In this document: piece by piece, positions 1 to 64,000 of the stretch
How the letters are laid out: every line of letters begins with the position of its first letter
Numbering within the stretch: position 1 is the first letter of the stretch
Source: a virus
Reading direction: 5' to 3' (one strand)
IMG/VR virus record: IMGVR_UViG_3300037140_000126
Coordinates: 1-64,000 of that record
Length of the DNA stretch: 64,000 nucleotides
Program-made: the position numbers and the translations under genes
Notes under the pieces: model-generated
Told to the model about the DNA's origin: nothing
Database searches by the model: none
The model's input: the letters and a program-made list of their open reading frames with translations, nothing else

Positions 1-305
1 TCAAAGGAACTTCTTCTAATCGTGGACCATACCGAACCATTACTTGTACAAAATACAACTGTCGAACCACCACCCACCGTGCAGTCTAATAGAGACGTTC
101 CATCTGTTATCGTCGCAATTCCCCCCTTAACGGTGCTGGCGCTCGGCAGTCCGGACACAGTTGTTGGACTCAGGACAACTGGTTTAGTAAATGATTTAGT
201 TGCTGTGATCGTCTGATTATCCTCAACCGTAACTGTCGTGTGCGTCTGCGCAAACACACTCACCGCTGAAAGAGTCAATATAAAAAGCAAAATTAGTTTC
301 TTCAT
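1..305 (-). CDS. secreted fibre-like protein, truncated at window edge (not in ORF track)
   Basis: Hand translation from ATG 305: MKKLILLFILTLSAVSVFAQTHTTVTVEDNQTITATKSF...TTVSGLPSAS...DCTVGGGSTVVFCTSNGSVW, open to base 1. Shares segments with 3133..3738 and 11944..12534. Confidence 0.8.
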   Translation of the reverse strand, partial: MKKLILLFILTLSAVSVFAQTHTTVTVEDNQTITATKSFTKPVVLSPTTVSGLPSASTVKGGIATITDGTSLLDCTVGGGSTVVFCTSNGSVWSTIRRSSF

Positions 306-312
306 AAACCCC

Positions 313-672
313 CTACACTATAAATTCAGACCGCTGTCTGCGTCTTATCGTGCCCACCATGATGTTCGTGCTACCAGATACAGGCGGAGAAAACGGTATT
401 TGTTGCAGGACACCGCTCGTAAGAACTACCAACTGAAACGAAAATCCCCCCGGACTTTCCAATATGATCGAAGTGGAATAATTTCCGTTCGTGACTGGAT
501 TTTGTTGCAAGATTCCGCCTGTGCTAATCGTAACCGCCCAGGAGTTGCCGCCCGCATCATTCAAAGTCAGCGTAGTCGGCTGGCCACCGCTCGGCGTCTG
601 CGTAAGAATCCCTTGGTCGGTTACGCCAACAAGCCAGATTCCTGAACTACTGTCTGCAAGAAAAATATTCAT
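313..672 (-). CDS. small protein of three ~32-aa beta-rich repeats, probable virion/adaptor protein
   Basis: IFLADSSSGIWLVGVTDQGILT module, also present inside the hub protein and at the tailspike N-terminus. Confidence 0.7.
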   Translation of the reverse strand: MNIFLADSSSGIWLVGVTDQGILTQTPSGGQPTTLTLNDAGGNSWAVTISTGGILQQNPVTNGNYSTSIILESPGGFSFQLVVLTSGVLQQIPFSPPVSGSTNIMVGTIRRRQRSEFIV

Positions 673-703
673 AGATTACGGCACCATCTGCTGCGCTTAG
701 GCG

Positions 704-3136
704 TCATGGTAGTCCGAACCACACTGCGTTGTTGCCTGGAGTTAGATACGCTCCGATGTTCCATTTGCCACTCTGAGCACCTGTCAGCACTCTATTCGGC
801 CACACTGATACAGGAAGCAAAGCGTTCTGATATGTCGAGCCTAGATTGACTCCTGAATTGATGGCCGGAGAACCGGATTGCAGAGTAAGAACATCACTTG
901 CTGGGGTCGTAAACTTTGGATCACCGTCAATCCCATGTACTTCTTGCGCCGCCACGGCTGCGTGGAATGCTACACGGCTCCCGTAAAACGAGTTGTACCA
1001 ATCTACGCAGGGGGACGCCCCGTTGCAGAAATAATCATTGTAATCAAACACGTTCGAGGTTGGATCACTGTGGGCTGTGTTATCGGCCCAAACAAGATCG
1101 CCGCTGCTGGTCACGTTGGCAAAGATGTTATTCTTGACCAATGTGCTGACTGTCGTTCCGCCATCACTCGCCCAGCCCAGTTGAAGAGCAATGCCACCAG
1201 TCGGATTGTAGAGAGTATTCCCATAAACGACATTAGAAGCTGACGACTCGCTCACGTTAGCCCGAATCCAAATAACCTTGTTAATTGACGTAGCCTGTCG
1301 TCCGTTCACGACGTTGTACTCAATCACATTGTTAGATGCCGACTCCATAATGATTCCGTATTGTGGTGTTGCACTTGCGCCGGTTGAAAACTTATTGTAC
1401 CGAATCGTGTCATGCGCACAGGAGTCGTTTGTTCCATTACCCGACTCATCGCACCACACCCCAAATTTGTTTGCCGTTGCTGTGCTTACGTTGTAGGCAA
1501 TATCCAGATACCAGCTATCCTCGCTCATTAGTGCTGCTCCAGAGGAAACTGAAGAGGTCCCGCTAATCGTGTTGTAGCGAAGGTAAGACCCTGTGTTCGC
1601 GTGGGTGCTCGCGTGACTGAATTTTATTCCTCCCGTGTAATTGTTGCTCGCAAGATCGCTGAGCGTGATGGTGTTAGAAAAAATGTGAACTGAATCTCCC
1701 CAAAGAACTTGGATTCCGCGCCAATCATTCCCGGTGTCCCCGCCAACATCGGAAATAGTGTTGCTGTCAGCGTCGAAGCCATCGAAATGCGTTGCAGCGG
1801 ACCCGATAGCGCCAATTCCGTAATGCCAAGTTCCGTTCAGGGTATTCCCGGTGATTGTCCAATTCACAGAGGTTCCCGAGCTGCGCGTTGGAAAGATCAA
1901 AGCGATGTTTGTGTAACTGCACTGCAATCCGCTGATCGTGATGTTTGTTTTGTCTACAGAGGTGATCGCATAGTTCCTCTGAGCGACTTCGAAGGTATGA
2001 CTCCCAGTTGTGGGGTTGCTACTTCCAGCATAGGTATAGAATCTGGAGTTGACGGAATCCCACCACCACTCTGTCACCGAGGCATCAGAATTAAGAGTAG
2101 TCTTGCTGGTCGCAACCGTCATGCGCGAGCCGTCTCGCCAGCCGATGTACGGAGTCGCGGATTCAGATGTGTACCAGAGATTTGTTCCGCTTACCGTGCT
2201 TAAAGATATGTCGTCCAGATAGTATGAACCTGCCCAAGAGTCCATTTTTATTTCGTCTACCGTCATCGAATTTGTGGCTAGTCCTGTAATTGTTTGCTCG
2301 GTGGTTCCATCAACCTTTAGAACACACCCACCCGCCGCCGGGTCGGTCACCATCACTAAATCAACTTCATGCCAAACATCGAGAACGGCGGCGACGTTAT
2401 ACGCGGAGGTAGATGTCCCGACAACCGAATTGTTATAGCAGGTAGCTGTGACTTGCAGATTGCTGCTGGCGTAGGTAAAGTGCAGTTGAGCAACCGTATT
2501 CAATGCTGCATTATACAGCCATAGCTGCGAATCTGGATTGGTTGTCGAATGGTTCGCCACCCACAACGTCCATGTAGCGTTACTGAGACTTCCGATAGAT
2601 GTCTTCGTTAGAGCAGAATCCTTATTTGACGCCGCCTCCAATACGGAGTACGTCCCCGAATGTGTAAGGGCAGTTGAAACTGTCCATCCAGCAGGAGCGC
2701 CGTTGTTGGTTGCCACCCATTTGGACAAGTCTCCGGTTTCAAATCCATCCGAAAATATGACACTACTACTAAAGTCCTGCGTCCATGCTCCTGTCGTATT
2801 AGCAGACGCCGATCCAAGAATTTTAGGTAGTGCCCCGCTACCGTAAGCTCCGTAGGTTATGACGTTCCCCACGGTGCCAGTCACCCCTACCGTTTCCATA
2901 TCACGCCACGTATCTCCACGATTCAGCAAGATTGAGTCACCAGCATTTATCGTTGTAGACGTGCAGACTGATGAGCAACCTGCCATTCCAGGTGCAAATG
3001 CCCATGACGCCCCTGTTGAAGTTCCAGCGGCAGCGTTGCTCCCAGCATTTGAGACGTAGTATGTCGTAGCCGAAGCCGGAAGCGCGAAGACCAAGAGCGA
3101 GAAAATAATTATAAATTGTCTCATCGTTGTTCTCAT
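704..3136 (-). CDS. secreted right-handed beta-helix (pectin lyase-like) protein with lectin-like insert, C-terminus NNAVWFGLP
   Basis: Signal peptide (MRQFIIIFSLLVFALPASA), TTYYVSNAGSN start, many ITGNT/IYNN-type rungs, FSDGFETGDLSKW insert, GDPKF...LQSGSPAINSG near the end. Start placed at the ATGA overlap at 3136. Confidence 0.75.
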   Translation of the reverse strand: MRTTMRQFIIIFSLLVFALPASATTYYVSNAGSNAAAGTSTGASWAFAPGMAGCSSVCTSTTINAGDSILLNRGDTWRDMETVGVTGTVGNVITYGAYGSGALPKILGSASANTTGAWTQDFSSSVIFSDGFETGDLSKWVATNNGAPAGWTVSTALTHSGTYSVLEAASNKDSALTKTSIGSLSNATWTLWVANHSTTNPDSQLWLYNAALNTVAQLHFTYASSNLQVTATCYNNSVVGTSTSAYNVAAVLDVWHEVDLVMVTDPAAGGCVLKVDGTTEQTITGLATNSMTVDEIKMDSWAGSYYLDDISLSTVSGTNLWYTSESATPYIGWRDGSRMTVATSKTTLNSDASVTEWWWDSVNSRFYTYAGSSNPTTGSHTFEVAQRNYAITSVDKTNITISGLQCSYTNIALIFPTRSSGTSVNWTITGNTLNGTWHYGIGAIGSAATHFDGFDADSNTISDVGGDTGNDWRGIQVLWGDSVHIFSNTITLSDLASNNYTGGIKFSHASTHANTGSYLRYNTISGTSSVSSGAALMSEDSWYLDIAYNVSTATANKFGVWCDESGNGTNDSCAHDTIRYNKFSTGASATPQYGIIMESASNNVIEYNVVNGRQATSINKVIWIRANVSESSASNVVYGNTLYNPTGGIALQLGWASDGGTTVSTLVKNNIFANVTSSGDLVWADNTAHSDPTSNVFDYNDYFCNGASPCVDWYNSFYGSRVAFHAAVAAQEVHGIDGDPKFTTPASDVLTLQSGSPAINSGVNLGSTYQNALLPVSVWPNRVLTGAQSGKWNIGAYLTPGNNAVWFGLP

Positions 3137-3738
3137 TGGAAATCCTGACTCGGCACGCATTTCGCGGCGGTGCCGTTAAGATAGCAGGAAATTATATCGT
3201 TGGTCGCCAGCGCACCAGTTACACCCGTACCTACCGTAATAGTTGGTGTGCTGCCACCGGGCCACTCCACGACTCCCCCACCAGATGTGCTAATCATGCC
3301 GTCATAGGTTGAGCTAGTGGACTGGTATATAGTGAGTTGAAGTTTGAACGTACCAGTGCTCGGCTGCGTGAAGGTCAGAGCGCATGTATCACCCGCCGTG
3401 AGCGTAACATTTTGAATGTTCCCGTTCGCGGGTGCAATAGTCGCCGCCGTCGTGCAGGTGCCGTTTGAGTATTCGGCGTTTGTAGCTAACTGCGAAGTAT
3501 TAATCAGTCCAAAACTCTTCGTTCCAGTGATCGTCTGAACATCCTCTAGGGTGACATCCGTGTGCTGCGACTGTGGAGGATCGGGAGCAGCAACATCATC
3601 AACGATTAAGTCAGGCACTAGACCATGAGGCATATCCAAGCTGAAACTCATCTTTGCCACACACATCGGTGCTTGCGCTAGAAGAACAAGAAAGACGATC
3701 AAGAACATTCTGAATTTCGGAGTTATGATATGTCGCAT
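3133..3738 (-). CDS. signal-peptide protein with phage tail-fibre-type C-terminal beta domain (adaptor 1)
   Basis: NGNIQNVTLTAGDT...WPGGSTPTIT...DIISCYLNGT resembles a common phage fibre domain. Paralog of 11944..12534. Start at the TAATG overlap. Confidence 0.7.
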   Translation of the reverse strand: MRHIITPKFRMFLIVFLVLLAQAPMCVAKMSFSLDMPHGLVPDLIVDDVAAPDPPQSQHTDVTLEDVQTITGTKSFGLINTSQLATNAEYSNGTCTTAATIAPANGNIQNVTLTAGDTCALTFTQPSTGTFKLQLTIYQSTSSTYDGMISTSGGGVVEWPGGSTPTITVGTGVTGALATNDIISCYLNGTAAKCVPSQDFQ

Positions 3739-5072
3739 TATTTCCCCTGTCGGATGCACTGTATTGCTTGAATCACTTGCTCCAACGCGTCATCAAGCCC
3801 AATACCACTGTTCCTAAATAATCGGAGCGATGGATAAAACGGAGAATCACAACGGTTCAGTAAAAATTTCCAATCGGAGAGGCCAGGAATCATCACCCAA
3901 CATTTCTTACCTAGTGCACCTGCTAAATGAGCAACTCCGGTATCTACGGTAACGACGAGATCAAGATGTTCAATGATGCTTGCCGTGTCCTTCCAATTAC
4001 GAATGATTGGTGCCCATATGTTTTCAGTGGGTGCGTCCATCCCAAATTGTAAATTTACCCAACGAACACAATCAACAGCCAACAATCGGGTGGCTTGACT
4101 GAGATCAAGCGAGCGGTGTCTGCGTGGGTCAAGTCTCTCAGCACCCATCCAGCAAATTCCAACTGCTGGCTTTGATTTGTTAAACCACGCACTAGAATGA
4201 TGCATTTTAATATAGGGACCCAGTTTACTATCCTGTTCCGTATTCTCTACCGTTGCACCACACCGTTTTGCAAGCCCCATAATAGGAGCGAAATAGTCAT
4301 ACTGCTTTACACCATCTTTCTGAATATTTAGATCAACTTCTGGAAGCTCATCAGTGTCCGCTCCTTCATGGGTTGGTAGAATTTCATCAATCCACGGGTG
4401 CCTGTGCAGCAGTGGCACCATCACATCAGGGCACGCATACGTAATATGTGCACCCATCGCTTTCAAATTGCGAAACCAGCGCATGAACATCAGGTTGTCG
4501 CCAAAGCCGCCACCCTGCAAAACCAAGATGCGTTTACCTTGTAGTGGCTCACCCTGCCACTGTGGAATATATTGTGCGAGCCCTTCTTCCCAGAGCTTGC
4601 CCCAACAGTATTTTTCAAACAGTGGCCACGCTTCCTGCCAATCGCCTTGCCGCAGCCGCCCTTGGGCGTACAACAATCCAACAAATTGGTTCGTAGGATC
4701 GAGTTGATTCCCTTCGCTGGAAAGTTTCAATGCTTCGTCAAATCGTCCGAAGGTTTCAAGGATAACAGCAAGATTCAACAGTGTGTAGGCAGATCGGTTT
4801 AGCTCGACAGCTTTGCGGGCGCAGCATAAACCGCCCTCAGTATCTCCGGCAATATGCAGCGCAGTACCCAAGTGCATCCAAGAAAGCCAGTCAGCAGGTG
4901 TCTTACCTTTAGCACGGTCCACAAGCTCAAAGGCGTCAGCCCTCGTCATGATATAGCCAACACCAACATCAGGCACCAGTTTTGGATCATCATTCCAAGG
5001 CATCGCCCCAGAAGTAATATGAATTGGGCGTCCGTCGTTTAGTTCCAATGCATTTCCCATTAAGTCACCCAT
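3738..5072 (-). CDS. TPR-repeat + family 9 (heptosyltransferase-like) glycosyltransferase
   Basis: TPR-like helices, then ILVLQGGGFGDNLMF, VGICWMG, WVNLQFG, IIEHLDLVVTVDTGVAHLAGALGK, W...SPFYPSLRLFR. Start placed at MGDLMG. Confidence 0.85.
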   Translation of the reverse strand: MGDLMGNALELNDGRPIHITSGAMPWNDDPKLVPDVGVGYIMTRADAFELVDRAKGKTPADWLSWMHLGTALHIAGDTEGGLCCARKAVELNRSAYTLLNLAVILETFGRFDEALKLSSEGNQLDPTNQFVGLLYAQGRLRQGDWQEAWPLFEKYCWGKLWEEGLAQYIPQWQGEPLQGKRILVLQGGGFGDNLMFMRWFRNLKAMGAHITYACPDVMVPLLHRHPWIDEILPTHEGADTDELPEVDLNIQKDGVKQYDYFAPIMGLAKRCGATVENTEQDSKLGPYIKMHHSSAWFNKSKPAVGICWMGAERLDPRRHRSLDLSQATRLLAVDCVRWVNLQFGMDAPTENIWAPIIRNWKDTASIIEHLDLVVTVDTGVAHLAGALGKKCWVMIPGLSDWKFLLNRCDSPFYPSLRLFRNSGIGLDDALEQVIQAIQCIRQGK

Positions 5073-5259
5073 CCCCGCCGAAAGCACTACGCATGTCGGC
5101 AGCCTTGCGTAGCTGAGTACGTTTTTCTGCCATCGCCCACTCAAATATTTTGCAGTTGCGTTCAGCCTCTTGACCGAAAAACCTAGCAATTTCCAAGCCG
5201 CCTTCTTTTGCGACCCAATAATCGTTTCCTGATTCCTCGGGACAGAATGTAATCATCAT
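5065..5259 (-). CDS. hypothetical protein (64 aa)
   Basis: Fills the gap between the two GT genes and overlaps both neighbours. Confidence 0.55.
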   Translation of the reverse strand: MMITFCPEESGNDYWVAKEGGLEIARFFGQEAERNCKIFEWAMAEKRTQLRKAADMRSAFGGDG

Positions 5260-5948
5260 GACAGCACCTCACCCTTCAATGGATCGCCAACACGCAACGC
5301 ATCAATCTTCGGCATGTCTTGCACCCAGGATTTACCAGAATGATGTATCACATGACTCTTAAAACTCAGCAGTGTGGCATATCCAGCGTTGTTCAACTCG
5401 TATGACGCATACGTGTCCGAACGTACATGAATCGTATCGTTTCTTGTTTCGTCCAGATACAGTCCAGGTGTTCCACGCCGTAACGCCATCATCGAGAAAG
5501 CCTGCATCAAACAGAGCCACGCATGGCCAGTAACACCGTGCTTCCCGGATTCACACCAGCGCTGCGGCGCTTCTTCTGACCACACAGACCCAACGAGTGA
5601 CACCTTCAAGCCTTTCTTTTTCGCTTCAGCCCACACGCTATACAATTCTTCAAGCCATCCGGGATTGACCTCGCAATCCGAATTCAGCAAGACAGCTTCA
5701 TGTGTCCGCACTAAGCGCAATCCCAAGTTTGCGGCTCGCGTCCACCACCGCTGTTTTTCAGAACGGATATATAAGCTCGACGGGAAGGCCTGTAAAATAG
5801 CAAGCATGTAAGCAGTTGTCGCAGGTTCACTCGCGTCATCGACAAAGATAATTCGATTCAGGTCAGGCGTGTGCGCCAGAACACTAGCTACACACTTATG
5901 CAAGTAAGAAAGTGCATCGTGCACGGGGATGACTATATCGACGGGCAT
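5256..5948 (-). CDS. glycosyltransferase family 2
   Basis: DIVIPVHD, IIFVDDAS, AANLGLR, VLLNSDCEV (DxD-like), VIHHSGKS. Confidence 0.88.
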   Translation of the reverse strand: MPVDIVIPVHDALSYLHKCVASVLAHTPDLNRIIFVDDASEPATTAYMLAILQAFPSSLYIRSEKQRWWTRAANLGLRLVRTHEAVLLNSDCEVNPGWLEELYSVWAEAKKKGLKVSLVGSVWSEEAPQRWCESGKHGVTGHAWLCLMQAFSMMALRRGTPGLYLDETRNDTIHVRSDTYASYELNNAGYATLLSFKSHVIHHSGKSWVQDMPKIDALRVGDPLKGEVLS

Positions 5949-5955
5949 TACTCCC

Positions 5956-6900
5956 CTATTTCATTCCCGTACAGCTTGCCGTTGTCGTCCCGCTCGTTAC
6001 CGATATCGAATATGGCCCTGTTGGCAGGTTAACAACGCCTGTACTAGCCGAAGGGCAGGAAATTGTCATAGACGGCGGTGGAACAGTTCCAGCAACAAAC
6101 ACGACATCCCGGAAATAATTGGAACTAAGGTAATTGCCTGTCGGGAACTTCCCGGGCCCGCCATATGTTCCATTATTGCCAACCACAGACTTTAGATTGC
6201 CACTTACGATCTGAGATGAGAATCCCGTATTCGAGTCAACATAATAGGTCGCCCCTGTATTGACACTCACCGTATAAGTTGTAGAGGCCAAAATGGGAAG
6301 TGCTGTTGCGAGTGCCTGTTGTTGCCAGCCCGAAGCGGTTTCCCCGGTGAAGTTCACTGTTGCCAGCGACACTCCACTGCTAGACCAGATGTGTCCGGCG
6401 TGCGTCCCTGTTTCATTAGACGCCTTCCAGAATCGAATCGCGGTAATTTGACCAGCCGTGTTGCTCTGGAACTTAGTCCCTAGCTCATAGTTCACGTTCG
6501 TTCCGTCGCTGTTATTGTTCGCTACTGGAGTTTGCGTCGTTAACAAAGTTTGGTTAGCCTGTGGAGTAACTCCACCGGGAATCGTTACAGGTGCAGCCGT
6601 CACCGCAGCACTAAAAATTCCCTGAGAATCTGTATTTAAAATAGAGTAGGTAATTGTTTGCCCAGCCGTAACTGCGCTGTCCACATAACTAAGGGTAGTA
6701 GGCGGGACGGTCGCTATAACGGTGTTATTTCTACTGATTTGGGTCGATGCAACCGTTTCCCCAGCCGATTGCGATGGTTGTGTCCATCCGATAGTTACCG
6801 AATGCTGTGCCGAGGAATTAAACCCAAAAGCAAGGATACATCCCAATCCGACAAGTATGCGCAACGTGATACTGTGATAATCCAACATTTTTTGCATCAT
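5956..6900 (-). CDS. secreted FN3-like + DUF4082 domain protein
   Basis: Signal peptide, fibronectin-like W...Y...L.Y.D pattern, then YELGTKFQS...GQITAIRFWK...GWQQQAL...NYFRDVVF typical of DUF4082. Confidence 0.8.
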   Translation of the reverse strand: MMQKMLDYHSITLRILVGLGCILAFGFNSSAQHSVTIGWTQPSQSAGETVASTQISRNNTVIATVPPTTLSYVDSAVTAGQTITYSILNTDSQGIFSAAVTAAPVTIPGGVTPQANQTLLTTQTPVANNNSDGTNVNYELGTKFQSNTAGQITAIRFWKASNETGTHAGHIWSSSGVSLATVNFTGETASGWQQQALATALPILASTTYTVSVNTGATYYVDSNTGFSSQIVSGNLKSVVGNNGTYGGPGKFPTGNYLSSNYFRDVVFVAGTVPPPSMTISCPSASTGVVNLPTGPYSISVTSGTTTASCTGMK

Positions 6901-7958
6901 ATTTTCCTCGCAATCACTAGAGAAGAATATCTTGGACATCCTGGTGTTGATTCATTGTCCAGCTTCGTCATCAGAGTTTCACAACCCAGCTTACACAGCA
7001 TCCCAGTTAGTTCTTCGATTCGGAAACCAGGATGCTTGTGATCGGTATTCCCGCCGTGGTAAAAATCAGGGTGTGGCACGTAGAGACCGATAGTGCCTCC
7101 GGGCCTCAGCACACGCACCCATTCGGTGAGCACTGCATTTGTGTCTTCGAAGTCTTCCAAGGTATGACTCGACCAGAGCCAGTCAAACTTTTCGTTTTCA
7201 AACGGGAGCTTGTCCGCTTCGCCACGATGGGTCACCTCCGGATAATCTGATCTATCAAACGCTACACAGTACCTAGTCAGTGGATCACGCGAGCAGCCTA
7301 CGTCAATTCCATTCAAACTGGCCTTGAAATAGGGCATCACCATTGCACGGACTTTACTCGTTTCAAGTGCATTGGACTGCTTCTCTGCTACAGCTACACC
7401 AGTTTTCTTGTCGAGCCGCACGTAGGACGCCGCTATATCCGTGGCGGTCTTAAAGAAAGATTCATACAGCGCCATCATTTTCTGATCTTCACCGACATCA
7501 TCAAATACAAGATAACCACCAGGAGCAACCAAAGGCCAACAATTTTCCAGGTCAGAATTTGCGGAAGTAGGGGACTCAAAGTTGTGGTCACCGTCTACCA
7601 AGACAAGATCGAATGGCTCACGCTTGTCCAAGCTCGGAATTGTCTTCGCGGAGTCTCCGTCAAGATACATGACCTCGCCGTTCAGATAACCCATAGCCTT
7701 CAGCATTCGTTCAACATGCTTGTGAGAGCGATCAAATTGCGTGCCATTGTTGTTTGCACCAAAGTAGCTTTCGTGCCAAATGTCTGAGATTACAATGCGG
7801 TTCAGGTTTTTCTTACAGCCAGCGAGCACGCGCAGAAGACTGTCACAGTAGCGCGTGCCCACTTCAAGATAACTGGATGGCTGTTTTTCGAGGGCGATCT
7901 GGAGCAATGCGTCCCAAGCGGCGTATTCAAAGCCAACATCTTTTAGGATTAACCCCAT
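6897..7958 (-). CDS. tandem SAM-dependent methyltransferase (Methyltransf_24-like + Methyltransf_11-like)
   Basis: YLEVGT...FDLVLVDGDH...GGYLVFDD, followed by GIDVGCS...FDWLWSSHTLED...RVLRPGG. Confidence 0.85.
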   Translation of the reverse strand: MGLILKDVGFEYAAWDALLQIALEKQPSSYLEVGTRYCDSLLRVLAGCKKNLNRIVISDIWHESYFGANNNGTQFDRSHKHVERMLKAMGYLNGEVMYLDGDSAKTIPSLDKREPFDLVLVDGDHNFESPTSANSDLENCWPLVAPGGYLVFDDVGEDQKMMALYESFFKTATDIAASYVRLDKKTGVAVAEKQSNALETSKVRAMVMPYFKASLNGIDVGCSRDPLTRYCVAFDRSDYPEVTHRGEADKLPFENEKFDWLWSSHTLEDFEDTNAVLTEWVRVLRPGGTIGLYVPHPDFYHGGNTDHKHPGFRIEELTGMLCKLGCETLMTKLDNESTPGCPRYSSLVIARKI

Positions 7959-7974
7959 AGCTCACCTATACCTT

Positions 7975-8595
7975 TTAGAAATGCTCAAACAGGCCGAGTT
8001 TCAATTCAATCTCTGGATGACCTGCGGCCTTCGCTGCGCTATTAAAGGCCTTTTTGAATTGCCTGACTGTACGATGTACGGGTGTAAACGGGACAGTTAG
8101 GACACCAACCTTAAATTGCCCGTTCAGTTTTGCTTGCATGCGGGACTGCACCGCTGCGGGAAGTTGTTTGATAAACCCAGCAATTGTTTCGAATATGATT
8201 TTTCCTAAGCTCAATACAACATTGATGATCGGATTCGTCACTTGCAATTGTGCGAATAGGCTTTGAAGGTTTCCAACAATCAAGTTGAACACCTCTTCAA
8301 GCTTTGCAAGCGTGCCTGCCGGTGGCGGATTCACTGATCCATAGGCTTTCGCGTCTGCGATTAAATCCGTAAACGCCGTGTCGATTACAGGAATCAGCAA
8401 AGAGATTGCCGGACTAACAAGCCCAACACCTTGTAAGAGGCTGATAATACCGTCAAACGCTGATTGCCCTACTGGAGCCCAATTCTCAATATTCTGTGCT
8501 AAATTGCAACCTTCTAGGGTAAGCGAAACACCACTCGCTAGTACAAGCAATCCTGTACCAGCGTGCTTTGTAAACATTCTTCGTGAAAGCACCAT
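7975..8595 (-). CDS. putative Tat-exported lipoprotein
   Basis: SRRMF twin-arginine motif, hydrophobic stretch and lipobox-like LEGC. GGAGG lies 7 nt before ATG 8595. Confidence 0.6.
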   Translation of the reverse strand: MVLSRRMFTKHAGTGLLVLASGVSLTLEGCNLAQNIENWAPVGQSAFDGIISLLQGVGLVSPAISLLIPVIDTAFTDLIADAKAYGSVNPPPAGTLAKLEEVFNLIVGNLQSLFAQLQVTNPIINVVLSLGKIIFETIAGFIKQLPAAVQSRMQAKLNGQFKVGVLTVPFTPVHRTVRQFKKAFNSAAKAAGHPEIELKLGLFEHF

Positions 8596-8706
8596 GAACA
8601 CACCTCCGTAGATTATGCTAAAGCTGTAACAAACTCAAATACACTTCCATGGGCATAGTGGACTGCTTCGGCAGACAAGCAGCCCACTACAGACAGCAGG
8701 TCAGAA

Positions 8707-9171
8707 TTATTCGGTATGCGAGATGGTCGCATCCACTGCGACTGCAACCGAACCTGTCTGTGTTGAATCAAGTACCATCTGGCCGTTTGGAGCAGTCGCG
8801 CCAGTGATGCCCTTTGCTTCCTCTTCAATCGTAGCGAACCAAAGACCTGTTCCCCTCGTGTTAAACGCAAGCTGCACCGAGGGCACAGCACTACGTGATC
8901 CAGCAGTTGGCAGCGTGTTAGCAACAGCATTCGCTGAAGGCTGATCGTTCTGTGCTGGCATCGGCACAATCGCACCGCCAGCGGTTAATAGAGTGGTTGT
9001 ACGGACCAAACGCAAACGAATCTGTACGTCAGTCGCGTTCGTGTTCGGCCCGGCCTGCAGACGCCTGATTTGGGCGCGAAGCCCAGCAATCGCAACGAGA
9101 CTCAGTAGAGCGACGTTGGTACCGGCTGACGAGGACGTGCTTTGTTCCGAAACTGTATCGAACCAATACAT
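8707..9171 (-). CDS. hypothetical beta-rich protein, possibly structural
   Basis: 154-aa ORF in the operon with Thr/Ala/Gly-rich beta-strand pattern. Confidence 0.6.
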   Translation of the reverse strand: MYWFDTVSEQSTSSSAGTNVALLSLVAIAGLRAQIRRLQAGPNTNATDVQIRLRLVRTTTLLTAGGAIVPMPAQNDQPSANAVANTLPTAGSRSAVPSVQLAFNTRGTGLWFATIEEEAKGITGATAPNGQMVLDSTQTGSVAVAVDATISHTE

Positions 9172-9177
9172 AAGGTT

Positions 9178-9471
9178 TCACTCCTTCGGTTTTGAAATAA
9201 GTTTCGCCTCGGGAATGATTCCGTAGGCGTCCAGCACACTCTGCGGAACCGGTGTCCCGCCCAGCATCATCATGTCAGCATCACACGCATCACAGGTAAC
9301 AACAATATGTTCAGGGGCAATAAACTTACTCGAATCCAAACTACAAAATCCGAGAGGTTTGCCGCACAAGAAACAATAAGTTTTCTCGGAGGCCAGCATA
9401 GGATGTGAGGTCTTCCCAAAATAGCCTTTCAATCGGCTATCGGCATCTTTGTAAAGCTTACCTTCACTCAC
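9178..9471 (-). CDS. hypothetical Zn-binding protein
   Basis: CFLC...CDAC pairs. Confidence 0.6.
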   Translation of the reverse strand: MSEGKLYKDADSRLKGYFGKTSHPMLASEKTYCFLCGKPLGFCSLDSSKFIAPEHIVVTCDACDADMMMLGGTPVPQSVLDAYGIIPEAKLISKPKE

Positions 9472-9662
9472 TCGCCACCGTCCTTGTAGCAGTTGATTCC
9501 ATTACCTAGCACATCAATTTCTACTTGATTGAACAAACTGCTGAGAATCCCTTTCAGCGTTGGGTCAGTTTCACGTTCTGCCAGCCTGCGAAAGCGCTCC
9601 TGCAAATTCTCCAAATCGTACAGTGCTACGCGAACGGAATCTTTCCTGTGTTTCATGGCCAT
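9468..9662 (-). CDS. hypothetical protein (64 aa)
   Basis: In-operon ORF overlapping the next gene. Confidence 0.5.
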   Translation of the reverse strand: MAMKHRKDSVRVALYDLENLQERFRRLAERETDPTLKGILSSLFNQVEIDVLGNGINCYKDGGE

Positions 9663-9712
9663 ATCAGTTCACTCCGAATACTTGCACTTCATCATCTACC
9701 ACACTGAGAGCA

Positions 9713-11947
9713 TCATGGCAGTCCGAACCAAAGCGCATTGCTTGCGCTTGATGGATAAGTCGGGATCACGTTCGCGTTGCCGCCAGCCCACGAACTGATT
9801 TGCACATTTGCTAAGGTTGGCGTGTAGATGTTCATTCCTGGGTATCCGCTGGTCAGATAGTTGTTGTAGTCTTCGACCTGTAGAATTAAAAAGCCATTCT
9901 GGAAGGCCGATAGAATCGGGAATCCATCACTGCCTGTAGTCACTTGCAACCGAAACTTATCTCCGATTTGAGAGGTGACCTGGGCGGCGGGGCCAATTAG
10001 ATGAGTTACGCCCGCGACGATTGTGGCTATTTGAAAGAACGTATCCGCCGTTCCCGTAGGCCCCGAGTTCGATATTATGTATTCGCTGTTAGCTCCCGTT
10101 TGCGTGCGGACAGCAGGACCGGCATACGATGCGGAGCCAAGCGTCGTAATGGTGATTTCTGAATACTGGTTAGCCGAAAAGGCAGCCCCTGTATAGGCCA
10201 TGGTGCTAGATGTGCTGGTTGCGGTGGCCTCAACGAGATTTCCAGAAACTATTTGCAGCTTTGTAGAGCCGGTTGGTGTCACCCAATTAGACGATAGATT
10301 TCCAGCGCCGCTAGTGAACGCATCAGCGGCGATCTGTGCTGCGGCATCTTCGTTAGTCGTCACAATCTGAGCAATAGAAGCCGGGCCGATAGCCAGCTCT
10401 ACCTGAGCGACTACTGGATTTACTGCATCCCCAACCCCTACATCCATTAAAAAATTCGCAACGCCCCCAATGTCCGTGATGTATGACGCAAACACTTGTC
10501 CGGTGGTGGCGTTCAATGACTCGAACATCTGCGTGTTGTGGACTGAGTGAGTAGGGTTGGTCCAGTTAATGAAGTCTGTGGTTTGATACCGTACAATTTC
10601 TGTCGGGTCCAAATCAGGGACGAGCGAGTTGCCTCTCCCCGGCTGGTTAGTCGCAGCCCACATATAGTACGTGCTGCCTACTGGCGTGACGCAAAACGGC
10701 AAAGTATTCGCGAGCACAGGGTTGCTTCCGGATTTCACCCAGTTGATGCCATCGGTAGAAGTCACGAGACCTGTGGAATACAACCCGGCCGTAGCGTTAG
10801 CGGCGCTGGTGCCTGCATACAGACCATACCAAGTTCCCGCTATAATTGCCGTAACCTGAATGCCGTACACGGAAGCGGCATCCCAAGTTCCGCTGGTGCC
10901 CAACCCGATGACTTGAGAAGGGCTTTGTAGCGTCCAAGTTATTCCGTCTGAACCGGGACTTCCTCCACCGAGCGCCCCCGTGAAAACAGCGATGTTGCCT
11001 GAACCAGATGCGCCATCCGCCTGAGCGTACAAATAGTAAGTGCTTCCGTTCTTAAAAACTGTAGCGTTCATGTATCCGGCAATGGCGGCAGACGAGGCAC
11101 GAGTCCATGTTTTCAAGTCTGTTGACTCTGCATAGTAGACACCGTTGCCGCTCGCCGGGCGACTGGTTAGCCACGCCTTATAGACGGTGCCAGATAAAAG
11201 CTGCGCGTTCCCTTCATGTAAAATACTGGTAGAAGTCTGAACCCCCTGCCCTGCGGGACTTCCACTCAAATCCGTTGCAATAGCCGGAATAACGACGCCT
11301 TGCTTCTGCCAGATGCCGTCTTGCTGAATGGCGGAATATCCCCGCCAGGAAAGAACCTGCGAATGAGATTCGCTTACATTGTTCGAGTTTTGCCGATATC
11401 CAGGGGATCCAGAGGAATAGGTGGAGTCGTAAAATACGAAAACGCGAGCGTTGTTTTGGTAAATGGTGATGCTCGATCCAGCCATAGAAAGCGCCCAAAC
11501 ATCTGCGGGCGCAAAAGTTAAGCCTGTAACTGTACTTCCCAACTGCACGATAGAAAGCCCTGGGTCTATCCGATACATTAGAATAGTGCCGTTGGTGATT
11601 TCGGCCAGATACCCGGTACCAGCTGCGTCAGTCCAGCGATCAATCAGTTGAAGATGAGTCCCAGGTTCACTGGTTAAATTCACAGAAACTTCTGAGATTT
11701 GATCTGACGGCCAAGTGAGCCCGCTCCAATACTGAGCGCCCCATGTGTTTAGAACTAATCCGCCCTCGGATACATTGGGGCTGCCAGACACCACTACAGA
11801 TTTGAGAGGGCCGAGGCTGCTAATCGCAGACCATCCTGCAGCCATGCTGCCGGAAGCGAAATTATCCGAAGCGAGAAGCTGGTTGTTTGCGGCGCGCAGC
11901 GGCAGCGCCAGCAGGAACAGAAACGCGAATAGAATTAGCCGTCTCAT
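9713..11947 (-). CDS. secreted beta-propeller glycoside hydrolase-like protein (GH32/43/130-type) flanked by duplicated lectin-like domains, C-terminus SNALWFGLP
   Basis: Signal peptide MRRLILFAFLFLLALPLRAA, YAESTDLKTWTR and TSTDGINWVK Asp-box-like blades, similar N- and C-terminal domains. Start at the ATGA overlap. Confidence 0.7.
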   Translation of the reverse strand: MRRLILFAFLFLLALPLRAANNQLLASDNFASGSMAAGWSAISSLGPLKSVVVSGSPNVSEGGLVLNTWGAQYWSGLTWPSDQISEVSVNLTSEPGTHLQLIDRWTDAAGTGYLAEITNGTILMYRIDPGLSIVQLGSTVTGLTFAPADVWALSMAGSSITIYQNNARVFVFYDSTYSSGSPGYRQNSNNVSESHSQVLSWRGYSAIQQDGIWQKQGVVIPAIATDLSGSPAGQGVQTSTSILHEGNAQLLSGTVYKAWLTSRPASGNGVYYAESTDLKTWTRASSAAIAGYMNATVFKNGSTYYLYAQADGASGSGNIAVFTGALGGGSPGSDGITWTLQSPSQVIGLGTSGTWDAASVYGIQVTAIIAGTWYGLYAGTSAANATAGLYSTGLVTSTDGINWVKSGSNPVLANTLPFCVTPVGSTYYMWAATNQPGRGNSLVPDLDPTEIVRYQTTDFINWTNPTHSVHNTQMFESLNATTGQVFASYITDIGGVANFLMDVGVGDAVNPVVAQVELAIGPASIAQIVTTNEDAAAQIAADAFTSGAGNLSSNWVTPTGSTKLQIVSGNLVEATATSTSSTMAYTGAAFSANQYSEITITTLGSASYAGPAVRTQTGANSEYIISNSGPTGTADTFFQIATIVAGVTHLIGPAAQVTSQIGDKFRLQVTTGSDGFPILSAFQNGFLILQVEDYNNYLTSGYPGMNIYTPTLANVQISSWAGGNANVIPTYPSSASNALWFGLP

Positions 11948-12534
11948 TGGAAGTTCTGACTCGCTACGCAGTAAGTGTTCGTGCCATCGAGATAGCAACT
12001 AATGAAATCAACCGCTCCGGTCGTGGCCGTGATTACGGGGACGGTGCCACCAGGCCATTTGCCGCCAGAGATCAGACCGTTATAGCTCACGCTCGCGGAC
12101 TGAATGATCTTGAGTTGAAGTTTGAACGTACCTGAACTTGGTTGCGTGAAGGTTAGTGCACATGTATCACCAGCCGTAAGAGTGATCTTCTGCACGTTCC
12201 CGTTGGCGGGAGCGATGGTGGCTGCGGTCGTGCAGGTGCCGTTTGAGTATTCGGTGTTCGTGACCAGCATTGGAAAGGGAGAGGCGGGATTGAAACCGGT
12301 AACTGCCCATACAGAGCCGTTTGATTTACAGTGGACCAGATTTGTTCCACCGCCAATTGTGCAGTCGGTCGCACTCAAACCATCGAGAACGATAATAACC
12401 TTGCCACTCGCAAGGCTAGCAGCTGGCAGGCCACTCACAGTCGTTTGTGCCGTAAACGTAAGCGTCTGCGCGAATGAATTTGTTGTAATACAAAACAACA
12501 ACATCAGCATCAAACTGAGTAGAAACGTTCTCAC
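11944..12534 (-). CDS. signal-peptide protein with phage tail-fibre-type domains (adaptor 2)
   Basis: Paralog of 3133..3738 (EYSNGTCTTAATIAPANGN...TLTAGDTCALTFTQPS identical apart from the gap) and of 1..305. Confidence 0.7.
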   Translation of the reverse strand: MRTFLLSLMLMLLFCITTNSFAQTLTFTAQTTVSGLPAASLASGKVIIVLDGLSATDCTIGGGTNLVHCKSNGSVWAVTGFNPASPFPMLVTNTEYSNGTCTTAATIAPANGNVQKITLTAGDTCALTFTQPSSGTFKLQLKIIQSASVSYNGLISGGKWPGGTVPVITATTGAVDFISCYLDGTNTYCVASQNFQ

Positions 12535-13328
12535 TTAACCTCCACGGCGGACTGTAACGCAAGCGCGTCATGTATAAACGCAGTCGCCTGCCCTGCCGCA
12601 TTCATTGGATCAATCGAAGCAAGAGGAAATTCTTTGCCATACGGGCAACCGAATATTTTACCGAAACGCCCCTGTGCCCTGCGGTTCGGATGCGGTTCAT
12701 ACGTGATCGTCTGTACACCAAGGCCCATAGCAATCACCCAACACGCCGAGCGGCAACCAAAGTAAACAACCGCTTGCTTGATAACAGCAGCGGCGAACGA
12801 GAATGGTAAATCTGTTACGTCCTCCAGATTTACAGCTTCACCAAGACTCAGTGCCATATACCCCAAGAATTTACTCTTTTCCTCCGCATACAGTTCGTTG
12901 AATCCATAAGCAACGACAGGCCGCTCATCGAAGCGTATTTCCACGTCGTCCATTTTCAGGAACGGGACAACCGGCTGTTGCAGTACAAGCTCCTGCTGAT
13001 AAGCAATGAAATCGGCAAGTGGGAGTGCAACAGCACCAATCCCAGGGTGGGCTTTGTAAGTAAGATTATAAACATGCTCATAGCCGTATATCTCAACAGG
13101 CGCTTCCCACGGTTGATCGCCATGCGGGCTGCCCCAGCATATCCACTCTGGAATGACAAACGCCTTGTCGATATAGTCTTGAGCTTCTAGCAGCGGTAGC
13201 AGACTTTCATACTGCGGCATCACAGCGAAATCCACAGACCCATGGCGCTTGCTGAGTTCACGCACGGTGGGCAACGACCAAAGTATGTCGCCAATCTTCC
13301 CCGAAAATGTGGCTAATACGTTGCTCAT
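12531..13328 (-). CDS. glycosyltransferase family 9-like
   Basis: GKIGDILWSLPTVREL, LLEAQDYIDK, AAAVIKQAVVYFGCRSACWVIAMGLGV. Confidence 0.75.
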   Translation of the reverse strand: MSNVLATFSGKIGDILWSLPTVRELSKRHGSVDFAVMPQYESLLPLLEAQDYIDKAFVIPEWICWGSPHGDQPWEAPVEIYGYEHVYNLTYKAHPGIGAVALPLADFIAYQQELVLQQPVVPFLKMDDVEIRFDERPVVAYGFNELYAEEKSKFLGYMALSLGEAVNLEDVTDLPFSFAAAVIKQAVVYFGCRSACWVIAMGLGVQTITYEPHPNRRAQGRFGKIFGCPYGKEFPLASIDPMNAAGQATAFIHDALALQSAVEVK

Positions 13329-13753
13329 GCGCTGACCGCCATCGGCAGTTTGTAAAACCTGATTCTATCGAACTGTACTGTAAAAACCAGTTCGGCCGTC
13401 CATGAGGGCGGGTCAATCGAAACATCATAATAGCTACTCGCCCCGTCTGTCAGGTCACGGTCTGTTCCAGCCAACACAGCAGTAGCGATATGCAACACTG
13501 CGAGCCACTGCACGTTTTCATCCTCAGGCCAGCGTGATTCGTTCGGGTCGCCATGATCGAAACAGGAAAATTGCCAAGGTTTCAAAACCACAGTTTGGAC
13601 AGACACACCCCACCATCTTGGAAGCTTTACACGGTTATTGACAACATGCGCCACGCCAGCCATTGCGGCAACACTTTGATCGTCCGCTTCCCGCCATGTA
13701 CATAGTGCGAGCAATTCTTGGTCTGACAACTCGGAATAGGGTTGTGCAATCAT
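13325..13753 (-). CDS. endolysin, SleB/Hydrolase_2 cell wall hydrolase
   Basis: LALCTWREA, VAHVVNNRV, VVLKPWQFSCF, DLTDGASSYY, RIRFY. Confidence 0.88.
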   Translation of the reverse strand: MIAQPYSELSDQELLALCTWREADDQSVAAMAGVAHVVNNRVKLPRWWGVSVQTVVLKPWQFSCFDHGDPNESRWPEDENVQWLAVLHIATAVLAGTDRDLTDGASSYYDVSIDPPSWTAELVFTVQFDRIRFYKLPMAVSA

Positions 13754-14161
13754 TCAGGTATTATCTTTATTCCTCTCACTATCGGAACCTTCTTTTGCGC
13801 CTTCTAACCGAGCAGTCCGCTGCCTGCTTTCCGACAGTTCCGTTGTTCTAGTCACCAGCTTTTCATCCTTCCCACTGAGAATACCATCCACCTTAGCAGC
13901 AGTATCTGTGCCGATTGTATGAAGCACATTGAACTGCCGTGTTGCTTCTTCACGGTCCAGCGCCCTTTCGCGTCTGCTCTCTTTTTTGTCTGAAATCCTA
14001 AAAAAGATAAGGCCGATTCCAGTGATCGCCCCAGGTATCATCGCAATGAGAGCGACCTTCTCGGTCGGGTCCATCACATACAGAAGAGCCGCACCCAATC
14101 CAAATATCCAGGTCGCTGTTTTCAGCGCTGCATAGTGATGCAGTGTCATGAAAGCCTTCAT
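13754..14161 (-). CDS. membrane protein, holin/antiholin candidate
   Basis: Two hydrophobic segments then a charged coiled-coil tail, immediately upstream of the endolysin. Confidence 0.55.
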   Translation of the reverse strand: MKAFMTLHHYAALKTATWIFGLGAALLYVMDPTEKVALIAMIPGAITGIGLIFFRISDKKESRRERALDREEATRQFNVLHTIGTDTAAKVDGILSGKDEKLVTRTTELSESRQRTARLEGAKEGSDSERNKDNT

Positions 14162-14165
14162 ATTT

Positions 14166-14582
14166 TCAGTACGACCGAACTTCTGGCGTAACGATTTTCC
14201 CTTCTGCCGTTACCTGCGCCGGAAGAGTAGGCCCTGACGCATGCGAAGATGTTGTCATCCCCAGGCGATTGTAAATCACCTGAAACCAGCTCTCCTGCAT
14301 GACGTACTGCCCTAAAACGTGCCACATTGTCACGACAAGCACGGCGGCTGATGGAATAGCCAAATCCAAATGCCGATAACCGTTTGCATCGAATTTAGGA
14401 TCCCAAACATAACCAATTCCGCCATGAATCAGAAAGGCCCCAGCAACACTGATGATCCGCTTGAAGACTATCTGACCTTTCTGAATGAGTACGGGAAACC
14501 AGGGTGCGTTCTTCAACTGCTGGAAACCCCACACAAACATGGCTGTTGAACTAAATTGTGTTACGACCAGATTAGCGTCCAT
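14166..14582 (-). CDS. membrane protein, holin candidate
   Basis: Two to three hydrophobic segments, next to the endolysin. Confidence 0.55.
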   Translation of the reverse strand: MDANLVVTQFSSTAMFVWGFQQLKNAPWFPVLIQKGQIVFKRIISVAGAFLIHGGIGYVWDPKFDANGYRHLDLAIPSAAVLVVTMWHVLGQYVMQESWFQVIYNRLGMTTSSHASGPTLPAQVTAEGKIVTPEVRSY

Positions 14583-14594
14583 AAATCCCCTTGA

Positions 14595-14831
14595 TTACGT
14601 TGTAGTGCTGCCTGCACCGCCGAGCCATCTACCCACCCGTTTCCAGAAACCAGATTTTTCGGTCTCGGTAACATAAGGCGCAGGTGGCTCATAGGGCGAG
14701 TGCTCAATCTCCAACGGTGACAGCTCAACCTCAACAGGCTCGTAGCGTACTTTTGCCCGGTGATGCTTCAGGGGCACGGCTTCCCTTGCAACTTTTATTT
14801 TTGCTTTCTTGTGAGATTTACGTTTCACCAC
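14595..14831 (-). CDS. hypothetical basic protein
   Basis: Lys-rich N-terminus and C-terminal amphipathic FWKRVGRWLGG. Confidence 0.55.
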   Translation of the reverse strand: MVKRKSHKKAKIKVAREAVPLKHHRAKVRYEPVEVELSPLEIEHSPYEPPAPYVTETEKSGFWKRVGRWLGGAGSTTT

Positions 14832-14842
14832 AATCCCTCCTG

Positions 14843-15700
14843 TTACTCGTCACGCTGTCGCACTGTTTCTGCTTCTAGCTCTTCCGCCAATTTCACATCA
14901 ACAACTTTAGGCATCCCCAACTTAAAAATTCTATTTTTCTCAACAATCGCCCCGCTTAATAAGTGTGTCGCACGGCTGATGTCAGGTGCATCGGGCAACC
15001 CGGCAGCCGTAAGCACACCCGCAAGGGCTGCTTTCGCGGAGCTATTTCCTGCCGCCATAATTAAGCGGCAGAGATCGTTCACGCCGTCATTGCTGATTCC
15101 ATGACACGCAAGATACTGCTGCAACATCTTAATTTCGGCATCCATAATCTCGCGCTTCAATTTGAAGAAGAAATTTGCACGCTGCTGCTGCTTCATCGGA
15201 TTGATGCCTGCTATCAAAGGCTCGTTTCCAAACGCGGTATCAACAGAACGGCTGTATGTGTGCCACTCGGCAATCATATCAAGCAAAAGAGTCGCAGAGC
15301 TGCGTCCTGCCTCTAGTGAGTCCAGCCGCGTAGCGATGGACTGCTTCATGCTCTCAAGTGATTTGTCATCGTAGAAATAGGCTTGCGCACGGATTTGCTG
15401 CCAATCACCGAGATATGGCATTTCTAACTTTGGCGTCTTTGCAAACCTACCATCTTCTGCAAAGGCTTTTAGCTCAACAGGTTTCGGACCAATCGCTTTA
15501 TAGATCAAACGTAATTGCCTAGTATCTTTCGCCTTCGCTTGAGCAAACTCCCAAGAAGTTAAATACAGCAAGCGGCCGTCTTCCCGCCTGTCGGCGGCAA
15601 ACTCCTGCCACCATGCTTTCCACGGGCAGGAGTTAAAAAACTTCAGCGCATGTGCCTGTGCTTGGCGATGAAGTTTGACGGGTTTATATTTATTTACCAT
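14843..15700 (-). CDS. hypothetical helical protein (terminase small subunit cannot be confirmed)
   Basis: Long ORF. Start MVNKYKP overlaps the upstream stop. No diagnostic motif. Confidence 0.65.
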   Translation of the reverse strand: MVNKYKPVKLHRQAQAHALKFFNSCPWKAWWQEFAADRREDGRLLYLTSWEFAQAKAKDTRQLRLIYKAIGPKPVELKAFAEDGRFAKTPKLEMPYLGDWQQIRAQAYFYDDKSLESMKQSIATRLDSLEAGRSSATLLLDMIAEWHTYSRSVDTAFGNEPLIAGINPMKQQQRANFFFKLKREIMDAEIKMLQQYLACHGISNDGVNDLCRLIMAAGNSSAKAALAGVLTAAGLPDAPDISRATHLLSGAIVEKNRIFKLGMPKVVDVKLAEELEAETVRQRDE

Positions 15701-15899
15701 TCGTTGCTCGTGCTTGTTTCCTCTGTACGTAACGATTGATATGTCGGAAATAAGCATGACCGTACTTCGCAAGCGTAGCGCTGCCGCCTTGCCTACCAAT
15801 TTCTTCCATGCGATCTTGTGTCAGATTGCGAGCACGCGCTTTACCGCCGAGCGAACCAATACGCTTTCGATCCGCGAGCGTATGACAAGAATGTCCCAT
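15690..15899 (-). CDS. KGG-repeat (stress-induced-type) small protein
   Basis: IGSLGGKARA and EEIGRQGGSAT repeats. Confidence 0.65.
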   Translation of the reverse strand: MGHSCHTLADRKRIGSLGGKARARNLTQDRMEEIGRQGGSATLAKYGHAYFRHINRYVQRKQARATNGK

Positions 15900-15904
15900 A
15901 GAAC

Positions 15905-16090
15905 TTATTCTTTACCGCCCGTCGGTACGGGCTTGCGGACTGTGTTCTTGTCGTTTGAAAGCGCTTCGGCGGGAGTTTTATTGCCATGCTGATTCCATGA
16001 GTCCCAAGCAATGTCGTTGCCACGCTGGATGTTCTTGCTTGGAGAAGTACCTTTTGGCGGGCTTACTGGTTGCGCAGGTGTCTTTGCCAT
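15905..16090 (-). CDS. hypothetical protein (61 aa)
   Basis: GGAGG 8 nt upstream of ATG. Confidence 0.6.
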   Translation of the reverse strand: MAKTPAQPVSPPKGTSPSKNIQRGNDIAWDSWNQHGNKTPAEALSNDKNTVRKPVPTGGKE

Positions 16091-16097
16091 GTGCGTC

Positions 16098-16144
16098 GGC
16101 CTCCGTGAGTTTATGTTTCTAGTACCATATTCCTCACGGGGGCC
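16098..16144 (-). promoter_or_regulatory. leader hairpin covering the SD of the 61-aa gene
   Basis: Minus strand GGCC-C-CCGTGAG...CTCACGG-A-GGCC with inner TATG/CATA. GGAGG lies in the 3' arm. Confidence 0.5.
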
Positions 16145-16218
16145 AACTTCACAACATCATTGTACTCTTGCACTAATTTATAAACTTTATCGCCATAAGT
16201 GTCAACAAGAAAAGCTTC

Positions 16219-17478
16219 TCACAGGGCCGTCCTCGCTGTTACAGCTACACTATCAGCAAGCTTGTAGGTTTCAAATGCATTCGGCCCATCAAATTCTAAA
16301 AGAACAAATCCATGTGGGCTATACTTCTGCGGGTCTTCTGTAATCCAGGGATTAGGACCATCAAGAACTTTTGCTGCTGGAACTTCAAGCGCTTGCTGTT
16401 TGAGATTCACGAATTCGTAGGAAGCACTGGGAGAAGTATCGAGCTTGTCTCTGAAATTAGGAAATCCTCCATTACCTATACAGCGACCTTTGAAACCCCA
16501 TCGTGAATGCGGCTCGTATAACACTAACCTGTGCTCGTGTCCCCAAAACCATGCATGAATCCGCTGTGTGTTCAAAAGATTCGACAGGGCCTTCTGTAGT
16601 TTCGGCCCCTGCGATTCAAAATATGAAAATGGCTGGTAGTGTGAAAACAAAATCAGCTTGCGTGTTCCTGCCGCTTGAACAATGGATGTAAGCCATGCCA
16701 CCTGACTTCCAAATAAATCAGCGTCCTTGTACGCCGTATCAAGGCACACAAGAATCCAGTTTGCGTTCTGCATTGCAAAGCAGCTTGCCGACTGCTTGAA
16801 GAATGTTTCAAGAGCGTCAAAATAACCTTGCCCTCCGGAATACATATCGTGATTACCATTTAACGTACGATTGACTGTCCCTGCACGCTTCGGCCAATCG
16901 GCAATCAACCGAGTAGCAATTTCATCAGGTGCACCAGAATAATAAGTGTCACCTAAATGTAAAGATACATCGCAGCGTGGAAGCGCTTCAATCGAACGGG
17001 AAATTACAGGTGCACCGTACAGTCCTGTCCCCCAATCTGCGAATAGAGCAACAACAGCCTGGTCGCTAATTATTTCTGGGGCAGGAGAAGGGAATACCCA
17101 CGGATGTAGGTCAGGTCTGAAAAGCCGCCGCCACTCTAACTTGATCCAGCCTGCTAGATCGTGTGAGTCGAATTGGACTTCATATCTGCCTGGCGTTGAA
17201 ACTTCATTTGCATGTAACGAGAGTATAGACTGCAAACGTGCCGCTATAGCATTTCGTGGTGATGACATCACATTAGGATTCAGGTCATCTTTACGCAGTG
17301 CATCGAGGGCTTCATTCCAATCTCTCAAGAGGCCCGCACTTATCGTTGCTAGGTCATACAGGTCTGCCGACGCACTAGCGGCCGCATTGTCCGTGGCATC
17401 ATAGACAGCCTGCTTGAATTCTTCGGGATTCGTCTCGAAAGCTTCTTGAATGGCTGCGTATTTAACTAACTTTGGCAT
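16219..17478 (-). CDS. calcineurin-like metallophosphoesterase
   Basis: FADWG, LGDTYY, LNGNHD, FSHYQ and WGHEH metal-binding motifs. Confidence 0.9.
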   Translation of the reverse strand: MPKLVKYAAIQEAFETNPEEFKQAVYDATDNAAASASADLYDLATISAGLLRDWNEALDALRKDDLNPNVMSSPRNAIAARLQSILSLHANEVSTPGRYEVQFDSHDLAGWIKLEWRRLFRPDLHPWVFPSPAPEIISDQAVVALFADWGTGLYGAPVISRSIEALPRCDVSLHLGDTYYSGAPDEIATRLIADWPKRAGTVNRTLNGNHDMYSGGQGYFDALETFFKQSASCFAMQNANWILVCLDTAYKDADLFGSQVAWLTSIVQAAGTRKLILFSHYQPFSYFESQGPKLQKALSNLLNTQRIHAWFWGHEHRLVLYEPHSRWGFKGRCIGNGGFPNFRDKLDTSPSASYEFVNLKQQALEVPAAKVLDGPNPWITEDPQKYSPHGFVLLEFDGPNAFETYKLADSVAVTARTAL

Positions 17479-17657
17479 AAACCCTCAACGCTGCATTGGT
17501 TTTAAGTCTTACCTACTTTATCAATAATTTCCCGCACGTCCCGCCCAAGTAACGACACGCTATTACAATAGAAGCCCAATCATAATTTTGTACTCGCACT
17601 AAGTTGTTTTTATGGTTTTTTAATCTTCCACACTCAACAGTTCCAGTATCCCCAGCA

Positions 17658-17771
17658 TCACCGTACCTCCCTTATAATCACCCACACAACTCTCCATCCA
17701 AGCGCGATCACGCTGGCGCACACGACCGCAACGATTGCGATCATCCCGACAGCAGTCCAGTTGATTCGCAT
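17658..17771 (-). CDS. 37-aa membrane peptide (not in ORF track)
   Basis: Hand translation MRINWTAVGMIAIVAVVCASVIALGWRVVWVIIREVR, GAGGA upstream. Confidence 0.45.
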   Translation of the reverse strand: MRINWTAVGMIAIVAVVCASVIALGWRVVWVIIREVR

Positions 17772-17936
17772 GTCGTCCTCATTTCATTCCATCCGTAACA
17801 GGGTCGTGGTGCTAGTCGGGACCCTCGGGTAGTGTGCAACCAGCACCACGTTTCCCCTGCTTATGCCGAGTTAGAGCCATCCTCGATCCGACGATGCCTC
17901 ACTGTCGGCAATTTCAATCTCGCTTCGGTTCCGGCT

Positions 17937-18254
17937 TCACCGTGCCCGGCTCCCGTGTCGGACGATGTATTCATACCATCCCCAAAGTCCCCGCACTTCC
18001 TCGGCCATTTCCCCCATAACATCGTGCCGGCTTCGTACTTCCTCGCAGACGGTGCAGCGCATTTGAAGCTCGTCTCCCTCGTCTGGCTGAACTAATGCCG
18101 TCTTGCTAGTATCGACCATAGATAGACACGCCTTCGGATGCCCACACGCCATGACTTCTCGCTGCGATGCTGTTCCGGCATCATATCCATCGGGAACAGT
18201 AGTTTTAATCCCTTTGCGGGATTCATACCACTTCTCCGCAGCTTCACTCGCCAT
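17937..18254 (-). CDS. hypothetical Cys-rich protein, tandem paralog B
   Basis: MASEAAEKWYE...DAGTASQREVMACGHPKACL...CTVCEEVR, GGGAGG SD. Confidence 0.6.
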   Translation of the reverse strand: MASEAAEKWYESRKGIKTTVPDGYDAGTASQREVMACGHPKACLSMVDTSKTALVQPDEGDELQMRCTVCEEVRSRHDVMGEMAEEVRGLWGWYEYIVRHGSRAR

Positions 18255-18604
18255 TGTCGCCTCCCTTCGGCATTGACCATATCCTCGAAAAGTTTATACC
18301 GCTTCAATTCGTTCACCCGCCCAATAATACCTTCCCGCACGCAACTGGCGCACTTCCTCGCAGGCGGTGCAAATCACCTTACAGTCATGTGGCAACTTCC
18401 CATTTGACTCCTGAAACTGACAGCAATGATGGCAGTCGTGATCGAGACACGCCTTCGGATGCCCACACGCCATGACTTCTCGCTGCGATGCTGTTCCGGC
18501 GTCGAAGCCCTGCAATATCTCGTCTCGGTTATTCAGAACTGTGGGACCAAATTGCTCCTCGTACCACTTCTCCGCAGCTTCACTCGCCATTGTCACCTCC
18601 CTTC
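18124..18604. repeat. direct repeats: 56 nt exact (18124-18179 / 18445-18500) and 43 nt with 1 mismatch (18226-18268 / 18562-18604)
   Basis: Read directly from the sequence. Confidence 0.9.
18294..18590 (-). CDS. hypothetical Cys-rich protein, tandem paralog A
   Basis: Same three conserved blocks as 17937..18254, same SD context. Confidence 0.6.
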   Translation of the reverse strand: MASEAAEKWYEEQFGPTVLNNRDEILQGFDAGTASQREVMACGHPKACLDHDCHHCCQFQESNGKLPHDCKVICTACEEVRQLRAGRYYWAGERIEAV

Positions 18605-18672
18605 CTGATAGCCCGATATTCTTGGATAAACCAGAGTGCGAATGCATACCACGTCAGCAGTAACCAAGGCAT
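18580..18672 (-). CDS. 30-aa hydrophobic peptide (not in ORF track)
   Basis: MPWLLLTWYAFALWFIQEYRAIRKGGDNGE. TGATG overlap with the upstream gene. Confidence 0.4.
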   Translation of the reverse strand: MPWLLLTWYAFALWFIQEYRAIRKGGDNGE

Positions 18673-19178
18673 CACTCGCCTCCCTTCGGCCAGAACTTGT
18701 TGACGATTTCCTCTACTTCAGTGACCGCAAAATATCCTCTTGCTCGCCCTTTCTCAAGACACTCTTCAATCTCCTTGCGCCGCTCGTCGGACACAGGCGG
18801 CGTATCCAGTTTTGTCTGAGCCTTGATAGTATCCGGTGACAATTTGTTCTTAGTTTCTTCGTCCTTAAATACCAATTTACCTTCCATGCCCAATTGAGAT
18901 AGGCGCAATCCCTGACGAAGCACGGCAAGTCTGCTTATATCAAACTCGACCATCAACTCGGATAGAACTGCTTCTTCGCGTTCCGTAAAATGAGCCTCGT
19001 CGGACACAGGCGAGGGAAGCGGGATGGCGTTGGCGATCAGCGCGCGCATGTTCTCCAGCTTCTGATCGCGGTTGTTGGATGGATCGAGAGCTTTCATCAC
19101 GGCAGATAGCTTCACCCATCTTTCGGTCACGACGTTTGCACCGATGCTATCGGAATACGAATATTCGTTTTCGGTCAT
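18672..19178 (-). CDS. hypothetical protein
   Basis: 168-aa in-operon ORF with internal PVSDE duplication (17-nt repeat at 18783 and 18996). Confidence 0.6.
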   Translation of the reverse strand: MTENEYSYSDSIGANVVTERWVKLSAVMKALDPSNNRDQKLENMRALIANAIPLPSPVSDEAHFTEREEAVLSELMVEFDISRLAVLRQGLRLSQLGMEGKLVFKDEETKNKLSPDTIKAQTKLDTPPVSDERRKEIEECLEKGRARGYFAVTEVEEIVNKFWPKGGE

Positions 19179-19510
19179 GATTTCTCCTTCGTCCTGGCGA
19201 CGGCTGCGCGTTCGGCCTTGAGACGCTCAATGCGTCCATACAGATCGGGCCAGCGTTCAGGAAAATTTACCTGAGTCAGTGTCGAGGATCGCTCTAGCTC
19301 CTCGATGCGCCCATCCAACTCCGCCTCGGCTACCTTGGCCTCTGCCGCTTTGACGAGGGACGATTCGCGGGCATAGAAGGCCATCTTCATAAGTTTGAGT
19401 ACACCAACAGCTGTGAACGAGTCTTTACCTATTGCAGCTAATACCTCTGGCTCATTCAAGAAGTCTGCAAATTCCCGCTGTTCGGCTGTCGGTTTCAGCG
19501 CTGGATTCAT
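19175..19510 (-). CDS. hypothetical coiled-coil protein
   Basis: ATGA overlaps at both ends. Confidence 0.6.
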   Translation of the reverse strand: MNPALKPTAEQREFADFLNEPEVLAAIGKDSFTAVGVLKLMKMAFYARESSLVKAAEAKVAEAELDGRIEELERSSTLTQVNFPERWPDLYGRIERLKAERAAVARTKEKS

Positions 19511-19770
19511 TGTGATCCTCCCCCCGTATCCTGCACCTGTTTCAGCCTAATCTCTGTCTGTTCACCACAAAATTGCAACAGTTCGTTTCGGGTGACTTCC
19601 TGCTGCGTAATCTTCATCATCTTCCCATTCGTATTCGGAAAATAGTCGAACGCCTTTTTACTCTCGGACCAAGCGACATGACCAAGAATAAAATAGCTGT
19701 CCTTTGCGTAGACAGCCCATCTCTCGGGTTCAGGCGTCCCAATAAAATCGAGTTCTTTTGTATCGTTCAT
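19507..19770 (-). CDS. hypothetical protein, paralog of 39359..39643
   Basis: W.V...LG.V.W...F...QFC.E.T pattern. Start moved to ATG 19770, downstream of the promoter. Confidence 0.6.
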   Translation of the reverse strand: MNDTKELDFIGTPEPERWAVYAKDSYFILGHVAWSESKKAFDYFPNTNGKMMKITQQEVTRNELLQFCGEQTEIRLKQVQDTGGGSQ

Positions 19771-19779
19771 GTTAGAGTA

Positions 19780-19808
19780 AATATACAATATTCACACAAA
19801 ACTGTCAA
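19780..19808 (-). promoter_or_regulatory. sigma70-type promoter TTGACA-17-TATATT
   Basis: -35 at 19808-19803, -10 at 19785-19780, ATG 9 nt downstream. Confidence 0.75.
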
Positions 19809-19809
19809 A

Positions 19810-20205
19810 TCAGTCTTGCCACAAGTGCTCATACAACGGCCGCTGGTGCTCTGCGGCGTGCAGCTTTTCAATCAGGTCCTCGAATGCACCTTTACGGTTG
19901 TGGTCCACAAATACATGAAACTCTTCTCCTAGTTCAGCAAGAGCCGCATTTCTGGCAAAGAATACTTGGGCCAGTTTCGCCCGTGGTAACTGGGCAAACA
20001 CCCGCACATGAATATCCACAAGCTGAAAACGCTCTTTATCCTTCAAGCAGCGCATGCGTACGATGCCGCCTACACCCTTGTCTGTGCTGGACGTAACAAT
20101 CACAGCACCTGAATATTTATCGCTGAGTTCGTCAAGCAGGCTGTTTACTTGCAATTCCGCCTGCTCGCCCTGCCACTCACGGCTTCCTACGACGACTACA
20201 TACAT
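19810..20205 (-). CDS. SLOG-superfamily (DUF2493/YAcAr-like) protein
   Basis: VVVVGSREW, IVTSSTDKGVG and FFARNAAL resemble the SLOG/DprA-type fold. Confidence 0.6.
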   Translation of the reverse strand: MYVVVVGSREWQGEQAELQVNSLLDELSDKYSGAVIVTSSTDKGVGGIVRMRCLKDKERFQLVDIHVRVFAQLPRAKLAQVFFARNAALAELGEEFHVFVDHNRKGAFEDLIEKLHAAEHQRPLYEHLWQD

Positions 20206-20226
20206 ACTATGACCTCCAATACCATT

Positions 20227-23031
20227 TTACAGGATTCGACTGATACCCTCATGCTTTTCCACAATGATGCTTGATTCGCCAGATAGCTCACCAACAATAA
20301 TTGGGTTATGTGAGGTCAACAAAACCGTACCTAACTGGTCTTTCAATTTCTTAAGCCCTGACGCAAAAGCCTTTGCATTCACAGAATCTAGTCCGTCAGC
20401 AGGCTCGTCCAGCACAAGCAGATTACACTTAGGTGCAATCGCCCGCAATGCGAAACTAGCAATAAGCGCGGCCATTTTCTTCTCTCCTGTAGACTGATCG
20501 CCAAGCCCCTGACCGCCATGCACGTTGATTACCTCAACATTAAAATCGGACTCATGCATAGAAAAACGCACTTGAATCTCTTTCCCTGTAAAAATATCGG
20601 CATAGTGCTCCGCCGCTCGGTTCAGCGCAGGACAAATCTGTGCATTCAAGAAAGCGGGCACGCCGTCCCTGGAAAATGTTGTCACACAGTAGTCAAGCAG
20701 CGCTTTCTCTTCGGTGAGTATCTCCATTTGCCTCGTCCAAAACTTTACGTTGCGCTTCGCATGCTTGATCTTACGTTCGAGCTTGCGTCTGCGACCAACA
20801 CTTTCTTGCTCGTGCAGCTTGTCGGAAAGCATCACCCTTTTCCATCTATCGAGTTCGGACTTAGCCGTGTCACGCTCAGAATCATACATTGCAATCGTAT
20901 TCTCAGTTCGCCGCATGGCTTTATTGTTAAACAACAACGCATCGTCAGCATCGCTACACAGTTTTTGCCCAATACTAATCTTCCGGTTCGCATTGCCAAG
21001 TTCAAGTTCCGCCTCTTTGATATGGGCAATGAGGCTCCCCGCATCGACCTCTTGCAAGCACATTGGGCATTTAGTTTTACCCTCTACTTTGCGAATCTGC
21101 ATGAGCTTGGAAGAAATGACTGTCCGCTGTGCGAATGCGTCCGCCAAGTTTTGCTGTGCAGCTTTCGCACGCTCAACAATTCCAATAGCTTGTGTTTCAT
21201 AAGATTCATGTTCCCGCTTTAAGCGCGTAAGGTCTTTTGCCGCAAGAACCTCGTACCGCGCTTTCGCTTTATGAAACTCTTTCCGGGAGGATTCATACGC
21301 ACTGTTGTCAGCAGGTTCCTGCTCCAACATCCCCTCGAATGCATTAAGAGATGCAATAACAGATGATTTCTCACTTTCCGCCTCAACGAGTGCGGAGGAT
21401 TTCTCCTTGGTATCACGCGTGACCTCTTCCAGCGCTTTTGTGAAGCGTTCTAGGTTCTGGAAACGCTCCAAGATGCGTTTCTGCTCGGATGCCGTTCCCG
21501 ATAAAAATGTATTCACTTGCTGCTGGTCGATATAAACAGCATTCGCAAGGGTCTGCCACGTAAATCCAGACAACCGTTCGATCATCCCCTGTGTTGCTGT
21601 CTGCGCGGACGATTGCATTCCGCTGGACTGCTCTTTGCCATCGACAAATAAGCGTAATGCGGCAGGCCGTCTCGTACGCACGACTTTAATTACCCGCCCA
21701 CGGGAGTCTTCAAATCGCACTTCTACAGAGGCAGTCTTCGTTGACGACCACAATGCCCAACTATCGTGCTTCTGCCCTTTGAATGTCATGCCAAACATAG
21801 CTACGGGAATGAGCTGAATGGAATTTGTCTTACCACTTCCATTGCTCCTCCCAAGCCAATCTTTGTTCTGGCCCACGATTGACCTTAAACCTGGTTGTGC
21901 GAAATCAAACTCCAATTTTTCAAAACTAAGAAATCGCTCCCCTCTTGCAGAAAGAAACCTGGCACCCCCGTCCGTACGCAGTCCTAATCCTTCTGTTGCT
22001 TTAGCGAGCTTGTAGAGCAAGTAAGTGACGATTGCTCTATGGTGCCGCTCAAGTTGTTCTGGGAGGGTTTCTTGGACGTAGTGCTCGATTTTGACGGCAT
22101 CGGAGTCGGACAACTTGACCTTGATCGCTGCTGTTTCACTCTCTTTGAATTCTGCGACCGTGTAAACAAGGGCACCCGCATATTTGTGCTCCGCCTCCCG
22201 TTTCGCTTTGTCTAATGCAGTCACATAATTTTTGCCGATCTCGATAGGAACATGCACGCGAATCCTACAACCCTTCCAGTTCTTATTGTTTTTTGGGAAG
22301 CGCGGCCACGAAGGATCGTACCAACCAGGTATTGCCGATGGAACTAAATCCAACTTTTTGCCCTCAAGAACTAGGTAGCCCTTATGTTGGTTCGCCTCGC
22401 CCCAGTCGGAACAGAATGGATTGCCGATGTACCAAACATTATCGGCAAGTTTCTGCCGCAAATGCACATGGCCGCCGAGACAGTAGTTGTAGCTCGATGG
22501 AAACAGATCATGCACTTTGAGCTTACCTTCAGATTGTTGACCTAGCACATTGTATGCACAGCCTGAAATATCTTGGTGAAAGACAAGCACACAATTCGCA
22601 TCGCTATACGTCAAGTCCTTCAACTCACTCGACCATTTTCTTGTTGTCTCTGCGCTGGACGTAAACGGAAGGCAGTACAGCTCTCCATTTTTGACATTGA
22701 TACGCTTCGGCCCTTTGTGGACAATCTCGGCACCAGCTTCGCGCAAGATCGGAAACCAATTCTGAGCTTCAACATACATCCCGATACGATCATGATTACC
22801 TAGCACAAGAATTACCCGCAGATCGGCCCGCTTCGCACGACTGATAAAGTTCATCCAGAAATGGACAACACGAAGGTCTGCGGGATTGTAAACACGCTTG
22901 AGGTCTCCAGCTACTACGAACCCTTCCAGCGAACGCTCACGGCAGATTTCCAACACTTCCTCGGCCATTTGTTCGCACAAATCTAGGGATTCAAAATCCG
23001 CCTGCACATCCGATAGGAATAATAGCCTCAT
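20227..23031 (-). CDS. fused Mre11/SbcD nuclease - Rad50/SbcC ATPase
   Basis: SDVQ, AGDL, LGNHD, FHQ, GHVH, then Walker A NGSGKT, Q-loop YIDQQ, hook CPMC, signature QSTGE, Walker B LVLDEP and SHN, all in one frame. Confidence 0.9.
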   Translation of the reverse strand: MRLLFLSDVQADFESLDLCEQMAEEVLEICRERSLEGFVVAGDLKRVYNPADLRVVHFWMNFISRAKRADLRVILVLGNHDRIGMYVEAQNWFPILREAGAEIVHKGPKRINVKNGELYCLPFTSSAETTRKWSSELKDLTYSDANCVLVFHQDISGCAYNVLGQQSEGKLKVHDLFPSSYNYCLGGHVHLRQKLADNVWYIGNPFCSDWGEANQHKGYLVLEGKKLDLVPSAIPGWYDPSWPRFPKNNKNWKGCRIRVHVPIEIGKNYVTALDKAKREAEHKYAGALVYTVAEFKESETAAIKVKLSDSDAVKIEHYVQETLPEQLERHHRAIVTYLLYKLAKATEGLGLRTDGGARFLSARGERFLSFEKLEFDFAQPGLRSIVGQNKDWLGRSNGSGKTNSIQLIPVAMFGMTFKGQKHDSWALWSSTKTASVEVRFEDSRGRVIKVVRTRRPAALRLFVDGKEQSSGMQSSAQTATQGMIERLSGFTWQTLANAVYIDQQQVNTFLSGTASEQKRILERFQNLERFTKALEEVTRDTKEKSSALVEAESEKSSVIASLNAFEGMLEQEPADNSAYESSRKEFHKAKARYEVLAAKDLTRLKREHESYETQAIGIVERAKAAQQNLADAFAQRTVISSKLMQIRKVEGKTKCPMCLQEVDAGSLIAHIKEAELELGNANRKISIGQKLCSDADDALLFNNKAMRRTENTIAMYDSERDTAKSELDRWKRVMLSDKLHEQESVGRRRKLERKIKHAKRNVKFWTRQMEILTEEKALLDYCVTTFSRDGVPAFLNAQICPALNRAAEHYADIFTGKEIQVRFSMHESDFNVEVINVHGGQGLGDQSTGEKKMAALIASFALRAIAPKCNLLVLDEPADGLDSVNAKAFASGLKKLKDQLGTVLLTSHNPIIVGELSGESSIIVEKHEGISRIL

Positions 23032-23276
23032 TCGTCGGTTTCATCTTCAGATAAGGCCTTCGTAAGATTAAACCATTGGCACGAATAGCAGCGGGCGTGT
23101 CCGTTGAATCCTTTGCGCTTGCCACATTGACGGCACTCTCTATGCGTCAAACCATAGAAAAAGTTCCCAGCAATGAAGTATGTAAATTTCCTGTTGCCAC
23201 GTAGAAGCTGGTGGAGAAAAACTCGTCCTCTCATAAAACCCCACTTTTCGATTTCCCGTGCTTTTGGCTCGTCCAT
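23028..23276 (-). CDS. hypothetical Zn-ribbon protein
   Basis: CRQC...CYSC. Confidence 0.55.
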   Translation of the reverse strand: MDEPKAREIEKWGFMRGRVFLHQLLRGNRKFTYFIAGNFFYGLTHRECRQCGKRKGFNGHARCYSCQWFNLTKALSEDETDE

Positions 23277-23364
23277 GCTATCAAACCACTAGAAACACTA
23301 GATCGTGTCTTAAATCAACGGGAAACACACTCAAAACGGCATCCTAGAGCATTGTTTCTCATGT

Positions 23365-23727
23365 TCAATCGCTTCCGCCGGGCACTTCTGTGTAGTAACT
23401 GCCGTACTCCTCAATAAAGAGCACACGCTTACCAAGTTCCACAGCAATCTTAATCTCGGCCTGAACGCCCAATGATTCACGCCAGCCTTGCATTGTTACG
23501 ACCACTAATTTATGAGAAACTGAAATAAATTCTTCGTCGAATCGTTTCCAGTAATCAAAGCCCCGTGAAAGTCCACACGCCAGCGCTATTGGATGCGTGT
23601 GGGCAATAGGAGAAAACACAATTTCCCCAATTTCCATCAATCTTCCCGCCACAACACAGACCCTCCGAAAACGATCCAACATCACTTCTGGGTCTTTGTG
23701 CGAGTAGGGACTAGCAAGGTAAATCAT
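23365..23727 (-). CDS. DUF1937 family (nucleoside deoxyribosyltransferase-like fold)
   Basis: MIYLASPYSH, VFSPIAHTHPI, GWRESLGVQAEI. Confidence 0.8.
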   Translation of the reverse strand: MIYLASPYSHKDPEVMLDRFRRVCVVAGRLMEIGEIVFSPIAHTHPIALACGLSRGFDYWKRFDEEFISVSHKLVVVTMQGWRESLGVQAEIKIAVELGKRVLFIEEYGSYYTEVPGGSD

Positions 23728-24728
23728 TTCGCACCATTGAAATGTCTGCATAACTGATAGAGCGTAGCAACTGTACCTGAAAGCTGTAATCCTTCTTCAC
23801 GGGTAGACAATAAAGCAAGCTCTCGTATGCCGTCAGCTACAACTTTTGCTCGATTGCCCGAACTAGAACCTAAAAGCATTGCTTTGAGGTAACCACCAAC
23901 CGCCGCTCGCACAACAATCGCATCTTCTGGACTCGCAGCAAACATTGTGTGACGCACACTATCCCAGTCACCTTTGACGACCGCCCTGCAAATGCTCAGA
24001 GTATCGAGTGCTGAATCTTGACCAATCTGTGCGGCGCGTTCTGGTTCTTCTCCAGCAAGATACTTTTCCACAGCCATCACAACAAAACCAGGACTGCATA
24101 CACCTGCTTCGAGCAGCGCTTCTACCAAAGGTTCTGCGGCCTTGTCTTTCACCCCGGCAAACTCCATTGAACGCACAACTAGACGCGCTAATCCTTTCAT
24201 GCTCAGGTCGGGAATTGCATAAGCCAAACACCGTCTGCGCAGCGTTCGCAATATCTTTCCCGGCTCAGTCGTACAGATGATCCAGACAGTGCTTTTTGGA
24301 CTATCCTCGAAATACTTAAGCAATGCCGACTGTGAGGCTTTGCTGAGGTTTTGCGCTTCATCAAAGATATACACTCGGCATAGTGAGGGTGGTTTTGGAT
24401 TGTAAAATGCCCCAGCAATCGCTGCCTCAGTCTCATCTACACCAGACGCTTCGGCGGAATTGATTTCAATAATGTCATACTGCGGGCGTAACTCTTGACA
24501 CCGCTCGCACAATGCACCAAACACTTCTTGATGCTTGCATTGCAATGCGAGTGCTAGGATTCTCGCAGTTGTGGTTTTCCCCGCTCCAGAACTACCACTA
24601 AAAAGCCATGCGGCCGGCACACGACCAGATTGTATGTGTGAGCGAATCAGCCGCACCATGTGGCGTTGACCAATAAGCTCGTCAAGAGACTTCGGACGAA
24701 AACTGAGGGACAAAACTTGGTTAGGCAT
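23724..24728 (-). CDS. dnaX: DNA polymerase III gamma/tau-like clamp-loader AAA+ ATPase
   Basis: FRPKSLDELIGQ, LFSGSSGAGKTTTARILA, CxH...CERC, IEINSA, VYIFDEAQNLS, TTEPGKILRTLRRRC. Confidence 0.85.
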   Translation of the reverse strand: MPNQVLSLSFRPKSLDELIGQRHMVRLIRSHIQSGRVPAAWLFSGSSGAGKTTTARILALALQCKHQEVFGALCERCQELRPQYDIIEINSAEASGVDETEAAIAGAFYNPKPPSLCRVYIFDEAQNLSKASQSALLKYFEDSPKSTVWIICTTEPGKILRTLRRRCLAYAIPDLSMKGLARLVVRSMEFAGVKDKAAEPLVEALLEAGVCSPGFVVMAVEKYLAGEEPERAAQIGQDSALDTLSICRAVVKGDWDSVRHTMFAASPEDAIVVRAAVGGYLKAMLLGSSSGNRAKVVADGIRELALLSTREEGLQLSGTVATLYQLCRHFNGAK

Positions 24729-24936
24729 TTTCCTCCCAGTGCACAAATCCTCTTGATTCCAAAGCGTGACATTCCACGTCAAGGCTAATTTCACTTGCAT
24801 GGACAGTTTCTAATACCAGTTTGCCATGTTCGTAACTACGGATCATGTACTTCCAAGTTTGAAAGCGCTCTGATGTAGTGGACGACAAAGTAGTTACAAC
24901 ATAATATTTAGGCATGGGAAAATCTGTGTCTATCAT
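24721..24936 (-). CDS. hypothetical protein (71 aa)
   Basis: Start MIDTDF at the ATGA overlap, ends across the dnaX start. Confidence 0.5.
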   Translation of the reverse strand: MIDTDFPMPKYYVVTTLSSTTSERFQTWKYMIRSYEHGKLVLETVHASEISLDVECHALESRGFVHWEENA

Positions 24937-25385
24937 GGCTGGGCCCCCAACAAAGTCGAAAACTCCTCGGCAATTGCATCCGAAATCTGCTTGAGCCTGC
25001 GGATTCGCACACGGCCAGGCTCTTTGATTTGTGGCCAAGCTTGCCCATGAAACCATCTGCCTATTTCTGCGCGTGCTTGTGGCATCGTCATGCGGTCGCA
25101 ATCGACTTCCCGAAGCAGGAAACTTAGGATGCTAAGGTCCCTTGGAATAAATGGAGCTTCCTGATCTTCGGCCACATCAGGTTGCACATTGTCTTCAGTT
25201 GGCAGCAATTCAGTAACCTTCGCGGCCCAGTGGTTGTGTGTCTCGTTATTACAAGCAGCACGTGATTCAAGCACTTTATCTTGGCCACACGCACACGTCC
25301 ACTTCCAATCTTTCTCTATCGCACGCTGCTGATACTTTGTTTCGTGGGTTTTGAATACTTGCTGGATATCACCATTACCGATCAT
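24933..25385 (-). CDS. hypothetical protein
   Basis: 150-aa ORF with AGAGG upstream. Confidence 0.55.
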   Translation of the reverse strand: MIGNGDIQQVFKTHETKYQQRAIEKDWKWTCACGQDKVLESRAACNNETHNHWAAKVTELLPTEDNVQPDVAEDQEAPFIPRDLSILSFLLREVDCDRMTMPQARAEIGRWFHGQAWPQIKEPGRVRIRRLKQISDAIAEEFSTLLGAQP

Positions 25386-25539
25386 TTTGGTCCCTCTTTT
25401 CTTTTCTGCTGTGCGTAGAGAAGTAAAGAAATATTAAGGCATCCAAGGCACAATTGACATTTCTCCCCAACGTAACCACTCTGACCGCAGCGAACACACC
25501 GGGCATCAGGATTGAGACGAATCAGAAGCTTTGGAAGCT

Positions 25540-26472
25540 TCATCCCTCTTCGCCCCCTTCCTCAGAATCCTTTTTCAGTTTCTTGGCATTCAAAAAGCGC
25601 CAGTCATTACGAAGAAAATAAGCCTTGAATCCACACTCGTAGCCTTCAAGTGAACCTTCCCCTGCCTTATTCTTCATATTTTTAATGATACCTTTAAGAC
25701 CAATCATGCGACCCTTTTGCAATAACTTGCCCCCCTTAACTCTGCGAACGCTGGCACGGATCGAACAGTAAAATTTCAGTGCTTTACCGCCAGGAGTGAC
25801 TTCGGGATTTCCCCATGCAATAGGTGACAATCGAATTTGGTTGATGAAAAGAATCGCTGCCGAATACACCTGCGCGAGTGCTACCCAACGGCGGCACAAC
25901 CTAGAAAGAAACGAGGAAAGGCCCATCTTTGATCGCATGTTCGCTTCCGTGTTCCCGGCAACAGCTTCGTCTTCGACAAGCATCGCAGTCACGGAATCTA
26001 TAATGATGAAGAGCTTATTCAGCCCTTCTGCATGACGGCGTTCCATCCACAATTCGACTTCATCGCACAGCTCTTCTGCGGTCTGCAAGCGGGGCTTTTC
26101 TTTTTTACTTTTCTGTATAAGTTTAGGGTAGAAATGGAACAGCCTTGACCAGTCGATACCTTGGCTTTCTGCCCAAGGCCTGTCAAGGCTGTTCTCAATG
26201 TCTACCCATGCGACTTGTGCATCGTCAGCTTGTGCTAAACCCGCCAACAACAAACCAAAAAGCGTTTTGCCATTGGACTCTGGCCCGAACAGTTCAATCA
26301 TTTTACCGTACGCAATACCTTTTTCTTCCGAACCAAGCACTGCGTTCAGCATACGGCTGCCTGTGTCAAGCCATTCCCGAGGTTGAGCGTCGAATGTCAA
26401 AAACCCGAGCTTACGCCGGATTTCTTTCATCTCAGCATCGGTACTTTTCGGTTTTGTGGCTGGTTTTACCAT
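25540..26472 (-). CDS. recA: RecA/UvsX-like recombinase
   Basis: LDTGSRMLNAVLG, IELFGPESNGKT, VDIENSLD, IIDSVTAM, FINQIR, TPGGKALKFYCSIR. Confidence 0.93.
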   Translation of the reverse strand: MVKPATKPKSTDAEMKEIRRKLGFLTFDAQPREWLDTGSRMLNAVLGSEEKGIAYGKMIELFGPESNGKTLFGLLLAGLAQADDAQVAWVDIENSLDRPWAESQGIDWSRLFHFYPKLIQKSKKEKPRLQTAEELCDEVELWMERRHAEGLNKLFIIIDSVTAMLVEDEAVAGNTEANMRSKMGLSSFLSRLCRRWVALAQVYSAAILFINQIRLSPIAWGNPEVTPGGKALKFYCSIRASVRRVKGGKLLQKGRMIGLKGIIKNMKNKAGEGSLEGYECGFKAYFLRNDWRFLNAKKLKKDSEEGGEEG

Positions 26473-26540
26473 CGCTCAACTAGTCCAGAGTCCTTTCATC
26501 TAAATCTTCAGGGTCAAACAGAAAGCCCAGTTGATCCTCG

Positions 26541-27686
26541 TTAGTCGTCGTCGTCTTCAACGGGCTTTTTCTTACTTTTGGGGCGCTCTTCTTCGTCGTC
26601 TTCTTCGACTTTCTTTTTACCTTTTTTACTGGGTGCTGGCTCATCTTCTTCTGGTTCATCCTCGTCCTCCGTAGGCTTCTTTTTGCCCTTACTCTTTGGA
26701 ACTTCCTCTTCGTCCTCTTCCACAGGTTCAGTTTCGTCTTCGTCCTCGACAGGTTTCTTCTTGCCCTTCGGCCGTTCGTCCTCCTCGGGTTCATCATCTT
26801 CGTCAACGGGCTTCTTCTTACCCTTACTCTTTGGAGTTTCTTCTTCATCCTCGTCGGGTTCTGGCTCGTCTTCATCAACTGGTTTCTTCTTACCCTTAGG
26901 TTTTGGTGTTTCTTCTTCGTCCTCATCCTCGACAGGTTTCTTCTTACCCTTGGGCGCTTCATCCTCCTCGGTTTCGTCTTCCTCGGCGGGACGGGTTTCA
27001 TCTTCCTCGGCCTCAGCTTCCTCGTCACGCCCGAAATACGCGGCCTTCTGCTGTTCTTCTGAATACGAAGGCACATATTCAGAAAATGGCTTTGCCCTCT
27101 TCAGCACTTTATCGGAAATCGCCGAGGACTCTTCATCGGGAGTAGGTTGGCCGTAGACCGTATCTGTCATAGTCATCCCTGTGCGCTCAATCGTAAGATT
27201 GTAGCCCTTTTCAGGATCGACATAATCGCGCTTCGTGCTCTTCAGCACACCAAGCAAACGTGCGGACAGCGAACGTGCACCACCGGTGGGAACGGCCCAC
27301 AGAAAAGGGCCCTGCATCTTGCCAGAATCGGGATCGACAGTAGCAACCTGCACGACAAATTGTTCTTTCGCTTGCAACGCAGCTGCCCGCTTTTGCTTTG
27401 CCGAGTCACCGCCTTGCAAATCAGGAATCTTCTTGTCGCACAGCCAACAGTCACCGTCTTGGTGCATCGTCTTGCCACAGCGCACGAAACGCTTGTTTGG
27501 GCCGACTTCCCTGTGCACGAGATACTCAAAAAAAGGCGTCTGACTTTTCTTGCTGCCAATACGTGGCAGTATGCGAATCGTCGTTTCCCCTTCAGGGAGC
27601 TTGAATCTCCCCTTTGACTGTTTCTCTTTCAAACGTCTTCCCGCTTCTTCCCGCCAATCCTGCTCAACTTCATTTTTTGCCATCAT
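26541..27686 (-). CDS. T4 gp32-like single-stranded DNA-binding protein with long charge-block tail
   Basis: FKLPEGETTIRILP, CWLCD, GYNLTIERTG, then about 150 aa of alternating KGKKKP and E/D runs. Next to RecA. Confidence 0.75.
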   Translation of the reverse strand: MMAKNEVEQDWREEAGRRLKEKQSKGRFKLPEGETTIRILPRIGSKKSQTPFFEYLVHREVGPNKRFVRCGKTMHQDGDCWLCDKKIPDLQGGDSAKQKRAAALQAKEQFVVQVATVDPDSGKMQGPFLWAVPTGGARSLSARLLGVLKSTKRDYVDPEKGYNLTIERTGMTMTDTVYGQPTPDEESSAISDKVLKRAKPFSEYVPSYSEEQQKAAYFGRDEEAEAEEDETRPAEEDETEEDEAPKGKKKPVEDEDEEETPKPKGKKKPVDEDEPEPDEDEEETPKSKGKKKPVDEDDEPEEDERPKGKKKPVEDEDETEPVEEDEEEVPKSKGKKKPTEDEDEPEEDEPAPSKKGKKKVEEDDEEERPKSKKKPVEDDDD

Positions 27687-27699
27687 CGCCTCCGGTAGG

Positions 27700-27897
27700 T
27701 TAGTTGAACTTGCTTACCCCAATGGGAACATCGAGTTTCGACATTTCCATTAGATATTGCTTTTTAGATTCGAAATACCTCTCTACAAAAACGCACAGCA
27801 CCACAGCCACTTGCTTGCTGAGAGACTGTACGACAAAACTGAACAGCACCATAAACAACAGCAAATTGATGGCGATAAAACCTTCGAGTTTCAACAT
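27700..27897 (-). CDS. small membrane protein
   Basis: Hydrophobic N-terminal half. Confidence 0.45.
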   Translation of the reverse strand: MLKLEGFIAINLLLFMVLFSFVVQSLSKQVAVVLCVFVERYFESKKQYLMEMSKLDVPIGVSKFN

Positions 27898-27901
27898 AGC
27901 C

Positions 27902-28426
27902 CTATTCCTCCTTGCGCCCTGGGTAGCGTTTTCTTACTTGCTCTTTCAAATTCTCGAAACCAACGACTTCTAACTCTTTGCGGGCGAGCCTAGCTTGCGC
28001 GTTCGCTTCCGCACCGAGCAATTCAGCTAGAGTCTTGATTGCATGACCACGTTGGCGGTAGGCTTCTAGGAATAATTTCGACCATTCTTCATGCACCAGA
28101 GATTTCTCATATTTCATGCGGGCTTCCTGCACACCTTTGTCCGTTGCCACCCTGTCCTTGATATAGCCCTCGGTAATGCCACTCTTGGCCGCTCTCTTGA
28201 TACGGAAAAATAAAGATGCTTTAGCTTTCTCAGCATCTAGGCTGGATTCTGCCTGAATTCGGCCGCGCATTTTCTTGACACGGTAGCGTGAAGCCTCAAG
28301 AAACAAAGCGGCCTGTTCGCGGTTCGCCGCAATGATATTCTCTTCGCTGAAGTCCAGCTTCTCAATCAGCGCGGAGACATCCACAGGCTCGTTCAGAATT
28401 TCGTCAAGATTAGATTTGTTTTTCAT
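27902..28426 (-). CDS. UvsY-like recombination mediator (tentative)
   Basis: All-helical 174 aa with ITEGYIKDRVATD and LEAYRQRGHAIK. Sits upstream of SSB and RecA. Confidence 0.5.
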   Translation of the reverse strand: MKNKSNLDEILNEPVDVSALIEKLDFSEENIIAANREQAALFLEASRYRVKKMRGRIQAESSLDAEKAKASLFFRIKRAAKSGITEGYIKDRVATDKGVQEARMKYEKSLVHEEWSKLFLEAYRQRGHAIKTLAELLGAEANAQARLARKELEVVGFENLKEQVRKRYPGRKEE

Positions 28427-28458
28427 GTCTCAATAAACATGATACAGGATTCGTATTA

Positions 28459-29145
28459 CTAGAAAAGTCCACTAAACTGTTTGTGTCTCCGCGTTTCTTC
28501 TGAATGATCTAATCGAGCAATTGCTACTTTGCAATATTTCTCTTCAAGCTCGATACCGATTGCCTTACGACCCAACTTCTTAGCAGCAACCAAAGTTGTA
28601 CCACTACCCATGAAAGGATCACAAAGCAATTGTCCTTCTAAAGTAAAAATAGAAATTAGGTATTGTGTCAACTCCATCGGTTTGGCAGATGGATGCTCAA
28701 TCTTTAGACGGTTAGCACCAAATGGTGCAAGCTTCTGCACGAAGTAATCCTTACGGCGTGTGTCCGGCTTCCCAGGACAATCCCCCCACCAAACAATCGG
28801 GTCCCAGCTCCACTGGACAGCGGTCGGTCGGAACTGCACAAAACCTTTGCATGCGGAAAAAATTCTATAGTCATGCGGAGAAAACCAACGGTGCCACTTT
28901 GTACAATTTGGTAGAGCCTGCCAAAACGCTTTAACTCCCGTTGGACACAACTTCTCGCAAAGAGATATTACACTAAGCATAAAAGCTTCATACTGTTCTG
29001 GTGAGTCCGTCCATGTTGCACGGTCGAAGGAGATCCCAAACGGTGGGTCCGTAAGCACACAATCCACAGAACCAATCTGCTGCAACACTTTCCTACAATC
29101 ACCCAAGAATATCTGAATACCATTCTTGTTGTAGTAGGGCTTCAC
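28459..29145 (-). CDS. DNA N6-adenine/N4-cytosine methyltransferase (beta class)
   Basis: LGDCR, LTDPPF, HPSAKP, DPFMGSGTT, IGIELEEKYC. GTG start overlaps the polymerase stop. Confidence 0.9.
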   Translation of the reverse strand: MKPYYNKNGIQIFLGDCRKVLQQIGSVDCVLTDPPFGISFDRATWTDSPEQYEAFMLSVISLCEKLCPTGVKAFWQALPNCTKWHRWFSPHDYRIFSACKGFVQFRPTAVQWSWDPIVWWGDCPGKPDTRRKDYFVQKLAPFGANRLKIEHPSAKPMELTQYLISIFTLEGQLLCDPFMGSGTTLVAAKKLGRKAIGIELEEKYCKVAIARLDHSEETRRHKQFSGLF

Positions 29146-31859
29146 TGGGCACCACGCACGGAGCGGATTTCTTTCCACAACTCACGCTGGCACTTCTGGT
29201 TCTCGACACACCAGTTTTCAAGAAACTGACCTAACTGCATACCCTCTTCTATGTCCACCATCACGCCGTAACGGAAACCAGCTTTAATATCAGCCTTGAA
29301 CGGCACGCGCCAGTCCAGCTTGAAATCTTTTTTGAGCGTGTCGATTACGTCGTGCTCCGCAAGCTGCTTGATAACAGCACGCCCTTCAAACAACCGGCGC
29401 AGACGAACACGAATAGACACAGCATCATGATTCTCGGATTCAGGCGTACGGATCAACTTGTATTTCTCGGGCTCTCTGTGCAGCAACGCAAGACAGATTA
29501 GTAATACCTGATGTGCCCCACCTTGGATAGGGGCATTTACTGCAAGATTTTCCCAGTAGCCACCTGTGTCCGCATTCACATCAATAGGACAACGGAAGCC
29601 TAGAATATTCTCGACGTAGCTTTTCTCTTCGGCCATTCTCCGCATACGGTCGATGAACGCTTTCACCCTCGCATAACGCTTGAAGTAACGAGCAAGCATT
29701 TCTGAAACCGCCTTGACGTTTGCAATCGTTTTACTCACGCCCTCACGCAACAGCCGCGTGACAATACCCTCAGCAGTAAGCCCATAAATCAGTCCAAAAT
29801 GAAAGCCCTTAATCGTTGTACGCTTGTCGCGGTCTTTCGCAATCAGTTCCCTCGGCCAGCCGGTCAACTCATGCCCGACTTCACAGTGAATGTCTTTGCC
29901 GCTACGAAACGTCTCAATCAGCGATTCATCTCCTGATGTCTGTGCGAGGAAGCGCAACTCGTTCTGCGCATAGTCGAATTTCAGATAGACGTAATAATCA
30001 AGAAAAGGTTTGTACCATTCGTCTGAGGTATGTTCTTTCCAGGCGTCATACAGTTCCCGCCAGTGCAAATCACTCACGAGCATATTTTCCACATGCTGGT
30101 CGCCTACGATGTTCTGCAAATTCACGGTCAGGAATTCTTCTCCTTCACGACTACCACCAGAGGACAATCTACCTGTCTTAGTGCCTGTGAGCCAGAATTT
30201 TGTAAAGAGCCTACCACCATGTGCAGCTGCACAATTCTTGAACGCCATTCGATATGTCGATTCCAGTTTACTATCAGACCGATATGCAATAATTTTCTTG
30301 GGCATTTCGTGGTAGTGGTCTAATGCTTCCAACGTGGCATGGCCAGTCGTTACTTTTTTACCTAGAACAGGCAGCTTTAACTTCCCATACAAAACCTTAG
30401 ATACTTGCAGAGGCGACCCTGGATTGAAATTTGGATCACCCGCCATTATTTGTAACTCTTCTTTTTGGCGTTTCAGGCGTGCCGGATAAATCTCACCCAA
30501 CAAGTCACATTGCTTCGCATCGAACCACGGACCGTTCTTCTCCATACGGTCCAGCGTAAACGCGGCATCCATGTAGACGTGCAACAGTGGCAGACTAATC
30601 TCTTTCTTCGTGCTAACTTCAATGCGCTTCGTCAAGTCAGCATCGGCTGCATTTCTCAGCACCAACCGTTTCCACGGGACTTTCGAGAAATCAAGTTTCC
30701 CTGCTTTCGTTGCAGCGTCGTATGTCATCCCTTCTGGTGCTGCCTCAGGCATGACAACTTCCTTGAAGCCTGTAAATTCAGGGAAGCGGACAGCGGCTAT
30801 CTCAGCAAGAGCATACGAACGGCGACCAGGATAGCGAAAGTATTCCGCATAGTTCGTATCGTAGTCGTAGCCCTCAATCTCATAGCCAAGCAAACTAGGG
30901 TTCTTATTCAAATCATAGGAACCGTGCTGCAAAGACTTCCTAATATTCTTGTCTGTAAGCAGTTCCTTGACATCGCTACGAAGTGCAGCACGGGTAATTG
31001 GGTCCAGTTTTTTGCGTTCTTCATGGTCGGCCAGATATACCCTAGCCCAACCTGGTCGAATCGAGAACGCCCAAGAAAGTGCAACACGCTTGCCATCTAC
31101 TTCGCCGTCCTCAAGATCAACCGCTACACGCACTTTCTTCGCAGCCTCCTGAATCTCATGCTTTGTTTCTATCGAGTCGTGAACCGTCGTGATACCCTTG
31201 TAGTCCTGCTCCTCTAGGTAACTGAATTTCCCACCTTTTTCTTTTGCAAATCTTGCGGCAGCTTTCAGACCCGCATCGAACGCATGATACTTAGCTTGTG
31301 GTGCCACACCCCTAAGGAAGTAGGCAGGATGGTCGAGCACAACCACACGGCCATTCAGCTTATCGGACCAGAATATCTTGTCACCATGATATTTATTCCC
31401 AAACAATTGCTTTGCGGCAACCTTTCCGAGAACGATATGAACTTTCGCTTTGGACTTCGCTATTGCTCGGTCAGTGTAGAGCGAACAGCAAAACAGTTCT
31501 TCCTTTGACGGATCACGCATGTGCAACTGGCCGTCTTTACGGTCAGCCGGAAAACAGCGTTGAACATTTTGTATGTCACACTGCTCACGCCTCAAACCCA
31601 CCTGTTTCATACGTGCCCAAAACCACTGTCCACTTTTGCCCCAGAGTTCTATGCCCTCTAGGTTCTCTTGAGGACCGGGAGATTGCGCCCACACGAATAT
31701 ATCTTTACCTTCTACTGTACCCTTGATTTTCTGGATGCCCTTGACTTCATTCAGCGGGCAGTATTTGCAACCGCGCAGATGCAATCGTGGGTTCTTCGAT
31801 TTCTTGCCGCGTTCGATTGGCCCCGCATCTGGCCACAATAAAGAGTGATGCTCAGCCAT
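29142..31859 (-). CDS. polA: family A DNA polymerase with N-terminal family-4 uracil-DNA glycosylase-like domain and 3'-5' exonuclease
   Basis: CKYCPL...RCFP...CC...DHPAY (UDG-like), DLED and HGSYD (exo), TGRLSS, NLQNI, DYAQNELR, KGFHFGLIYG, NAPIQG, NHDA. Confidence 0.9.
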   Translation of the reverse strand: MAEHHSLLWPDAGPIERGKKSKNPRLHLRGCKYCPLNEVKGIQKIKGTVEGKDIFVWAQSPGPQENLEGIELWGKSGQWFWARMKQVGLRREQCDIQNVQRCFPADRKDGQLHMRDPSKEELFCCSLYTDRAIAKSKAKVHIVLGKVAAKQLFGNKYHGDKIFWSDKLNGRVVVLDHPAYFLRGVAPQAKYHAFDAGLKAAARFAKEKGGKFSYLEEQDYKGITTVHDSIETKHEIQEAAKKVRVAVDLEDGEVDGKRVALSWAFSIRPGWARVYLADHEERKKLDPITRAALRSDVKELLTDKNIRKSLQHGSYDLNKNPSLLGYEIEGYDYDTNYAEYFRYPGRRSYALAEIAAVRFPEFTGFKEVVMPEAAPEGMTYDAATKAGKLDFSKVPWKRLVLRNAADADLTKRIEVSTKKEISLPLLHVYMDAAFTLDRMEKNGPWFDAKQCDLLGEIYPARLKRQKEELQIMAGDPNFNPGSPLQVSKVLYGKLKLPVLGKKVTTGHATLEALDHYHEMPKKIIAYRSDSKLESTYRMAFKNCAAAHGGRLFTKFWLTGTKTGRLSSGGSREGEEFLTVNLQNIVGDQHVENMLVSDLHWRELYDAWKEHTSDEWYKPFLDYYVYLKFDYAQNELRFLAQTSGDESLIETFRSGKDIHCEVGHELTGWPRELIAKDRDKRTTIKGFHFGLIYGLTAEGIVTRLLREGVSKTIANVKAVSEMLARYFKRYARVKAFIDRMRRMAEEKSYVENILGFRCPIDVNADTGGYWENLAVNAPIQGGAHQVLLICLALLHREPEKYKLIRTPESENHDAVSIRVRLRRLFEGRAVIKQLAEHDVIDTLKKDFKLDWRVPFKADIKAGFRYGVMVDIEEGMQLGQFLENWCVENQKCQRELWKEIRSVRGAQ

Positions 31860-31861
31860 TG

Positions 31862-32992
31862 CTACTTTCGTCGATCTACGACAATGGAAAGTTTGCCGGT
31901 TGTCAGCAAGTACGGCGTGTCGTCACCAAAATGCACATCGAGCACACAGTCTTTCTGCTTGCCAAGATATGTAAACAGCGGCAGCAACAAGTCTAGCGGC
32001 CAGTCGAGCACGAACGCTTTCTTTACAGGCTCTTCTACACGAAGGCGGTCACGAAATACGCCTTGGGGCAGCTTCGCTTCCATTTGAATCTCCGTAGCAC
32101 CCTCGTCAGCTTTGATTGCTACGAGCCATTCGTCTTTCTTCGCGGACGCAAGATACAGGCCGAATCTATCGGCTATCGTGCTAAAACGCTTTGCCTGAAC
32201 ACTAAAACGCTTTTCACACTTCAGGCCAGTCTTAATCAGTACGTCGATTTTCTCATGTGGAAAACCCTTCTGTGCTTTAATAGAAATAGGCTGCCAGATA
32301 GTGCCACAGGAAAACTTAAGCGCGAACGTTTTCTCGTATAAGAGGATTTCCTTGATGCCTTCGGCAGCAAGATGTGGCACAAGGGATAACGGGACGGCAA
32401 GCGTGTCAGGCATCTGTGCTTTGACTTTCTCACTCATGCGGATTGCCAGTAGTTGGTTCGAACCGTAAAACTCTACACCCGATCCATTGCGCCGCAAGTA
32501 GACACAGTTGAGTTCCGGTACTGTTGTATCGGCGGTCGCACAACTCGACACAACTTTCATTGCTTCAAGCACACCCTCAGACAGTTCAAGCACAGTATGC
32601 TTGCCCTCAAGTGACCCAGCGGCATGATATCCAACACCAGTATCGGCACAGTCGAATACCGCTTTTCTTCTCCCTTGCTGCACACGCAACTGGCCCTTGT
32701 TAATCGTAAACACAAAGGGCTTCTCCGACTTCGTTACAGCCGCAACATTCAGAAACGGAAATAATAGACTACGGGCGCAGAACAACACGGGTCCGCCTAT
32801 TTCGCCGACATCAAGTTTTACATGCACATCGCCACACACTTCCGCCGCCAACGCAAGGCCCAACCTATAATTTATCGAGAGGTCCAAGCGGATGAATGTG
32901 GAGCTAGGAAATCCAGTCACACTTGGCACTAAATCGACAACGCGCACGATCTCCAGCAGTTTCTTGCTGTCAACAGAAAACTCTCGCATCAT
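31862..32992 (-). CDS. DNA polymerase III beta-like sliding clamp
   Basis: 376-aa length, three-domain alpha/beta pattern, ELNCVYL, GSNQLLA, FPHEKI, DTPYLL. Sits between Pol and MTase, with a DnaX-like loader nearby. Confidence 0.65.
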   Translation of the reverse strand: MMREFSVDSKKLLEIVRVVDLVPSVTGFPSSTFIRLDLSINYRLGLALAAEVCGDVHVKLDVGEIGGPVLFCARSLLFPFLNVAAVTKSEKPFVFTINKGQLRVQQGRRKAVFDCADTGVGYHAAGSLEGKHTVLELSEGVLEAMKVVSSCATADTTVPELNCVYLRRNGSGVEFYGSNQLLAIRMSEKVKAQMPDTLAVPLSLVPHLAAEGIKEILLYEKTFALKFSCGTIWQPISIKAQKGFPHEKIDVLIKTGLKCEKRFSVQAKRFSTIADRFGLYLASAKKDEWLVAIKADEGATEIQMEAKLPQGVFRDRLRVEEPVKKAFVLDWPLDLLLPLFTYLGKQKDCVLDVHFGDDTPYLLTTGKLSIVVDRRK

Positions 32993-33001
32993 TCACCTCG
33001 A

Positions 33002-34360
33002 TCACAATTCAAATAGGCCCTTAAATCCCTTTGACACCAGCTTGCGGGCAGTCTTGCAGCGGGCAAAACGCGACACGGCCATCTCACAGTAACTAGGTGC
33101 AAGATCAATACCAATAGCGTCGCGGGATAAGGCTTTGGCCACACGGCAAACTGTGCCACTTCCCACAAATGGATCAAGAACTATGCAAGGTACTGCATGC
33201 TGGCCTCGACATGAACAGGTCGGCCGCCAGCCGATTGTCTCAGAACCGCGTACCACTCCCGGGCCTAGCTGGTTTCCTTCAACAACATACATCGCCGCGT
33301 TTTTCGTATCTCCGACATGAGACAGTGGATTTCCAGACCGGGATGTTTTTGTCACACGCTCCCAAGGTGTGCCACATTTCGCACAGGCACCTTTCTCGCT
33401 AGTTGCAGCCAAAATGCATAATCTCGGTAATTTCTCCGGGAATCCTGCGAAGTGGGCTTCGGAATACGGCTGCGTGGGGAACGTCCAGACATTGCGGACA
33501 TTGCGAACATCTCTAGTCCTGTTGTTCATGCTCGCGCCAGTTGCTTTCTCTCTACCAAATGATTGCTTATCTTTTTCAGACGTTGGCATAAAATCTATGC
33601 CACGATAGCCAACGCTAGCCGGTTCGCACACAGAATCCGCGTCCCAAAAGTATTTGGAACTCTTCGTGAGCATGATGATGTGCTCATAGGCGTCGGTCGG
33701 GCGGTCGGTTACGCTTTCTGGCATGGGATTGGGCTTCGACCAAATTATCATCGAGCGCACATACCAGCCATCTGATTGCGCCGCGATTGCCACACGAGAA
33801 GGAATCAGGCAGAGGTCTTTGGGTTTTATCTCATCCGTTACGTTTGGACGCATTGCCGTTGAATCTTTAGCGTTATTATTTCGGAGTGAATCCTTAACCG
33901 TTGAATTTCTACCACCACTAGAGTACGAGTCACCCACATTCCAAAATAAAACTCCATCCTTCCGCAGCACACGCCGTAATTCACGCAGGATCGTGACGGT
34001 GTGCTCGATGTACATGCTAATTTTCGGCTCAAGGCCGAATGCGCCGCGCCAAGCACCACAAGTGCCACAAGTACCACAAGTGCCGGGATCAAAATGGCTC
34101 CCACGGACAGATCGTTGTTTGGCCGATCCGCCCCCACTCATTGATTTAGAATCTTCATTTTTCCAGTTATGCTCGCATCCCTTAACACCACCCCACACCA
34201 ATTCCTGCTCGCCAGCATATTTCCGCAATCCCCAATAAGGCGGCGACGTGATAATACATTGAACGCTTTCAGGTTCAAGTCCCCGCAGAACTTTTCTGCA
34301 ATCGCCGCCATAAATAGTTATGCCGTTCTTCGGGCCATAATAGGGTTTCAATTTACTCAT
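33002..34360 (-). CDS. DNA N4-cytosine/N6-adenine methyltransferase with Cys-rich inserts
   Basis: GDCR, ITSPPYW, WNVGDSY, WSKPNPMPES, HFAGFP, LDPFVGSGT, IGIDL. Confidence 0.9.
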   Translation of the reverse strand: MSKLKPYYGPKNGITIYGGDCRKVLRGLEPESVQCIITSPPYWGLRKYAGEQELVWGGVKGCEHNWKNEDSKSMSGGGSAKQRSVRGSHFDPGTCGTCGTCGAWRGAFGLEPKISMYIEHTVTILRELRRVLRKDGVLFWNVGDSYSSGGRNSTVKDSLRNNNAKDSTAMRPNVTDEIKPKDLCLIPSRVAIAAQSDGWYVRSMIIWSKPNPMPESVTDRPTDAYEHIIMLTKSSKYFWDADSVCEPASVGYRGIDFMPTSEKDKQSFGREKATGASMNNRTRDVRNVRNVWTFPTQPYSEAHFAGFPEKLPRLCILAATSEKGACAKCGTPWERVTKTSRSGNPLSHVGDTKNAAMYVVEGNQLGPGVVRGSETIGWRPTCSCRGQHAVPCIVLDPFVGSGTVCRVAKALSRDAIGIDLAPSYCEMAVSRFARCKTARKLVSKGFKGLFEL

Positions 34361-34731
34361 CTGGCCAGCACCACATGCTTTTCAATCCAGCTACGGGCAC
34401 TCGTGCTGTGCGTCTGACTAAACGGTGATTCTATTTGCGTCACAGAAACTCCAAACTTCTCTGCAAGAAATATAGGACAGATTTTTCTATCCGGACACTC
34501 TTCCCGGCATTCTCGTGCTTTCTCGTTATACCCGTATTCGAGTACTCGGCCGTTCGGCCCTACAATGACAGGCTTGCCAAAGCACCAAGCACTATAAGGA
34601 GCGTCTTGGCCACGCTTGTAGCAAGAACGGCACACCCGCGTCGAAGGGAAGTAACTCAACGTCCGCACATCGGACTCCCGAAAGCGGTTCCGGCACAAAA
34701 CGCATTCGAGCACTGGACTATTGGAAGTCAC
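34357..34731 (-). CDS. hypothetical Cys-rich Zn-binding protein
   Basis: CVLC, CRSC, CREEC...C. Start uncertain (GTG 34731 chosen). Confidence 0.55.
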   Translation of the reverse strand: MTSNSPVLECVLCRNRFRESDVRTLSYFPSTRVCRSCYKRGQDAPYSAWCFGKPVIVGPNGRVLEYGYNEKARECREECPDRKICPIFLAEKFGVSVTQIESPFSQTHSTSARSWIEKHVVLAR

Positions 34732-34735
34732 ATAA

Positions 34736-35314
34736 TCATGATACAGGATCGCAATACTTCTTGCGTATCGGCTCGAAGCTTCTCCGCCAAGTTTCCCGTC
34801 GCAATAGGTATGCAAAGTCGTCACGCTCAAAACGATACTTCGTGGCAATCTTTAGCAACTCTTTTCGGGCAACGCGAAATCGTGGGCCAGTGGAAACAAT
34901 AGCATCTCTCGTAAAAATCCATTGATGCAGACACTTCAAAAGATGGGGGGACGCTTCGGCAAGAATATGGTGCAAACTCGACACGGCGTGCAAGGCCTTT
35001 TCAGTTTCGTCGTTCTCAATCAGCTTGTGCTCGACATCCGCAATAGGAACAATCTCGGCAGTGCGCTTCTGATAAAACTTGTCATGCACGATGCTGTAAT
35101 AGAAATGGTCAAGTGCTGCGTATAGGTAGGTCGTAAACTTTCCACCGGATGGTTTGTAGCGCGGGAACACATGAAAGCGAGTGAACAAAACACCCTCTTG
35201 AATCAGGTCGTCTACGTCGAGCCAAACTTTGTACTGTGAGGGAAGTTTACACCATGTCTGGAACGCTTTCTGCGCAATCATCGGCAGGTAGCTTTCAAGT
35301 TCAGGGCATTGCAT
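34736..35314 (-). CDS. RNA polymerase sigma-factor-like protein
   Basis: LDVDDLIQEG...RYKPSGGKFTTYLY resembles sigma region 2. Confidence 0.65.
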   Translation of the reverse strand: MQCPELESYLPMIAQKAFQTWCKLPSQYKVWLDVDDLIQEGVLFTRFHVFPRYKPSGGKFTTYLYAALDHFYYSIVHDKFYQKRTAEIVPIADVEHKLIENDETEKALHAVSSLHHILAEASPHLLKCLHQWIFTRDAIVSTGPRFRVARKELLKIATKYRFERDDFAYLLRRETWRRSFEPIRKKYCDPVS

Positions 35315-35443
35315 GTATTTCCTCCACGATCTGAATTTAACAGCGTCAAAATACGCAGCATCTTGAAACAGTGTTTATGCAAATTGCAAGCACTTCTTTC
35401 GGAGGAAATTCACAGCTGTTAAAATCCTGTGCAAATCCAGTTC

Positions 35444-36415
35444 TTATGGTAACCTCCACAACTCTTGACGCATCCCAATCAGTTCGTTCAACTCGTACTC
35501 AGCGAGCCATTCCGTAAAAGTGGCAAACGATTCGTCAGTCAATTTCCTTTTTTCTCGCAGAAAGGATTCACGGGTCAAGTCTGCCGCAACCCAACTAAGA
35601 TTTTTCCGCACATCTTCAGGAAGCCGCACATCGTCCACCGAGCATACGATCTGCGACAACGAATAATTGCGGCGGACCTTTCCCCACATATTGCCGAGGG
35701 TCTGAAAGTTCTGCTTGACGATCCACTGGTGCTTTTTGAAGTCCTCAAATGACGGATCAAGTCCAGCCTGAATCATTTTGATTGCCGTCTTCGGCCCTAG
35801 CCCTGTGGCAATCTTCGGTATGTTGTCGGTCGGATCGCCAGTCAGTGCTTTTACTTTGACCCATTCTTGCGGGCGAATGCCTATTTCTTCTCCTACTTCG
35901 TCTTCGAACATGACATGCTCGGGTGCATCCTTATCGTAACCGCGCAGAACGCCCACCTTATCCGTAACAAGCTGGTAGAAGTCTTTGTCCGTCGAATAGA
36001 TCACAACATTCTCAAATAGCTTTTTCTTGATTGCAACTTCCGCGAGAATGCCGATCAAATCGTCCGCTTCGAGGCAGTCACATTCAAACTCCCGAAAACC
36101 TGCTTCGCATAATGCTTTTCGCAGAATAGGAATCTGTGGAAATGCAGGGGCCATGTCTTCATTCGGGGGACCCTGACGGTGGCCCTTGTACGTGCCATTC
36201 GTAATTGCGTGCCGCCATGTTTCACCACGGCCGTCCCAGACGAACACGAACGCACTTTGCGGCATATGCTTTGCTAGAGCAGCAATCATTTTCAGAGCAC
36301 CATACAACACGCTCGTACATCGCCCTCGGCTGGACAAATGCCGGTGCACCCAATGTGCCCTGTAAATTAAATTCCTCGCATCAGTTAAAACTAGGGTATC
36401 AACTTTGTCAGTCAT
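35444..36415 (-). CDS. 5'-3' exonuclease / RNase H (FEN, PolI N-terminal-like)
   Basis: LTDARNLIYRA, FVWDG, YKGHR, LEADDLIG, STDKDFYQL, LTGDPTDNIP, GLGPKTA. Confidence 0.92.
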   Translation of the reverse strand: MTDKVDTLVLTDARNLIYRAHWVHRHLSSRGRCTSVLYGALKMIAALAKHMPQSAFVFVWDGRGETWRHAITNGTYKGHRQGPPNEDMAPAFPQIPILRKALCEAGFREFECDCLEADDLIGILAEVAIKKKLFENVVIYSTDKDFYQLVTDKVGVLRGYDKDAPEHVMFEDEVGEEIGIRPQEWVKVKALTGDPTDNIPKIATGLGPKTAIKMIQAGLDPSFEDFKKHQWIVKQNFQTLGNMWGKVRRNYSLSQIVCSVDDVRLPEDVRKNLSWVAADLTRESFLREKRKLTDESFATFTEWLAEYELNELIGMRQELWRLP

Positions 36416-37343
36416 TCAAAGACACTCCCACACGCAGTCGTAACTCTAAACTCTCAGTCAACGGAGCCCTTTGTATCCACAAATCCTCACGCATCGCAGG
36501 AGTCATGTCAGCGGCGTCTTTCACAATCCTAGAGGGAGGCACAACCCATACGTTGTGATGCAGCGCAAGCTGCTTGCCGACAGAAAAGAATCCCAGCAAT
36601 CCAACCAAGTCCGCGTCGGGCCACAAAATTATACTCTCGTAGGGGTCAAGACGGTGCTCTTGCTCCTCCGTCATGCTGTGCCCTAACAGTGCGAGCACAT
36701 CGTAGTTCTCCGGCAAGCTACGTTCTAGTGCGAGACAATCAAACACACCCTCGCACAATACAGCTTTCTTGTTCCTGTTCTTCGGCAGATTGTAAATTGC
36801 TTTCATTCCAACCGAGTTGAGGTACTTCGGCTCCTGCTTGCCCGTGCAATCCCGAGCCACAAGCCCTTTCAGCGTCTTACCATAGTAAACAGGAAAAATA
36901 ATCCGGTAGGCATAGCGCCCGACAAACGACACGCCAATTTTCTTTTCTTTAATCTGCCCATACGAAACGCCTCGGTTTAGCAAATAACTGCGGGCGCGGA
37001 GAAACAGTGTGTCACTGTGAGGGTCTGTAAGGAACATAAAATCGTCGGGGAGGGAAGGTGGCCCTGACACCCTCCGCTCCTCGACACTTGGTGTGTTCGC
37101 GTCCTTCCCAGACAGAACACCCAAATCCAATACTTCTGCAAGGTCAGTGAGTGCATCGTTGCTGCCGGTATCGCAGTTGAAGCAGTGGTATTTATTTTTT
37201 CTGGTATTGAAGCCAAAACGAAAGCGTGTCTCAAAACAGAACGGGCAGCAAATAGCATATTCATCTGGGTCCGAAAGGTTGCGCCGATAGCGTACGCCTC
37301 GGCTGTCCAGCAAGTGCAACAATTCTTGGAAGCCTTCAATCAT
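36408..37343 (-). CDS. DNA primase (Zn finger + TOPRIM)
   Basis: CPFC...HCFNC, RIIFPV, PKYLNS, LCEGVFD, WPDADLVG. Confidence 0.88.
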   Translation of the reverse strand: MIEGFQELLHLLDSRGVRYRRNLSDPDEYAICCPFCFETRFRFGFNTRKNKYHCFNCDTGSNDALTDLAEVLDLGVLSGKDANTPSVEERRVSGPPSLPDDFMFLTDPHSDTLFLRARSYLLNRGVSYGQIKEKKIGVSFVGRYAYRIIFPVYYGKTLKGLVARDCTGKQEPKYLNSVGMKAIYNLPKNRNKKAVLCEGVFDCLALERSLPENYDVLALLGHSMTEEQEHRLDPYESIILWPDADLVGLLGFFSVGKQLALHHNVWVVPPSRIVKDAADMTPAMREDLWIQRAPLTESLELRLRVGVSLND

Positions 37344-37506
37344 CTTTCCGTGACTCCGCGATTATAGGTAACAGTTCTTTCCGTACAGCTTGAATACAGT
37401 CCTCGCAGACTTCACCCTCTTCCCACGGAGAGTTTTGGGCGGCGCTTAGCCAATGGTGAAGCCACTGCGCCATCTTCAGTATTGTCGCTTCATCAGGCGT
37501 TTTCAT
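37336..37506 (-). CDS. hypothetical 56-aa protein (not in ORF track)
   Basis: MKTPDEATILKMAQWLHHWLSAAQ...RKDD fills the gap and overlaps both neighbours. Confidence 0.5.
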   Translation of the reverse strand: MKTPDEATILKMAQWLHHWLSAAQNSPWEEGEVCEDCIQAVRKELLPIIAESRKDD

Positions 37507-37766
37507 CGAACGATGTTTGCCCTCGTGAGCACAGAGTTAATCAAACCAGTTTCGATTTCCAAAGCCTCTAGCCCGGCGCGAATCAGTGCAACGAATTCAT
37601 GGGGCTTCAATACAGGAACGTGATGCCTCACGTCTAGTGAAATATGCCGAATCTGGTAACCGTAATCATGCGAGTGCTTGTCATTCTCATAGATCAGGTC
37701 GATCTTTTCTCTCGGTGTGTTCCGCAGCGTTGCTACGATCTTTTCCAATTCAAACCTCCTTCGCAC
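37503..37766 (-). CDS. hypothetical protein
   Basis: In-operon overlapping ORF. Confidence 0.5.
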   Translation of the reverse strand: MRRRFELEKIVATLRNTPREKIDLIYENDKHSHDYGYQIRHISLDVRHHVPVLKPHEFVALIRAGLEALEIETGLINSVLTRANIVR

Positions 37767-38001
37767 CCACGAAGATACGAAGATTGCAAAACCTACAGTA
37801 GGTACAACGACCGCTATGGATCAGCTTGTCACCATCCATACAGCCATCATTCTGATCGAATCCGTGCTTGTTGTTTTCTAATGAATGGCCACAGTCAGGA
37901 CACATCTGAAGATTAATACCGGCCGGGTCCAATACCAAATCCAAGTCTTCCACGATATGCTGTGGAATCTTGGGATCAACAGGTTTCTCGCTCATATTCA
38001 A
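37750..38001 (-). CDS. hypothetical Zn-binding protein
   Basis: CPDCGH...C...CTYCRFC. Confidence 0.55.
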   Translation of the reverse strand: MNMSEKPVDPKIPQHIVEDLDLVLDPAGINLQMCPDCGHSLENNKHGFDQNDGCMDGDKLIHSGRCTYCRFCNLRIFVGAKEV

Positions 38002-39362
38002 ACCTCCTCACCTAACTCTTCCTGCCGTGCCGCCGCTTCACTGTCCAGCTCGCGCATTGTCGCTTCACGGTCGTAAAAAATACCACTACCAAAATCACCC
38101 ATGATATTGCAACCAACATGCATCTTGTCGAATTTGTGGGCAGCAACGTACAAGTAGCGGGAGTTCTCGCCCCAATCGCCTTTTCCGATACCGATAGCAA
38201 GTGTCGCTTTACGAATCTTTGAAATATCCTCCGCAGTCGCGGCAGCTGTAATGACTTTCATGTTCTCCGTCTTGCGTCCAGTCTGCGCGGCCGTCCATAC
38301 AATGACTTGCTTCTGTGCAGCGAAGGTCCTCAGTGACCTATAAATATCCGCAAACTCGAACCGGCGCTCTTCTTGCTTCCGTGGCGGCTTGATTTCATCA
38401 TCGTAGTCGATCACAACTACGTCGGCGGTGAATCCACGGTTGCGCTCACGCTCCCAGATTTCTTCGATCCGTAAAACAGAAATTCCGCCTTCTGTCCCGT
38501 CGATAATTTTCAACCTGCTTCGCACAAGCCGCAAGAACCGCTCGAAACGCAACCGTATTTTATCGGACTGCTCGATAAGTGACTTAATCGGCAAGCTTGT
38601 AATTGCACTGTCAAAACGGTTTTCTACTTCGTCGATTGGGTCCTCTAGCGTGAAATGCAGTACATTCAGGCCCTGCAAAATATAGGCAAGCGACGTGTGA
38701 TTCAGGGCAATCGACTTACCACGCTTCAGATACGCAAGCCACAAACCAACATGCCCACGGCCTACAATCCGGATCAGCTCATCCAGCGGGTCAATCATCA
38801 AGTAGGGAAACCTACGCCCACGCGCCATTCGTCGCCGCAGGATACGATCTTCCAAACCCTCGAAATAATCATGCGCTTCATAGCCTAGTCTTCCAAAGTT
38901 CACAATTGCCGCATAGCACTGTTCAAGCCAGCGCTCGTCTGTGAGCTTACCTTGCTCGTGCAATTCAACAAGCGTCTGAATCGACTGTGCTTTCATGCGT
39001 TCTTTCTTGTAGTCGATTACTTTCTCTGCGAGTGCATCTACGGCAACTAAGCGGTGATTCCGCTGTACGTTCTCGACGACTTCCAGCAAACGCTCTTTCT
39101 GATGTGTGCCCGCATTCGTCTTGCGGCAGTAGTCCAGCATCTCGGTGCGCAACATACCACCAACTGGCTCGTGATAGCGCCGCCAGTATTCAAGCGCCTT
39201 GGACGCAATGATCCAGTTCTCCAAGGGCTCGCCCTGTTTGCGTGGTTTAAAATCATCCGCCTCAAGCAAGTGTGCACACTCTCTGAGAAAGTTTCGATCC
39301 CTACACAGAAACGCAACCAGCTTTTCCTGAAACGCGTCGTCCCGCCAGTATGACGAACTCAT
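37998..39362 (-). CDS. dnaB: DnaB-like replicative helicase
   Basis: AYLKRGKS (Walker A variant), HFTLED, VVIDYDD, WTAAQTGR, AEDISKIRKA. Confidence 0.85.
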   Translation of the reverse strand: MSSSYWRDDAFQEKLVAFLCRDRNFLRECAHLLEADDFKPRKQGEPLENWIIASKALEYWRRYHEPVGGMLRTEMLDYCRKTNAGTHQKERLLEVVENVQRNHRLVAVDALAEKVIDYKKERMKAQSIQTLVELHEQGKLTDERWLEQCYAAIVNFGRLGYEAHDYFEGLEDRILRRRMARGRRFPYLMIDPLDELIRIVGRGHVGLWLAYLKRGKSIALNHTSLAYILQGLNVLHFTLEDPIDEVENRFDSAITSLPIKSLIEQSDKIRLRFERFLRLVRSRLKIIDGTEGGISVLRIEEIWERERNRGFTADVVVIDYDDEIKPPRKQEERRFEFADIYRSLRTFAAQKQVIVWTAAQTGRKTENMKVITAAATAEDISKIRKATLAIGIGKGDWGENSRYLYVAAHKFDKMHVGCNIMGDFGSGIFYDREATMRELDSEAAARQEELGEEV

Positions 39363-39643
39363 CCAGATAACCGACTAGTTTCTTTTGCTGAACGCTTCTC
39401 GGCCCGAAACTCTTTTGTCTTCTCCTCACAAAATTGCGCTATGTCCCTCAAACAGTCTTGTTCGTAAATAGTAGACGGTTCGGCAAAGAAGCAATACTTT
39501 CTCCACCGCCCGTACCAACGCACTTCTCCCAATGGATTTCCGGCATCTGCTACTGGCCGGACCTCCCACTGCAAGGTCTTTCTTGGCGGCAGAACAGAAT
39601 TTACCCGTAGCACAAACTCAATCCAAATCCATTTTGCCATCAC
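39359..39643 (-). CDS. hypothetical phage protein
   Basis: WEV...LGEVRWYGRWRKYCFF...CLRDIAQFC. Confidence 0.6.
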   Translation of the reverse strand: MMAKWIWIEFVLRVNSVLPPRKTLQWEVRPVADAGNPLGEVRWYGRWRKYCFFAEPSTIYEQDCLRDIAQFCEEKTKEFRAEKRSAKETSRLSG

Positions 39644-40071
39644 TGCACCTTACGACCTTCCGCGACACGTTCTAAATCTTCCTGGCCCGCAACGAGTGTT
39701 TCCAGCAGTAATGCAATTTGCGCGAACGTCAAATCGGTTGGGTAAGCAATCGCTGTCGGCTGCTCATACAGTTGCTTTTTATTATTCGCAAGCCATTGCT
39801 CGCATGCGGTCCGCAGCATCTTGCCTGTATCATAGGCAGCACTCTGAGGTCCCACAAATGGTGAATTTGGAGACATAACCTCCATACGAGTATCACGCTC
39901 AGCAAGTATATTAAACATATACTTTGCCAAGTAACCATGGTACAGCAGCAACGTCAGCACAAACACACGGCCGCCGAGCGTCAACAAGACGGCTCCGTTT
40001 GGCAACTGTTCAATCAGCGGCCCATGCTTGCAGAGAAAAACATATGCTTTGCTGTCACCTACGATTGGCAC
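39640..40071 (-). CDS. hypothetical protein
   Basis: 143-aa in-operon ORF. Confidence 0.55.
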   Translation of the reverse strand: MPIVGDSKAYVFLCKHGPLIEQLPNGAVLLTLGGRVFVLTLLLYHGYLAKYMFNILAERDTRMEVMSPNSPFVGPQSAAYDTGKMLRTACEQWLANNKKQLYEQPTAIAYPTDLTFAQIALLLETLVAGQEDLERVAEGRKVQ

Positions 40072-40273
40072 GTTTTGTTTTTACCTCATGATCGGTAAAT
40101 GCGGCATCGAATACTTCAATCTTCACATCGGACGGAAACGGCGCTTCATATTTCAATATGCCAACAATGTCATTCTTTTTTAGGAAGCCTTTTTCCCCGC
40201 TACCGTCGTCTATGATGGACACCAGCATTGACCACCGACGCTCCTTTTTCACAGCCATGGATTTCCTCGCCAT
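40055..40273 (-). CDS. hypothetical protein
   Basis: GGAGG upstream of ATG 40273. Confidence 0.5.
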   Translation of the reverse strand: MARKSMAVKKERRWSMLVSIIDDGSGEKGFLKKNDIVGILKYEAPFPSDVKIEVFDAAFTDHEVKTKRANRR

Positions 40274-40809
40274 TTGCGCCTCCTGCGCGACTCGCTCGCT
40301 TCTGCATTCGAAAGCTTCGTTTGTCTGCGTTCGATCCTTGACGCATACATGATACAGGATTCGTCTGGAGTCTTTTCATTGATGAGACTTCTTGCACGTC
40401 CCCGCAGCCCATCGAGCCCAAGCAAATGCAATCGTGCACGCTGCCTAAATTCAGAAACATTCTGGCCGTCCGGAAAGTCCCGCAAGATTGCCTGTTCGAG
40501 AATAACTTCTGATTTCGGCGATGTAAGCGAAGCGACTGTCACGCCGAGCAAACCTTTTTTCTTTTTCTTTCGCATGAACGGGCGGGAGCGCCAGAAGGCA
40601 AGCACTGTGCGGATCGTGTAGTCAAGCGTAACGTGGTGACGCTCGGCCCAAACTTGCAGAATGTCCAGCCGAATCCTATCGGTCGGTTTCAAGCGCAGCA
40701 CAAAGTCTGTTTTTATTTCTTCCCGCAGAACGCGCACAACAACCTTATAGACCTGCCGAGAAGTCTTGCGCATCTCCCGTAACTCTTGCTTTGCAAAAAG
40801 ATCATCCAT
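40249..40809 (-). CDS. hypothetical basic protein adjacent to putative origin
   Basis: 186 aa, very Arg/Lys-rich, GAGG upstream. Confidence 0.6.
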   Translation of the reverse strand: MDDLFAKQELREMRKTSRQVYKVVVRVLREEIKTDFVLRLKPTDRIRLDILQVWAERHHVTLDYTIRTVLAFWRSRPFMRKKKKKGLLGVTVASLTSPKSEVILEQAILRDFPDGQNVSEFRQRARLHLLGLDGLRGRARSLINEKTPDESCIMYASRIERRQTKLSNAEASESRRRRKWRGNPWL

Positions 40810-41190
40810 CTCTCACACCTCACCTTTTCGAATTCGCTATATCTAACACCCTTATTAAGTAATCCATATTCCCCTACGCCTTTACGCTAACCGCTATATC
40901 TTACCCCCTTACACTATAGGCCTTTGACCTTAAGGGGTATAGGTCTTTGGCGTTAGCCGCATTACGTTACATCCCTTATGCCGGTAGGCATAAGGGATAA
41001 GTAATGCAGTACAACTACCCCTTACTATATTAAATACTAGTAGCGCTATAGTGCTATACGAAACTTGCTAGGTACTTTGATAGTCGTATCAAATCCCCGT
41101 ATTAAAACGCACATTCCGACTAAGAAATGAGAACATTTAATACCGATCTATACGGATTAGCGTATTAAATGAGCTGCTCAATTTATGTGC
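40810..41190. other. putative replication origin or structured non-coding region
   Basis: Largest non-coding gap in the window, AT-rich, with a 12-bp perfect stem (40971-40998), a TACCCCTTA inverted repeat and repeated GTATTAAA. Confidence 0.5.
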
Positions 41191-41195
41191 AATTT

Positions 41196-42689
41196 TCATG
41201 GTTTCATCGAAAAACTCAATGATAGTTGCTTTATTTTTGGCTGTTTTTCACCAATAATTCTGCGTAGAAACCAATCTCCCTGCTTAAAAAGCTCTTTCGC
41301 ACCTCGATCAGAAGAGAACTTTTTGACAGGAATCCCCCTTTTCATCAGGGCCGAGCGACGGCTTTTCGATGCTTTTTCAAAGCGTCCACCTACATCCGAG
41401 ATGTCGAAGTGCAGCAAACCAAGTTTACCTTCGGAAAGCCTGATTCCACGACCAAATATCTGCACCGCCCTGTTCTTACTCTTCATTGCTCCGGCATCTA
41501 TGACTACATCTAGCTTTTTGATGTCTACACCTTTCTGAAAAACCTTGTTTGCGAGCAACAACTTGATCGTTCCTGCCTCAAACTTACGCTTCGCTAGAAG
41601 CCTGTCTTCGGCCTTTACATCCCCACAAACCACACGATGAGGAATGTCTTTCAGCATCTCAGAGAGCAACTGTAAATGCTTGATTCGTTCTACTAGAACA
41701 ATCGGAAATTTCCCCTGGTAAACAGCTTCCCTTACGAGGTCACAAATGAGTTCATTCCTAGAAGCATTGTAGACGATGTGATCGGAGTATTCCTGGGCAT
41801 ACTGTTTATTGGTGTAGACCTCAGTATCATAATCGTTTTCGGTCAGAACCTGAACCACAACACCCTGAGAAAGATGTCCTTCTTCTTGGCCTTGTGTCAA
41901 AGGATATTCATAGCAAACAGGACCAGCTAAAGCGTACGCTCTTACCCGAATATGTTGTTTTTGTAGTTCTAAGGTAGCCGTCAGCCCAAACACAACAGGT
42001 GGTGCAATTGCTTCTACAATAGCTACGTTCCTGCGGTTCAGGCAGACATGAATTTCATCTATAATATTCACCTGAAGTGATCGAACCCAATCTTCAAACT
42101 TCGGATCGTCCTGATGCAAATGTAAGGTCTGAGAAGTGGCCACAGTAATTCTTTTCGGTAGGAACTTGCTGTCTCCTACTTCACCGACTTCTTCATTCAG
42201 CACATCGGAGAGTTCCTTCTGAGCCTGCTTCAGGAGAGTTAGTTCGTCAACGATGAAACAACCGTTCCCCTTCAGGCGGCTGAAAAATTGGCCGGAAAGA
42301 TAGGTTTTGCCACTTCCGGTTGCTGAAAGTACGAGCCCTCCACCACAATTGTTTCCAGCTTCTATCATGCTTTCCACGCACTCATTCTGGTAGGCTCTAT
42401 CAGAGACAACGCCGTTAGGTTTGAACTGGACCTGAACCATATGGTTCTTAATGTCGAATTTCACGTTCAGGTCCCGCTCGATGTCTGCTTTCATGGCTAG
42501 AAACAACCCTGTAGGTACACGGTTTCTTTTCAACAGGGAAATCCAGCCATCCCAGTGGCCTGCTCGAAAGGCGGGCATGAACTGATAACCATTGGGGTGG
42601 AAATGGAAATATGGGAGCAAATCGTCGAGCGGGTAGGGTTTTACAAACTCAACGAAGCGGTTCGTCTGGACGATGGAGATTTTCTGCAT
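41196..42689 (-). CDS. superfamily 2 helicase (UvsW/ResIII-like)
   Basis: SATGSGKT, IIDEIH, GLTAT, VFQKGVDIKKLD, QIFGRGIR. Confidence 0.9.
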   Translation of the reverse strand: MQKISIVQTNRFVEFVKPYPLDDLLPYFHFHPNGYQFMPAFRAGHWDGWISLLKRNRVPTGLFLAMKADIERDLNVKFDIKNHMVQVQFKPNGVVSDRAYQNECVESMIEAGNNCGGGLVLSATGSGKTYLSGQFFSRLKGNGCFIVDELTLLKQAQKELSDVLNEEVGEVGDSKFLPKRITVATSQTLHLHQDDPKFEDWVRSLQVNIIDEIHVCLNRRNVAIVEAIAPPVVFGLTATLELQKQHIRVRAYALAGPVCYEYPLTQGQEEGHLSQGVVVQVLTENDYDTEVYTNKQYAQEYSDHIVYNASRNELICDLVREAVYQGKFPIVLVERIKHLQLLSEMLKDIPHRVVCGDVKAEDRLLAKRKFEAGTIKLLLANKVFQKGVDIKKLDVVIDAGAMKSKNRAVQIFGRGIRLSEGKLGLLHFDISDVGGRFEKASKSRRSALMKRGIPVKKFSSDRGAKELFKQGDWFLRRIIGEKQPKIKQLSLSFSMKP

Positions 42690-42713
42690 GATGTAAATAT
42701 AATACAGGAAAAG

Positions 42714-45700
42714 CTAGTAGGAGTAGTCACAAATAACACTCGTCGTGGGGGCGGTCGTGAAGGTAATTACGGACCCAACTAAGGTGTATGCCATCGTACG
42801 CAATCCATTTTTATAAACCACTAGTGTTGAGGGAACAGGTGTATTGGCCAGAGTAAATACTGTATTCGTTCCATTTATCGTTCCACTAGGAACCTCATTC
42901 GTAGACTGATTGTAGAAACTTTGTGTCGCCCCACCACGGATTATCGTGACTGGATCGACCTCTGGATTGTCTACGGTCCAAGCTGTTCCGGGTGTGAAAT
43001 TCAACTCCGGTCCGGTGTCACCATTGGCGTAATTCTGCGCTATCGTCATACCTACAGAAGCAAGAAATGCACAAGCTGTAGTTCCTAGATCAATGATTCC
43101 GGAACCGGTATTGTTTAGTATCTGCCATCGTGAGATAAGTCCATGGTCCAGCCCTTCGAAGCCAACACCATCCATATAATTATTCAAAATCTGATTGTCC
43201 CAAGTTCGGTATCCCAACATAGTTTGGACGTTGCCATAGCCACCATTAATAAAGAAAGTTGGCGGTACGGCGGGATAGCTCGTATATGCGGGACCGACAT
43301 CTACCCACATGATTTGGGTGTTCATGTTCACAGTTATAACGTCGTCATCGGCGGCGACAAAGGAGGCAGCGAATTGAATGAAATCGCTAAGATACTGGCC
43401 GTTCAAACCTGGGAACCAATCGACGCCTTGTGTTAGGGCAGCGCCGTTTCTAAATGCGGTGACACTAGAGGACCCAGAGGCAAAGTTTTGATTGGCAAAG
43501 TTATTATCCCAATTTGGATCGCTCGCAGGCAATGAGAAGTAATCCCCTGAAGCACCACCGTTGCTCCTCTGACACCAAAACCCTACAAGAGTATTTGTTA
43601 CCGGCACGACTGCATCTAAAACATACGGCCACGGACCGGCCCCATAAGCGCCAAAACTGAAATCTGCGGACAGTGTGCCATCTGGGCTGCTCCAGTCTGG
43701 CTCTGTAGGCCCAGTCACACCTGTGTAATATGGATAATTCAGACCACCCAGTTGCACGCCTGGTGTCAATGACTGGCCTTTTGCCAAAGCTACCCAAATG
43801 TCATTTCCGGCCTGGTAGTTCGTAGGAGTTACGGTCCTACGGTTCACCGACGCCGGTATCCACATATTTGGGTCCCAAATCTGTCCTCTGTTATTCGAGT
43901 AAAGATTCCCATAGCGCTTTCCGCTGGAATTCAACTCACCCTGAAATGTCCAGTGATAAAGCATAGATATATCTGTTGCGTAGTGGAGCCCATAGGGAGG
44001 CATGCCTCCCTGACTAGCTTGGTTGTTGTTGATATTGATATTCGAGCATGCAAACTCGCCGATTGCGGAGTTGACATCCAAAAACTGGTTTTCTGCTACC
44101 GTCGCGTTTCGTAGAACATCGAGCGCTATACCAAAAAACTTGTAGTCCGCTTCCATTGCACTTTGCGTTGGATTTGATCCAGCAGTCTGCGCAGACATTG
44201 CGGTAAATGAAAAAACACCCGCCCACGATGCAGTATACCCTGTGCCAGTCCAGACCGGGGTGTATGTATTAGGTGAAGCTAAGTTTCCGTATGAACCCCC
44301 CTTGTATCCTGGGGTATTAAGATTATTAAATACTGGTGCCCCCACGCCAGAAGGGAACGGTGTATATATATCGAGGTCGTCCATCGTTGTAAACGTAACA
44401 ACCGGTTCAGCAACCGACGTGGTTATGGACGCCGTGCCCGTTGAGGTTCCAATGTTAGTGTCGATCTGATCTATGGAAGCACAATTGCGTGCAAATACGA
44501 ATTCGAAGATGCCACCACCCGCGTAACCTGTACCTGGACCAGCATAATTCGCTGTTAGAGTAAGTTCATAGCCCTCGGGGATGCCATCAGGCAACACCAA
44601 TGAGTATATCCAAAACCGATCCTGTTCGTGAGTAGGACCAAAAGGGAAAAAATTGACAGGTCCTCCTACAAGTTCTGCGGTGTGGCCCTGGTTATCGACC
44701 AGGGATACGGGCGCTTGTGGGACCCCGGGATGGCCGGAGCCTCCAATCCAATGGCTTGCACAAAGAAACATCAGTACATAAGGATGTGGGTCGGCGGTAA
44801 AGCCGCCGTAGGTAGAAAATGATCCGGTGCTCCAACCACCACCTGTAAAATAAGGAAGGAAATCGGCCACAGATATTTCTGGTTGAAGGGCTACAAAGAA
44901 TGGAGGTGTGCAATCTACGCCGTTCTGGGCAAACACGGACCCGCCGTAAGAGTGCTGTACCCGTGTGTTCAAGATAGAAATATTCTGACTATGCCCCCAG
45001 TAGATGCCTTGCGCGGAGTTGAAATTCTGCACGGTAATCGCGTCGATTTGCGATTGGTCACATTTGAGAAACCGGATGGCTCCGCCGCGCATTTCGTTAT
45101 CCCAACCCCCACTTTGGGCTATCGTAGAGTTAAGCCCTGCACCACAATCGAAAAAACCTTGTCCTGTCACGCGGATATTTGTATTGCGGGGACCTAATTC
45201 CCAAGATGCGATGGCTTGTACAAGTGAAGGCTGTGGCGACAACACTCCACCAGATGGTCCATAGGAACCGCCTGCAAATGCATTTGCATTTTCGAGAATC
45301 CATGCGGTGCTGACATTAAAACCACTAGAACTTCCCATAGAACAGTTTAGACTTGCCTTCTCTCTCAACACGGAGAGGTCGTAACCTAATATTAGGCCAC
45401 CGTCTACTTGCAGTGTAACCCCATCATTGATGGATAATGCGTACATTCCTATTTGATTGTCCGCTGGAAGGAACACAGGATTTTCAAAGGTTCTCGGATA
45501 AACCTTACAGATAACGCCCGAGGGGATGCAAACAATTGTGGGCCCGAATGTGCCACCAGCACCTGAAATTGCTGTATTGATTAAATTTCCAGTGATTCCT
45601 AGTGTCGCGTTTGTATTTACCAAACCAGCGGCTACTTGGGCAAGGTAGTTTTGATAGGCTTGATTTAGTGCAGCCTGAACCGCCGCTGTGTCATCGGCAA

Positions 45701-46382
45701 TGCCATTGCCAAGTGCCCCGAATGAGCGCACATCTATGCATTCGGGCAGTAACCCCCCAGACGCCCCAGTTGTAGGGGGTACGGGTGGCAGACCAACATC
45801 CAAGAACAACGGGTCCGAGTATTCATCCAGCAGGTTAAAGAATCTTGCAGCAAGCGTCTTGTGTAGTAGCTTGTCCGTGTTCTGATACGTGTACAGAAGT
45901 CCCGGATCGTTTGGAGAAAATGGCAAGTCGAGGTTCGCGTACTGATAGATCGGTGTCGCCAGCAAAACAGGCGACCCGGTAGCCGATACGTCTATCGGTA
46001 TGATGGTTAGCAATTGTTCAGGGCCTTGCACTGTTACGTTGCCGGGAATCCCACAAGGAAAACCGGGCACACTTGGCACAGGTGCCAAACTTGTGAAAAG
46101 CGTGCCGTCAGCGTAAATTTTTAAGTTCCAAAAATAACCTCCCGAAGATTCGAGTGTAATAAAGTTAGGCTGTGTTGGGTTAAACGTTTCCGGCGTAACG
46201 TCCGGTGCACCCAGTAAAGTAATTCCAAGCAACCACGTAGTTGTACCGGTATCCACATCATCTAGATAAAGTAGGGCTGGCGACTGCGGAGCCACGGGCA
46301 CAGGGTCAAGCGTTCCGTCATCGAACACACCAAGCTGCCATGTGTTGCTGCCCGAGTCATTCAGATAAATATAAGTTGGCAT
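42714..46382 (-). CDS. tailspike / tail fibre with pectate_lyase_3-type beta-helix
   Basis: DVRSFGALGNGIADDTAAVQAAL, beta-helix rungs, C-terminal NEVPSGTINGTNTVFTLANTP domain, N-terminal triple-repeat module. No signal peptide. Confidence 0.8.
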   Translation of the reverse strand: MPTYIYLNDSGSNTWQLGVFDDGTLDPVPVAPQSPALLYLDDVDTGTTTWLLGITLLGAPDVTPETFNPTQPNFITLESSGGYFWNLKIYADGTLFTSLAPVPSVPGFPCGIPGNVTVQGPEQLLTIIPIDVSATGSPVLLATPIYQYANLDLPFSPNDPGLLYTYQNTDKLLHKTLAARFFNLLDEYSDPLFLDVGLPPVPPTTGASGGLLPECIDVRSFGALGNGIADDTAAVQAALNQAYQNYLAQVAAGLVNTNATLGITGNLINTAISGAGGTFGPTIVCIPSGVICKVYPRTFENPVFLPADNQIGMYALSINDGVTLQVDGGLILGYDLSVLREKASLNCSMGSSSGFNVSTAWILENANAFAGGSYGPSGGVLSPQPSLVQAIASWELGPRNTNIRVTGQGFFDCGAGLNSTIAQSGGWDNEMRGGAIRFLKCDQSQIDAITVQNFNSAQGIYWGHSQNISILNTRVQHSYGGSVFAQNGVDCTPPFFVALQPEISVADFLPYFTGGGWSTGSFSTYGGFTADPHPYVLMFLCASHWIGGSGHPGVPQAPVSLVDNQGHTAELVGGPVNFFPFGPTHEQDRFWIYSLVLPDGIPEGYELTLTANYAGPGTGYAGGGIFEFVFARNCASIDQIDTNIGTSTGTASITTSVAEPVVTFTTMDDLDIYTPFPSGVGAPVFNNLNTPGYKGGSYGNLASPNTYTPVWTGTGYTASWAGVFSFTAMSAQTAGSNPTQSAMEADYKFFGIALDVLRNATVAENQFLDVNSAIGEFACSNININNNQASQGGMPPYGLHYATDISMLYHWTFQGELNSSGKRYGNLYSNNRGQIWDPNMWIPASVNRRTVTPTNYQAGNDIWVALAKGQSLTPGVQLGGLNYPYYTGVTGPTEPDWSSPDGTLSADFSFGAYGAGPWPYVLDAVVPVTNTLVGFWCQRSNGGASGDYFSLPASDPNWDNNFANQNFASGSSSVTAFRNGAALTQGVDWFPGLNGQYLSDFIQFAASFVAADDDVITVNMNTQIMWVDVGPAYTSYPAVPPTFFINGGYGNVQTMLGYRTWDNQILNNYMDGVGFEGLDHGLISRWQILNNTGSGIIDLGTTACAFLASVGMTIAQNYANGDTGPELNFTPGTAWTVDNPEVDPVTIIRGGATQSFYNQSTNEVPSGTINGTNTVFTLANTPVPSTLVVYKNGLRTMAYTLVGSVITFTTAPTTSVICDYSY

Positions 46383-46386
46383 CGTC

Positions 46387-47274
46387 CTATGGGATCACCG
46401 CACATGCCTCCGTCGAATAGCCACCCTCAGATGCGCTTGATACCGATGTCACGACATAACAATAAGTCTGTCCATTGCTCACTGCATTGTCTGTATACGC
46501 GAGGCCAGCAATAATAGGAGTGTTGAGTAAAGTGTAAGGTCCTCCGGATTGCGTACCTCGATATACGTTGTATCCCAAAACACCTGTGGAGCTAGACGCA
46601 ACCCACGTAAGCACAACTGAATGCACTACAGGGGCCGTTGTACCGGTGCCTACAAGTGAAACAAGCTGCGGACTGCCCGAAGCATTGTCGGCGATACTTA
46701 ACGTACCTGAGTAACTGGTCACTGCAACTGGAGTAAATGTAATTGTAATGTTACAGGTAGCGCCTGCATCGAGTGTCGAGCCACAAGTGCTCGACTTGGC
46801 AAAAGTCGCAGAACCGGTAAGCGTAATACTACTAAACGTCAATTGGGCATTGCCGGAATTAGCCACAACGATAGCCAGATTTCCACTCGTAGTGGTTTGC
46901 ACACTACCGAAGTTCAAAGGGTTCCGAATCGACCTAGAAGGTGTAGTCGTAACCACGGGTGCAGTGCTCCCGGATGGCCCGCAGTAAGTCCACGTTCCAG
47001 CCGTGCTTCCTATACAGACATAGAAACCAGCCACTCCGCCCGATCCGGGGAGTACAAGGTTGTAATTGCTAACCACCGGCGGCGCGGTCAAGATTGTAGA
47101 AGAGTTGCTATTCGTATCCAACAAAGCGATTCCTTGGTTAAATGTCTGCACCTGCTGAAAGTAGTTCGTCAGTTCAAGCCCGGCAGTTTCTCTCGCTTGT
47201 GAAACCGTATCACGTGCAACGATCAGCACCAGCATGGCTAAAAATAAAAGGAAACTTAGTATCTTATTTCTCAT
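46387..47274 (-). CDS. signal-peptide protein with ASH (choice-of-anchor D) and FN3 domains
   Basis: LNFGSVQ...VVANSGNAQLTFSSI...C.ITITFTP...LSIADNASGSPQLVSLVGTG, then LTWVAS...YNVYRG...YTD...YVVTSV. Confidence 0.8.
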   Translation of the reverse strand: MRNKILSFLLFLAMLVLIVARDTVSQARETAGLELTNYFQQVQTFNQGIALLDTNSNSSTILTAPPVVSNYNLVLPGSGGVAGFYVCIGSTAGTWTYCGPSGSTAPVVTTTPSRSIRNPLNFGSVQTTTSGNLAIVVANSGNAQLTFSSITLTGSATFAKSSTCGSTLDAGATCNITITFTPVAVTSYSGTLSIADNASGSPQLVSLVGTGTTAPVVHSVVLTWVASSSTGVLGYNVYRGTQSGGPYTLLNTPIIAGLAYTDNAVSNGQTYCYVVTSVSSASEGGYSTEACAVIP

Positions 47275-47933
47275 ATTCCTGTTCCCGACAGCGATACGGT
47301 TTGGGGGCTTCCTGTCACATTATCCGCAATGCTAAGCGTGGCACTGCGGCTGCCTGTACTCCCCGGAGTGAAAGTCACCCATAAGCTGCAAGTTGCACCA
47401 CCATCCAAGGAACCGGAATTTACGCAGGTGCTTGCTGGCGTAGTGGCCACCGTAAAGTCAGCACTGTTGGTTCCGCTGAATGTAAACGCCGTACCTGAAA
47501 ACGTAAATTGTGCATTGCCGGTATTTGTGATAAGAAAACCACCTGTTTTGGCAGAACCAACATAAGTATTAAAACCATAATCCATACTGGCAGGTGTGAT
47601 GCTTGCCAGTGGTGCGCCACTACCACTCGCTGGACAATGTGCAAGGGGCATAAGTGTGCCCAGCACAGAACCTACACAGATATAATATCCAGTCTGCCCT
47701 GCACTGCTTGGCAGCACGAGAGTATAATTGTTTATATTTGTCGGTGCTGTTAGCGTGATGACACCACTAGACGATCCAGCAAGAGCTAACCCCTGCTGAA
47801 AGGTTTGTGATGGCACAAATCCGTTAGCAGCATCGAGATAAGCGACGGTTACAGTACGCTGTTGTGAATGTGAAACGCACACGAGCAAGAGCATGCACAA
47901 AAGAACCGCTATTCCTAACCTAAGTATCCACAT
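47271..47933 (-). CDS. signal-peptide protein with ASH domain
   Basis: ITNTGNAQF...CSLWVTFTP...ATLSIADNVTGSPQTVSLSGTG. Confidence 0.8.
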   Translation of the reverse strand: MWILRLGIAVLLCMLLLVCVSHSQQRTVTVAYLDAANGFVPSQTFQQGLALAGSSSGVITLTAPTNINNYTLVLPSSAGQTGYYICVGSVLGTLMPLAHCPASGSGAPLASITPASMDYGFNTYVGSAKTGGFLITNTGNAQFTFSGTAFTFSGTNSADFTVATTPASTCVNSGSLDGGATCSLWVTFTPGSTGSRSATLSIADNVTGSPQTVSLSGTGI

Positions 47934-47937
47934 TGTT

Positions 47938-48567
47938 TTATGTCCCCGTCCCGCTGAGTGTTACTAACTGCGGACTGCCCGTGGCGCTGTCGCTGATATT
48001 CAATGTCGCAGACTTTGCACCTGTGCTCGTAGGGCTAAATGTTACGGCGATTACGCATGCCCAACCTGCATCCAGAGTTGAACTGCAATTGTTGGTCTGT
48101 GAAAACATCGAAGCGTTTGTGCCTGTAAACGTAAGAGCGGGCGACCCTGTAAAGTTCAGCAATGCTGTTCCTGTATTTCCAACCAATATAGTTTGGGCAC
48201 TGGATGAAGTTCCGTGAACAACTGACCCAAAACTCAATGATGTAGGTGACCGATTGACGGTTGCCGTGCCCGATCCCGCACCGGGTGGTATACAATAGGC
48301 CAAATGGCCGGCAACACTTCCGATGCATAATGCATATCCCGGACTCCCTGCTAGACCGGGCAGGGTAAAGGTTTCACCTAGTGAAATAGCCGGAACCGCT
48401 ACATGTACGACACCTGTAGTTCCCGGCAGATTGACACCGCCAGCAAACGAGTTGACTTGCGCAAATGTGTTCGCCAGATTGACAAGTGCAACTATGCGTG
48501 TCTGTGCCTTTGTCCAAATGCCTGCACTAAGTAAGATAAACAATATGATTAAGCTTGAGCGCTTCAT
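47938..48567 (-). CDS. signal-peptide protein with ASH domain
   Basis: LSFGSVV...VGNTGTALL...CVIAVTFSP...ATLNISDSATGSPQLVTLSGTGT. Start at MKRSS. Confidence 0.8.
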   Translation of the reverse strand: MKRSSLIILFILLSAGIWTKAQTRIVALVNLANTFAQVNSFAGGVNLPGTTGVVHVAVPAISLGETFTLPGLAGSPGYALCIGSVAGHLAYCIPPGAGSGTATVNRSPTSLSFGSVVHGTSSSAQTILVGNTGTALLNFTGSPALTFTGTNASMFSQTNNCSSTLDAGWACVIAVTFSPTSTGAKSATLNISDSATGSPQLVTLSGTGT

Positions 48568-48568
48568 G

Positions 48569-51500
48569 TTAGCTGCTCCCGGCACAGCAAAGTTGGATTT
48601 GCACAGATTCAACTAATGTAAAAGAGAGTGACGTTGCTACGGGTGTAACTCCATTCAGAGTCACAGAATCTTGAATAAGGTTTCCGACACCATCATATCC
48701 CACGACTGTCGCTATACGCGTATCTGTTGGTGAATCAGACACAAGCGATACTGGTCCCGGCGGCGTCAGAAGCGTGCCGCCGTCGTCGATCTGCACGCCA
48801 TAGATATTCCTGTCCGTGTTCAACGGCAGTATAACTTGAATCACCGGTGCTAGAGGCACGCTGAAATCAATCAGCACATAAGGCGGTGGGTGTGGCACAA
48901 GTGGATAAACTAAGCGCAGCACTTTGCTGAAGCGTGAATACAGGCCGCCATTTACTTGTCTGAGATAATAAACTTCTTCGTTTGCTTTCCTGGGCAAACA
49001 GAAATAGCGGCTTGTCGTTCTAAACAACAATAGGGCATTGTCTTGTGTCCAACCAAAATCAGCTTTTCTCACTTCACAGGCTGATACAGGAAGTTGGCCT
49101 AGATCAACGACGCACGTATAGCCGTTAATCATGCCTATAATTCGGCAGTTGTCGAGTGTCGGTAAATAAAATTCTCCTACCTCTAGTAATTGCTGTGGCG
49201 TAGGTGCGATAGCCGTGTCTTTCGGCGTCAGTACGTTTTGCCGGAATTCGACAAAGTTGGCGAGTGTCTTGTCGAGGTAATAGTCAGGCCCATAGTCAAC
49301 GACGAGCTGCAGCTTTTCTTGCCGGAGTTCGACACCAGTGATTGTCACACGTCGAACGAGCAATTTCAGGCCTGATATGCCTCTTTGCGGTGAAGTGACG
49401 ATTAGATAGCGTCCAGGTGTCGGATAGCCACTGGTGGGCAGTGCGCCCCCCATGCCCGACGGAGTGACCAGTAAACGATATGGAATTCCATACAGGCTTG
49501 TAAGGGTAATTGATGCAGGGTAGCTGGAATTTGGCACCGGAGTGGTTGTTAGTATCCCCCCTGTAGTAATTCCAAGCTGCCAAGAATTACCATTGGTATC
49601 ATTTAGGAATACGGTGACCGGCGTTCCACTGCTTGGTGTGCATGTCAGCAATCCAGCATCGGTAACGCCTATTAACCAAATTCCAGAACTACTGTCTTGC
49701 AATAAAATTGAATTGGTTGCAACATTGCTATCCAAGAAATAGTCGTCAAATGTGTAGGTGCCTTCGTACTGAACACCTTCCCGATCCATAATGATCGCAG
49801 CACCTGCGGCGTCACACTCACTGCTCGTGCGTGGTATCGGGTTTAGACTCGAAAATACCGCTGTGCGGTGTCCATCGTCACCTACGATCTTTGATTCAGC
49901 GGCAATATAAATAGGGTCCTGCACACGGGCCATTGCGTAGCCAGCTTCCCAAGTCTGCAAACGGATGCGTGAACCCACTGCGGGCAGTGTTGCGCCTGCG
50001 AGAGTCTGATAAGACGACGCGTAAAACTGCAATTGCTGTATGTCATTCGTAGACGCAATTGTGGCAACTTGATTTTGGAAGCCGAAACCTAGTAGGTATT
50101 GCAATTCAGGACCGGGTGGAAACACCGGGAACTGATTTGCCGTTGGCCCATAAAGCGAGCGCACGTATAGCCCGCCCTGTGGCGGGAAGCCTAAAAGCGT
50201 GTTCGCCACGGCAAAATTGAATACACCACCATTTACTTCCGCATAGACGGCAAATTCAGGCAGATTGACGCCCGAGATGCTGAATAAAGTGACGTTTGGA
50301 TTATTCGGGAAATCTACCGAGGTATCGGCAACGAGCCAAGTAATCGTTCCGACACCTGCGTAGTTTACATCGCCAAAGACATTCCCAGTCAACGTGCGGT
50401 AGGCTCGGTCATATCGTGAGTAGGTCTGACACGAGAAATACATCTGCAAAAAATAGGAGTGGTTCTGTTGTGAAATTACTGTTGGCCCTAACGCATTTCC
50501 AAATAAGAACGGCTGCATCGTCACGCCAATAGCACCTGAGGCAGTTGGAACGACTGTCCCGTGAGAGCCTAACTGGAAGGCGGCTACGCAATTTGCGCCA
50601 CCAGGCAACGTATCGTCTGCCGCAAGCGTTCGATATAGGCCACCTACTAGTCCGTTGTTTACATCTGTAAATTGAAAATCACCAAGTTGAATGTTTACCG
50701 CGCCACCAAGTTCTATACCCTGATTCGCAAGGACGTACGTTTCACCAAGCGGCGTTCCTACGTTATCGGTAGTATCTTTTGCATCGAGTTGCAGCCCACC
50801 ACCTTGTTCGGACACCATAAACGTCGGATCAAGCACGGTCCACAGACTGTTGTTGACTGTATCGCTCGACCAAGGCTCGTTGACAACGATGGACGACGCA
50901 CCTTCGAACATTTCATGCCGCAACGGGAAATTACCTGTGATGCCGTCACCAACAAAATAATCATCGTGATTGTTTTGCGCTTCAATGTCACCGATGACGA
51001 TTGCATCGTTACACGGCGGGACCGACTGCACGGGGGTCTGCAACAGCGTCGGGTAGAACGTCCGCTCACCTTTTGTTTCATCGTAGCTTACGCCAAGCGG
51101 CTGATCACCGTAGGGCTGGAAATAAAGTTTCTTGTCGATGCACTTGTAATGAAAGCGTGAACCGTCGGCAAACTGCTTTGCCAGGTCCGACCAATTCACA
51201 GTTGGATCATACGGCCAGTACGGGACAAGATCACCGGAAGCGACAAACGAAGTTGTATCGAAAAAATTGGGTACAAGAATTTGCGCGAGACGGGCAAGAA
51301 TCTGTCCTTGTCCAAGATTCACAAACGGCGGCATGAACGGGACCGTCTTGACGTTCAACAGCCATTCATCAGAGCTAACTTGAATGTCGTACGTGTAGCG
51401 CTGAAAGTTAAACTTGGGGATGTTATTACCCAGTCCCAGATATGTTAGGCTCGGTGCGGCCGTAACGAATCCTGTAGCGATTGGAACGCCAAACTTTCCC

Positions 51501-51691
51501 GAGAACAAACGACAGTACGCGGAACGAACTGGGGGAATAAACGCATCGTTATTATTTGCCAGTGTGAACGTCAGCAGCGTTGGGACGTTGAGGGAGTCCT
51601 GCACAGAAATCGACTCGGGCAAAACATAGCTCGTGTAATCCGTCACACCTCCATTATCGGGTCCGTTGTCTATCGTGAGCTTAATCGGCAC
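48569..51691 (-). CDS. tail hub / baseplate (Tal-like) protein
   Basis: Directly after the tape measure. ISVQDSLN...LTFTL hub-like N-terminus, WHYKCIDKKLYF-type segment, PG..L.V.S...GI...LVRRV.I motif. Confidence 0.7.
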   Translation of the reverse strand: MPIKLTIDNGPDNGGVTDYTSYVLPESISVQDSLNVPTLLTFTLANNNDAFIPPVRSAYCRLFSGKFGVPIATGFVTAAPSLTYLGLGNNIPKFNFQRYTYDIQVSSDEWLLNVKTVPFMPPFVNLGQGQILARLAQILVPNFFDTTSFVASGDLVPYWPYDPTVNWSDLAKQFADGSRFHYKCIDKKLYFQPYGDQPLGVSYDETKGERTFYPTLLQTPVQSVPPCNDAIVIGDIEAQNNHDDYFVGDGITGNFPLRHEMFEGASSIVVNEPWSSDTVNNSLWTVLDPTFMVSEQGGGLQLDAKDTTDNVGTPLGETYVLANQGIELGGAVNIQLGDFQFTDVNNGLVGGLYRTLAADDTLPGGANCVAAFQLGSHGTVVPTASGAIGVTMQPFLFGNALGPTVISQQNHSYFLQMYFSCQTYSRYDRAYRTLTGNVFGDVNYAGVGTITWLVADTSVDFPNNPNVTLFSISGVNLPEFAVYAEVNGGVFNFAVANTLLGFPPQGGLYVRSLYGPTANQFPVFPPGPELQYLLGFGFQNQVATIASTNDIQQLQFYASSYQTLAGATLPAVGSRIRLQTWEAGYAMARVQDPIYIAAESKIVGDDGHRTAVFSSLNPIPRTSSECDAAGAAIIMDREGVQYEGTYTFDDYFLDSNVATNSILLQDSSSGIWLIGVTDAGLLTCTPSSGTPVTVFLNDTNGNSWQLGITTGGILTTTPVPNSSYPASITLTSLYGIPYRLLVTPSGMGGALPTSGYPTPGRYLIVTSPQRGISGLKLLVRRVTITGVELRQEKLQLVVDYGPDYYLDKTLANFVEFRQNVLTPKDTAIAPTPQQLLEVGEFYLPTLDNCRIIGMINGYTCVVDLGQLPVSACEVRKADFGWTQDNALLLFRTTSRYFCLPRKANEEVYYLRQVNGGLYSRFSKVLRLVYPLVPHPPPYVLIDFSVPLAPVIQVILPLNTDRNIYGVQIDDGGTLLTPPGPVSLVSDSPTDTRIATVVGYDGVGNLIQDSVTLNGVTPVATSLSFTLVESVQIQLCCAGSS

Positions 51692-51825
51692 TCAGAGCGC
51701 TCCCAGAACTAGCCTTTAGTGCTATTTCCCGTCGATTTGGCGCATTAAAACGTCTCGAATAGTGCTAAGTAGCATAGCTTCCTGTAAAGTCTTTAGAATC
51801 AACAAAACCAAATTTTATGGCAATC

Positions 51826-54800
51826 TCAGGGGTACTGTCCGGCAATTCCGCCTTCCCCGTAGCGTCCGCGCTGCTGGTACAGATTGTAAAGTGAATCCTC
51901 GATGCTGTTATTGGCAGAACTGCTGCTTGCTCCTCCGATTAGGCCACTGACGCCGCTAAAATTCCCGCTTGAAATTGCACTCATCACTTGCTGATATTTG
52001 TTGAGCACATCCAAATCGTTTTGATTTTGCTGTTGTTTCATTTGCAGCAATTTCATTTCCATGCCAATGCGGTTCGATGCGATGCTGCTCACTTGTTGTT
52101 CCGTGGAAACCTTTGCTGCGTTCAGTGTAACTGTCGCTTGATTCGTCGCAGATGCACCGACTGAGCCACTTGGAGGAATGACGGTCTCGCCAGATTCAAC
52201 GACGGCTAATCCTGTTTGGGAAATCGCACCACCTGTTTGCAATACCGGGGTAGCCGCTAGAGCCGTAGCTATTTGGGCTATGATTGGACTTACCGCTGTT
52301 ATGCCCGAGAGTGTACTGTGCACTCGTCCCGATGAAGACCCAGTTGTACTTGTGCTGCCCGATCCAAGCAAATTGCCATACAACGCTTGTTGCGCCGTTG
52401 TTGTTTGCCAAGCCGTACCACTTGCGTCAACGTAAGGAGGATTGCCGTTGCCGAATGGATTCGAGCTGCCGACTGGTATGATAGGTCCGCTTGGACCACT
52501 TGAAGGCCCGGAACCAGCAGGCAAGGGTGCCGTCCCCGCAGCAAGACTTGTCCCAGGAGCTTGGCCCGGAACAGAAACACCTGAAAGAGTAGGTGCAGCA
52601 CTTGTTGGAGCTGTGCCGTTTGTAGCTATACTCCCGATTTGCTGCCCATACGCATTGAAAAGATCACCATTGCTGACATCGACATAAATAGGGTTTCCAC
52701 TGCTATCCGTGCCATACATTATTAGGCCAGAAGGTAGCGAGGGTGCGGATGTTGTCGCCGTCCCAGTCGTTGTGGCGGCACTATTTGTGCCAATTCCAGC
52801 AAGCAGTCCAGGGTTATTCTGTAATGCCGAGGCGGCAAACGCCTGCATCTTGGAAGGTATTGCTTGTGCGATATAGCCAGGAACATTTTGGTTGATAATG
52901 TTCTCTGCCATGGCTTGTAAAGCACCTGGACTACCCACCGTCGCCAGCCCAAGTATTGGATTCTTTTGTACAAGTCTCTGTACAACCGTATCAATGTCCG
53001 TTTGTGAATAGTCTACCTGTGGTGTTGCAGGCGCTGTGGCAGTTGATGAACTTGTACCAGTACCAGAAAAAATTACTGGCGGCGTTGTTGAAGCCGGACC
53101 GCTCGGCAGCGTAACGGAGGCCTGTCCCCCTAAACCTGGATATTGCAAGAGGTCTTGCAAAGTCGTTGTCGCACCCGACTGACTTCCAAGCCCAGTAGAT
53201 GAAGCCGTCGAAGGAATAACATTTGTAGGAGTCGTAACTGTCGGCGTGTTGTAATAGCCCGCTGTTGACGGCTGGCCGAATGTGGCTGTCGTTGCGCTTA
53301 CGTTGCCTACTTGCTGTCCTGCGGCGCTGTACAGAACCCCATTTTGATCGACGTAGACAGGATTACTATTGCTGTCTGTTCCATAGAGCGTCAGATTTGG
53401 TTGACCACCAAGAATTGTTGGTGCTGCTGTCAAGTTTGCGGCTTGTTGGGCGGCTGTTAGTGGTGCTGCCGGAAGCAAATTTTCTGCCGGAAGCAAACTT
53501 GTCGCGGTAGCCGCTACAGAAGAATTTAACATGCCAATTTCTGTTTGCATCTGTTGTAACAGTTGTTGTGAACCAGCACTACCGACGGGAATTTGGGCAA
53601 TCAAAGCACTTATTGTAGATAAAGTAGTTTGGGCACTTGCAGTACCGGAATTAAATGCGGCAACAATAGCATTCGTTTGTTTGCCTATACTCTTAAACAA
53701 ATCTTCTAACGCGCCAGCCTGTGAAACGTCCGCAGCAATACCCGGCAAACCGCCGGGAGAAACCACTTGAGATGTGGCTGTCCCAGCAAAAGAAGTCGGC
53801 GTATTATAAACCGCTGTAAGATTTCCAGTTGTGGGATCGGTTAAATAGTAAATTGGGCTAGTGCCCGCCGTTTGCGCGGTTTGAAGAGTAGAAATTCCAC
53901 CGGTAGTTGCTGGCGCTGTTCCTGTTGCGGACCCTCCGCTTGAATAGTCCCATGGCACAGTCGGACTTGAACCCACAGTCGGATATAAAGGTGCTATTGG
54001 ATAGTCCGCGTTTCCGGCCACATATGGCCCAGTCATTGGGCCAATTTGCGGTCCCACCTGCGCGGAAGTAGGACCTGAATAGGGCAGCCCCAAAGCCGAC
54101 ATCAATTGAGGTGTCGTTGTTAGCTGGGAGGCGGGAGTGCTGCGAATCACATTGACAATATTGAGCAACGCCGCGTTCGATGCATTTTGCTGGTCCGTCT
54201 GGCTCATTTGCAGCGTCAGTAATTGTGTTTCAAGGCCGACACGGGTTGTCGCAAGCCCATAGATTTGCTGCTGGGTTTCATACTGGTATTGGGCTGTAGC
54301 AATCTGCATGTTCATCTGGTCCATTTGCAGGTTGTACTGAATTTGCAGTTGCTGTAATTGAGCGGCCTTTGAAGCCGATGCGCTTACTTCGCGGGTTGCC
54401 ACGCCACCCGACATGATGCCCTGTTCTTGTTGGGCGAATTGCTCCATCATTTGCTGGCGCTGTAGGTACAGGTTATTCAGGTTGATGCCATTTTGAATTG
54501 CCGCTTCTTCCGCAGACTGTACTTGCGTTGCTTCGGTGATCGCGTATTGCTGCATCGCGGTCGTTAGATATTGCTGTGCCTGTGTGAGTTGCTGGGTAGA
54601 CTGCGCGGCCTCGGCGAACTGCTTATACTGAGCAAGAATTTGTTCGATGGAACTCATCCATTGTTGGTAGCCAGTCGGCACGACCAGGTTGTTAAGTGTT
54701 TCCTGCATTGTTTGCATGACTTTGTTTTGCTGGTCCTGCAATTGCTGTAGCGTCTGCGCGGCCTGTTGTTGCGCTTGCTGCTTTGCCTGATCTCCGGCAC

Positions 54801-57800
54801 CCTTCTTTCCAGTTGATTGATTATTTATTTGTACGGCGGCCAGCTCTGCCTGCTGAATCGCTTGGTTCAGACCGATAACGCCTTGACTTAAATTCTGTGA
54901 AATACTGTCCAGCTTGTCTACATCGGCTTGAATCTGTTTCATGATTTGCGAGTTCTTCCAACCCGAAATTGCACCCATGATGCCGCCGATTAGTGTACCC
55001 CCAATAGCTCCGATTATGGCTCCCGCTGGTCCAGCCATTCCTCCGATACCCTGGCCTAGAGACTCACCGCTCATAGCGCCACCGACAGCGCCACTGGTCG
55101 CATTCTTGGCGCCCAGTGTGGATTGCAAAAAGCTGCCTACGGCCCCGACCGCGCTCGTCATCGTACCGATAAAACTTGAGACTGCACCGACTCCTTGATC
55201 CTTGCCCCCACCACTTAATAGTTGAAAGAATTTCTGAACGCCGGAAAGCATCCCTCCCGACGATGATGACGTATCGCCATAAACCGACGACATATTTGTG
55301 CCACTGCCAAATCCTGGCCCAAGCGGAATATCACCTGATCCTATAAGCCCACCGACCGCACTTGTCTGTAATAAAGGTGCCGTCGCTCCCGGTGCCGTGC
55401 CTGTGGAAAGTGCGCTAAACCGAGTTGCTAAAGAACCAACAGAATCGCTTAATTGCGTAAATGTTCTTGTCAGCGTGTTTACGACTGTCGAGAGCGCCTG
55501 TATCACACCTGACGGTAGAACGGCTTCACCAGCATGCAGGAACGCGAGTCCAGACTGCGGGACGAACGGCGTCCCGGCTGCGTGGTGTGGGAATTGGCTA
55601 ATGTTGAGAGAACCGTATGGGTCATATTCAGTCGGTCCGGCGTGGCTTTCAAGACCAGTCCATGTCTCTGGAGCATGCCAGTCGCTTTTTCCAGTTAGTT
55701 TCGCTAATAGCCCATCAAGTGCATCTGCCAGACCATGCGAAGCTGACTGGACCTCGTTTAAGCCGCCAGCAGCACCAGTGCTCTGTTTTAACAGGGATTC
55801 AAGTTCTGGAGACTGCGTAATCTTTGGGGCTTTCCCGTAATTCTTTGCAAACGTCTCTCGAAACGAAGCTACCGACTTCATCGTCTGAGCGCCCGCTTGC
55901 AGCCCTTCACCTACTTCCCTAATGCCGCGCATGGGGCCTGCGCTGTAAAGGGAATTTATCGTATTGGCGACTCCTTCGAACAGTCCGGCAATGGGTGTCA
56001 GCAGGTCGCGTGCTTGGATCAAACGCTGATTAAGTTGCTGCTGCTTTTCTTCGGCACCGGCAATGGCGTCAAGAATTTCTTCTTGTGCTTTGCCGCCCTC
56101 CTTCGCCGCAGACAAGGATCGTATCTGCTCATTTATAAATTTCTGAGTTTCCAGTACCTCAGCTTCGATGACGCTGACTTCGGATGCACCTAATAGAGCA
56201 GCACCACGAGGAGTTGCCGCAATCTTTTCCTGCGCGGAACGCATCTTGGAAATTCTGTCGTACTTATTTTGAGCGGACTTGATAGTGATTTCGTCCCGTT
56301 GAAGTTCAAGATCGGAACTCTTTTTGGATGCATCCGCGTTGGCTTCAAATCGTTTTATTTCTAAGGCCGCTATTTCTGAAGTTTTAAGTTCTGTATTCTG
56401 TTCCTCGTCGTTGATCGCATCGTTAGCGTAGATACGCTCTTGCTCGATTTGAGTCTTGCGCTTTTGCAGGTATTCATCGGCGGAAATAAGCCCTTCGTCG
56501 AAATGATTCTTTGTCTCATCTGTTTCTTCCGCGAGGGCATCCGTCTGAATTTTCAGTCTCGCTTGGGCTATCTTGCGGGCGGCGGCTGTTACATCCTTTT
56601 CTGGTTCCCTTGATAGCTGTGACTGCTCACGAGCAGCCGCCGTATTGATATTGGCAACTTGGTCCTCGTAGGTCTTATTGAATTGCTTTTGGTCTTGGCG
56701 ATATTGCTCCCCAGCAAGATTAAGATTGCGTTTAGCGTCAGCGGCCGAATTGGCTGCATCTTGAAGCCCTTTGGCGGCTGCCTCATCTCCTGGCTTTGCC
56801 TGTGACTGAGCTTTGGCTTCATCTAAGGCATCCGCTGCCGCCTTGCTTTGCTTCGTAAAGTCCGCTCCAGCTATGTCTTCTGCATACTTCGATTCCGACA
56901 GCTTTGCATCCAGCTCCTGCTTGGCCTCTAGCAGAGCTGCTTGGCGGTCCTCTTCACGCAACCGTTTCTTTTCGGCAATGTACTGCCCAAACGTCTCTTG
57001 GATGGATGCATAGGCATCTTCGTTGGCGTCTTTTTCGTCCTGCAAATTCTGTTTTGTCTGGTCCAGATGCTCCTTGTCGGCAAGCTCCTGGGTTTTCATT
57101 CTTATCCGGGCCATTTTTATTAAATATGCTGGATCGAGTTCTGCGGTGGGTTCTGCTTCCGCACTTGTACCTCGACCACCTCCTTCTAAGGCTTCTGATG
57201 GAGGCCCGGGAGGTTTTGGTGTGGCAGGAGGTTTTTCCCCACCAAATGTCCTATCCCTTTCTTTGATCCAAGCTTTGTCCGCTTCCTCTTTGCTTGGTCC
57301 TAACAGACTAAATGCAAGTCCCGGATGTTCTTCCCGATGTGCCTGAAGTATAAGAATTCCAGCTATAGCCGCCGTTATGAGATTTGCCTTACTTAGAACA
57401 GCGAGCATTCCCTCCATTGAGAGTGCGCCAAGGGCCACGTCTAGTCTTGTCGTAGCCGCTGTTAATAGGTCCACAGCAACCGCAACCCCAGCTAGTTTTA
57501 AGCCGTCGGTAACTATTTCACCGAATACGTTTGCATGATCGGATATAAAACCTACAGCTTTTGCCACACCACCGAATGCCGACCCAATCATGTCAGCAAA
57601 GCCGTGTGTGGATTCTTCAAACTTGCGAAGCTTCTGTATCCCCTCATCGAGTAAACCTAGAAACGAACGAAAGCCCTCACTCTTGACGAGTTCTAACGCA
57701 AAAGCTTGTCTCGTGCGATTCCATTCTTCACCTAGAACAGTCAACCGATCGGTAAGCGTGGTTGCCGGATCGCCTACCTCTATGAACTTCCTGTGTGTGA

Positions 57801-59136
57801 CATCAAGCAGTTTATTGAATGCCTCTTCACGCATGATGACTTGCGGAAGAATCGCACCATAAGACTGCAACATCAATTCGGCTGGTTGGATTCCTGTAAT
57901 ACGGCCCAGTTGTGCAAACGCCCCGGCTCCTACAGTCCTACCACGACCGATAAAGGCCCGCTGCAAGCTGCTCATTGCTTCTTCGGCGGTGTTGCCCTGT
58001 GCTCTGGCAAGTGCGACAACATCATGGGTCAATTGAACGATTTGGTCGTTCGTAACCCTCATGTTCGACTGCCAAGCGGTATTCACAAAACGCAGAAGAG
58101 GAATGTCCCCCACAAGGTCATGTGTCGCTGTGTGCATCTGGGCCAGGAACTGGGTTGTGTCTGTGCCTTTGATCCTGCCTAGCGCCTCATAGGTAGTCTG
58201 CAAGTGCTGCAACGGCCCAATATTTGTAACGAGTTCAGTAGTAGACTGAATGGCGCTGCGAATCGTGCTGCCTATCATTTCGGCGGCAATAACACCTGTA
58301 AATACACCACCCGCGAGTTCCCGGAAACCTAAGCCACCTACCAAGCTGCGTTCTAACTTTCCAAAGAAACCTTGTTCAACGCCGCCTTGACCGGCTACTC
58401 CACTCATATCACCGGCCAACAGCTTAACCTTGGCTTGCGCCGAATAGAGCCGGTTCAGTGTTGCAATATCGGCGTTATCCAGCTTCTCTTTGATTGCGGT
58501 AGCTTTGATCTGTTCCTGAATCGTGGTTAGAATGCCTTCTTCGACTTCCCTGATTTTTGTTTTGCTTCTTAATTCGCCAGTCGCAATCTGCGCTTGTAGG
58601 CGGGCAGTTTCTTGCGCATAGAGAGGGACAACTTGTTTCGCCTGACGTGCACTTAATAGTTCCGCACGCTGCCGTCTAGTAGCTTCGGCAGCCGTAAGCC
58701 GGGTTTGTCCAGCAATCTGCGAGTTAATCTCACGAGTTTCTTTTTCACTTAGGGTGAGTAGAGCAGCTCTCTGGGAACGCTGGGCTACATTGAGAGGCCC
58801 TATTTTTTGTAGCTCCGCAATTTCCTGCTTCGTGATGGCTAAGTTTTTCTGGCGCAATGCAAGCAGTGCATCATTGCTCAGCTTCTCTTCTTGACTTAAC
58901 TTGACCCGCAAAGCGGTGTATGCGGCTTGTGATTTGCTTGCATCCTGCTGAGCTTGTGCCTGTTTCTTTATGGACTCTAAATTTTGCACAGCTACTTGTT
59001 TCTGTCTTTGATCTTCCTTTAGTAGCCGTTGCTGTATCTCGACAAGCTGGGCCTGGACCTTTTTAATACCCTGAGTAAATTGGGTATCGTCCAGAACCAG
59101 CTTGGCGAGTAGTTTTTTGGTTTCGCTGTCAGCCAT
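51826..59136 (-). CDS. tape measure protein (2436 aa)
   Basis: LLAKLVLDDTQFTQGIKK start, long helical region, position after the tail chaperones, HAAG..V...G.A.LHAGEAVLP motif. Confidence 0.88.
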   Translation of the reverse strand: MADSETKKLLAKLVLDDTQFTQGIKKVQAQLVEIQQRLLKEDQRQKQVAVQNLESIKKQAQAQQDASKSQAAYTALRVKLSQEEKLSNDALLALRQKNLAITKQEIAELQKIGPLNVAQRSQRAALLTLSEKETREINSQIAGQTRLTAAEATRRQRAELLSARQAKQVVPLYAQETARLQAQIATGELRSKTKIREVEEGILTTIQEQIKATAIKEKLDNADIATLNRLYSAQAKVKLLAGDMSGVAGQGGVEQGFFGKLERSLVGGLGFRELAGGVFTGVIAAEMIGSTIRSAIQSTTELVTNIGPLQHLQTTYEALGRIKGTDTTQFLAQMHTATHDLVGDIPLLRFVNTAWQSNMRVTNDQIVQLTHDVVALARAQGNTAEEAMSSLQRAFIGRGRTVGAGAFAQLGRITGIQPAELMLQSYGAILPQVIMREEAFNKLLDVTHRKFIEVGDPATTLTDRLTVLGEEWNRTRQAFALELVKSEGFRSFLGLLDEGIQKLRKFEESTHGFADMIGSAFGGVAKAVGFISDHANVFGEIVTDGLKLAGVAVAVDLLTAATTRLDVALGALSMEGMLAVLSKANLITAAIAGILILQAHREEHPGLAFSLLGPSKEEADKAWIKERDRTFGGEKPPATPKPPGPPSEALEGGGRGTSAEAEPTAELDPAYLIKMARIRMKTQELADKEHLDQTKQNLQDEKDANEDAYASIQETFGQYIAEKKRLREEDRQAALLEAKQELDAKLSESKYAEDIAGADFTKQSKAAADALDEAKAQSQAKPGDEAAAKGLQDAANSAADAKRNLNLAGEQYRQDQKQFNKTYEDQVANINTAAAREQSQLSREPEKDVTAAARKIAQARLKIQTDALAEETDETKNHFDEGLISADEYLQKRKTQIEQERIYANDAINDEEQNTELKTSEIAALEIKRFEANADASKKSSDLELQRDEITIKSAQNKYDRISKMRSAQEKIAATPRGAALLGASEVSVIEAEVLETQKFINEQIRSLSAAKEGGKAQEEILDAIAGAEEKQQQLNQRLIQARDLLTPIAGLFEGVANTINSLYSAGPMRGIREVGEGLQAGAQTMKSVASFRETFAKNYGKAPKITQSPELESLLKQSTGAAGGLNEVQSASHGLADALDGLLAKLTGKSDWHAPETWTGLESHAGPTEYDPYGSLNISQFPHHAAGTPFVPQSGLAFLHAGEAVLPSGVIQALSTVVNTLTRTFTQLSDSVGSLATRFSALSTGTAPGATAPLLQTSAVGGLIGSGDIPLGPGFGSGTNMSSVYGDTSSSSGGMLSGVQKFFQLLSGGGKDQGVGAVSSFIGTMTSAVGAVGSFLQSTLGAKNATSGAVGGAMSGESLGQGIGGMAGPAGAIIGAIGGTLIGGIMGAISGWKNSQIMKQIQADVDKLDSISQNLSQGVIGLNQAIQQAELAAVQINNQSTGKKGAGDQAKQQAQQQAAQTLQQLQDQQNKVMQTMQETLNNLVVPTGYQQWMSSIEQILAQYKQFAEAAQSTQQLTQAQQYLTTAMQQYAITEATQVQSAEEAAIQNGINLNNLYLQRQQMMEQFAQQEQGIMSGGVATREVSASASKAAQLQQLQIQYNLQMDQMNMQIATAQYQYETQQQIYGLATTRVGLETQLLTLQMSQTDQQNASNAALLNIVNVIRSTPASQLTTTPQLMSALGLPYSGPTSAQVGPQIGPMTGPYVAGNADYPIAPLYPTVGSSPTVPWDYSSGGSATGTAPATTGGISTLQTAQTAGTSPIYYLTDPTTGNLTAVYNTPTSFAGTATSQVVSPGGLPGIAADVSQAGALEDLFKSIGKQTNAIVAAFNSGTASAQTTLSTISALIAQIPVGSAGSQQLLQQMQTEIGMLNSSVAATATSLLPAENLLPAAPLTAAQQAANLTAAPTILGGQPNLTLYGTDSNSNPVYVDQNGVLYSAAGQQVGNVSATTATFGQPSTAGYYNTPTVTTPTNVIPSTASSTGLGSQSGATTTLQDLLQYPGLGGQASVTLPSGPASTTPPVIFSGTGTSSSTATAPATPQVDYSQTDIDTVVQRLVQKNPILGLATVGSPGALQAMAENIINQNVPGYIAQAIPSKMQAFAASALQNNPGLLAGIGTNSAATTTGTATTSAPSLPSGLIMYGTDSSGNPIYVDVSNGDLFNAYGQQIGSIATNGTAPTSAAPTLSGVSVPGQAPGTSLAAGTAPLPAGSGPSSGPSGPIIPVGSSNPFGNGNPPYVDASGTAWQTTTAQQALYGNLLGSGSTSTTGSSSGRVHSTLSGITAVSPIIAQIATALAATPVLQTGGAISQTGLAVVESGETVIPPSGSVGASATNQATVTLNAAKVSTEQQVSSIASNRIGMEMKLLQMKQQQNQNDLDVLNKYQQVMSAISSGNFSGVSGLIGGASSSSANNSIEDSLYNLYQQRGRYGEGGIAGQYP

Positions 59137-59567
59137 TAGCTGTCACCTTCGGTTTCTTTACTTCGTGCTTGTGCACTGTAAGGAACGAACGGCACGTTGA
59201 CGCCCTGCATCTTGAGAAACTTCAAAGCATCATCCCCAGTTACGCCGCGTAAATCGAGTTCACCTTCTTTATTGAAAAATCTACCGGGCATTCCTGTCGG
59301 TAAATTCGGATCGTTGAAGTAGTCGCGTGCCTCTTCTCCGGGACCGACAGCCGCACTACCCCGCTTCGTCTTCTTGTCCATCAAGTAGGAAGTCTCTTGT
59401 GAACGCCAGCCCACGACGGCCAAGTCTGACTTCGTGAAGCGCTCTTCTATTTCAGTTAGTGGCATCTGAAACGTCTCCACCCAGCTTGCAGCAGCGGCTA
59501 TCTCTGGGTACGCGCTCCCGAAATCGTTGTCAGTCCGCTCGAACCTCGGGAGATTTGCGAGAAAAAA
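59136..59567 (-). CDS. tail assembly chaperone, -1 frameshift extension (G-T type)
   Basis: The -1 frame is open from the slippery site to the stop at 59136 and reads FFLANLPRFERTDNDFGSAYPEIAAAASWVETFQM... Confidence 0.75.
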   Translation of the reverse strand, partial: FFLANLPRFERTDNDFGSAYPEIAAAASWVETFQMPLTEIEERFTKSDLAVVGWRSQETSYLMDKKTKRGSAAVGPGEEARDYFNDPNLPTGMPGRFFNKEGELDLRGVTGDDALKFLKMQGVNVPFVPYSAQARSKETEGDS

Positions 59568-60196
59568 TCGCGCAACCGGTTAATTTGAATTTGCGCATTG
59601 ATGATGTTCCATTGCCGGTAGCTGCTGAGATTGTCCTGTACCCATTCCTGTGTGACTTCTTTTTCTTTACCACGAGGATTGAGAATCATCACGACTGCAT
59701 CCGCCATCAGGTCGAAACCCGGATCGAGCGTTTCAAGCAACTGCTTGATTTTAAGCCCGACATCGCCCTCCATCATGTTGAACGCGAGTGCACCGAGATC
59801 GGATGCACGCGGCAGAATCGTCTCTTTGAAGTTCCTGTAGAATTTCTTTTCAACGGATTGTGGAAGTTCCTTGATCGTGAACTTACGGATTGTTTCTGTG
59901 GATGTCTCCGAGGCCCAAGGCACCTCGACATCGAACGTCAGATACTCTTGCGAAAGCAGCAAGCGGATTTCTTCTTGCGAAGGCGGTGTCTGATTCTTCT
60001 TAAACTCCTTAATGACTTCTTGCAGTGCCGCGTCGTTCTCGACCTGCATCTTCAGTTTGAACGCTTCAATGTCGCGGACAAACTTGGCGTCGTAGCGGCC
60101 TTTTACCTCCGTCTCGATTTGCGAGCGAAGATACTCGACCGCCTGCACGTTCTTGACTTCAAACTCACGCGGTTGCACTTCCTGTTCTATGTCCAT
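59498..60196 (-). CDS. tail assembly chaperone (gpG-like)
   Basis: Between tail tube and tape measure, carries the slippery site, strong SD. Confidence 0.8.
   Translation of the reverse strand: MDIEQEVQPREFEVKNVQAVEYLRSQIETEVKGRYDAKFVRDIEAFKLKMQVENDAALQEVIKEFKKNQTPPSQEEIRLLLSQEYLTFDVEVPWASETSTETIRKFTIKELPQSVEKKFYRNFKETILPRASDLGALAFNMMEGDVGLKIKQLLETLDPGFDLMADAVVMILNPRGKEKEVTQEWVQDNLSSYRQWNIINAQIQINRLRDFFSQISRGSSGLTTISGARTQR
59561..59567 (-). promoter_or_regulatory. programmed -1 frameshift heptamer T TTT TTC
   Basis: In frame 0 of the chaperone (GAT TTT TTC). A -1 frame TAA lies a few codons upstream. Confidence 0.75.
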
Positions 60197-60266
60197 GTTC
60201 GTTTTCCTCTCTCCAGTGTGATTTCATCTCTTTATTCGTGTATCGCATTATCAGCCCCAATTCTCA

Positions 60267-60318
60267 AGTTAAAAGGTCCCCGGCATTCCCTCCCCTAGAA
60301 GCAACACCGGGGACCCTT
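60267..60318 (-). terminator. intrinsic terminator-like hairpin after the tail tube gene
   Basis: GGTCCCCGG/CCGGGGACC stem followed by TTTTAACTT on the minus strand. Confidence 0.6.
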
Positions 60319-60339
60319 GTTTACTGCAAACTATACTAA

Positions 60340-61628
60340 CTAAATTGCAATATCCTGGCCAGGTTTGGCATAATATGCCGTGTAGCCCACCACGGTCTCG
60401 CCGTCGAGCGGATCATCGAAGGCCAATGCCTCCATGACACAATCCAGCTCGTAGCCCGTCAAGTCGGTTGTCCCGACGTTTTCAATCGCCCAAGCCGCTA
60501 CGTCGCGGAACTGATTGATTGAAACGTGCGGGTAGTACAGTGCAATCTGGGCTTGGTCAATCGTGTCGAGTATGAATAACCCGGACCATTCTGTGATGAA
60601 CGTGCCGCCTTCTCTCGCTGCCCAACCAGAAATCAACTGCACGTTCGACCCGGCTGGCGGTGTACCTTGTGGTGTGTTCGCAGGAACGGCAGTTGTGCCC
60701 CCGCCGCCGCCTACAAACGGTGCGTTGAGTGTGAGCACGTTACCATTGACGGCAATGATTCTCGCAACGAAGTCACTTGTCTTACGGATGTAATCCACAT
60801 CTGTGACGGCGTTTGGAAAGACAGGAACACCCGCCTCACCGATAAGCCCGTATGTTCCAAGCGTATAGTCGATATCGGCTACGATGAAGTCCCCAGCCGA
60901 GGCGCTGATCGCCGCCGCGCTAGTGACAGTGATTGACGGTGTAGCGGCCGAATAGCTGACCATTGCTGTCTTAGGGGCTCCTGAAGCAGACAGCGGGCCA
61001 GCGGTAGTTGCTGTTGAGCCATCCAGCAGGTTGATAGGATTAGTGCCCGTTGCGATCTTGAAGGCCATGCGCGACGCTTCGCGGAACTTGAATTCGAACG
61101 ACTCGCCGACTTGCCCTCTGTATTGCGCCCGGACTGCACCGCGATAACCGGAACGTACTTGGCCGATCTTTGATGCAGGCGTGATCTTGAAATCCTTGAT
61201 CCAGCCCAAATCTGTAAAGCCCGCCGGTGGGGAATACGTATTGAACGGACCACCAGTCTGCAAATCCAGCATCGTCGGGCCTACAGAAGTATTGGCGACC
61301 GACGATCCTAAGGCGGCGTTATAGGGCGCAAAGAATGCCCTATATCCGGCCCCGATCATGAGCATGTTCTTAAGCTTTGTTACAAATCAGGTTTTCTGAT
61401 TTGGGTTGGTCATTTCTGCCAACCTCTTACGGTTCTTATTCCCGTAAGCCCCGACTATTGCATCACCATTCTTGCACTCTCGGTGCCTTCTCGCTTAGTC
61501 TGTCAGCGTCCCTTTAGGGTTCGCCCTCGTTGCCATTCTCAGGGTTCGAGTCAATCAGAGAAGGTTTTACTTCCGCAAGAACGCTACGTGATACGGAAGG
61601 GCTGAACTAATGCCTTTGAGAGTGCCAT
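60340..61628 (-). CDS. major tail (tube) protein, spliced: join(61628..61593, 61374..60340), 356 aa
   Basis: Exon 1 MALSKALVQPFR has an AAGGAG SD. Exon 2 LKNMLMIGAGYRAF... has a tube-like DLGWIKD..ITP motif. The ORF-track ATG at 61365 lacks an SD. Confidence 0.82.
61375..61592 (-). ncRNA. group I self-splicing intron, ORF-less, 218 nt
   Basis: P1 CUUCCGU/GCGGAAG with U-G at the 5' splice site, P10 GUUCUU/AAGAAC, P3 CCUUCUC/GAGAAGG, P4 CUCG/CGAG, P6 GCG/CGC, P7 GACUA/UAGUC, P8 CACC/GGUG, three P9 hairpins, terminal UAACAAAG. Confidence 0.92.
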
Positions 61629-61715
61629 TTTAGTTAAGTCTCCTTATAGTTACGTTTGGGGCCACTTCCGGTAGACTTAACCGAATTGCCCCATGACCAA
61701 CTGTCCTGGCCATCA
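61629..61715 (-). promoter_or_regulatory. structured 5' leader of the tail tube gene (two hairpins plus loop-SD pseudoknot)
   Basis: AUGGCCA/UGGUCAU and GGGGC..UUCGGU/ACCGGA..GCCCC stems. GUUAAGUCU (61681-61673) is complementary to AGACUUAAC (61641-61633). Confidence 0.55.
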
Positions 61716-61721
61716 GCTTAA

Positions 61722-62447
61722 CTATTGGCACTCTTCTTCACATGCTTCCAACGAAGTCAGAATTCTAAACTCAATGTCCGCAGATTTACAAAACGCTCTT
61801 GCGGCCCTAAACTTGGCTTGATTCTTTGGGTCCTTGAGAAAGGCGACTGGTTTGATTTCTTCCAGTATATGCGTGCCATCTGCGTAGCAAATCAGCAAAT
61901 CGGGAAGGTAATAATGCGCCTTGCCATTCAAACTGTATGGAATCCGTACAGGTGTGCGTCTATAACTTGACACTTCGTTAGAAAGTTCAAGCACACGCAT
62001 ACGAGCTAACTCCCAAGAACAGTCGTAATGCATAGTCCTGTGATTCTTTTTGGAGTAGAAGTCACCGTGCTTACCACGGTTTACACGAGTTTTCCAGTAA
62101 CGCTCTGTTCCATCAGCGTCCTTAATAAAGTTACGAATGTTTTGTGCGGGGTCTAAACGCCCGTCGGCAATCGCTTCACGGACACCAGCACTATTCCTCT
62201 CTCGGTGAACGTGGCACACCTTCTTGCCCTTAGGCCATCCCATGTGTATATTATGCTCAAGATTATATGCACGTAGCCGCTTACCATTCTCGACTTTAGC
62301 TTTTGCACCTTCCGCCGTGAAAAGACGAGGGCCACACGAATCTTTCACACCTTTCGGTCGTCCAGCAGCGCTCATATCACGCTTCGCGTAACGCCCATCG
62401 CGCCACGCTTTGCGGAGCTTTGCTTTCTTTTGTTCAGGGCATTTCAT
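61722..62447 (-). CDS. free-standing TnsA-N-like PD-(D/E)xK endonuclease with basic N-terminal DNA-binding region (putative homing endonuclease)
   Basis: YDCSWEL, IPYSLNGKAHYYLPDLLI, LEEIKP, KNQAKFRAARAFC, FRILT. NUMOD3-like basic repeats at the N-terminus. Confidence 0.8.
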   Translation of the reverse strand: MKCPEQKKAKLRKAWRDGRYAKRDMSAAGRPKGVKDSCGPRLFTAEGAKAKVENGKRLRAYNLEHNIHMGWPKGKKVCHVHRERNSAGVREAIADGRLDPAQNIRNFIKDADGTERYWKTRVNRGKHGDFYSKKNHRTMHYDCSWELARMRVLELSNEVSSYRRTPVRIPYSLNGKAHYYLPDLLICYADGTHILEEIKPVAFLKDPKNQAKFRAARAFCKSADIEFRILTSLEACEEECQ

Positions 62448-62463
62448 AGTCGAAAGTATAACA
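62448..62463 (-). promoter_or_regulatory. extended -10 promoter TGnTATACT, 7 nt before the endonuclease ATG (leaderless)
   Basis: TGT-TATACT at 62463-62455, ATG at 62447. Confidence 0.65.
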
Positions 62464-62467
62464 CTCC

Positions 62468-62986
62468 TCAGAAAATCTGATCCGTAAAGTCAGTTATTCT
62501 TACGGTGCCCGTCCCGTACGTCACACCGCTATTTTTCTCGTTGCGGTCCACGATACTGACAGGCGACCAGATGATAAATTCTGCCGGATCAACTGGAATA
62601 GCGACGAGCGCTCCAGCGGCACTCACAACGACATTTTGCTTTTGTGCAAATCTTGGGTACACACCGTTCTCCAGCTCGCCCTTCATCGTGAAGTGTGTAC
62701 GATAGCGGTCGCCTCTGCCACGCATTTGAATTCCCGTCTGAATGTCCGTACCGACAATCATCCATGTCCATTGCACTGTATGCACCTTAACAGGAATCGA
62801 CGCCGAATCCGCTTGCTTTCCCAAGGGCACTTCCCCGAGCACGAGCAGATAGAAAGACTCTGTTTCTACGTTCTTCGGTGGCCAGTCCTGTGCACTCATC
62901 ACACCGATTACTTTACGGCTTGCATTCAGAGCTTGAATGCGCGTCTTGACCCACAAATAATGCGAATCCACACTAGCCGCATACAC
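62468..62986 (-). CDS. tail terminator / neck protein (tentative)
   Basis: 172 aa, position upstream of the tail tube, alpha/beta pattern ending GTVRITD. Confidence 0.55.
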   Translation of the reverse strand: MYAASVDSHYLWVKTRIQALNASRKVIGVMSAQDWPPKNVETESFYLLVLGEVPLGKQADSASIPVKVHTVQWTWMIVGTDIQTGIQMRGRGDRYRTHFTMKGELENGVYPRFAQKQNVVVSAAGALVAIPVDPAEFIIWSPVSIVDRNEKNSGVTYGTGTVRITDFTDQIF

Positions 62987-62987
62987 G

Positions 62988-63458
62988 TCAGTAAATCCTT
63001 CTTACCATGAGTTGCTGCAAGCCCGCATATCGCTCTGCACCGATAATCTTGATAACGTCAAGCTCCATGTCTTCCTCGGGTGCTTTCATACGCAGCAGCA
63101 TCATCAGCCACATGTACCACCACAACTTTGCAGGCTGCATACTGTCGAACGATTCACACGCAAACGTGAACGTAGCGCCGAATGCGTCTTTCGGTTCAAA
63201 CTTGGCCATCGACAGGCACGCGTCCTTGAAGTTTGTTCTGTAGCAACGCGTCCCAACAAGAGATGCATTGCGTAGATTCGCACCTTCAAAGTTCGCATAG
63301 CTCAAATCCGCATCATCGAAGTTCGCCCCAATTAAACTGGCACAGCGAAAATCAGCATGATCGAGTTTCTGTCCGGAGAAATTGCGGTTCGCCAGTTTCT
63401 TATTATAAAAGTCTTTCCCCACCCTGTCGGCACGTACAGTTGGCATCGTGTTCCCCAT
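62988..63458 (-). CDS. pentapeptide-repeat protein
   Basis: LDHADFRCASLIGANFDDADLSYANFEGANLRNASL A(D/N)LXX repeats. Confidence 0.88.
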   Translation of the reverse strand: MGNTMPTVRADRVGKDFYNKKLANRNFSGQKLDHADFRCASLIGANFDDADLSYANFEGANLRNASLVGTRCYRTNFKDACLSMAKFEPKDAFGATFTFACESFDSMQPAKLWWYMWLMMLLRMKAPEEDMELDVIKIIGAERYAGLQQLMVRRIY

Positions 63459-63461
63459 GTC

Positions 63462-63977
63462 CTATACCTCTCTCGTCAACATTAAAGCGTTTGAATCCTC
63501 GTCTTCGTCCAGCAGATCATCTCCTGCACTAATCACGCGGATATCATCGTAGAGTTGTCCTGTATCGACTGGGACATGCTCTCTGATGATGTCCCTTACG
63601 CGTGATGCCGTTCGTTCGACTACCTGTTGAAACTCCTCGTGAATCCCCTCGGCCGTTGTACTGGTGAACTTGAGTCTCCCTATCTCTTGCTCGAATGCGG
63701 CCCAGTACAACGGTGTATTCACGCGGATGTACCCGTGTGGTGCTTGAATCGACAAGAACACCCGCTCGCCGTCAGGATTCGTTCCGATAGTTGTCTTAGG
63801 GCCAATTTTTGTCTGCCGTATATTCCCCCATTCCCAAACGAGGGCATACGCAGCAGCGGGCCCTTCGACGCCGACACCCGCTTCGATTGGCGTTCTATCC
63901 GCCTGTGCAAACTCAGACAAGAATTTCTTCGTGTCGAGTTGCAACAACGGATAAAGTGCTGTGAATAAGGTAGCCAT
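63462..63977 (-). CDS. HK97 gp10-like tail completion protein
   Basis: YAAAYALVWEWG (YA..VE.G-like) and HVPVDTGQLYDDI (PVDTG.L) motifs. Confidence 0.6.
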   Translation of the reverse strand: MATLFTALYPLLQLDTKKFLSEFAQADRTPIEAGVGVEGPAAAYALVWEWGNIRQTKIGPKTTIGTNPDGERVFLSIQAPHGYIRVNTPLYWAAFEQEIGRLKFTSTTAEGIHEEFQQVVERTASRVRDIIREHVPVDTGQLYDDIRVISAGDDLLDEDEDSNALMLTREV

Positions 63978-64000
63978 GTGACCTACCTCACTGAAGATCG

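Follow-up and report, generated by a model that had tools for sequence, protein, structure and literature searches.

The window analyzed here, 64,000 nucleotides long, begins at position 1 of the circular genome record of an uncultured soil phage with a 125-kb genome. Near its left end lie two copies of a two-gene unit, in which a gene for a small predicted exported protein (A) precedes one for a large predicted exported passenger (P); all the genes described below are on the minus strand. P1 (704..3136; reading frame 704-3160, its true start codon being the ATG at 3136) has 810 aa and ends in the codons for N-A-V-W-F-G-L-P and a TGA stop (704..730). Its partner A1 (P0055; 3133..3759) would be 208 aa long with the GTG at 3759 as its start codon but more likely has about 201 aa, starting from the ATG at 3738. 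In the second unit, the 744-aa P2 (9713..11947; reading frame 9713-11998, real start at 11947) ends in N-A-L-W-F-G-L-P and TGA (9713..9739), and the 196-aa A2 occupies 11944..12534. Each A gene overlaps its own passenger gene by ATGA, inside the same 11-nt junction, TTCCAATGAGA (plus strand TCTCATTGGAA), which is found at 3131..3141 and again at 11942..11952; in it, the Phe-Gln-stop of the A gene is read over the Met-Arg of the passenger gene. With the stop codon of A overlapping the start codon of P, the two proteins should be made together, and the overlap implies their translational coupling.

In a C-terminal segment of about 118 residues, A1 and A2 have 67% identity (E = 6e-50). Their genes have two stretches in common without a mismatch, one of 22 nt (3333/12111) and one of 28 nt (3449/12227), both of which fall inside a 191-nt repeat with 79% identity. 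An earlier note on this DNA had described a two-gene unit present twice, with identical junctions, these exact blocks, and A proteins ending in SQ[D/N]FQ; its coordinates, the junction identity, and the blocks were all confirmed, and the ends are SQDFQ in A1 and SQNFQ in A2. In A1, a signal peptide precedes the module DVTLEDVQTITGTKSF, and the conserved A domain forms the C-terminal part. A2 consists of a signal peptide (..NSFA/QTL), an N-terminal module (TTVSGLP..DCTIGGG..CKSNGSVW), and the A domain at residues 89-196. A third paralogue, the 465-aa A3, starts at 305 and crosses the origin of the circular record, so that only its first 101 codons (1..305) lie at this end of the window. Besides a signal peptide and both N-terminal modules of A1 and A2, it has a Gly-rich stretch, and its C-terminal domain differs from theirs; counting A3, there are about three copies of the unit in the genome. 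A 119-aa repeat protein encoded between A3 and P1 (313..672) may be part of the P1/A3 block.

Both cassettes adjoin lysis and glycosyltransferase genes, and the tail module is more than 30 kb away. The gene for a 483-aa protein with TPRs and a GT9-like glycosyltransferase domain (3738..5189; Pfam Glyco_transf_9 at 3.4e-5 plus TPR, with TPR matches in PDB) terminates at the probable A1 start, and a 265-aa gene (12531..13328) overlaps the A2 start with its stop codon (GTGA). Searches of Pfam and PDB with the 265-aa protein returned no matches; by eye only, its N terminus looks GT9/GT-B-like. These two upstream genes were considered as possible paralogues and rejected as such (24% identity across 54 residues, E = 0.2). 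At positions 1-14800, scans for promoters and terminators detected sites no more often than in shuffled sequence.

The A domain and its predicted export

Eighty-three phage-borne proteins with 65 to 82% identity form the family defined by the A domain. Its members come from viral and metagenome contigs, and the family is nearly absent from the 185,579 bacterial species genomes, where it was seen on one short contig only. An N-terminal hydrophobic region is present in 59 of the 76 long members, and exactly four Cys residues are found in the domain in 74 of the 83, whereas the two signal-less members of the marine type have none. Signal-peptide-like N termini, called with a heuristic based on hydropathy and by visual inspection rather than by a trained predictor, are present in A1, A2, A3, P1, and P2. 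The previously noted signal peptides of the four cassette proteins thus hold up, each with the expected pattern of basic, hydrophobic, and small-x-small residues. The predicted export of A and P is supported by these signal peptides together with the four conserved cysteines, which are absent from the signal-less marine relatives. Proteins with signal peptides are also encoded inside the tail module of the source phage.

Sequence searches with the A domain were largely uninformative. The A profile gave no useful match to PDB sequences, and A2 matched weakly to phrog_19200, “virion structural protein.” A tblastn search of 50,697 GenBank phage records with the A domain yielded one weak match in Phage DSL-LC06, to a protein that is unannotated and adjoins glycosyltransferases. 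Structure comparison provided more insight. The AF2 model of A2 (pLDDT of 82.6) matches seven chains from phage spikes or baseplates and from CpaA/StcE with Z scores of 5.7 to 7.6, the next score being 3.3. The alignment to residues 55-177 (XD1) of CBA120 TSP4 covers 94 residues with an rmsd of 3.5 to 4.6 and a Z score of 6.1 to 6.6, values below 8 being such that they may reflect a common arrangement only. In its predicted structure, then, the A domain resembles XD1 of T4 gp9/gp10 and CBA120 TSP4, and the reported structural neighbours of XD1 include CpaA and StcE, the same set that is matched by the A domain (PMC8825819). XD2 and XD3, the modules known to dock partners, are absent from the A-domain structure match lists; XD1 is the sole XD domain without known docking of a trimeric partner (PMC8825819).

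Unrelated passengers with a common C-terminal tail

P1 is predicted to consist of a signal peptide (..PASA/TTYYV), a right-handed β-helix with a LamG-like insert, and the tail. It has 3,956 homologues at E ≤ 1e-3, and its ESM Atlas neighbours (score of 0.94) carry Beta_helix, NosD, and GH141_M. Two relatives, L035 and L044, match Pfam Beta_helix above the cut-off, and we regard P1 as a probable β-helix protein. P2 starts with a signal peptide (..PLRA/ANNQ), followed by a LamG-like domain, a five-bladed GH32/GH43-like β-propeller, β-sandwiches, and a flexible tail. In its AF2 model (pLDDT of 89, pTM of 0.88), residues 1-17 and 736-744, the latter including the tail, score below 50. The top PDB matches in Foldseek are the endo-levanase BT1760 and other GH32/GH43 enzymes (E values of 8e-11 to 1e-8), and the five blades of the modeled propeller are those expected for GH32/GH43 (clans GH-J/GH-F). 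Several P2 homologues have precomputed weak matches to PF04616 or PF00251, and the P2 family has invariant Asp and Glu columns. Neither passenger matches a Pfam family at E ≤ 0.01 or has a useful match among PDB sequences, and tblastn of P2 against the 50,697 GenBank phage records gave none. Over 120 P2 homologues share 40 to 54% identity with it; 101 of 120 begin with MANNQLL.. and lack a signal peptide, and these signal-less homologues also contain the last folded domain of P2. Both passenger families consist mostly of phage proteins without signal peptides that are encoded in virion modules.

P1 and P2 have only their last residues in common, the best BLASTP segment being the 17-residue tail (E = 0.035), in agreement with the original description of an unrelated β-helix and β-propeller. 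The last 8 residues, NA[V/L]WFGLP, are identical at 7 of 8 positions, and the near-identity of the underlying DNA was confirmed as well, the 18-mers at 704 and 9713 being one base apart. Between the P1 and P2 tail codons there are 3 synonymous changes and 1 conservative one. Chance cannot explain such ends in two unrelated proteins of ~750 to 810 aa from one genome whose genes, moreover, follow paralogous genes and overlap them in the same way.

The earlier note had also proposed a search for the motif and a check of the upstream genes. Back-translated IMG/VR scans for NAxWFGLP-stop, NAxWF[GAS]xP-stop, and GGI[ND]PFWF returned 2, 12, and 0 matches, respectively, none of them genuine, from a set that may have excluded this genome's own records; all the matches lie in short frames (8 to 52 codons) and can be ascribed to chance. 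Exact NAxWFG.P is thus confined to this genome among the IMG/VR matches returned, with the same proviso. Five complete ATGA-coupled pairs were found in four phage contigs, and the passengers in all five end in a W[F/M]-type tail (WFGLP twice, WFGQTP, WFSIP, and WMFNPY). This sample is small and partly related by descent, and the count leaves out the W-type-tail proteins P0227, P0331, P0291, and P0194. Among proteins encoded just after an A gene, 12 of 14 have at least two aromatic residues in the last 8, compared to 18% of background open reading frames (p = 8e-8). The folds found behind A genes include β-helix, GH32/43-like propeller, LamG, and unassigned ones. A P2-family profile identified 13 viral loci, with an A-like gene directly upstream at one of them (L056) only. 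The P2 homologue at that locus has a signal peptide, whereas those at the remaining loci have the MANN-type start; P2 from the window is the second case of a signal peptide combined with an upstream A gene. The two-gene unit is a genuine module, and other uncultured phages carry it as well.

With its mostly synonymous differences, its flexibility in the AF2 model, and the W[F/M]-type ends of all five coupled passengers, the tail has the character of a short linear motif under selection. Its proposed role as a sorting signal finds no support in a comparison with known examples, with which it shares the placement of a conserved element at the extreme C terminus of exported proteins. In LPXTG and PEP-CTERM signals, the motif is followed by a transmembrane segment and a basic cluster, whereas WFGLP is the very end of P1 and P2. 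Cargo of the T9SS carries a C-terminal domain (CTD) of 70 to 100 aa (Por_Secre_tail type), which neither passenger has, and the β-signal of outer membrane proteins is a C-terminal amphipathic strand with an aromatic end in a β-barrel, whereas here the end is Pro and the P2 model contains no barrel. In addition, one tail class of the P2 family, QVGAF.VGP, is found both with and without a signal peptide. Other tail classes of this family occur in phages without an A gene, so tails can serve other partners.

Possible functions of the A-P pair

We tentatively interpret the A-P units as Sec-exported, swappable fibre-enzyme pairs in which the tail is a docking peptide, and we would give this reading a probability of about 0.45. 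Each unit would then comprise a small disulfide-bonded A protein, exported by the Sec pathway, with variable N-terminal modules of tail-fibre type and a C-terminal β-sandwich of XD1 type, coproduced through the stop/start overlap with a large, Sec-exported, glycan-active passenger. Passengers of unrelated fold would be exchanged behind the same A domain, each retaining a short, flexible, aromatic tail for docking on the A domain or on a single shared partner; the simplest mode would be for the tail to supply an extra strand to a β-sheet. The complex would probably bind and cut polysaccharide of the host envelope or matrix from the periplasm or the cell surface, both during infection and at lysis, thereby helping the release of progeny and destroying receptors. 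Of the swappable-payload idea in the earlier note, the variety of passenger folds behind A stands; the docking tail is less secure, as the A domain is similar to XD1 and not to XD2 or XD3. The variation of the tails while the A domains stay 65 to 82% identical also argues against docking.

The closest parallels come from the XD-adaptor systems, CBA120 TSP4 with TSP1-3 and G7C gp66 with gp63.1, where a few β-sandwich domains place several unrelated glycan-cutting spikes on one carrier, as we propose here (PMC8825819). However, docking in those systems goes through XD2/XD3, the partners bind by N-terminal head domains, and everything happens in the cytoplasm (PMC8825819), whereas here the match is to XD1, the passengers share just a C-terminal 8-residue tail, their N termini being signal peptides, and both partners have signal peptides together with conserved Cys residues.

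A second parallel is the gp37-gp38 pair of phages T2, T6, and S16, a long tail fibre with a separately encoded distal tip protein that attaches by its N-terminal part. The gene order, fibre and then tip protein, is the same, and the order and coupling of A and P fit this arrangement; gp38 is likewise exchangeable and sits on the C-terminal end of the fibre. The passengers show no sequence or fold similarity to gp38, and the gp37-gp38 pair involves neither C-terminal attachment of the tip protein nor export.

Two further comparisons concern export. WceF from Pantoea stewartii is, as P1 may be, an exported β-helix enzyme of the tailspike fold that modifies a glycan, the matrix polysaccharide, but it is a single bacterial protein that lacks a fibre-derived partner, coupling, and a shared tail (PMC7949094). 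Late or accessory phage genes with Sec signal peptides, often with Gln following the predicted cleavage site, resemble A and P in this respect; among them are genes of Porphyromonas phages that have been interpreted as envelope modifiers (PMC10367356), but no coupled adaptor-passenger pair and no shared C-terminal tail on unrelated enzymes has been described for them. Literature searches retrieved no paper on the pair or the tail, which bears out the earlier remark that the system comes from no described pathway, and we consider the coupled pair with its shared tail a new part.

Modular receptor-binding complexes are the means by which phages change hosts. The known ones are assembled in the cytoplasm and rely on docking domains at the N terminus, whereas those described here seemingly use Sec export, disulfides, and a C-terminal peptide of ~8 residues, which is all that the unrelated enzymes have in common. 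If the tail does dock, it would be a minimal tag with which any enzyme could be linked to a carrier of phage origin, and this would explain the sets of short, variable C-terminal tails in the P1 and P2 glycanase families.

A less probable, though still credible, reading is that the tail is unconnected with A and is the passenger's own element, such as an anchor to the envelope or matrix, a means of outer membrane passage through a host factor, or a closure of oligomers, with A being a coexpressed, exported lectin- or fibre-like protein. The tail is hydrophobic and aromatic and belongs to predicted exported proteins, related families have many alternative short tail classes with no A gene nearby, and two secreted mucinases, CpaA and StcE, have glycan-associated modules with the A fold. 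On the other hand, the tail matches no known sorting signal (it has no transmembrane segment, basic cluster, or CTD, and its last residue is Pro), the QVGAF.VGP class is indifferent to the presence of a signal peptide, and in every W[F/M]-tail case of known context the passenger gene is strictly ATGA-coupled to an A gene, which points to a common function.

It seems distinctly unlikely that A and P are host-recognition parts of the virion that mature in the periplasm and join the particles at or after lysis, with A as the fibre and P as a distal enzyme plugged in by its tail. No tailed phage is known to assemble any of its parts outside the cytoplasm, and in the source phage the neighbours of the cassettes are genes for lysis and glycosyltransferases, far from the tail module. 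Still, A is built of tail-fibre modules and a domain of baseplate or spike type, the A-P pair is found within the structural gene block of small related phages such as L008, L044, and L056, signal-less P2 homologues are encoded in podophage tail modules, and the tail module of the source phage has signal-peptide proteins of its own. The A-P pair bears on whether any parts of tailed phages mature outside the cytoplasm. In the boldest version, to which we give marginally less credence still, the host-recognition apparatus would be partly built there: A and the enzymes would be Sec-exported and oxidised, the tail would plug into the XD1-like A domain, and the complexes would join particles in the periplasm or after lysis. 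Were this true, the tail would be a universal connector with which soil phages swap depolymerases at will.

We find it very improbable that A and P have no functional link, their adjacency and shared ends being leftovers of recent gene conversion within the genome or of mosaic recombination, for which the conserved flanks would serve as homology arms. The cassettes have clearly moved from phage to phage, and the 22- and 28-nt exact blocks and the 18-nt near-identical 3′ end could support recombination. However, the peptide is kept despite synonymous differences in the tail codons, diverged phages retain the peptide class with different DNA, and the ATGA overlap is retained in four phage contigs. 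Nor is the 3′ conservation explained by a downstream overlapping gene, as the candidate frames opening at the ATG in CCATGA run for only 12 and 6 codons.

Least probable of all, passengers that are auxiliary metabolic genes (AMGs), i.e., secreted CAZymes (levanase-like, or β-helix lyases/hydrolases) feeding the infected host from soil polymers in the manner proposed for peat-virus glycoside hydrolases, would agree with the GH32/GH43-like fold of P2 and with the listing of glycoside hydrolases among soil viral AMGs (PMC11924767), but not with families of mostly signal-less phage proteins from virion modules, and the fibre-derived partner, coupling, and shared tail would be unexpected for metabolic enzymes. 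Caution is advisable, as virus-encoded glycoside hydrolases from peat may not be simply carbon-cycling genes.

In favor of the fibre-enzyme reading preferred above, distant relatives of the A domain in marine podophages also have variable proteins encoded 0 to 12 nt downstream, which at approximately 14 of 18 loci share a common terminal peptide. This peptide is N-terminal, of the MPLGAFRLN type. The C-terminal FGLP happens to be the reverse of PLGF in the marine N-terminal MPLGF/MPLGAF peptide, an observation that we do not treat as evidence.

Two adaptor-passenger cassettes and their surroundings

The window comes from a large tailed phage. The full IMG/VR virus record is 124,954 bp long, the window being its bases 1 to 64000, and its first 243 bases (window 1-243) are repeated, with one mismatch, at 124712-124954, so the genome is circular (or terminally redundant), with a length of ~124,711 bp (about 124.7 kb). 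Nearly all genes in the window lie on the minus strand, and their PHROG matches include DNA polymerase, helicases, an SbcCD-like nuclease, methyltransferases, and a tail protein.

Every sequence feature that the earlier note had ascribed to a duplicated two-gene unit is present in the window. The adaptors A1 (3133-3759) and A2 (11944-12534) are indeed duplicates, with 67% identity over the last ~118 residues (E = 6e-50) and N-terminal parts that are unlike each other; the exact 22-nt (3333/12111) and 28-nt (3449/12227) blocks fall inside a 191-nt DNA repeat with 79% identity. The junctions are identical as well: both adaptor genes end F-Q-TGA within the same 11-mer, TTCCAATGAGA, in which the ATG of the passenger gene overlaps the adaptor stop codon, so that the passengers start with MRTTMRQF.. 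(P1, 704-3136) and MRRLILF.. (P2, 9713-11947). P1 and P2 are, as claimed, unrelated but for their ends, similarity being found only at ..GNNAVWFGLP and ..ASNALWFGLP. All four proteins carry predicted signal peptides, recognized by a basic residue near the N-terminus, then a hydrophobic stretch and a cleavage site of the small-x-small type. The genome has a third paralogue, A3, which is 465 aa long, starts at 305, and combines both N-terminal modules that are found singly in A1 and A2; it crosses the artificial origin of the record.

Both cassettes are located just downstream of lysis genes, with an endolysin gene at 13325-13753 and two membrane-protein genes upstream of it. This endolysin type, an SleB-like cell-wall hydrolase (phrog_938), is encoded within a few genes of the adaptor-passenger (A-P) module in three phages (window 13325-13753; L051, 913-1359; L045, 6063-6479). 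Between and before the cassettes (3738-8601 and 12531-13328), there are several envelope-related genes. Two of them encode transferases, one with TPR and a GT9-like part and one of the GT2 type (Pfam, 3.5e-20), and others encode a double methyltransferase, a lipoprotein-like protein of 208 aa, and a secreted protein with DUF4082 (Pfam, 5.6e-36). The start of each A gene either overlaps the stop codon of a (putative) glycosyltransferase gene or lies right next to it, and glycosyltransferases are also encoded immediately upstream of the A-like gene of Phage DSL-LC06 (L081). By analogy with autotransporter adhesins and their heptosyltransferases, the fibers or passengers may receive sugars before they are exported. 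The 241-nt gap that follows P2 is largely occupied by a small ORF of ~60 aa (MAMKHRKDSVRVALYDLENLQERF..; 9470-9652), the end of which overlaps the start of a 97-aa Cys-rich gene (9178-9471). In the tail module, three neighboring genes at 46387-48612 (295, 220, and 224 aa) have signal-peptide-like starts, and two of their products end with ..SPQ.V.LSGTG.

Protein families and their pairing

The A family, defined by the C-terminal ~108 residues (encoded in A2 by 11947-12270, minus strand), comprises 83 proteins with 65-82% identity, whose N-terminal parts range from nothing to >1,400 residues. It is common among viral and soil/peat metagenome contigs and nearly missing from bacteria and archaea, with one match, on a 2.7-kb contig of a Solibacteraceae MAG, among 185,579 species represented by one genome each. 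Of the 76 members whose length permits a judgment, 59 have an N-terminal hydrophobic region, and the A domain contains exactly four cysteines in 74 of the 83 and zero in two signal-less marine-type members. Judging from the sequences, this is the pattern that disulfide-bonded, exported proteins would show. Among the 59 signal-peptide homologues, a simple pattern finds a Gln residue directly after the predicted cleavage site (..FAQ, ..HAQ, ..GQ) in at least 35, and inspection by eye in about 42; it is also present in A2 and A3 (12457-12534 and 238-305) and in the DUF4082 protein. This arrangement resembles the "Q-rule" for Bacteroidetes signal peptidase I substrates (PMC10367356) and may hint at a host from Bacteroidota or Acidobacteriota.

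The AF2 model of the A domain (pLDDT 82.6) is an eight-strand beta-sandwich. Among 48,161 representative chains, seven stand out, with Z scores of 5.7 to 7.6 (next best, 3.3); this group includes the C-terminal domains of the Acinetobacter phage Solidus tailspike and the Pseudomonas phage Pa223 capsid spike, residues ~55-177 of CBA120 TSP4, a Klebsiella phage baseplate protein, and modules of the secreted mucinases CpaA and StcE. Residues ~80-178 of TSP4 constitute its XD1 domain, for which T4 gp9, gp10, CpaA, and StcE are given as neighbors (PMC8825819). Because the neighbor set is the same, the A domain appears to be an XD1-type module of phage fiber, spike, and baseplate proteins.

The P2 model (AF2; pLDDT 89, pTM 0.88) consists of a LamG-like domain, a five-bladed propeller, and beta-sandwiches, with pLDDT below 50 solely at the signal peptide (residues 1-17) and the last nine residues; the closest solved structures are endo-levanase BT1760 and other GH32/GH43 enzymes. 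The P2 family is large and has invariant Asp and Glu residues; among the 120 homologues listed, just 7 have a signal peptide and 101 start directly with MANNQLLASDNF.., which corresponds to the residue after the predicted cleavage site of P2. Bodies in this family finish with ..GGNANVIP.Y, followed by a short tail belonging to one of a limited number of classes (QVGAFLVGP, LLLLGVG, GDLGPGYDFKFRL, NSRTPGTYGPGE, ..RGLRH, ..TRGARSK, and others). The beta-helix family of P1 is very large (3,956 matches), and its members, like those of the P2 family, may or may not carry a signal peptide; they end in variable short tails after a conserved W(N/E)IGAY, and a small number of these tails are of the W-F type (NPFWFATP, DPFWFSIP, NALWFATP, and NALWMFQPF). 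Recurring tail classes across these two glycanase families also include ALAVGGS and LIIVSK. These short recurring tails give the impression of a general system in which phage spikes exchange C-terminal connector peptides.

In loci with an A-type gene, the gene after it almost always encodes a signal-peptide protein. These are beta-helix (L035, L044, and L069), GH32/43-like (L056), or LamG (L047) proteins, or, at L008 and L010, unassigned ones; their alternation behind A-type genes agrees with the swappable payload proposed in the earlier note. Five complete pairs have the ATGA overlap (two in the window and those in L035, L044, and L010/L051), and all five passengers end with a short aromatic tail of the W[F/M] type (WFGLP twice, WFGQTP, WFSIP, and WMFNPY). 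At least two aromatic residues are found among the last eight in 12 of the 14 proteins right after an A gene, which are not fully independent of each other, versus 18% of 512 background ORFs (p = 8e-8). The P2-family profile found 13 viral loci, with an A-like gene directly upstream in L056 alone; the homologue there has a signal peptide, and those at the other loci have MANN-type starts. The P2 protein of the window is a second case with both an upstream A gene and a signal peptide. A pattern scan also returned ..TNP[V/E]NALWFGNP-stop in a short frame of conserved DNA common to the viral contigs L082, L088, L089, and L090; the probable source is a conserved gene read out of frame.

Possible role of the tail and related systems

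We tentatively interpret the unit, with a probability of about 0.45, as a Sec-exported fiber-enzyme pair with exchangeable enzymes, in which the tail is a docking short linear motif. The tail would dock the enzyme onto the A domain or onto one common partner, strand addition to the beta-sandwich being the simplest mechanism, and the pair would act, in the course of infection and lysis, on polysaccharide of the host envelope or matrix. This target is suggested by the proximity of the unit to endolysin genes (window, L051, and L045), the glycan-active folds of the passengers, and the interleaved glycosyltransferase and methyltransferase genes; export, A-P binding, and the substrate are all what we infer here. 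The main weaknesses of the docking interpretation are that complete coupled pairs are few, that other tail classes occur in phages without an A gene, and that the modeled A fold seems to be XD1, the known docking modules being XD2 and XD3 (PMC8825819).

Tails that occur without an A gene bring up a function of their own, such as anchoring, oligomer closure, or interaction with a host factor, which we find rather unlikely; as to the sorting signal considered earlier, known C-terminal sorting signals do not fit the P1 and P2 ends. In the small relatives L008, L044, and L056, the block of structural genes includes the A-P pair, and signal-peptide proteins are also encoded within the tail module of this phage; both facts favor A and P as genuine virion parts maturing outside the cytoplasm, which nevertheless appears distinctly unlikely. 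If the tail is a docking peptide, or if the complexes are virion parts assembled outside the cell, the significance would be much greater. It is somewhat less probable still that the adjacency and shared ends are leftovers of recombination: between the P1 and P2 tail codons, three changes are synonymous and one exchanges Val and Leu. With most of the differences silent, selection appears to act at the level of the peptide, and the match is not explained by recent copying. An overlapping downstream gene was ruled out as the cause of tail conservation, none being found at the 3' ends of P1 or P2. Least probable of all, despite the enzyme-like folds, is that the passengers are auxiliary metabolic enzymes.

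We class the A-P unit with modular phage receptor-binding or depolymerase complexes. The branched gp10/TSP4/gp66 tailspike complexes share its modular logic and a related domain type but employ another docking module at the opposite terminus and are not exported, whereas gp37-gp38 fiber-tip pairs have gene order alone in common with it. Exported tailspike-like depolymerases such as WceF are another close system. Neither the pair nor the tail is described in any paper that the literature search found, in line with the initial impression that they come from no described pathway; the nearest published report on phage signal-peptide genes deals with Porphyromonas phages (PMC10367356). Apart from a weak A-domain match in Phage DSL-LC06, a tblastn search of 50,697 GenBank phage records revealed no cultured-phage relatives.

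Marine relatives

Distant relatives of the A domain, without a signal peptide or cysteines, form the C-terminus of marine podophage fiber-like proteins with the N-terminus ..GSALTFxExDxNF (L012, L014-L019, L021, L023-L025, L030, and L032-L034). These genes are followed, 0-12 nt downstream, by genes for variable proteins with a common terminal peptide, which is there N-terminal (MPLGAFRLNTLA, MPLGAFRLN-type; MPLVFGRSIL; MALGTQRMFG). Thus, the rule that an A-type domain precedes a variable protein bearing a conserved peptide at one terminus holds over deep divergence. The PLGF of the marine N-termini is the reverse of the FGLP in the window tails, possibly by coincidence.

Follow-up and report, generated by a model that had tools for sequence, protein, structure and literature searches.

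How does a phage produce the main protein of its tail tube when the gene is broken off twelve codons after its start? The question is raised by a soil phage whose genome assembles repeatedly at ~125 kb from several samples; the window analysed here is a stretch of 64,000 nucleotides from it (IMG/VR record IMGVR_UViG_3300037140_000126, positions 1 to 64,000). All features of the tube gene and of its intron lie on the minus strand (Table 1). A Shine-Dalgarno (SD) sequence and a start codon, both kept across all intron-bearing relatives, introduce a short exon whose peptide matches exactly the N-terminal residues of ~100 uninterrupted homologues, and the frame then runs into a stop inside an insert whose RNA forms a more stable fold than any of 200 shuffled versions (z = -3.9). 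The rest of the gene follows as a separate ORF, upstream of whose start inspection of the sequence found no SD-like purine run. Public protein calls for the gene start at MLMIG or MIG, and no spliced-form protein or transcript of the source-phage allele was found in the databases and protein collection searched. A sequence-only reading of this DNA had proposed that a hidden ORF-less group I intron, invisible to ORF callers, splits the gene after codon 12, that unspliced mRNA stops two codons into the insert and that the downstream ATG lacks an SD. These proposals stand: the layout and the homologues bear out the 12-codon exon and the stop, and the intron itself is supported by canonical anatomy, by the covariation of 43 pairs and by intronless alleles. 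The locus very probably consists of a compact ORF-less group I intron in a single tube gene, mobile together with a TnsA-like nuclease encoded upstream and bearing an anomaly at its last nucleotide, omega.

Table 1. Features of the interrupted tail-tube gene and of its upstream neighbour, in window coordinates
Feature	Position	Strand	Description and basis
TnsA-like PD-(D/E)xK nuclease ORF, free-standing	61722-62447	-	241 aa; PF08722
Shine-Dalgarno AAGGAG	61645-61640	-	11 nt before the exon-1 ATG; read directly
Exon-1 ATG	61628-61626	-	Read directly
Exon 1	61628-61593	-	12 codons, MALSKALVQPFR; ends in the splice-site U (61593)
Group I intron (by homology, P10 and P9.0)	61592-61372	-	221 nt; intronless alleles and same-site introns
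In-frame stop TAG (ATC ACG TAG)	61586-61584	-	Two codons inside the insert
Internal guide	61582-61570	-	GUUCUU (P10 strand, 61582-61577), then GCGGAAG (P1 strand, 61576-61570)
Catalytic core P3, J3/4, P4, P5, P6/P6a, P7, P3', P8, J8/7	61564-61452	-	Covariation
3' peripheral domain P9, P9a, P9b, conserved UAACAA (61382-61377)	61448-61377	-	Family alignment
Alternative intron ends	61375 or 61369	-	61375 is the choice of the sequence-only reading
Omega position	61372	-	U in the source-phage copy at the homology-defined junction
Exon 2, tail-tube gene	60340-61371	-	KNMLMIG... through the stop; homology to uninterrupted relatives
Downstream ORF	60340-61365	-	341 aa, starts MLMIG; begins 227 nt beyond the stretch of the exon-1 frame

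The product of the interrupted gene matches nothing in Pfam or PHROGs. Its AlphaFold model, of moderate confidence (pLDDT 76), finds as top Foldseek matches in the PDB the tail-tube proteins of siphophages, 9n71 (Mystique, 2.5e-9), 6xgr (YSD1), 8vjh and 8rk3, with Chi and JBD30 among the phages represented; E-values for the tube fold range from 2.5e-9 to ~1e-5 and TM scores from 0.3 to 0.4. The position of the gene fits, between head-tail connectors and the tape-measure gene. Two genes downstream lies an ORF of 2436 aa (L007 4724-6020, corresponding to the window below ~59100, minus strand), presumably a very long tape-measure protein that would imply an unusually long tail. The modelled fold and this neighbour support the identification as a siphophage major tail (tube) protein, as the sequence-only reading had it. 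No second tube gene was found in the 125-kb genome. The tube protein of the source phage and of several relatives appears to be mis-called publicly, the true N-terminus lying ~220 nt upstream. Amid the head-tail connector genes stands a gene for a 156-aa pentapeptide-repeat protein (62988-63458, minus strand; PF00805, 7e-14), which occupies the same position in L003, L006, L007, L159 and L160.

Intronless alleles in relatives, which the sequence-only reading had named as a check, do exist and fix the limits of the insert. The 341-aa ORF, used as a query, drew 487 relatives; among the best 120, the majority measure 350-370 aa and start with MALSKALVQPFRKNMLLIG or a near variant, and about 100 homologues carry MALSKALVQPFRKNMLLIG without interruption. 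At the DNA level, the intronless alleles of L006, L125, L126 and L148 run unbroken across ..CCN TTC CGN AAR AAY... For example, L148 encodes MALSKALVQPFRKNMLMIGAGYRA, that is, exon 1 fused exactly to exon 2 of the source phage at FR|KN, and its continuation MLMIGAGYRA is identical to that of the source phage; around the insertion point it reads ..CCGTTCCGTAAGAAC.., with the putative nuclease target stretch ..CAACCATTCCGAAAAAAT... Because L148 joins FR|KN, the insert comprises 61592-61372 and not 61592-61375, the extent originally proposed. The splice of CGU to CUU predicted with it, giving FR-L-KN in a protein of 356 aa, gives way to the FR|KN of the intronless alleles and 355 aa, and the preferred 3' site AAAG|CUU to CGU|AAG, 3 nt downstream, the junction to which homology, P10 (6 bp) and P9.0 all point.

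Homologous introns occupy three sites in tube genes. Those of L003 and L004 share the place of the source-phage intron (site A, ..TTCCGT|AAGAAC), those of L127, L130, L153, L154, L159 and L160 lie 5 nt upstream (site B, ..CAACCGT|TTCGN..), and that of L142 is found at CCT|TTC (site C); the sites other than A thus lie 5-6 nt upstream of it. In every case the guide tracks the exon sequence (GCGGAAG, GCGGAAU, GCGGUUG, GCGGCUG, GGGCUG). In exon 1 of the source phage, the eight nucleotide differences from L003 are all synonymous, as are the five differences from L004 save for the ATG/GTG start codon. In L130, L159 and L160, exon 2 offers no ATG close to its 5' end, which implies that the family depends on splicing. 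Three insertion sites are crowded into 6 nt of one gene (61593-61600 in the window; L127, L130, L142, L153, L159 and L160 among the relatives). Sites A and B each come after one copy of a repeated CCGU (CAACCGU|UUCCGU|AAG), and site-A and site-B guides differ in their last three bases alone (GCGGAAG versus GCGGUUG); the clustering suggests either site switching by mutation of the guide or competition for one nuclease target. Upstream of exon 1, a conserved leader (61655-61715, minus strand) reads ..GATGGCCAGGACAGTTGGTCATG.. and continues into a hairpin with covarying arms. It is present in intron-bearing (L003) and intronless (L006, L125) alleles, and the 3' arm of its hairpin is CGGAAG in the source phage and UCGAAG in L003, the guide being the same in both.

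The anatomy of the insert is that of a compact, ORF-less group I intron devoid of P2, with a short P4-P5 and a P9/P9a/P9b tail. P1 (CUUCCGU/GCGGAAG) places a U.G wobble at the 5' splice site, and the P10 strand abuts the P1 strand in the guide (P10 = AAGAAC/GUUCUU). J1/3 (UAAAA) leads to P3 (CCUUCUC/GAGAAGG), to P4 (CUCG/CGAG, with AA and CAA on its flanks), to a short P5 and then to P6/P6a; P7 (C-A(bulge)-GACUA/UAGUC-G), P8 (CACC/GGUG) and J8/7 (AUGCAA) complete the core. All the helices named in the sequence-only reading (P1 with its U-G pair, P10, P3, P4, P6, P7, P8, P9a-c) are present. Three 3' hairpins follow the core, and P9a carries a conserved loop, CAGAAAUGA. The only departures of the source-phage copy from the >=90% family consensus are loop insertions. 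The G-C pair of P7 beside the bulged nucleotide, which we take to be the guanosine-binding site by analogy with G264-C311 of Tetrahymena, is intact; J8/7 is conserved, and P7 matches the classical R and S elements of the Tetrahymena intron. In such a structure, the guide GCGGAAG would pair with the exon end CUUCCGU to form P1 with its U.G pair, exogenous G would attack after U61593, the segment GUUCUU would pair with AAGAAC and align exon 2, and ligation would restore ..PFR|KNMLMIG.., as encoded by the intronless relatives.

A core pattern of the family, GACTAAGC-N20-45-ATGCAATAGTC, was searched in IMG/VR and matches 115 stretches from phage metagenomes. In an alignment of 74 non-redundant copies (A1), 43 pairs over P3-P9a are paired at 97.8%, against 33-41% in slid controls; 32 of the 43 show changes on both sides, and the covariation score of 0.615 (versus ~0.08) is reached by none of 500 shuffles. 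Covariation supports P3, P4, P5, P6, P6a, P7, P8, P9 and P9a, and with them the pseudoknot in which P3 and P7 cross. Within P7, GACUA/UAGUC is invariant and the closing pair around the bulge covaries (G-C, A-U, C-G). The splice-site helices vary in the same manner, P1 through compensatory variants (AUUCCGU/GCGGAAU, CAACCGU/GCGGUUG, CAGCCGU/GCGGCUG) and P10, in site-B introns, along with synonymous Arg codons (UUCG/CGAG versus UUAG/CUAG). Both pairs of P9.0 form in 37 of the 74 members, against ~24 expected; this enrichment is moderate, and P9.0 was dropped as a rule for the whole family. The family covariance model (R1) scores the source-phage intron at 183 bits and finds no second copy in its genome.

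The curated Rfam model is blind to this intron: the Infernal/Rfam check proposed earlier gave no RF00028 (Intron_gpI) match, whether it covered the entire window, with the gathering score as threshold, or 61200-61800 at E <= 10. The connection is provided by a divergent member in L050 (10314-10570), which first looked unrelated and later proved to be a bridge. RF00028 matches it over its full length with 55.5 bits (gathering score 50) and R1 with 51.9 bits, and the two models agree on where R, P3', P8, S and P9 lie; the intron being matched by both models, the family is tied to curated group I introns. It shares with them, besides this one member, an R-like CAGACUAAG, an S-like AAUAGUC and the order of P3, P7, P8 and P9. 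It differs in the absence of P2 and in a P4 of 4 bp and a P5 of 2 bp, and the source-phage copy, like every other tested member save that of L050, falls below detection. Among 50,697 cultured-phage records, blastn gave no real match to the locus; at E <= 10 it gave only crumbs of 19-26 nt, in Pseudomonas phage EL, Roseobacter phage DSS3P8 and others, and EL and DSS3P8, which have no R1 match, were rejected as relatives. The family numbers over 100 copies in phage metagenomes and the Rfam model does not see it, so that counts of introns in soil phages are too low; with a dedicated covariance model such as R1 these introns are easy to find. Some phage contigs are extremely intron-dense, with seven R1 matches in the 13.5 kb of L050 (the whole contig), three each within ~750 nt in L108 (229-976) and L017 (1436-2208) and four in L065 (3318-6139); L045 (5474-8126) is another such contig. 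The L065 introns adjoin free-standing nuclease ORFs, one (2489-3169) matching homing-endonuclease PHROGs (phrog_314, with the GIY-YIG family among weaker matches) and the other (5021-5548) endonuclease VII-like.

The omega position is where the source-phage copy parts from its kin. Omega was placed from well-supported cases alone, automated P1/ORF-joining having given many 'no solution' results over the 74 members. All nine related tube-gene introns (L003, L004, L127, L130, L142, L153, L154, L159, L160) have G at omega, at the end of tails that follow UAACAA as ACUG, GUUG, AUAAG, AAAG, CUAAG, CAGG, UGGG or UUGG. The source phage has AGCUU|AAGAAC here, and its intron ends in U61372; the G at 61375 that the sequence-only reading took as terminal is not the homologous omega position. 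An assembly error is ruled out, since three independent SRA assemblies from different runs (L007, L008, L009) agree on the sequence. P10 and P9.0 both register on the U61372 junction, the CU of P9.0 pairing with the GG next to the invariant J7/9 G, an arrangement shared with L003; its counterparts are UU/AA in L004 and AA/UU in L127. The nearest Gs lie at 61375 (-3; AAAG|CUU, adding Leu) and at 61369 (+3; CUUAAG|AAC, removing Lys). Both are in frame, as the sequence-only reading had noted for CUUAAG|AAC. When omega-G is mutated in the introns of Tetrahymena and T4, exon ligation is severely impaired. Since the G-binding G-C pair is unchanged here, nothing compensates for a non-G omega. Nothing useful on a natural non-G omega in group I introns was found in the literature.

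What, then, becomes of the message? An explanation that dispenses with the intron deserves next to no credence. A stop two codons into the insert and a stable fold would also suit a structured leader or attenuator behind a 14-codon upstream ORF, or programmed translational bypassing as in T4 gene 60, but intronless alleles fuse both ORFs exactly, the guide covaries with both exon flanks and the group I core covaries as well. A bypass of that type works with matching codons and a gap of ~50 nt; here the take-off codon would be CGU or AUC, no match is found before AAG and the gap measures 221 nt. The sequences compared already contradict such readings. It is rather unlikely that the copy is dead at its second step, leaving the tube protein to start at the internal ATG (61365, MLMIG) without 14 conserved residues or the lineage to be defective. 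The absence of omega-G, an ATG that happens to come after the junction and public gene calls that begin at MLMIG would agree with it. It is opposed by the lack of an SD before 61365, with the exon-1 ORF stopping >200 nt upstream, and by a Met that is not conserved (homologues read KNT, KNL, KNK or KNE), set against a highly conserved N-terminal LVQPFRKN; exon 1 survives undamaged together with its SD and start codon, and the complete genome recurs in several samples.

The same recurrence bears on the outcomes in which the exons are joined: given a single tube gene in a genome that recurs at ~125 kb, some functional product is to be expected. There is about an even chance that a catalytically intact intron uses a cryptic 3' site at a flanking G, yielding FR-L-KN in 356 aa from 61375 or FR-N in 354 aa from 61369. 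The reading frame is kept at both Gs, neither the core nor the G-binding pair is damaged, and the tail from UAACAA to omega-G is 4 to 8 nt long among same-site relatives, so that +8 (61369) falls within the range; the +2 tail (61375), on the other hand, is shorter than in any verified family member. Neither G has P9.0 (0 of 2 pairs at each), in-register P10 comes to 0 bp at -3 and 2 bp at +3, and FRKN is nearly invariant among homologues. Splicing at the canonical CGU|AAG despite a U at omega would be positioned by P10 (6 bp) and P9.0 (CU/GG), both of which register on U61372, and would have the conserved FRKN as its product. Such an outcome is nevertheless improbable: omega-G is the leaving-group nucleotide of the second step (PMC3984707), and the unchanged P7 pair offers no compensation. 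The second splicing step of this copy must be impaired or shifted to an in-frame G. The boldest proposition, that a circulating phage with U at omega in its sole tube gene ligates the exons efficiently, either canonically without omega-G or through a cryptic in-frame G at the cost of a one-residue change, is very doubtful; if true, it would be a natural experiment on the dispensability of omega-G when P10 and P9.0 are strong. In any event, the variant provides a cheap and testable case of 3' splice-site choice.

The group I intron, whatever its 3' end, has a neighbour that the sequence-only reading missed. An ORF that ends 94 nt before exon 1, with a 172-aa gene on its upstream side and the conserved tube-gene leader on the other, encodes a protein that matches the TnsA endonuclease N-terminal domain (PF08722; 5e-16, 59.4 bits, cut-off 26.5). 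Its residues E146, D183, E197 and K199 (E..PD..ExK) are invariant in nine homologues, and its N-terminal region, of unassigned fold, contains GRPKG. In the PDB search it matched TnsA alone (1.6e-4), with no match to I-Ssp6803I. Only 10 homologues were found among 5.8 billion proteins, and at least six of the ten appear, from gene tables, to sit on contigs that also carry the tube gene. The best PHROG match (phrog_218, 2.5e-17) bears the label 'head closure', a mis-annotation that probably stems from the position of such nucleases, inserted as they are in structural modules.

In the source phage, in L153 and in the P0009 contig, this nuclease gene is free-standing and lies upstream of exon 1; it is embedded in the P8 loop of the intron in L154, L159 and L160 (43-46% identity to the source-phage nuclease in the alignment; 48% with L154 in a BLASTP local alignment), one nuclease lineage being thus found both beside and inside the same intron lineage. 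In L130 (~2290-2400), a P8-loop insert of ~110 nt codes for the last ~21 residues of the nuclease, ..KLFCKRLGISFRVIS.., and on this sequence evidence is a deletion remnant, a decay stage of the homing cycle. L003, L004, L127 and L142 have the intron without the nuclease; L006, L125, L126 and L148 have neither. No TnsA-like ORF was found near other introns of the family in the IMG/VR loci, and the partnership is therefore specific to the tube-gene subset. The 241-aa ORF is a candidate homing endonuclease and the likely mobility partner of the intron: when relatives co-infect, it would cut their intronless alleles close to the intron site, and repair would copy the nuclease gene and the intron together. 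By analogy, this arrangement is that of collaborative (trans) homing, a model already described (PMC3984707; PMC6083498), plus the proposed route to composite mobile introns. The series of loci offers every proposed stage of the birth and decay of a mobile intron in one gene and with one nuclease lineage, from the empty site to the intron alone, the intron with a free-standing nuclease, the nuclease inside the intron and the nuclease remnant.

An intron in a virion gene is not novel as such, and on this point the sequence-only reading, which had stressed how unusual it was, is not supported. Spliced introns, most likely of group I, are known in phage capsid and minor-tail genes, namely a 265-bp intron in the minor-tail gene of mycobacteriophages BAKA and Optimus and introns in the capsid genes of LittleE and Tuc2009 (PMC3706429). 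The present intron resembles these in its small size, in its residence in a highly expressed late structural gene, in the U that ends exon 1 and in its recognition by comparison with intronless relatives. It differs in its host, the major tail-tube gene, in its position 36 nt after the start, in belonging to another, Rfam-invisible family and in that its splicing is predicted from sequence; moreover, the BAKA and LittleE introns have the terminal G that the source-phage copy lacks. For trans homing, the precedents are the psbA intron of cyanophage S-PM2 with the free-standing F-CphI and the DNA-polymerase introns of T7-like phages (Zeng et al. 2009; Bonocora & Shub 2009, via PMC3984707; PMC6083498). 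There, as here, homologous nucleases occur both free-standing and intron-embedded; in the present case the nuclease is a TnsA-like PD-(D/E)xK enzyme and not an Endo VII or HNH one, the target is a structural gene, and cleavage at the insertion site is inferred. PD-(D/E)xK enzymes of the I-Ssp6803I type are among the six families of homing endonucleases (PMC6083498). With them the nuclease shares the catalytic superfamily and motif, and in L154, L159 and L160 the intron-encoded state, but it differs in matching the TnsA N-terminal domain; no description of a TnsA-like nuclease as a homing enzyme was found in the literature. What is less ordinary in this system is the combination of a large intron family invisible to Rfam, a TnsA-like nuclease found both free-standing and embedded, and a natural copy in which omega has changed from G to U.

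Follow-up and report, generated by a model that had tools for sequence, protein, structure and literature searches.

[quoted passage not shown]

Collaborative homing is the leading model for the way mobile introns originate, and to our knowledge natural cases of it are very few. In the established case (Zeng, Bonocora & Shub 2009, as described in PMC6083498 and PMC3984707), the psbA group I intron of cyanophage S-PM2 is paired with the endonuclease F-CphI. A route by which a free-standing endonuclease and an ORF-less intron would become a composite mobile intron has also been proposed (Bonocora & Shub 2009, as described in PMC3984707 and PMC2988022). In trans homing at the nrdB gene of phage T4, the adjacent free-standing enzyme MobE moves an immobile intron by co-conversion (PMC2790892). 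A PD-(D/E)xK homing endonuclease is known as well, I-Ssp6803I (PF11645), and the same source gives TnsA (PF08722) as a transposase only (PMC3424549). T4 gp4 is a 150-aa single-domain PD-(D/E)xK protein with a core role in head completion (PMC1189080). Our literature search found no paper joining NUMOD3 with TnsA.

Here we describe a phage locus in which a gene for a TnsA-like nuclease stands next to a tail gene that is interrupted by a group I intron without an ORF. As at F-CphI/psbA, nuclease and intron are optional together, and we propose that the intron shields the donor while the enzyme mobilises the intron. The two systems differ in the enzyme, which has an Endo VII-type catalytic motif in F-CphI and a TnsA/gp4-type PD-(D/E)xK fold here, and in the host gene, here a tail gene interrupted by the intron after codon 12; F-CphI was shown to cleave at the insertion site, whereas for our enzyme such cleavage is a prediction. 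Compared with the Bonocora & Shub route, as far as the citing papers describe it, our locus (enzyme outside the intron) and a second locus, L046 (enzyme inside), look like its two states, but their introns lie 6 nt apart, the phages are not sisters, and the nuclease belongs to another family. MobE and nrdB likewise combine an adjacent free-standing endonuclease with an intron unable to move alone; MobE, however, is an HNH enzyme that cuts away from the intron insertion site (PMC2790892), and the T4 nrdB intron has a defunct endonuclease gene whereas ours is ORF-less. With I-Ssp6803I our protein shares a PD-(D/E)xK nuclease tied to a group I intron, which for I-Ssp6803I is bacterial, but the family is different and I-Ssp6803I is intron-encoded in a tRNA gene. 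With T4 gp4 (phrog_218) it shares sequence similarity in the catalytic domain and a gene position in the head-tail module; unlike gp4, it is 241 aa long with an added N-terminal region and is dispensable in relatives. The layout is known from F-CphI/psbA and MobE/nrdB, and what is new is the nuclease family, the tail-gene site and the natural pair of side-by-side and fused arrangements.

The nuclease and its gene

The window, by which we mean the whole stretch of DNA analysed, covers the first 64 kb of an uncultured virus record; this record has 124,954 bp, is rated complete and was found in peat and permafrost metagenomes from many studies. Between 51 and 64 kb every gene is on the minus strand, and this part of the window forms a head-tail-tape-measure module (Table 1). 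The nuclease ORF (61722..62447, minus strand) is full length with an ATG start, encodes 241 aa and is present in a single copy in the genome. It lies between the 172-aa neck-region gene and the tail gene, and begins 20 nt past the neck stop. Beyond the neck gene, a pentapeptide-repeat protein (window 62988-63458, minus strand) is a member of the head-tail joining module and is kept in all relatives examined.

Table 1. Positions of the features at the window locus and at the syntenic locus L046
Feature	Coordinates	Strand	Basis or remark
Window: tail gene exon 2 (KNMLMIGAGY...)	60340..61371	-	putative tail tube / major tail protein
Window: ORF-less group I intron, 221 nt	61372..61592	-	P1 (U.G at splice site), P10, P3-P9, P3/P7 pseudoknot
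Window: tail gene exon 1, 12 codons (MALSKALVQPFR)	61593..61628	-	homology to relatives; good SD ahead
Window: native tail-gene leader with SD (AAGGAG)	61629..61721	-	weak alignment to intergenic region of nuclease-less relatives
Window: nuclease catalytic domain (aa 126-241) and stop codon	61722..62072	-	TnsA / T4 gp4-type PD-(D/E)xK; E146, D183, E197, K199
Window: nuclease N-terminal region (aa 1-125)	62073..62447	-	helical; conserved GRPKG.K and NS.GV..AI..GR motifs
Window: extended -10-like motif TGTTATACT, candidate promoter	62455..62463	-	7 nt before nuclease ATG
Window: neck-region gene, 172 aa	62468..62986	-	no family match; present in all relatives
L046: tail gene exon 1 (MANLPKSLQQP)	1905-1937		
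L046: group I intron, 924 nt	1938-2861		canonical terminal G
L046: TnsA-like nuclease ORF, 256 aa	2076..2846		in intron P8 loop
L046: tail gene exon 2 (YRKNKLVVGSGW...)	from 2862		

The Pfam family PF08722 (TnsA-like endonuclease N) matches aa 157-231 of the protein with an E value of 5.3e-16. Among the PHROGs, the best match is phrog_218 'head closure' (2.5e-17), and phrog_15427 'endonuclease' is matched as well. An AlphaFold model built with 50 homologues has a mean pLDDT of 84, with 94-98 in the C-terminal domain, and a Foldseek search with this model gave TnsA (1t0f/1f1z; E 6e-8, 130 columns, rmsd 3.0 Å) as the sole strong PDB matches. Across the 50 homologues E146, D183 and E197 are invariant and K199 is nearly so, in the E...PD...ExK layout that active PD-(D/E)xK enzymes have. 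The original prediction had placed a TnsA-N-like PD-(D/E)xK nuclease between the neck and tail genes, and Pfam, Foldseek, the catalytic residues and the gene order all agree with it. Judged by sequence and structural model, we conclude that the protein is an intact TnsA-fold PD-(D/E)xK nuclease. Tn7 TnsA (1f1z, 1t0f) is its best structural match and has the same E...D...(E/Q)xK active-site layout. Unlike TnsA, the protein has a different N-terminal region and no TnsA C-terminal domain (PF08722 is matched alone, and the protein ends with the catalytic domain), and around its gene there is no TnsB, TnsC or transposon context, the neighbours being phage structural genes. The nuclease is not a transposase subunit. 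Pfam gave no match to PF11645, the I-Ssp6803I family, which is also absent from the fold matches listed, where TnsA is at the top.

The N-terminal region (aa 1-125) is the putative DNA-binding part. Pfam matches NUMOD3 at aa 90-108 (23.8 bits) of a homologue in Bacillus phage Moonbeam whose annotation reads 'endonuclease, contains NUMOD3'; the match is just before the segment that aligns with window aa 91-99, the second N-terminal motif (NS.GV..AI..GR). Pfam called no NUMOD3, at E values up to 10, in the window nuclease or its nine closest homologues; by homology and by eye, its N-terminal region looks like NUMOD3.

The nuclease family is very large: a profile search gave at least 8,594 representative clusters when the cutoff was E 1e-3 and 3,401 when it was 1e-10. 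Many have 200-350 aa and variable N-terminal parts. The closest homologues (P0002-P0008) are 41-59% identical and come mostly from Logan and ENA; none of 10 representative clusters carried a name. Scanning viral contigs with the nuclease as a single protein gave no match, nor did blastn of the nuclease-intron region against cultured phages. Several homologues are in phage tRNA arrays, and on sequence context the locations of the homologues examined are typical of free-standing homing genes. In most of the distant TnsA-like loci no intron was detected. At one locus (L024 4536-5867), a 281-aa nuclease with a zinc ribbon and a TnsA/EndoI-like domain is just upstream of a phage tRNA array, and a group I intron called by Rfam (5639-5867, 93 bits) seems by eye to split a tRNA gene of that array. 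At another (L047 1849-2925), a 358-aa homologue, 46% identical over aa 82-237 and with cysteine-rich N-terminal repeats, sits between genes that by eye are queE-like and queF-like.

The nuclease was also predicted to have its own leaderless promoter, with TGnTATACT exactly 7 nt before its ATG. The placement is right, as TGTTATACT is at 62455-62463 on the minus strand; promoter status did not hold up to the same degree, since the motif is a single well-placed consensus match. It is the sole match to TGNTATAMT in the whole 125-kb genome. Chance alone is expected to give about 2.4 matches per 64 kb, and 93 of 100 shuffles held at least one, so that only the position of the motif stands out. Upstream of it we found no -35 element. 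The nuclease has no SD at normal spacing, and the nearest GGAG is 16 nt upstream, overlapping the neck gene stop. A leaderless nuclease transcript is possible on this sequence. Upstream of the ORF in the L046 intron there is a weak resemblance to the -10-like motif that is too close to the ATG, and we made no use of it. The contigs of the RNA run include none in the nuclease ORF beyond 61739, and those of DNA run X10 none over 61853-62831; such gaps over the nuclease are uninformative on its expression or its absence.

A group I intron interrupts the tail gene

The annotated 341-aa tail ORF (60340..61365) is without a true start, whereas in all relatives the tail gene starts MALSKALVQPFRKN... 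as a single unbroken frame. Aligned with the DNA of these relatives, the window has an insertion exactly after codon 12 of the tail gene. Within it we read a group I core by hand, consisting of P1, a contiguous 6-bp P10 and then P3 to P9. Over homologous cores from other viral contigs, both sides had changed in 15 of the 28 core pairs, and 99.1% of core cells were paired, against 37-46% in a control with slid partners. Rfam gave no match on the intron, even at E 10 on 300 nt. Because the general group I model of Rfam misses the whole subfamily of window-type introns, the identity of the intron rests on the hand-derived structure, the covariation and an RNA joint. This joint is in a peat metatranscriptome: in a mismatch-free contig of 243 nt and depth 8.5, position 61592 adjoins 61370, the 221 nt between them being left out. 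The same metatranscriptome also has an unspliced contig, and three DNA runs have the intron-containing form only. From the insertion, the covarying core and the joined message in the RNA library, we conclude that the intron is real.

The joined RNA contig, P10 and all intronless relatives give the spliced junction ..CCGT/AAGAAC.. (QPFR/KN, the slash marking the junction), written ..CAGCCCTTCCGT/AAGAACATG... The junction first put forward, ..CCGT/CTTAAGAAC.., was 3 nt off, and the same three lines of evidence correct it to ..CCGT/AAGAACATG. With the 5' splice site after U61593, the last base of the intron is U61372 and not G. Group I introns end in a near-universal G. The homologue of the terminal G of the L046 intron is G61375, 3 nt upstream of where the RNA contig is joined. 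The 3' splice site of the window intron may be unusual; the alternative is that the joined contig is from an intronless but otherwise identical phage that was carried into the RNA library.

The nuclease gene is within co-conversion distance of the intron site. From its stop (61722-61724) to the 5' splice site there are 129 nt, in line with the earlier estimate of about 130 nt, and from its start 855 nt. The leader of the tail gene aligns weakly with the intergenic region of nuclease-less relatives, and the nuclease was therefore inserted upstream of the leader.

Window-type intron cores also occur elsewhere. One is in large AT-rich phages, in a gene that is nrdD-like by eye, with an HNH ORF inside (L042 3150-4387), and another is in a structural gene of a different phage, with an HNH endonuclease ORF inside (L038 3908-4602). 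Near ten related intron cores in viral contigs we found no TnsA-like nuclease, and those introns hold HNH genes.

Relatives without the element and a fused counterpart

Nine viral loci, eight of them distinct, have a tail protein 51-70% identical to that of the window and keep the order pentapeptide-repeat, neck, tail and next gene. Nuclease and intron are both absent from all eight distinct syntenic relatives, and no nuclease homologue is present anywhere in one relative whose 128.6-kb genome is complete, with terminal repeats. We conclude that the window nuclease is an optional gene and not a core one. The alternative named alongside the original prediction, a core head-completion nuclease, fails on the complete 128.6-kb relative, which is without such a gene. 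No genome with only the intron or only the nuclease was found among the relatives examined. The close relatives are thus all-or-none with one positive genome, and for this reason their co-occurrence leaves linkage and joint ancestry unseparated.

Two relatives carry nuclease genes at other sites. In one, with 60% tail-protein identity, a different optional nuclease separates the tail gene from the next gene (L034 4659-5465); this 268-aa protein has a Pfam Phage_endo_I match (4.6e-7) and basic N-terminal repeats, and hhalign detected no relation between it and the TnsA-like nuclease family. Nuclease genes seem to use the tail gene as a landing zone. In the other relative, a TnsA-like nuclease is located between two connector genes (L031 20-711); it reads as two overlapping ORFs (90 and 161 aa), possibly through a frameshift or decay.

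We ran a covariance model of the intron core (R1) on 74 sources, namely the window, 65 nuclease-homologue loci and 8 tail-gene relatives. Besides the window, R1 matched one of them, the metagenome locus L046 (E 1e-10), which is syntenic with the window: gp10-like, pentapeptide, neck and tail genes follow one another as they do there. Over 206 aa, N-terminal motifs included, the nuclease encoded in the L046 intron and the window nuclease share 40% identity (E 2e-49). In the two introns the 3' parts are 76% identical, the P9 hairpins are nearly alike and the 5' cores align; on this comparison the introns are homologous. A search with the P7'-P9 sequence common to both found no further match.

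The two introns are at different sites of the same gene, QP/YR in L046 and QPFR/KN in the window, with that of L046 6 nt upstream. Because the sites are 6 nt apart and the nucleases only 40% identical, the two enzymes need not share a target. In a tree of tail proteins, two relatives lacking both elements form a group with L046 (100/100), while the window is elsewhere, amid relatives that are also without both, so window and L046 are not sisters. The nuclease family and the intron lineage are thus paired in two non-sister phages, fused in one and side by side in the other, and in none of the others. Such patchy, paired occurrence in non-sister phages is as predicted for a mobile element. The original prediction had asked for co-occurrence in related phages, and what we found is that both parts are absent in eight distinct relatives and both present in the non-sister L046.

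A two-part element and its alternatives

We think it probable, on the sequence evidence, that the 241-aa protein is a free-standing homing endonuclease and, paired with the ORF-less group I intron, makes up a two-part selfish element in the manner of collaborative homing. In a mixed infection with a related phage lacking both parts, the enzyme would cut the tail gene of that phage, which has no intron, at codons 11-13 or close to them, and the break would be repaired with the donor genome as template. Co-conversion would then carry two things over to the recipient: the intron, from the position of the break, and the nuclease gene, from 0.13-0.86 kb upstream of it. The donor would be immune, its target site being split by the intron, and would keep a working tail gene through splicing. 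What is observed at these loci is the fold and intact catalytic residues of the nuclease, its optional and patchy distribution, the intron, and the physical link between nuclease and intron in two arrangements; the cut site, the immunity of the donor and the mode of inheritance are predicted. As for collaborative homing as first proposed for this locus, the part that stands is an optional nuclease tied to an ORF-less intron, with both absent from the 8 relatives and a homologue that is intron-encoded in L046; the homing steps keep the conditional form given above.

An unlikely reading is that the protein is a free-standing homing endonuclease with another target, in the 3' end of the neck gene, in the neck-tail spacer or deeper in the tail gene, so that the intron is an independent resident and hitch-hikes by co-conversion at most, as the T4 nrdB intron does with MobE. 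Free-standing enzymes usually cut the flanking conserved gene close to their own insertion point (PMC6083498, PMC2790892), and the nuclease insertion, 20 nt past the neck stop, is about 870 nt from the intron site. The homologues in L031 and L047 occupy other intergenic sites where no intron was detected, and in L034 the different optional nuclease flanks the tail gene on its opposite side, which makes the region a general landing zone. However, the homologous enzyme of L046 is intron-encoded, and such enzymes normally target the region of intron insertion; nuclease and intron are, moreover, jointly absent from every relative examined. A target at the intron site is what we continue to favour.

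It is improbable that the nuclease gene is a relic, once mobile, now inactive or unexpressed, and retained only because the tail gene is linked to it. Decay after fixation is common among homing endonuclease genes (PMC3984707), and this one has no SD at normal spacing and a promoter that is only a candidate; its frame, however, is full length, with the four catalytic residues and the N-terminal motifs intact and a high-confidence fold. A function that serves the phage, such as head completion like that of T4 gp4, DNA processing or degradation of host DNA, is very improbable: the best PHROG is 'head closure', the C-terminal domain shares about 30% identity with proteins of the gp4 type that are called 'head completion' in T4-like phages, and the gene is within the head-tail joining module, but it is absent at the site in all syntenic relatives and from the complete related genome, it has a 125-aa N-terminal extension that is missing in the 150-aa gp4 (PMC1189080), and its homologue is encoded inside the L046 intron.

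Starting again from the two-part element, a broader proposition can be put together. In this proposition, nucleases that combine the TnsA/gp4 fold with a NUMOD3-like part would be an undescribed and very large homing family of thousands of clusters, with free-standing and intron-encoded members; the window and L046 would be two states of the predicted transition at one site; and the window intron would splice without a terminal G. We consider it evenly balanced whether all of this holds jointly. The transition could equally have run in the other direction, in which case the ORF may have left an intron.

The window locus is a candidate for a further case of collaborative homing with a different nuclease fold. 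Both proposed states are present in related phages at nearly the same codon, which makes the pathway testable. Similarity to T4 gp4 often earns phage proteins of the TnsA/gp4 fold the label 'head closure' or 'head completion', which for the window protein is wrong. With at least 8,594 clusters in the family, many phage genes would be reclassified if the activity were confirmed.
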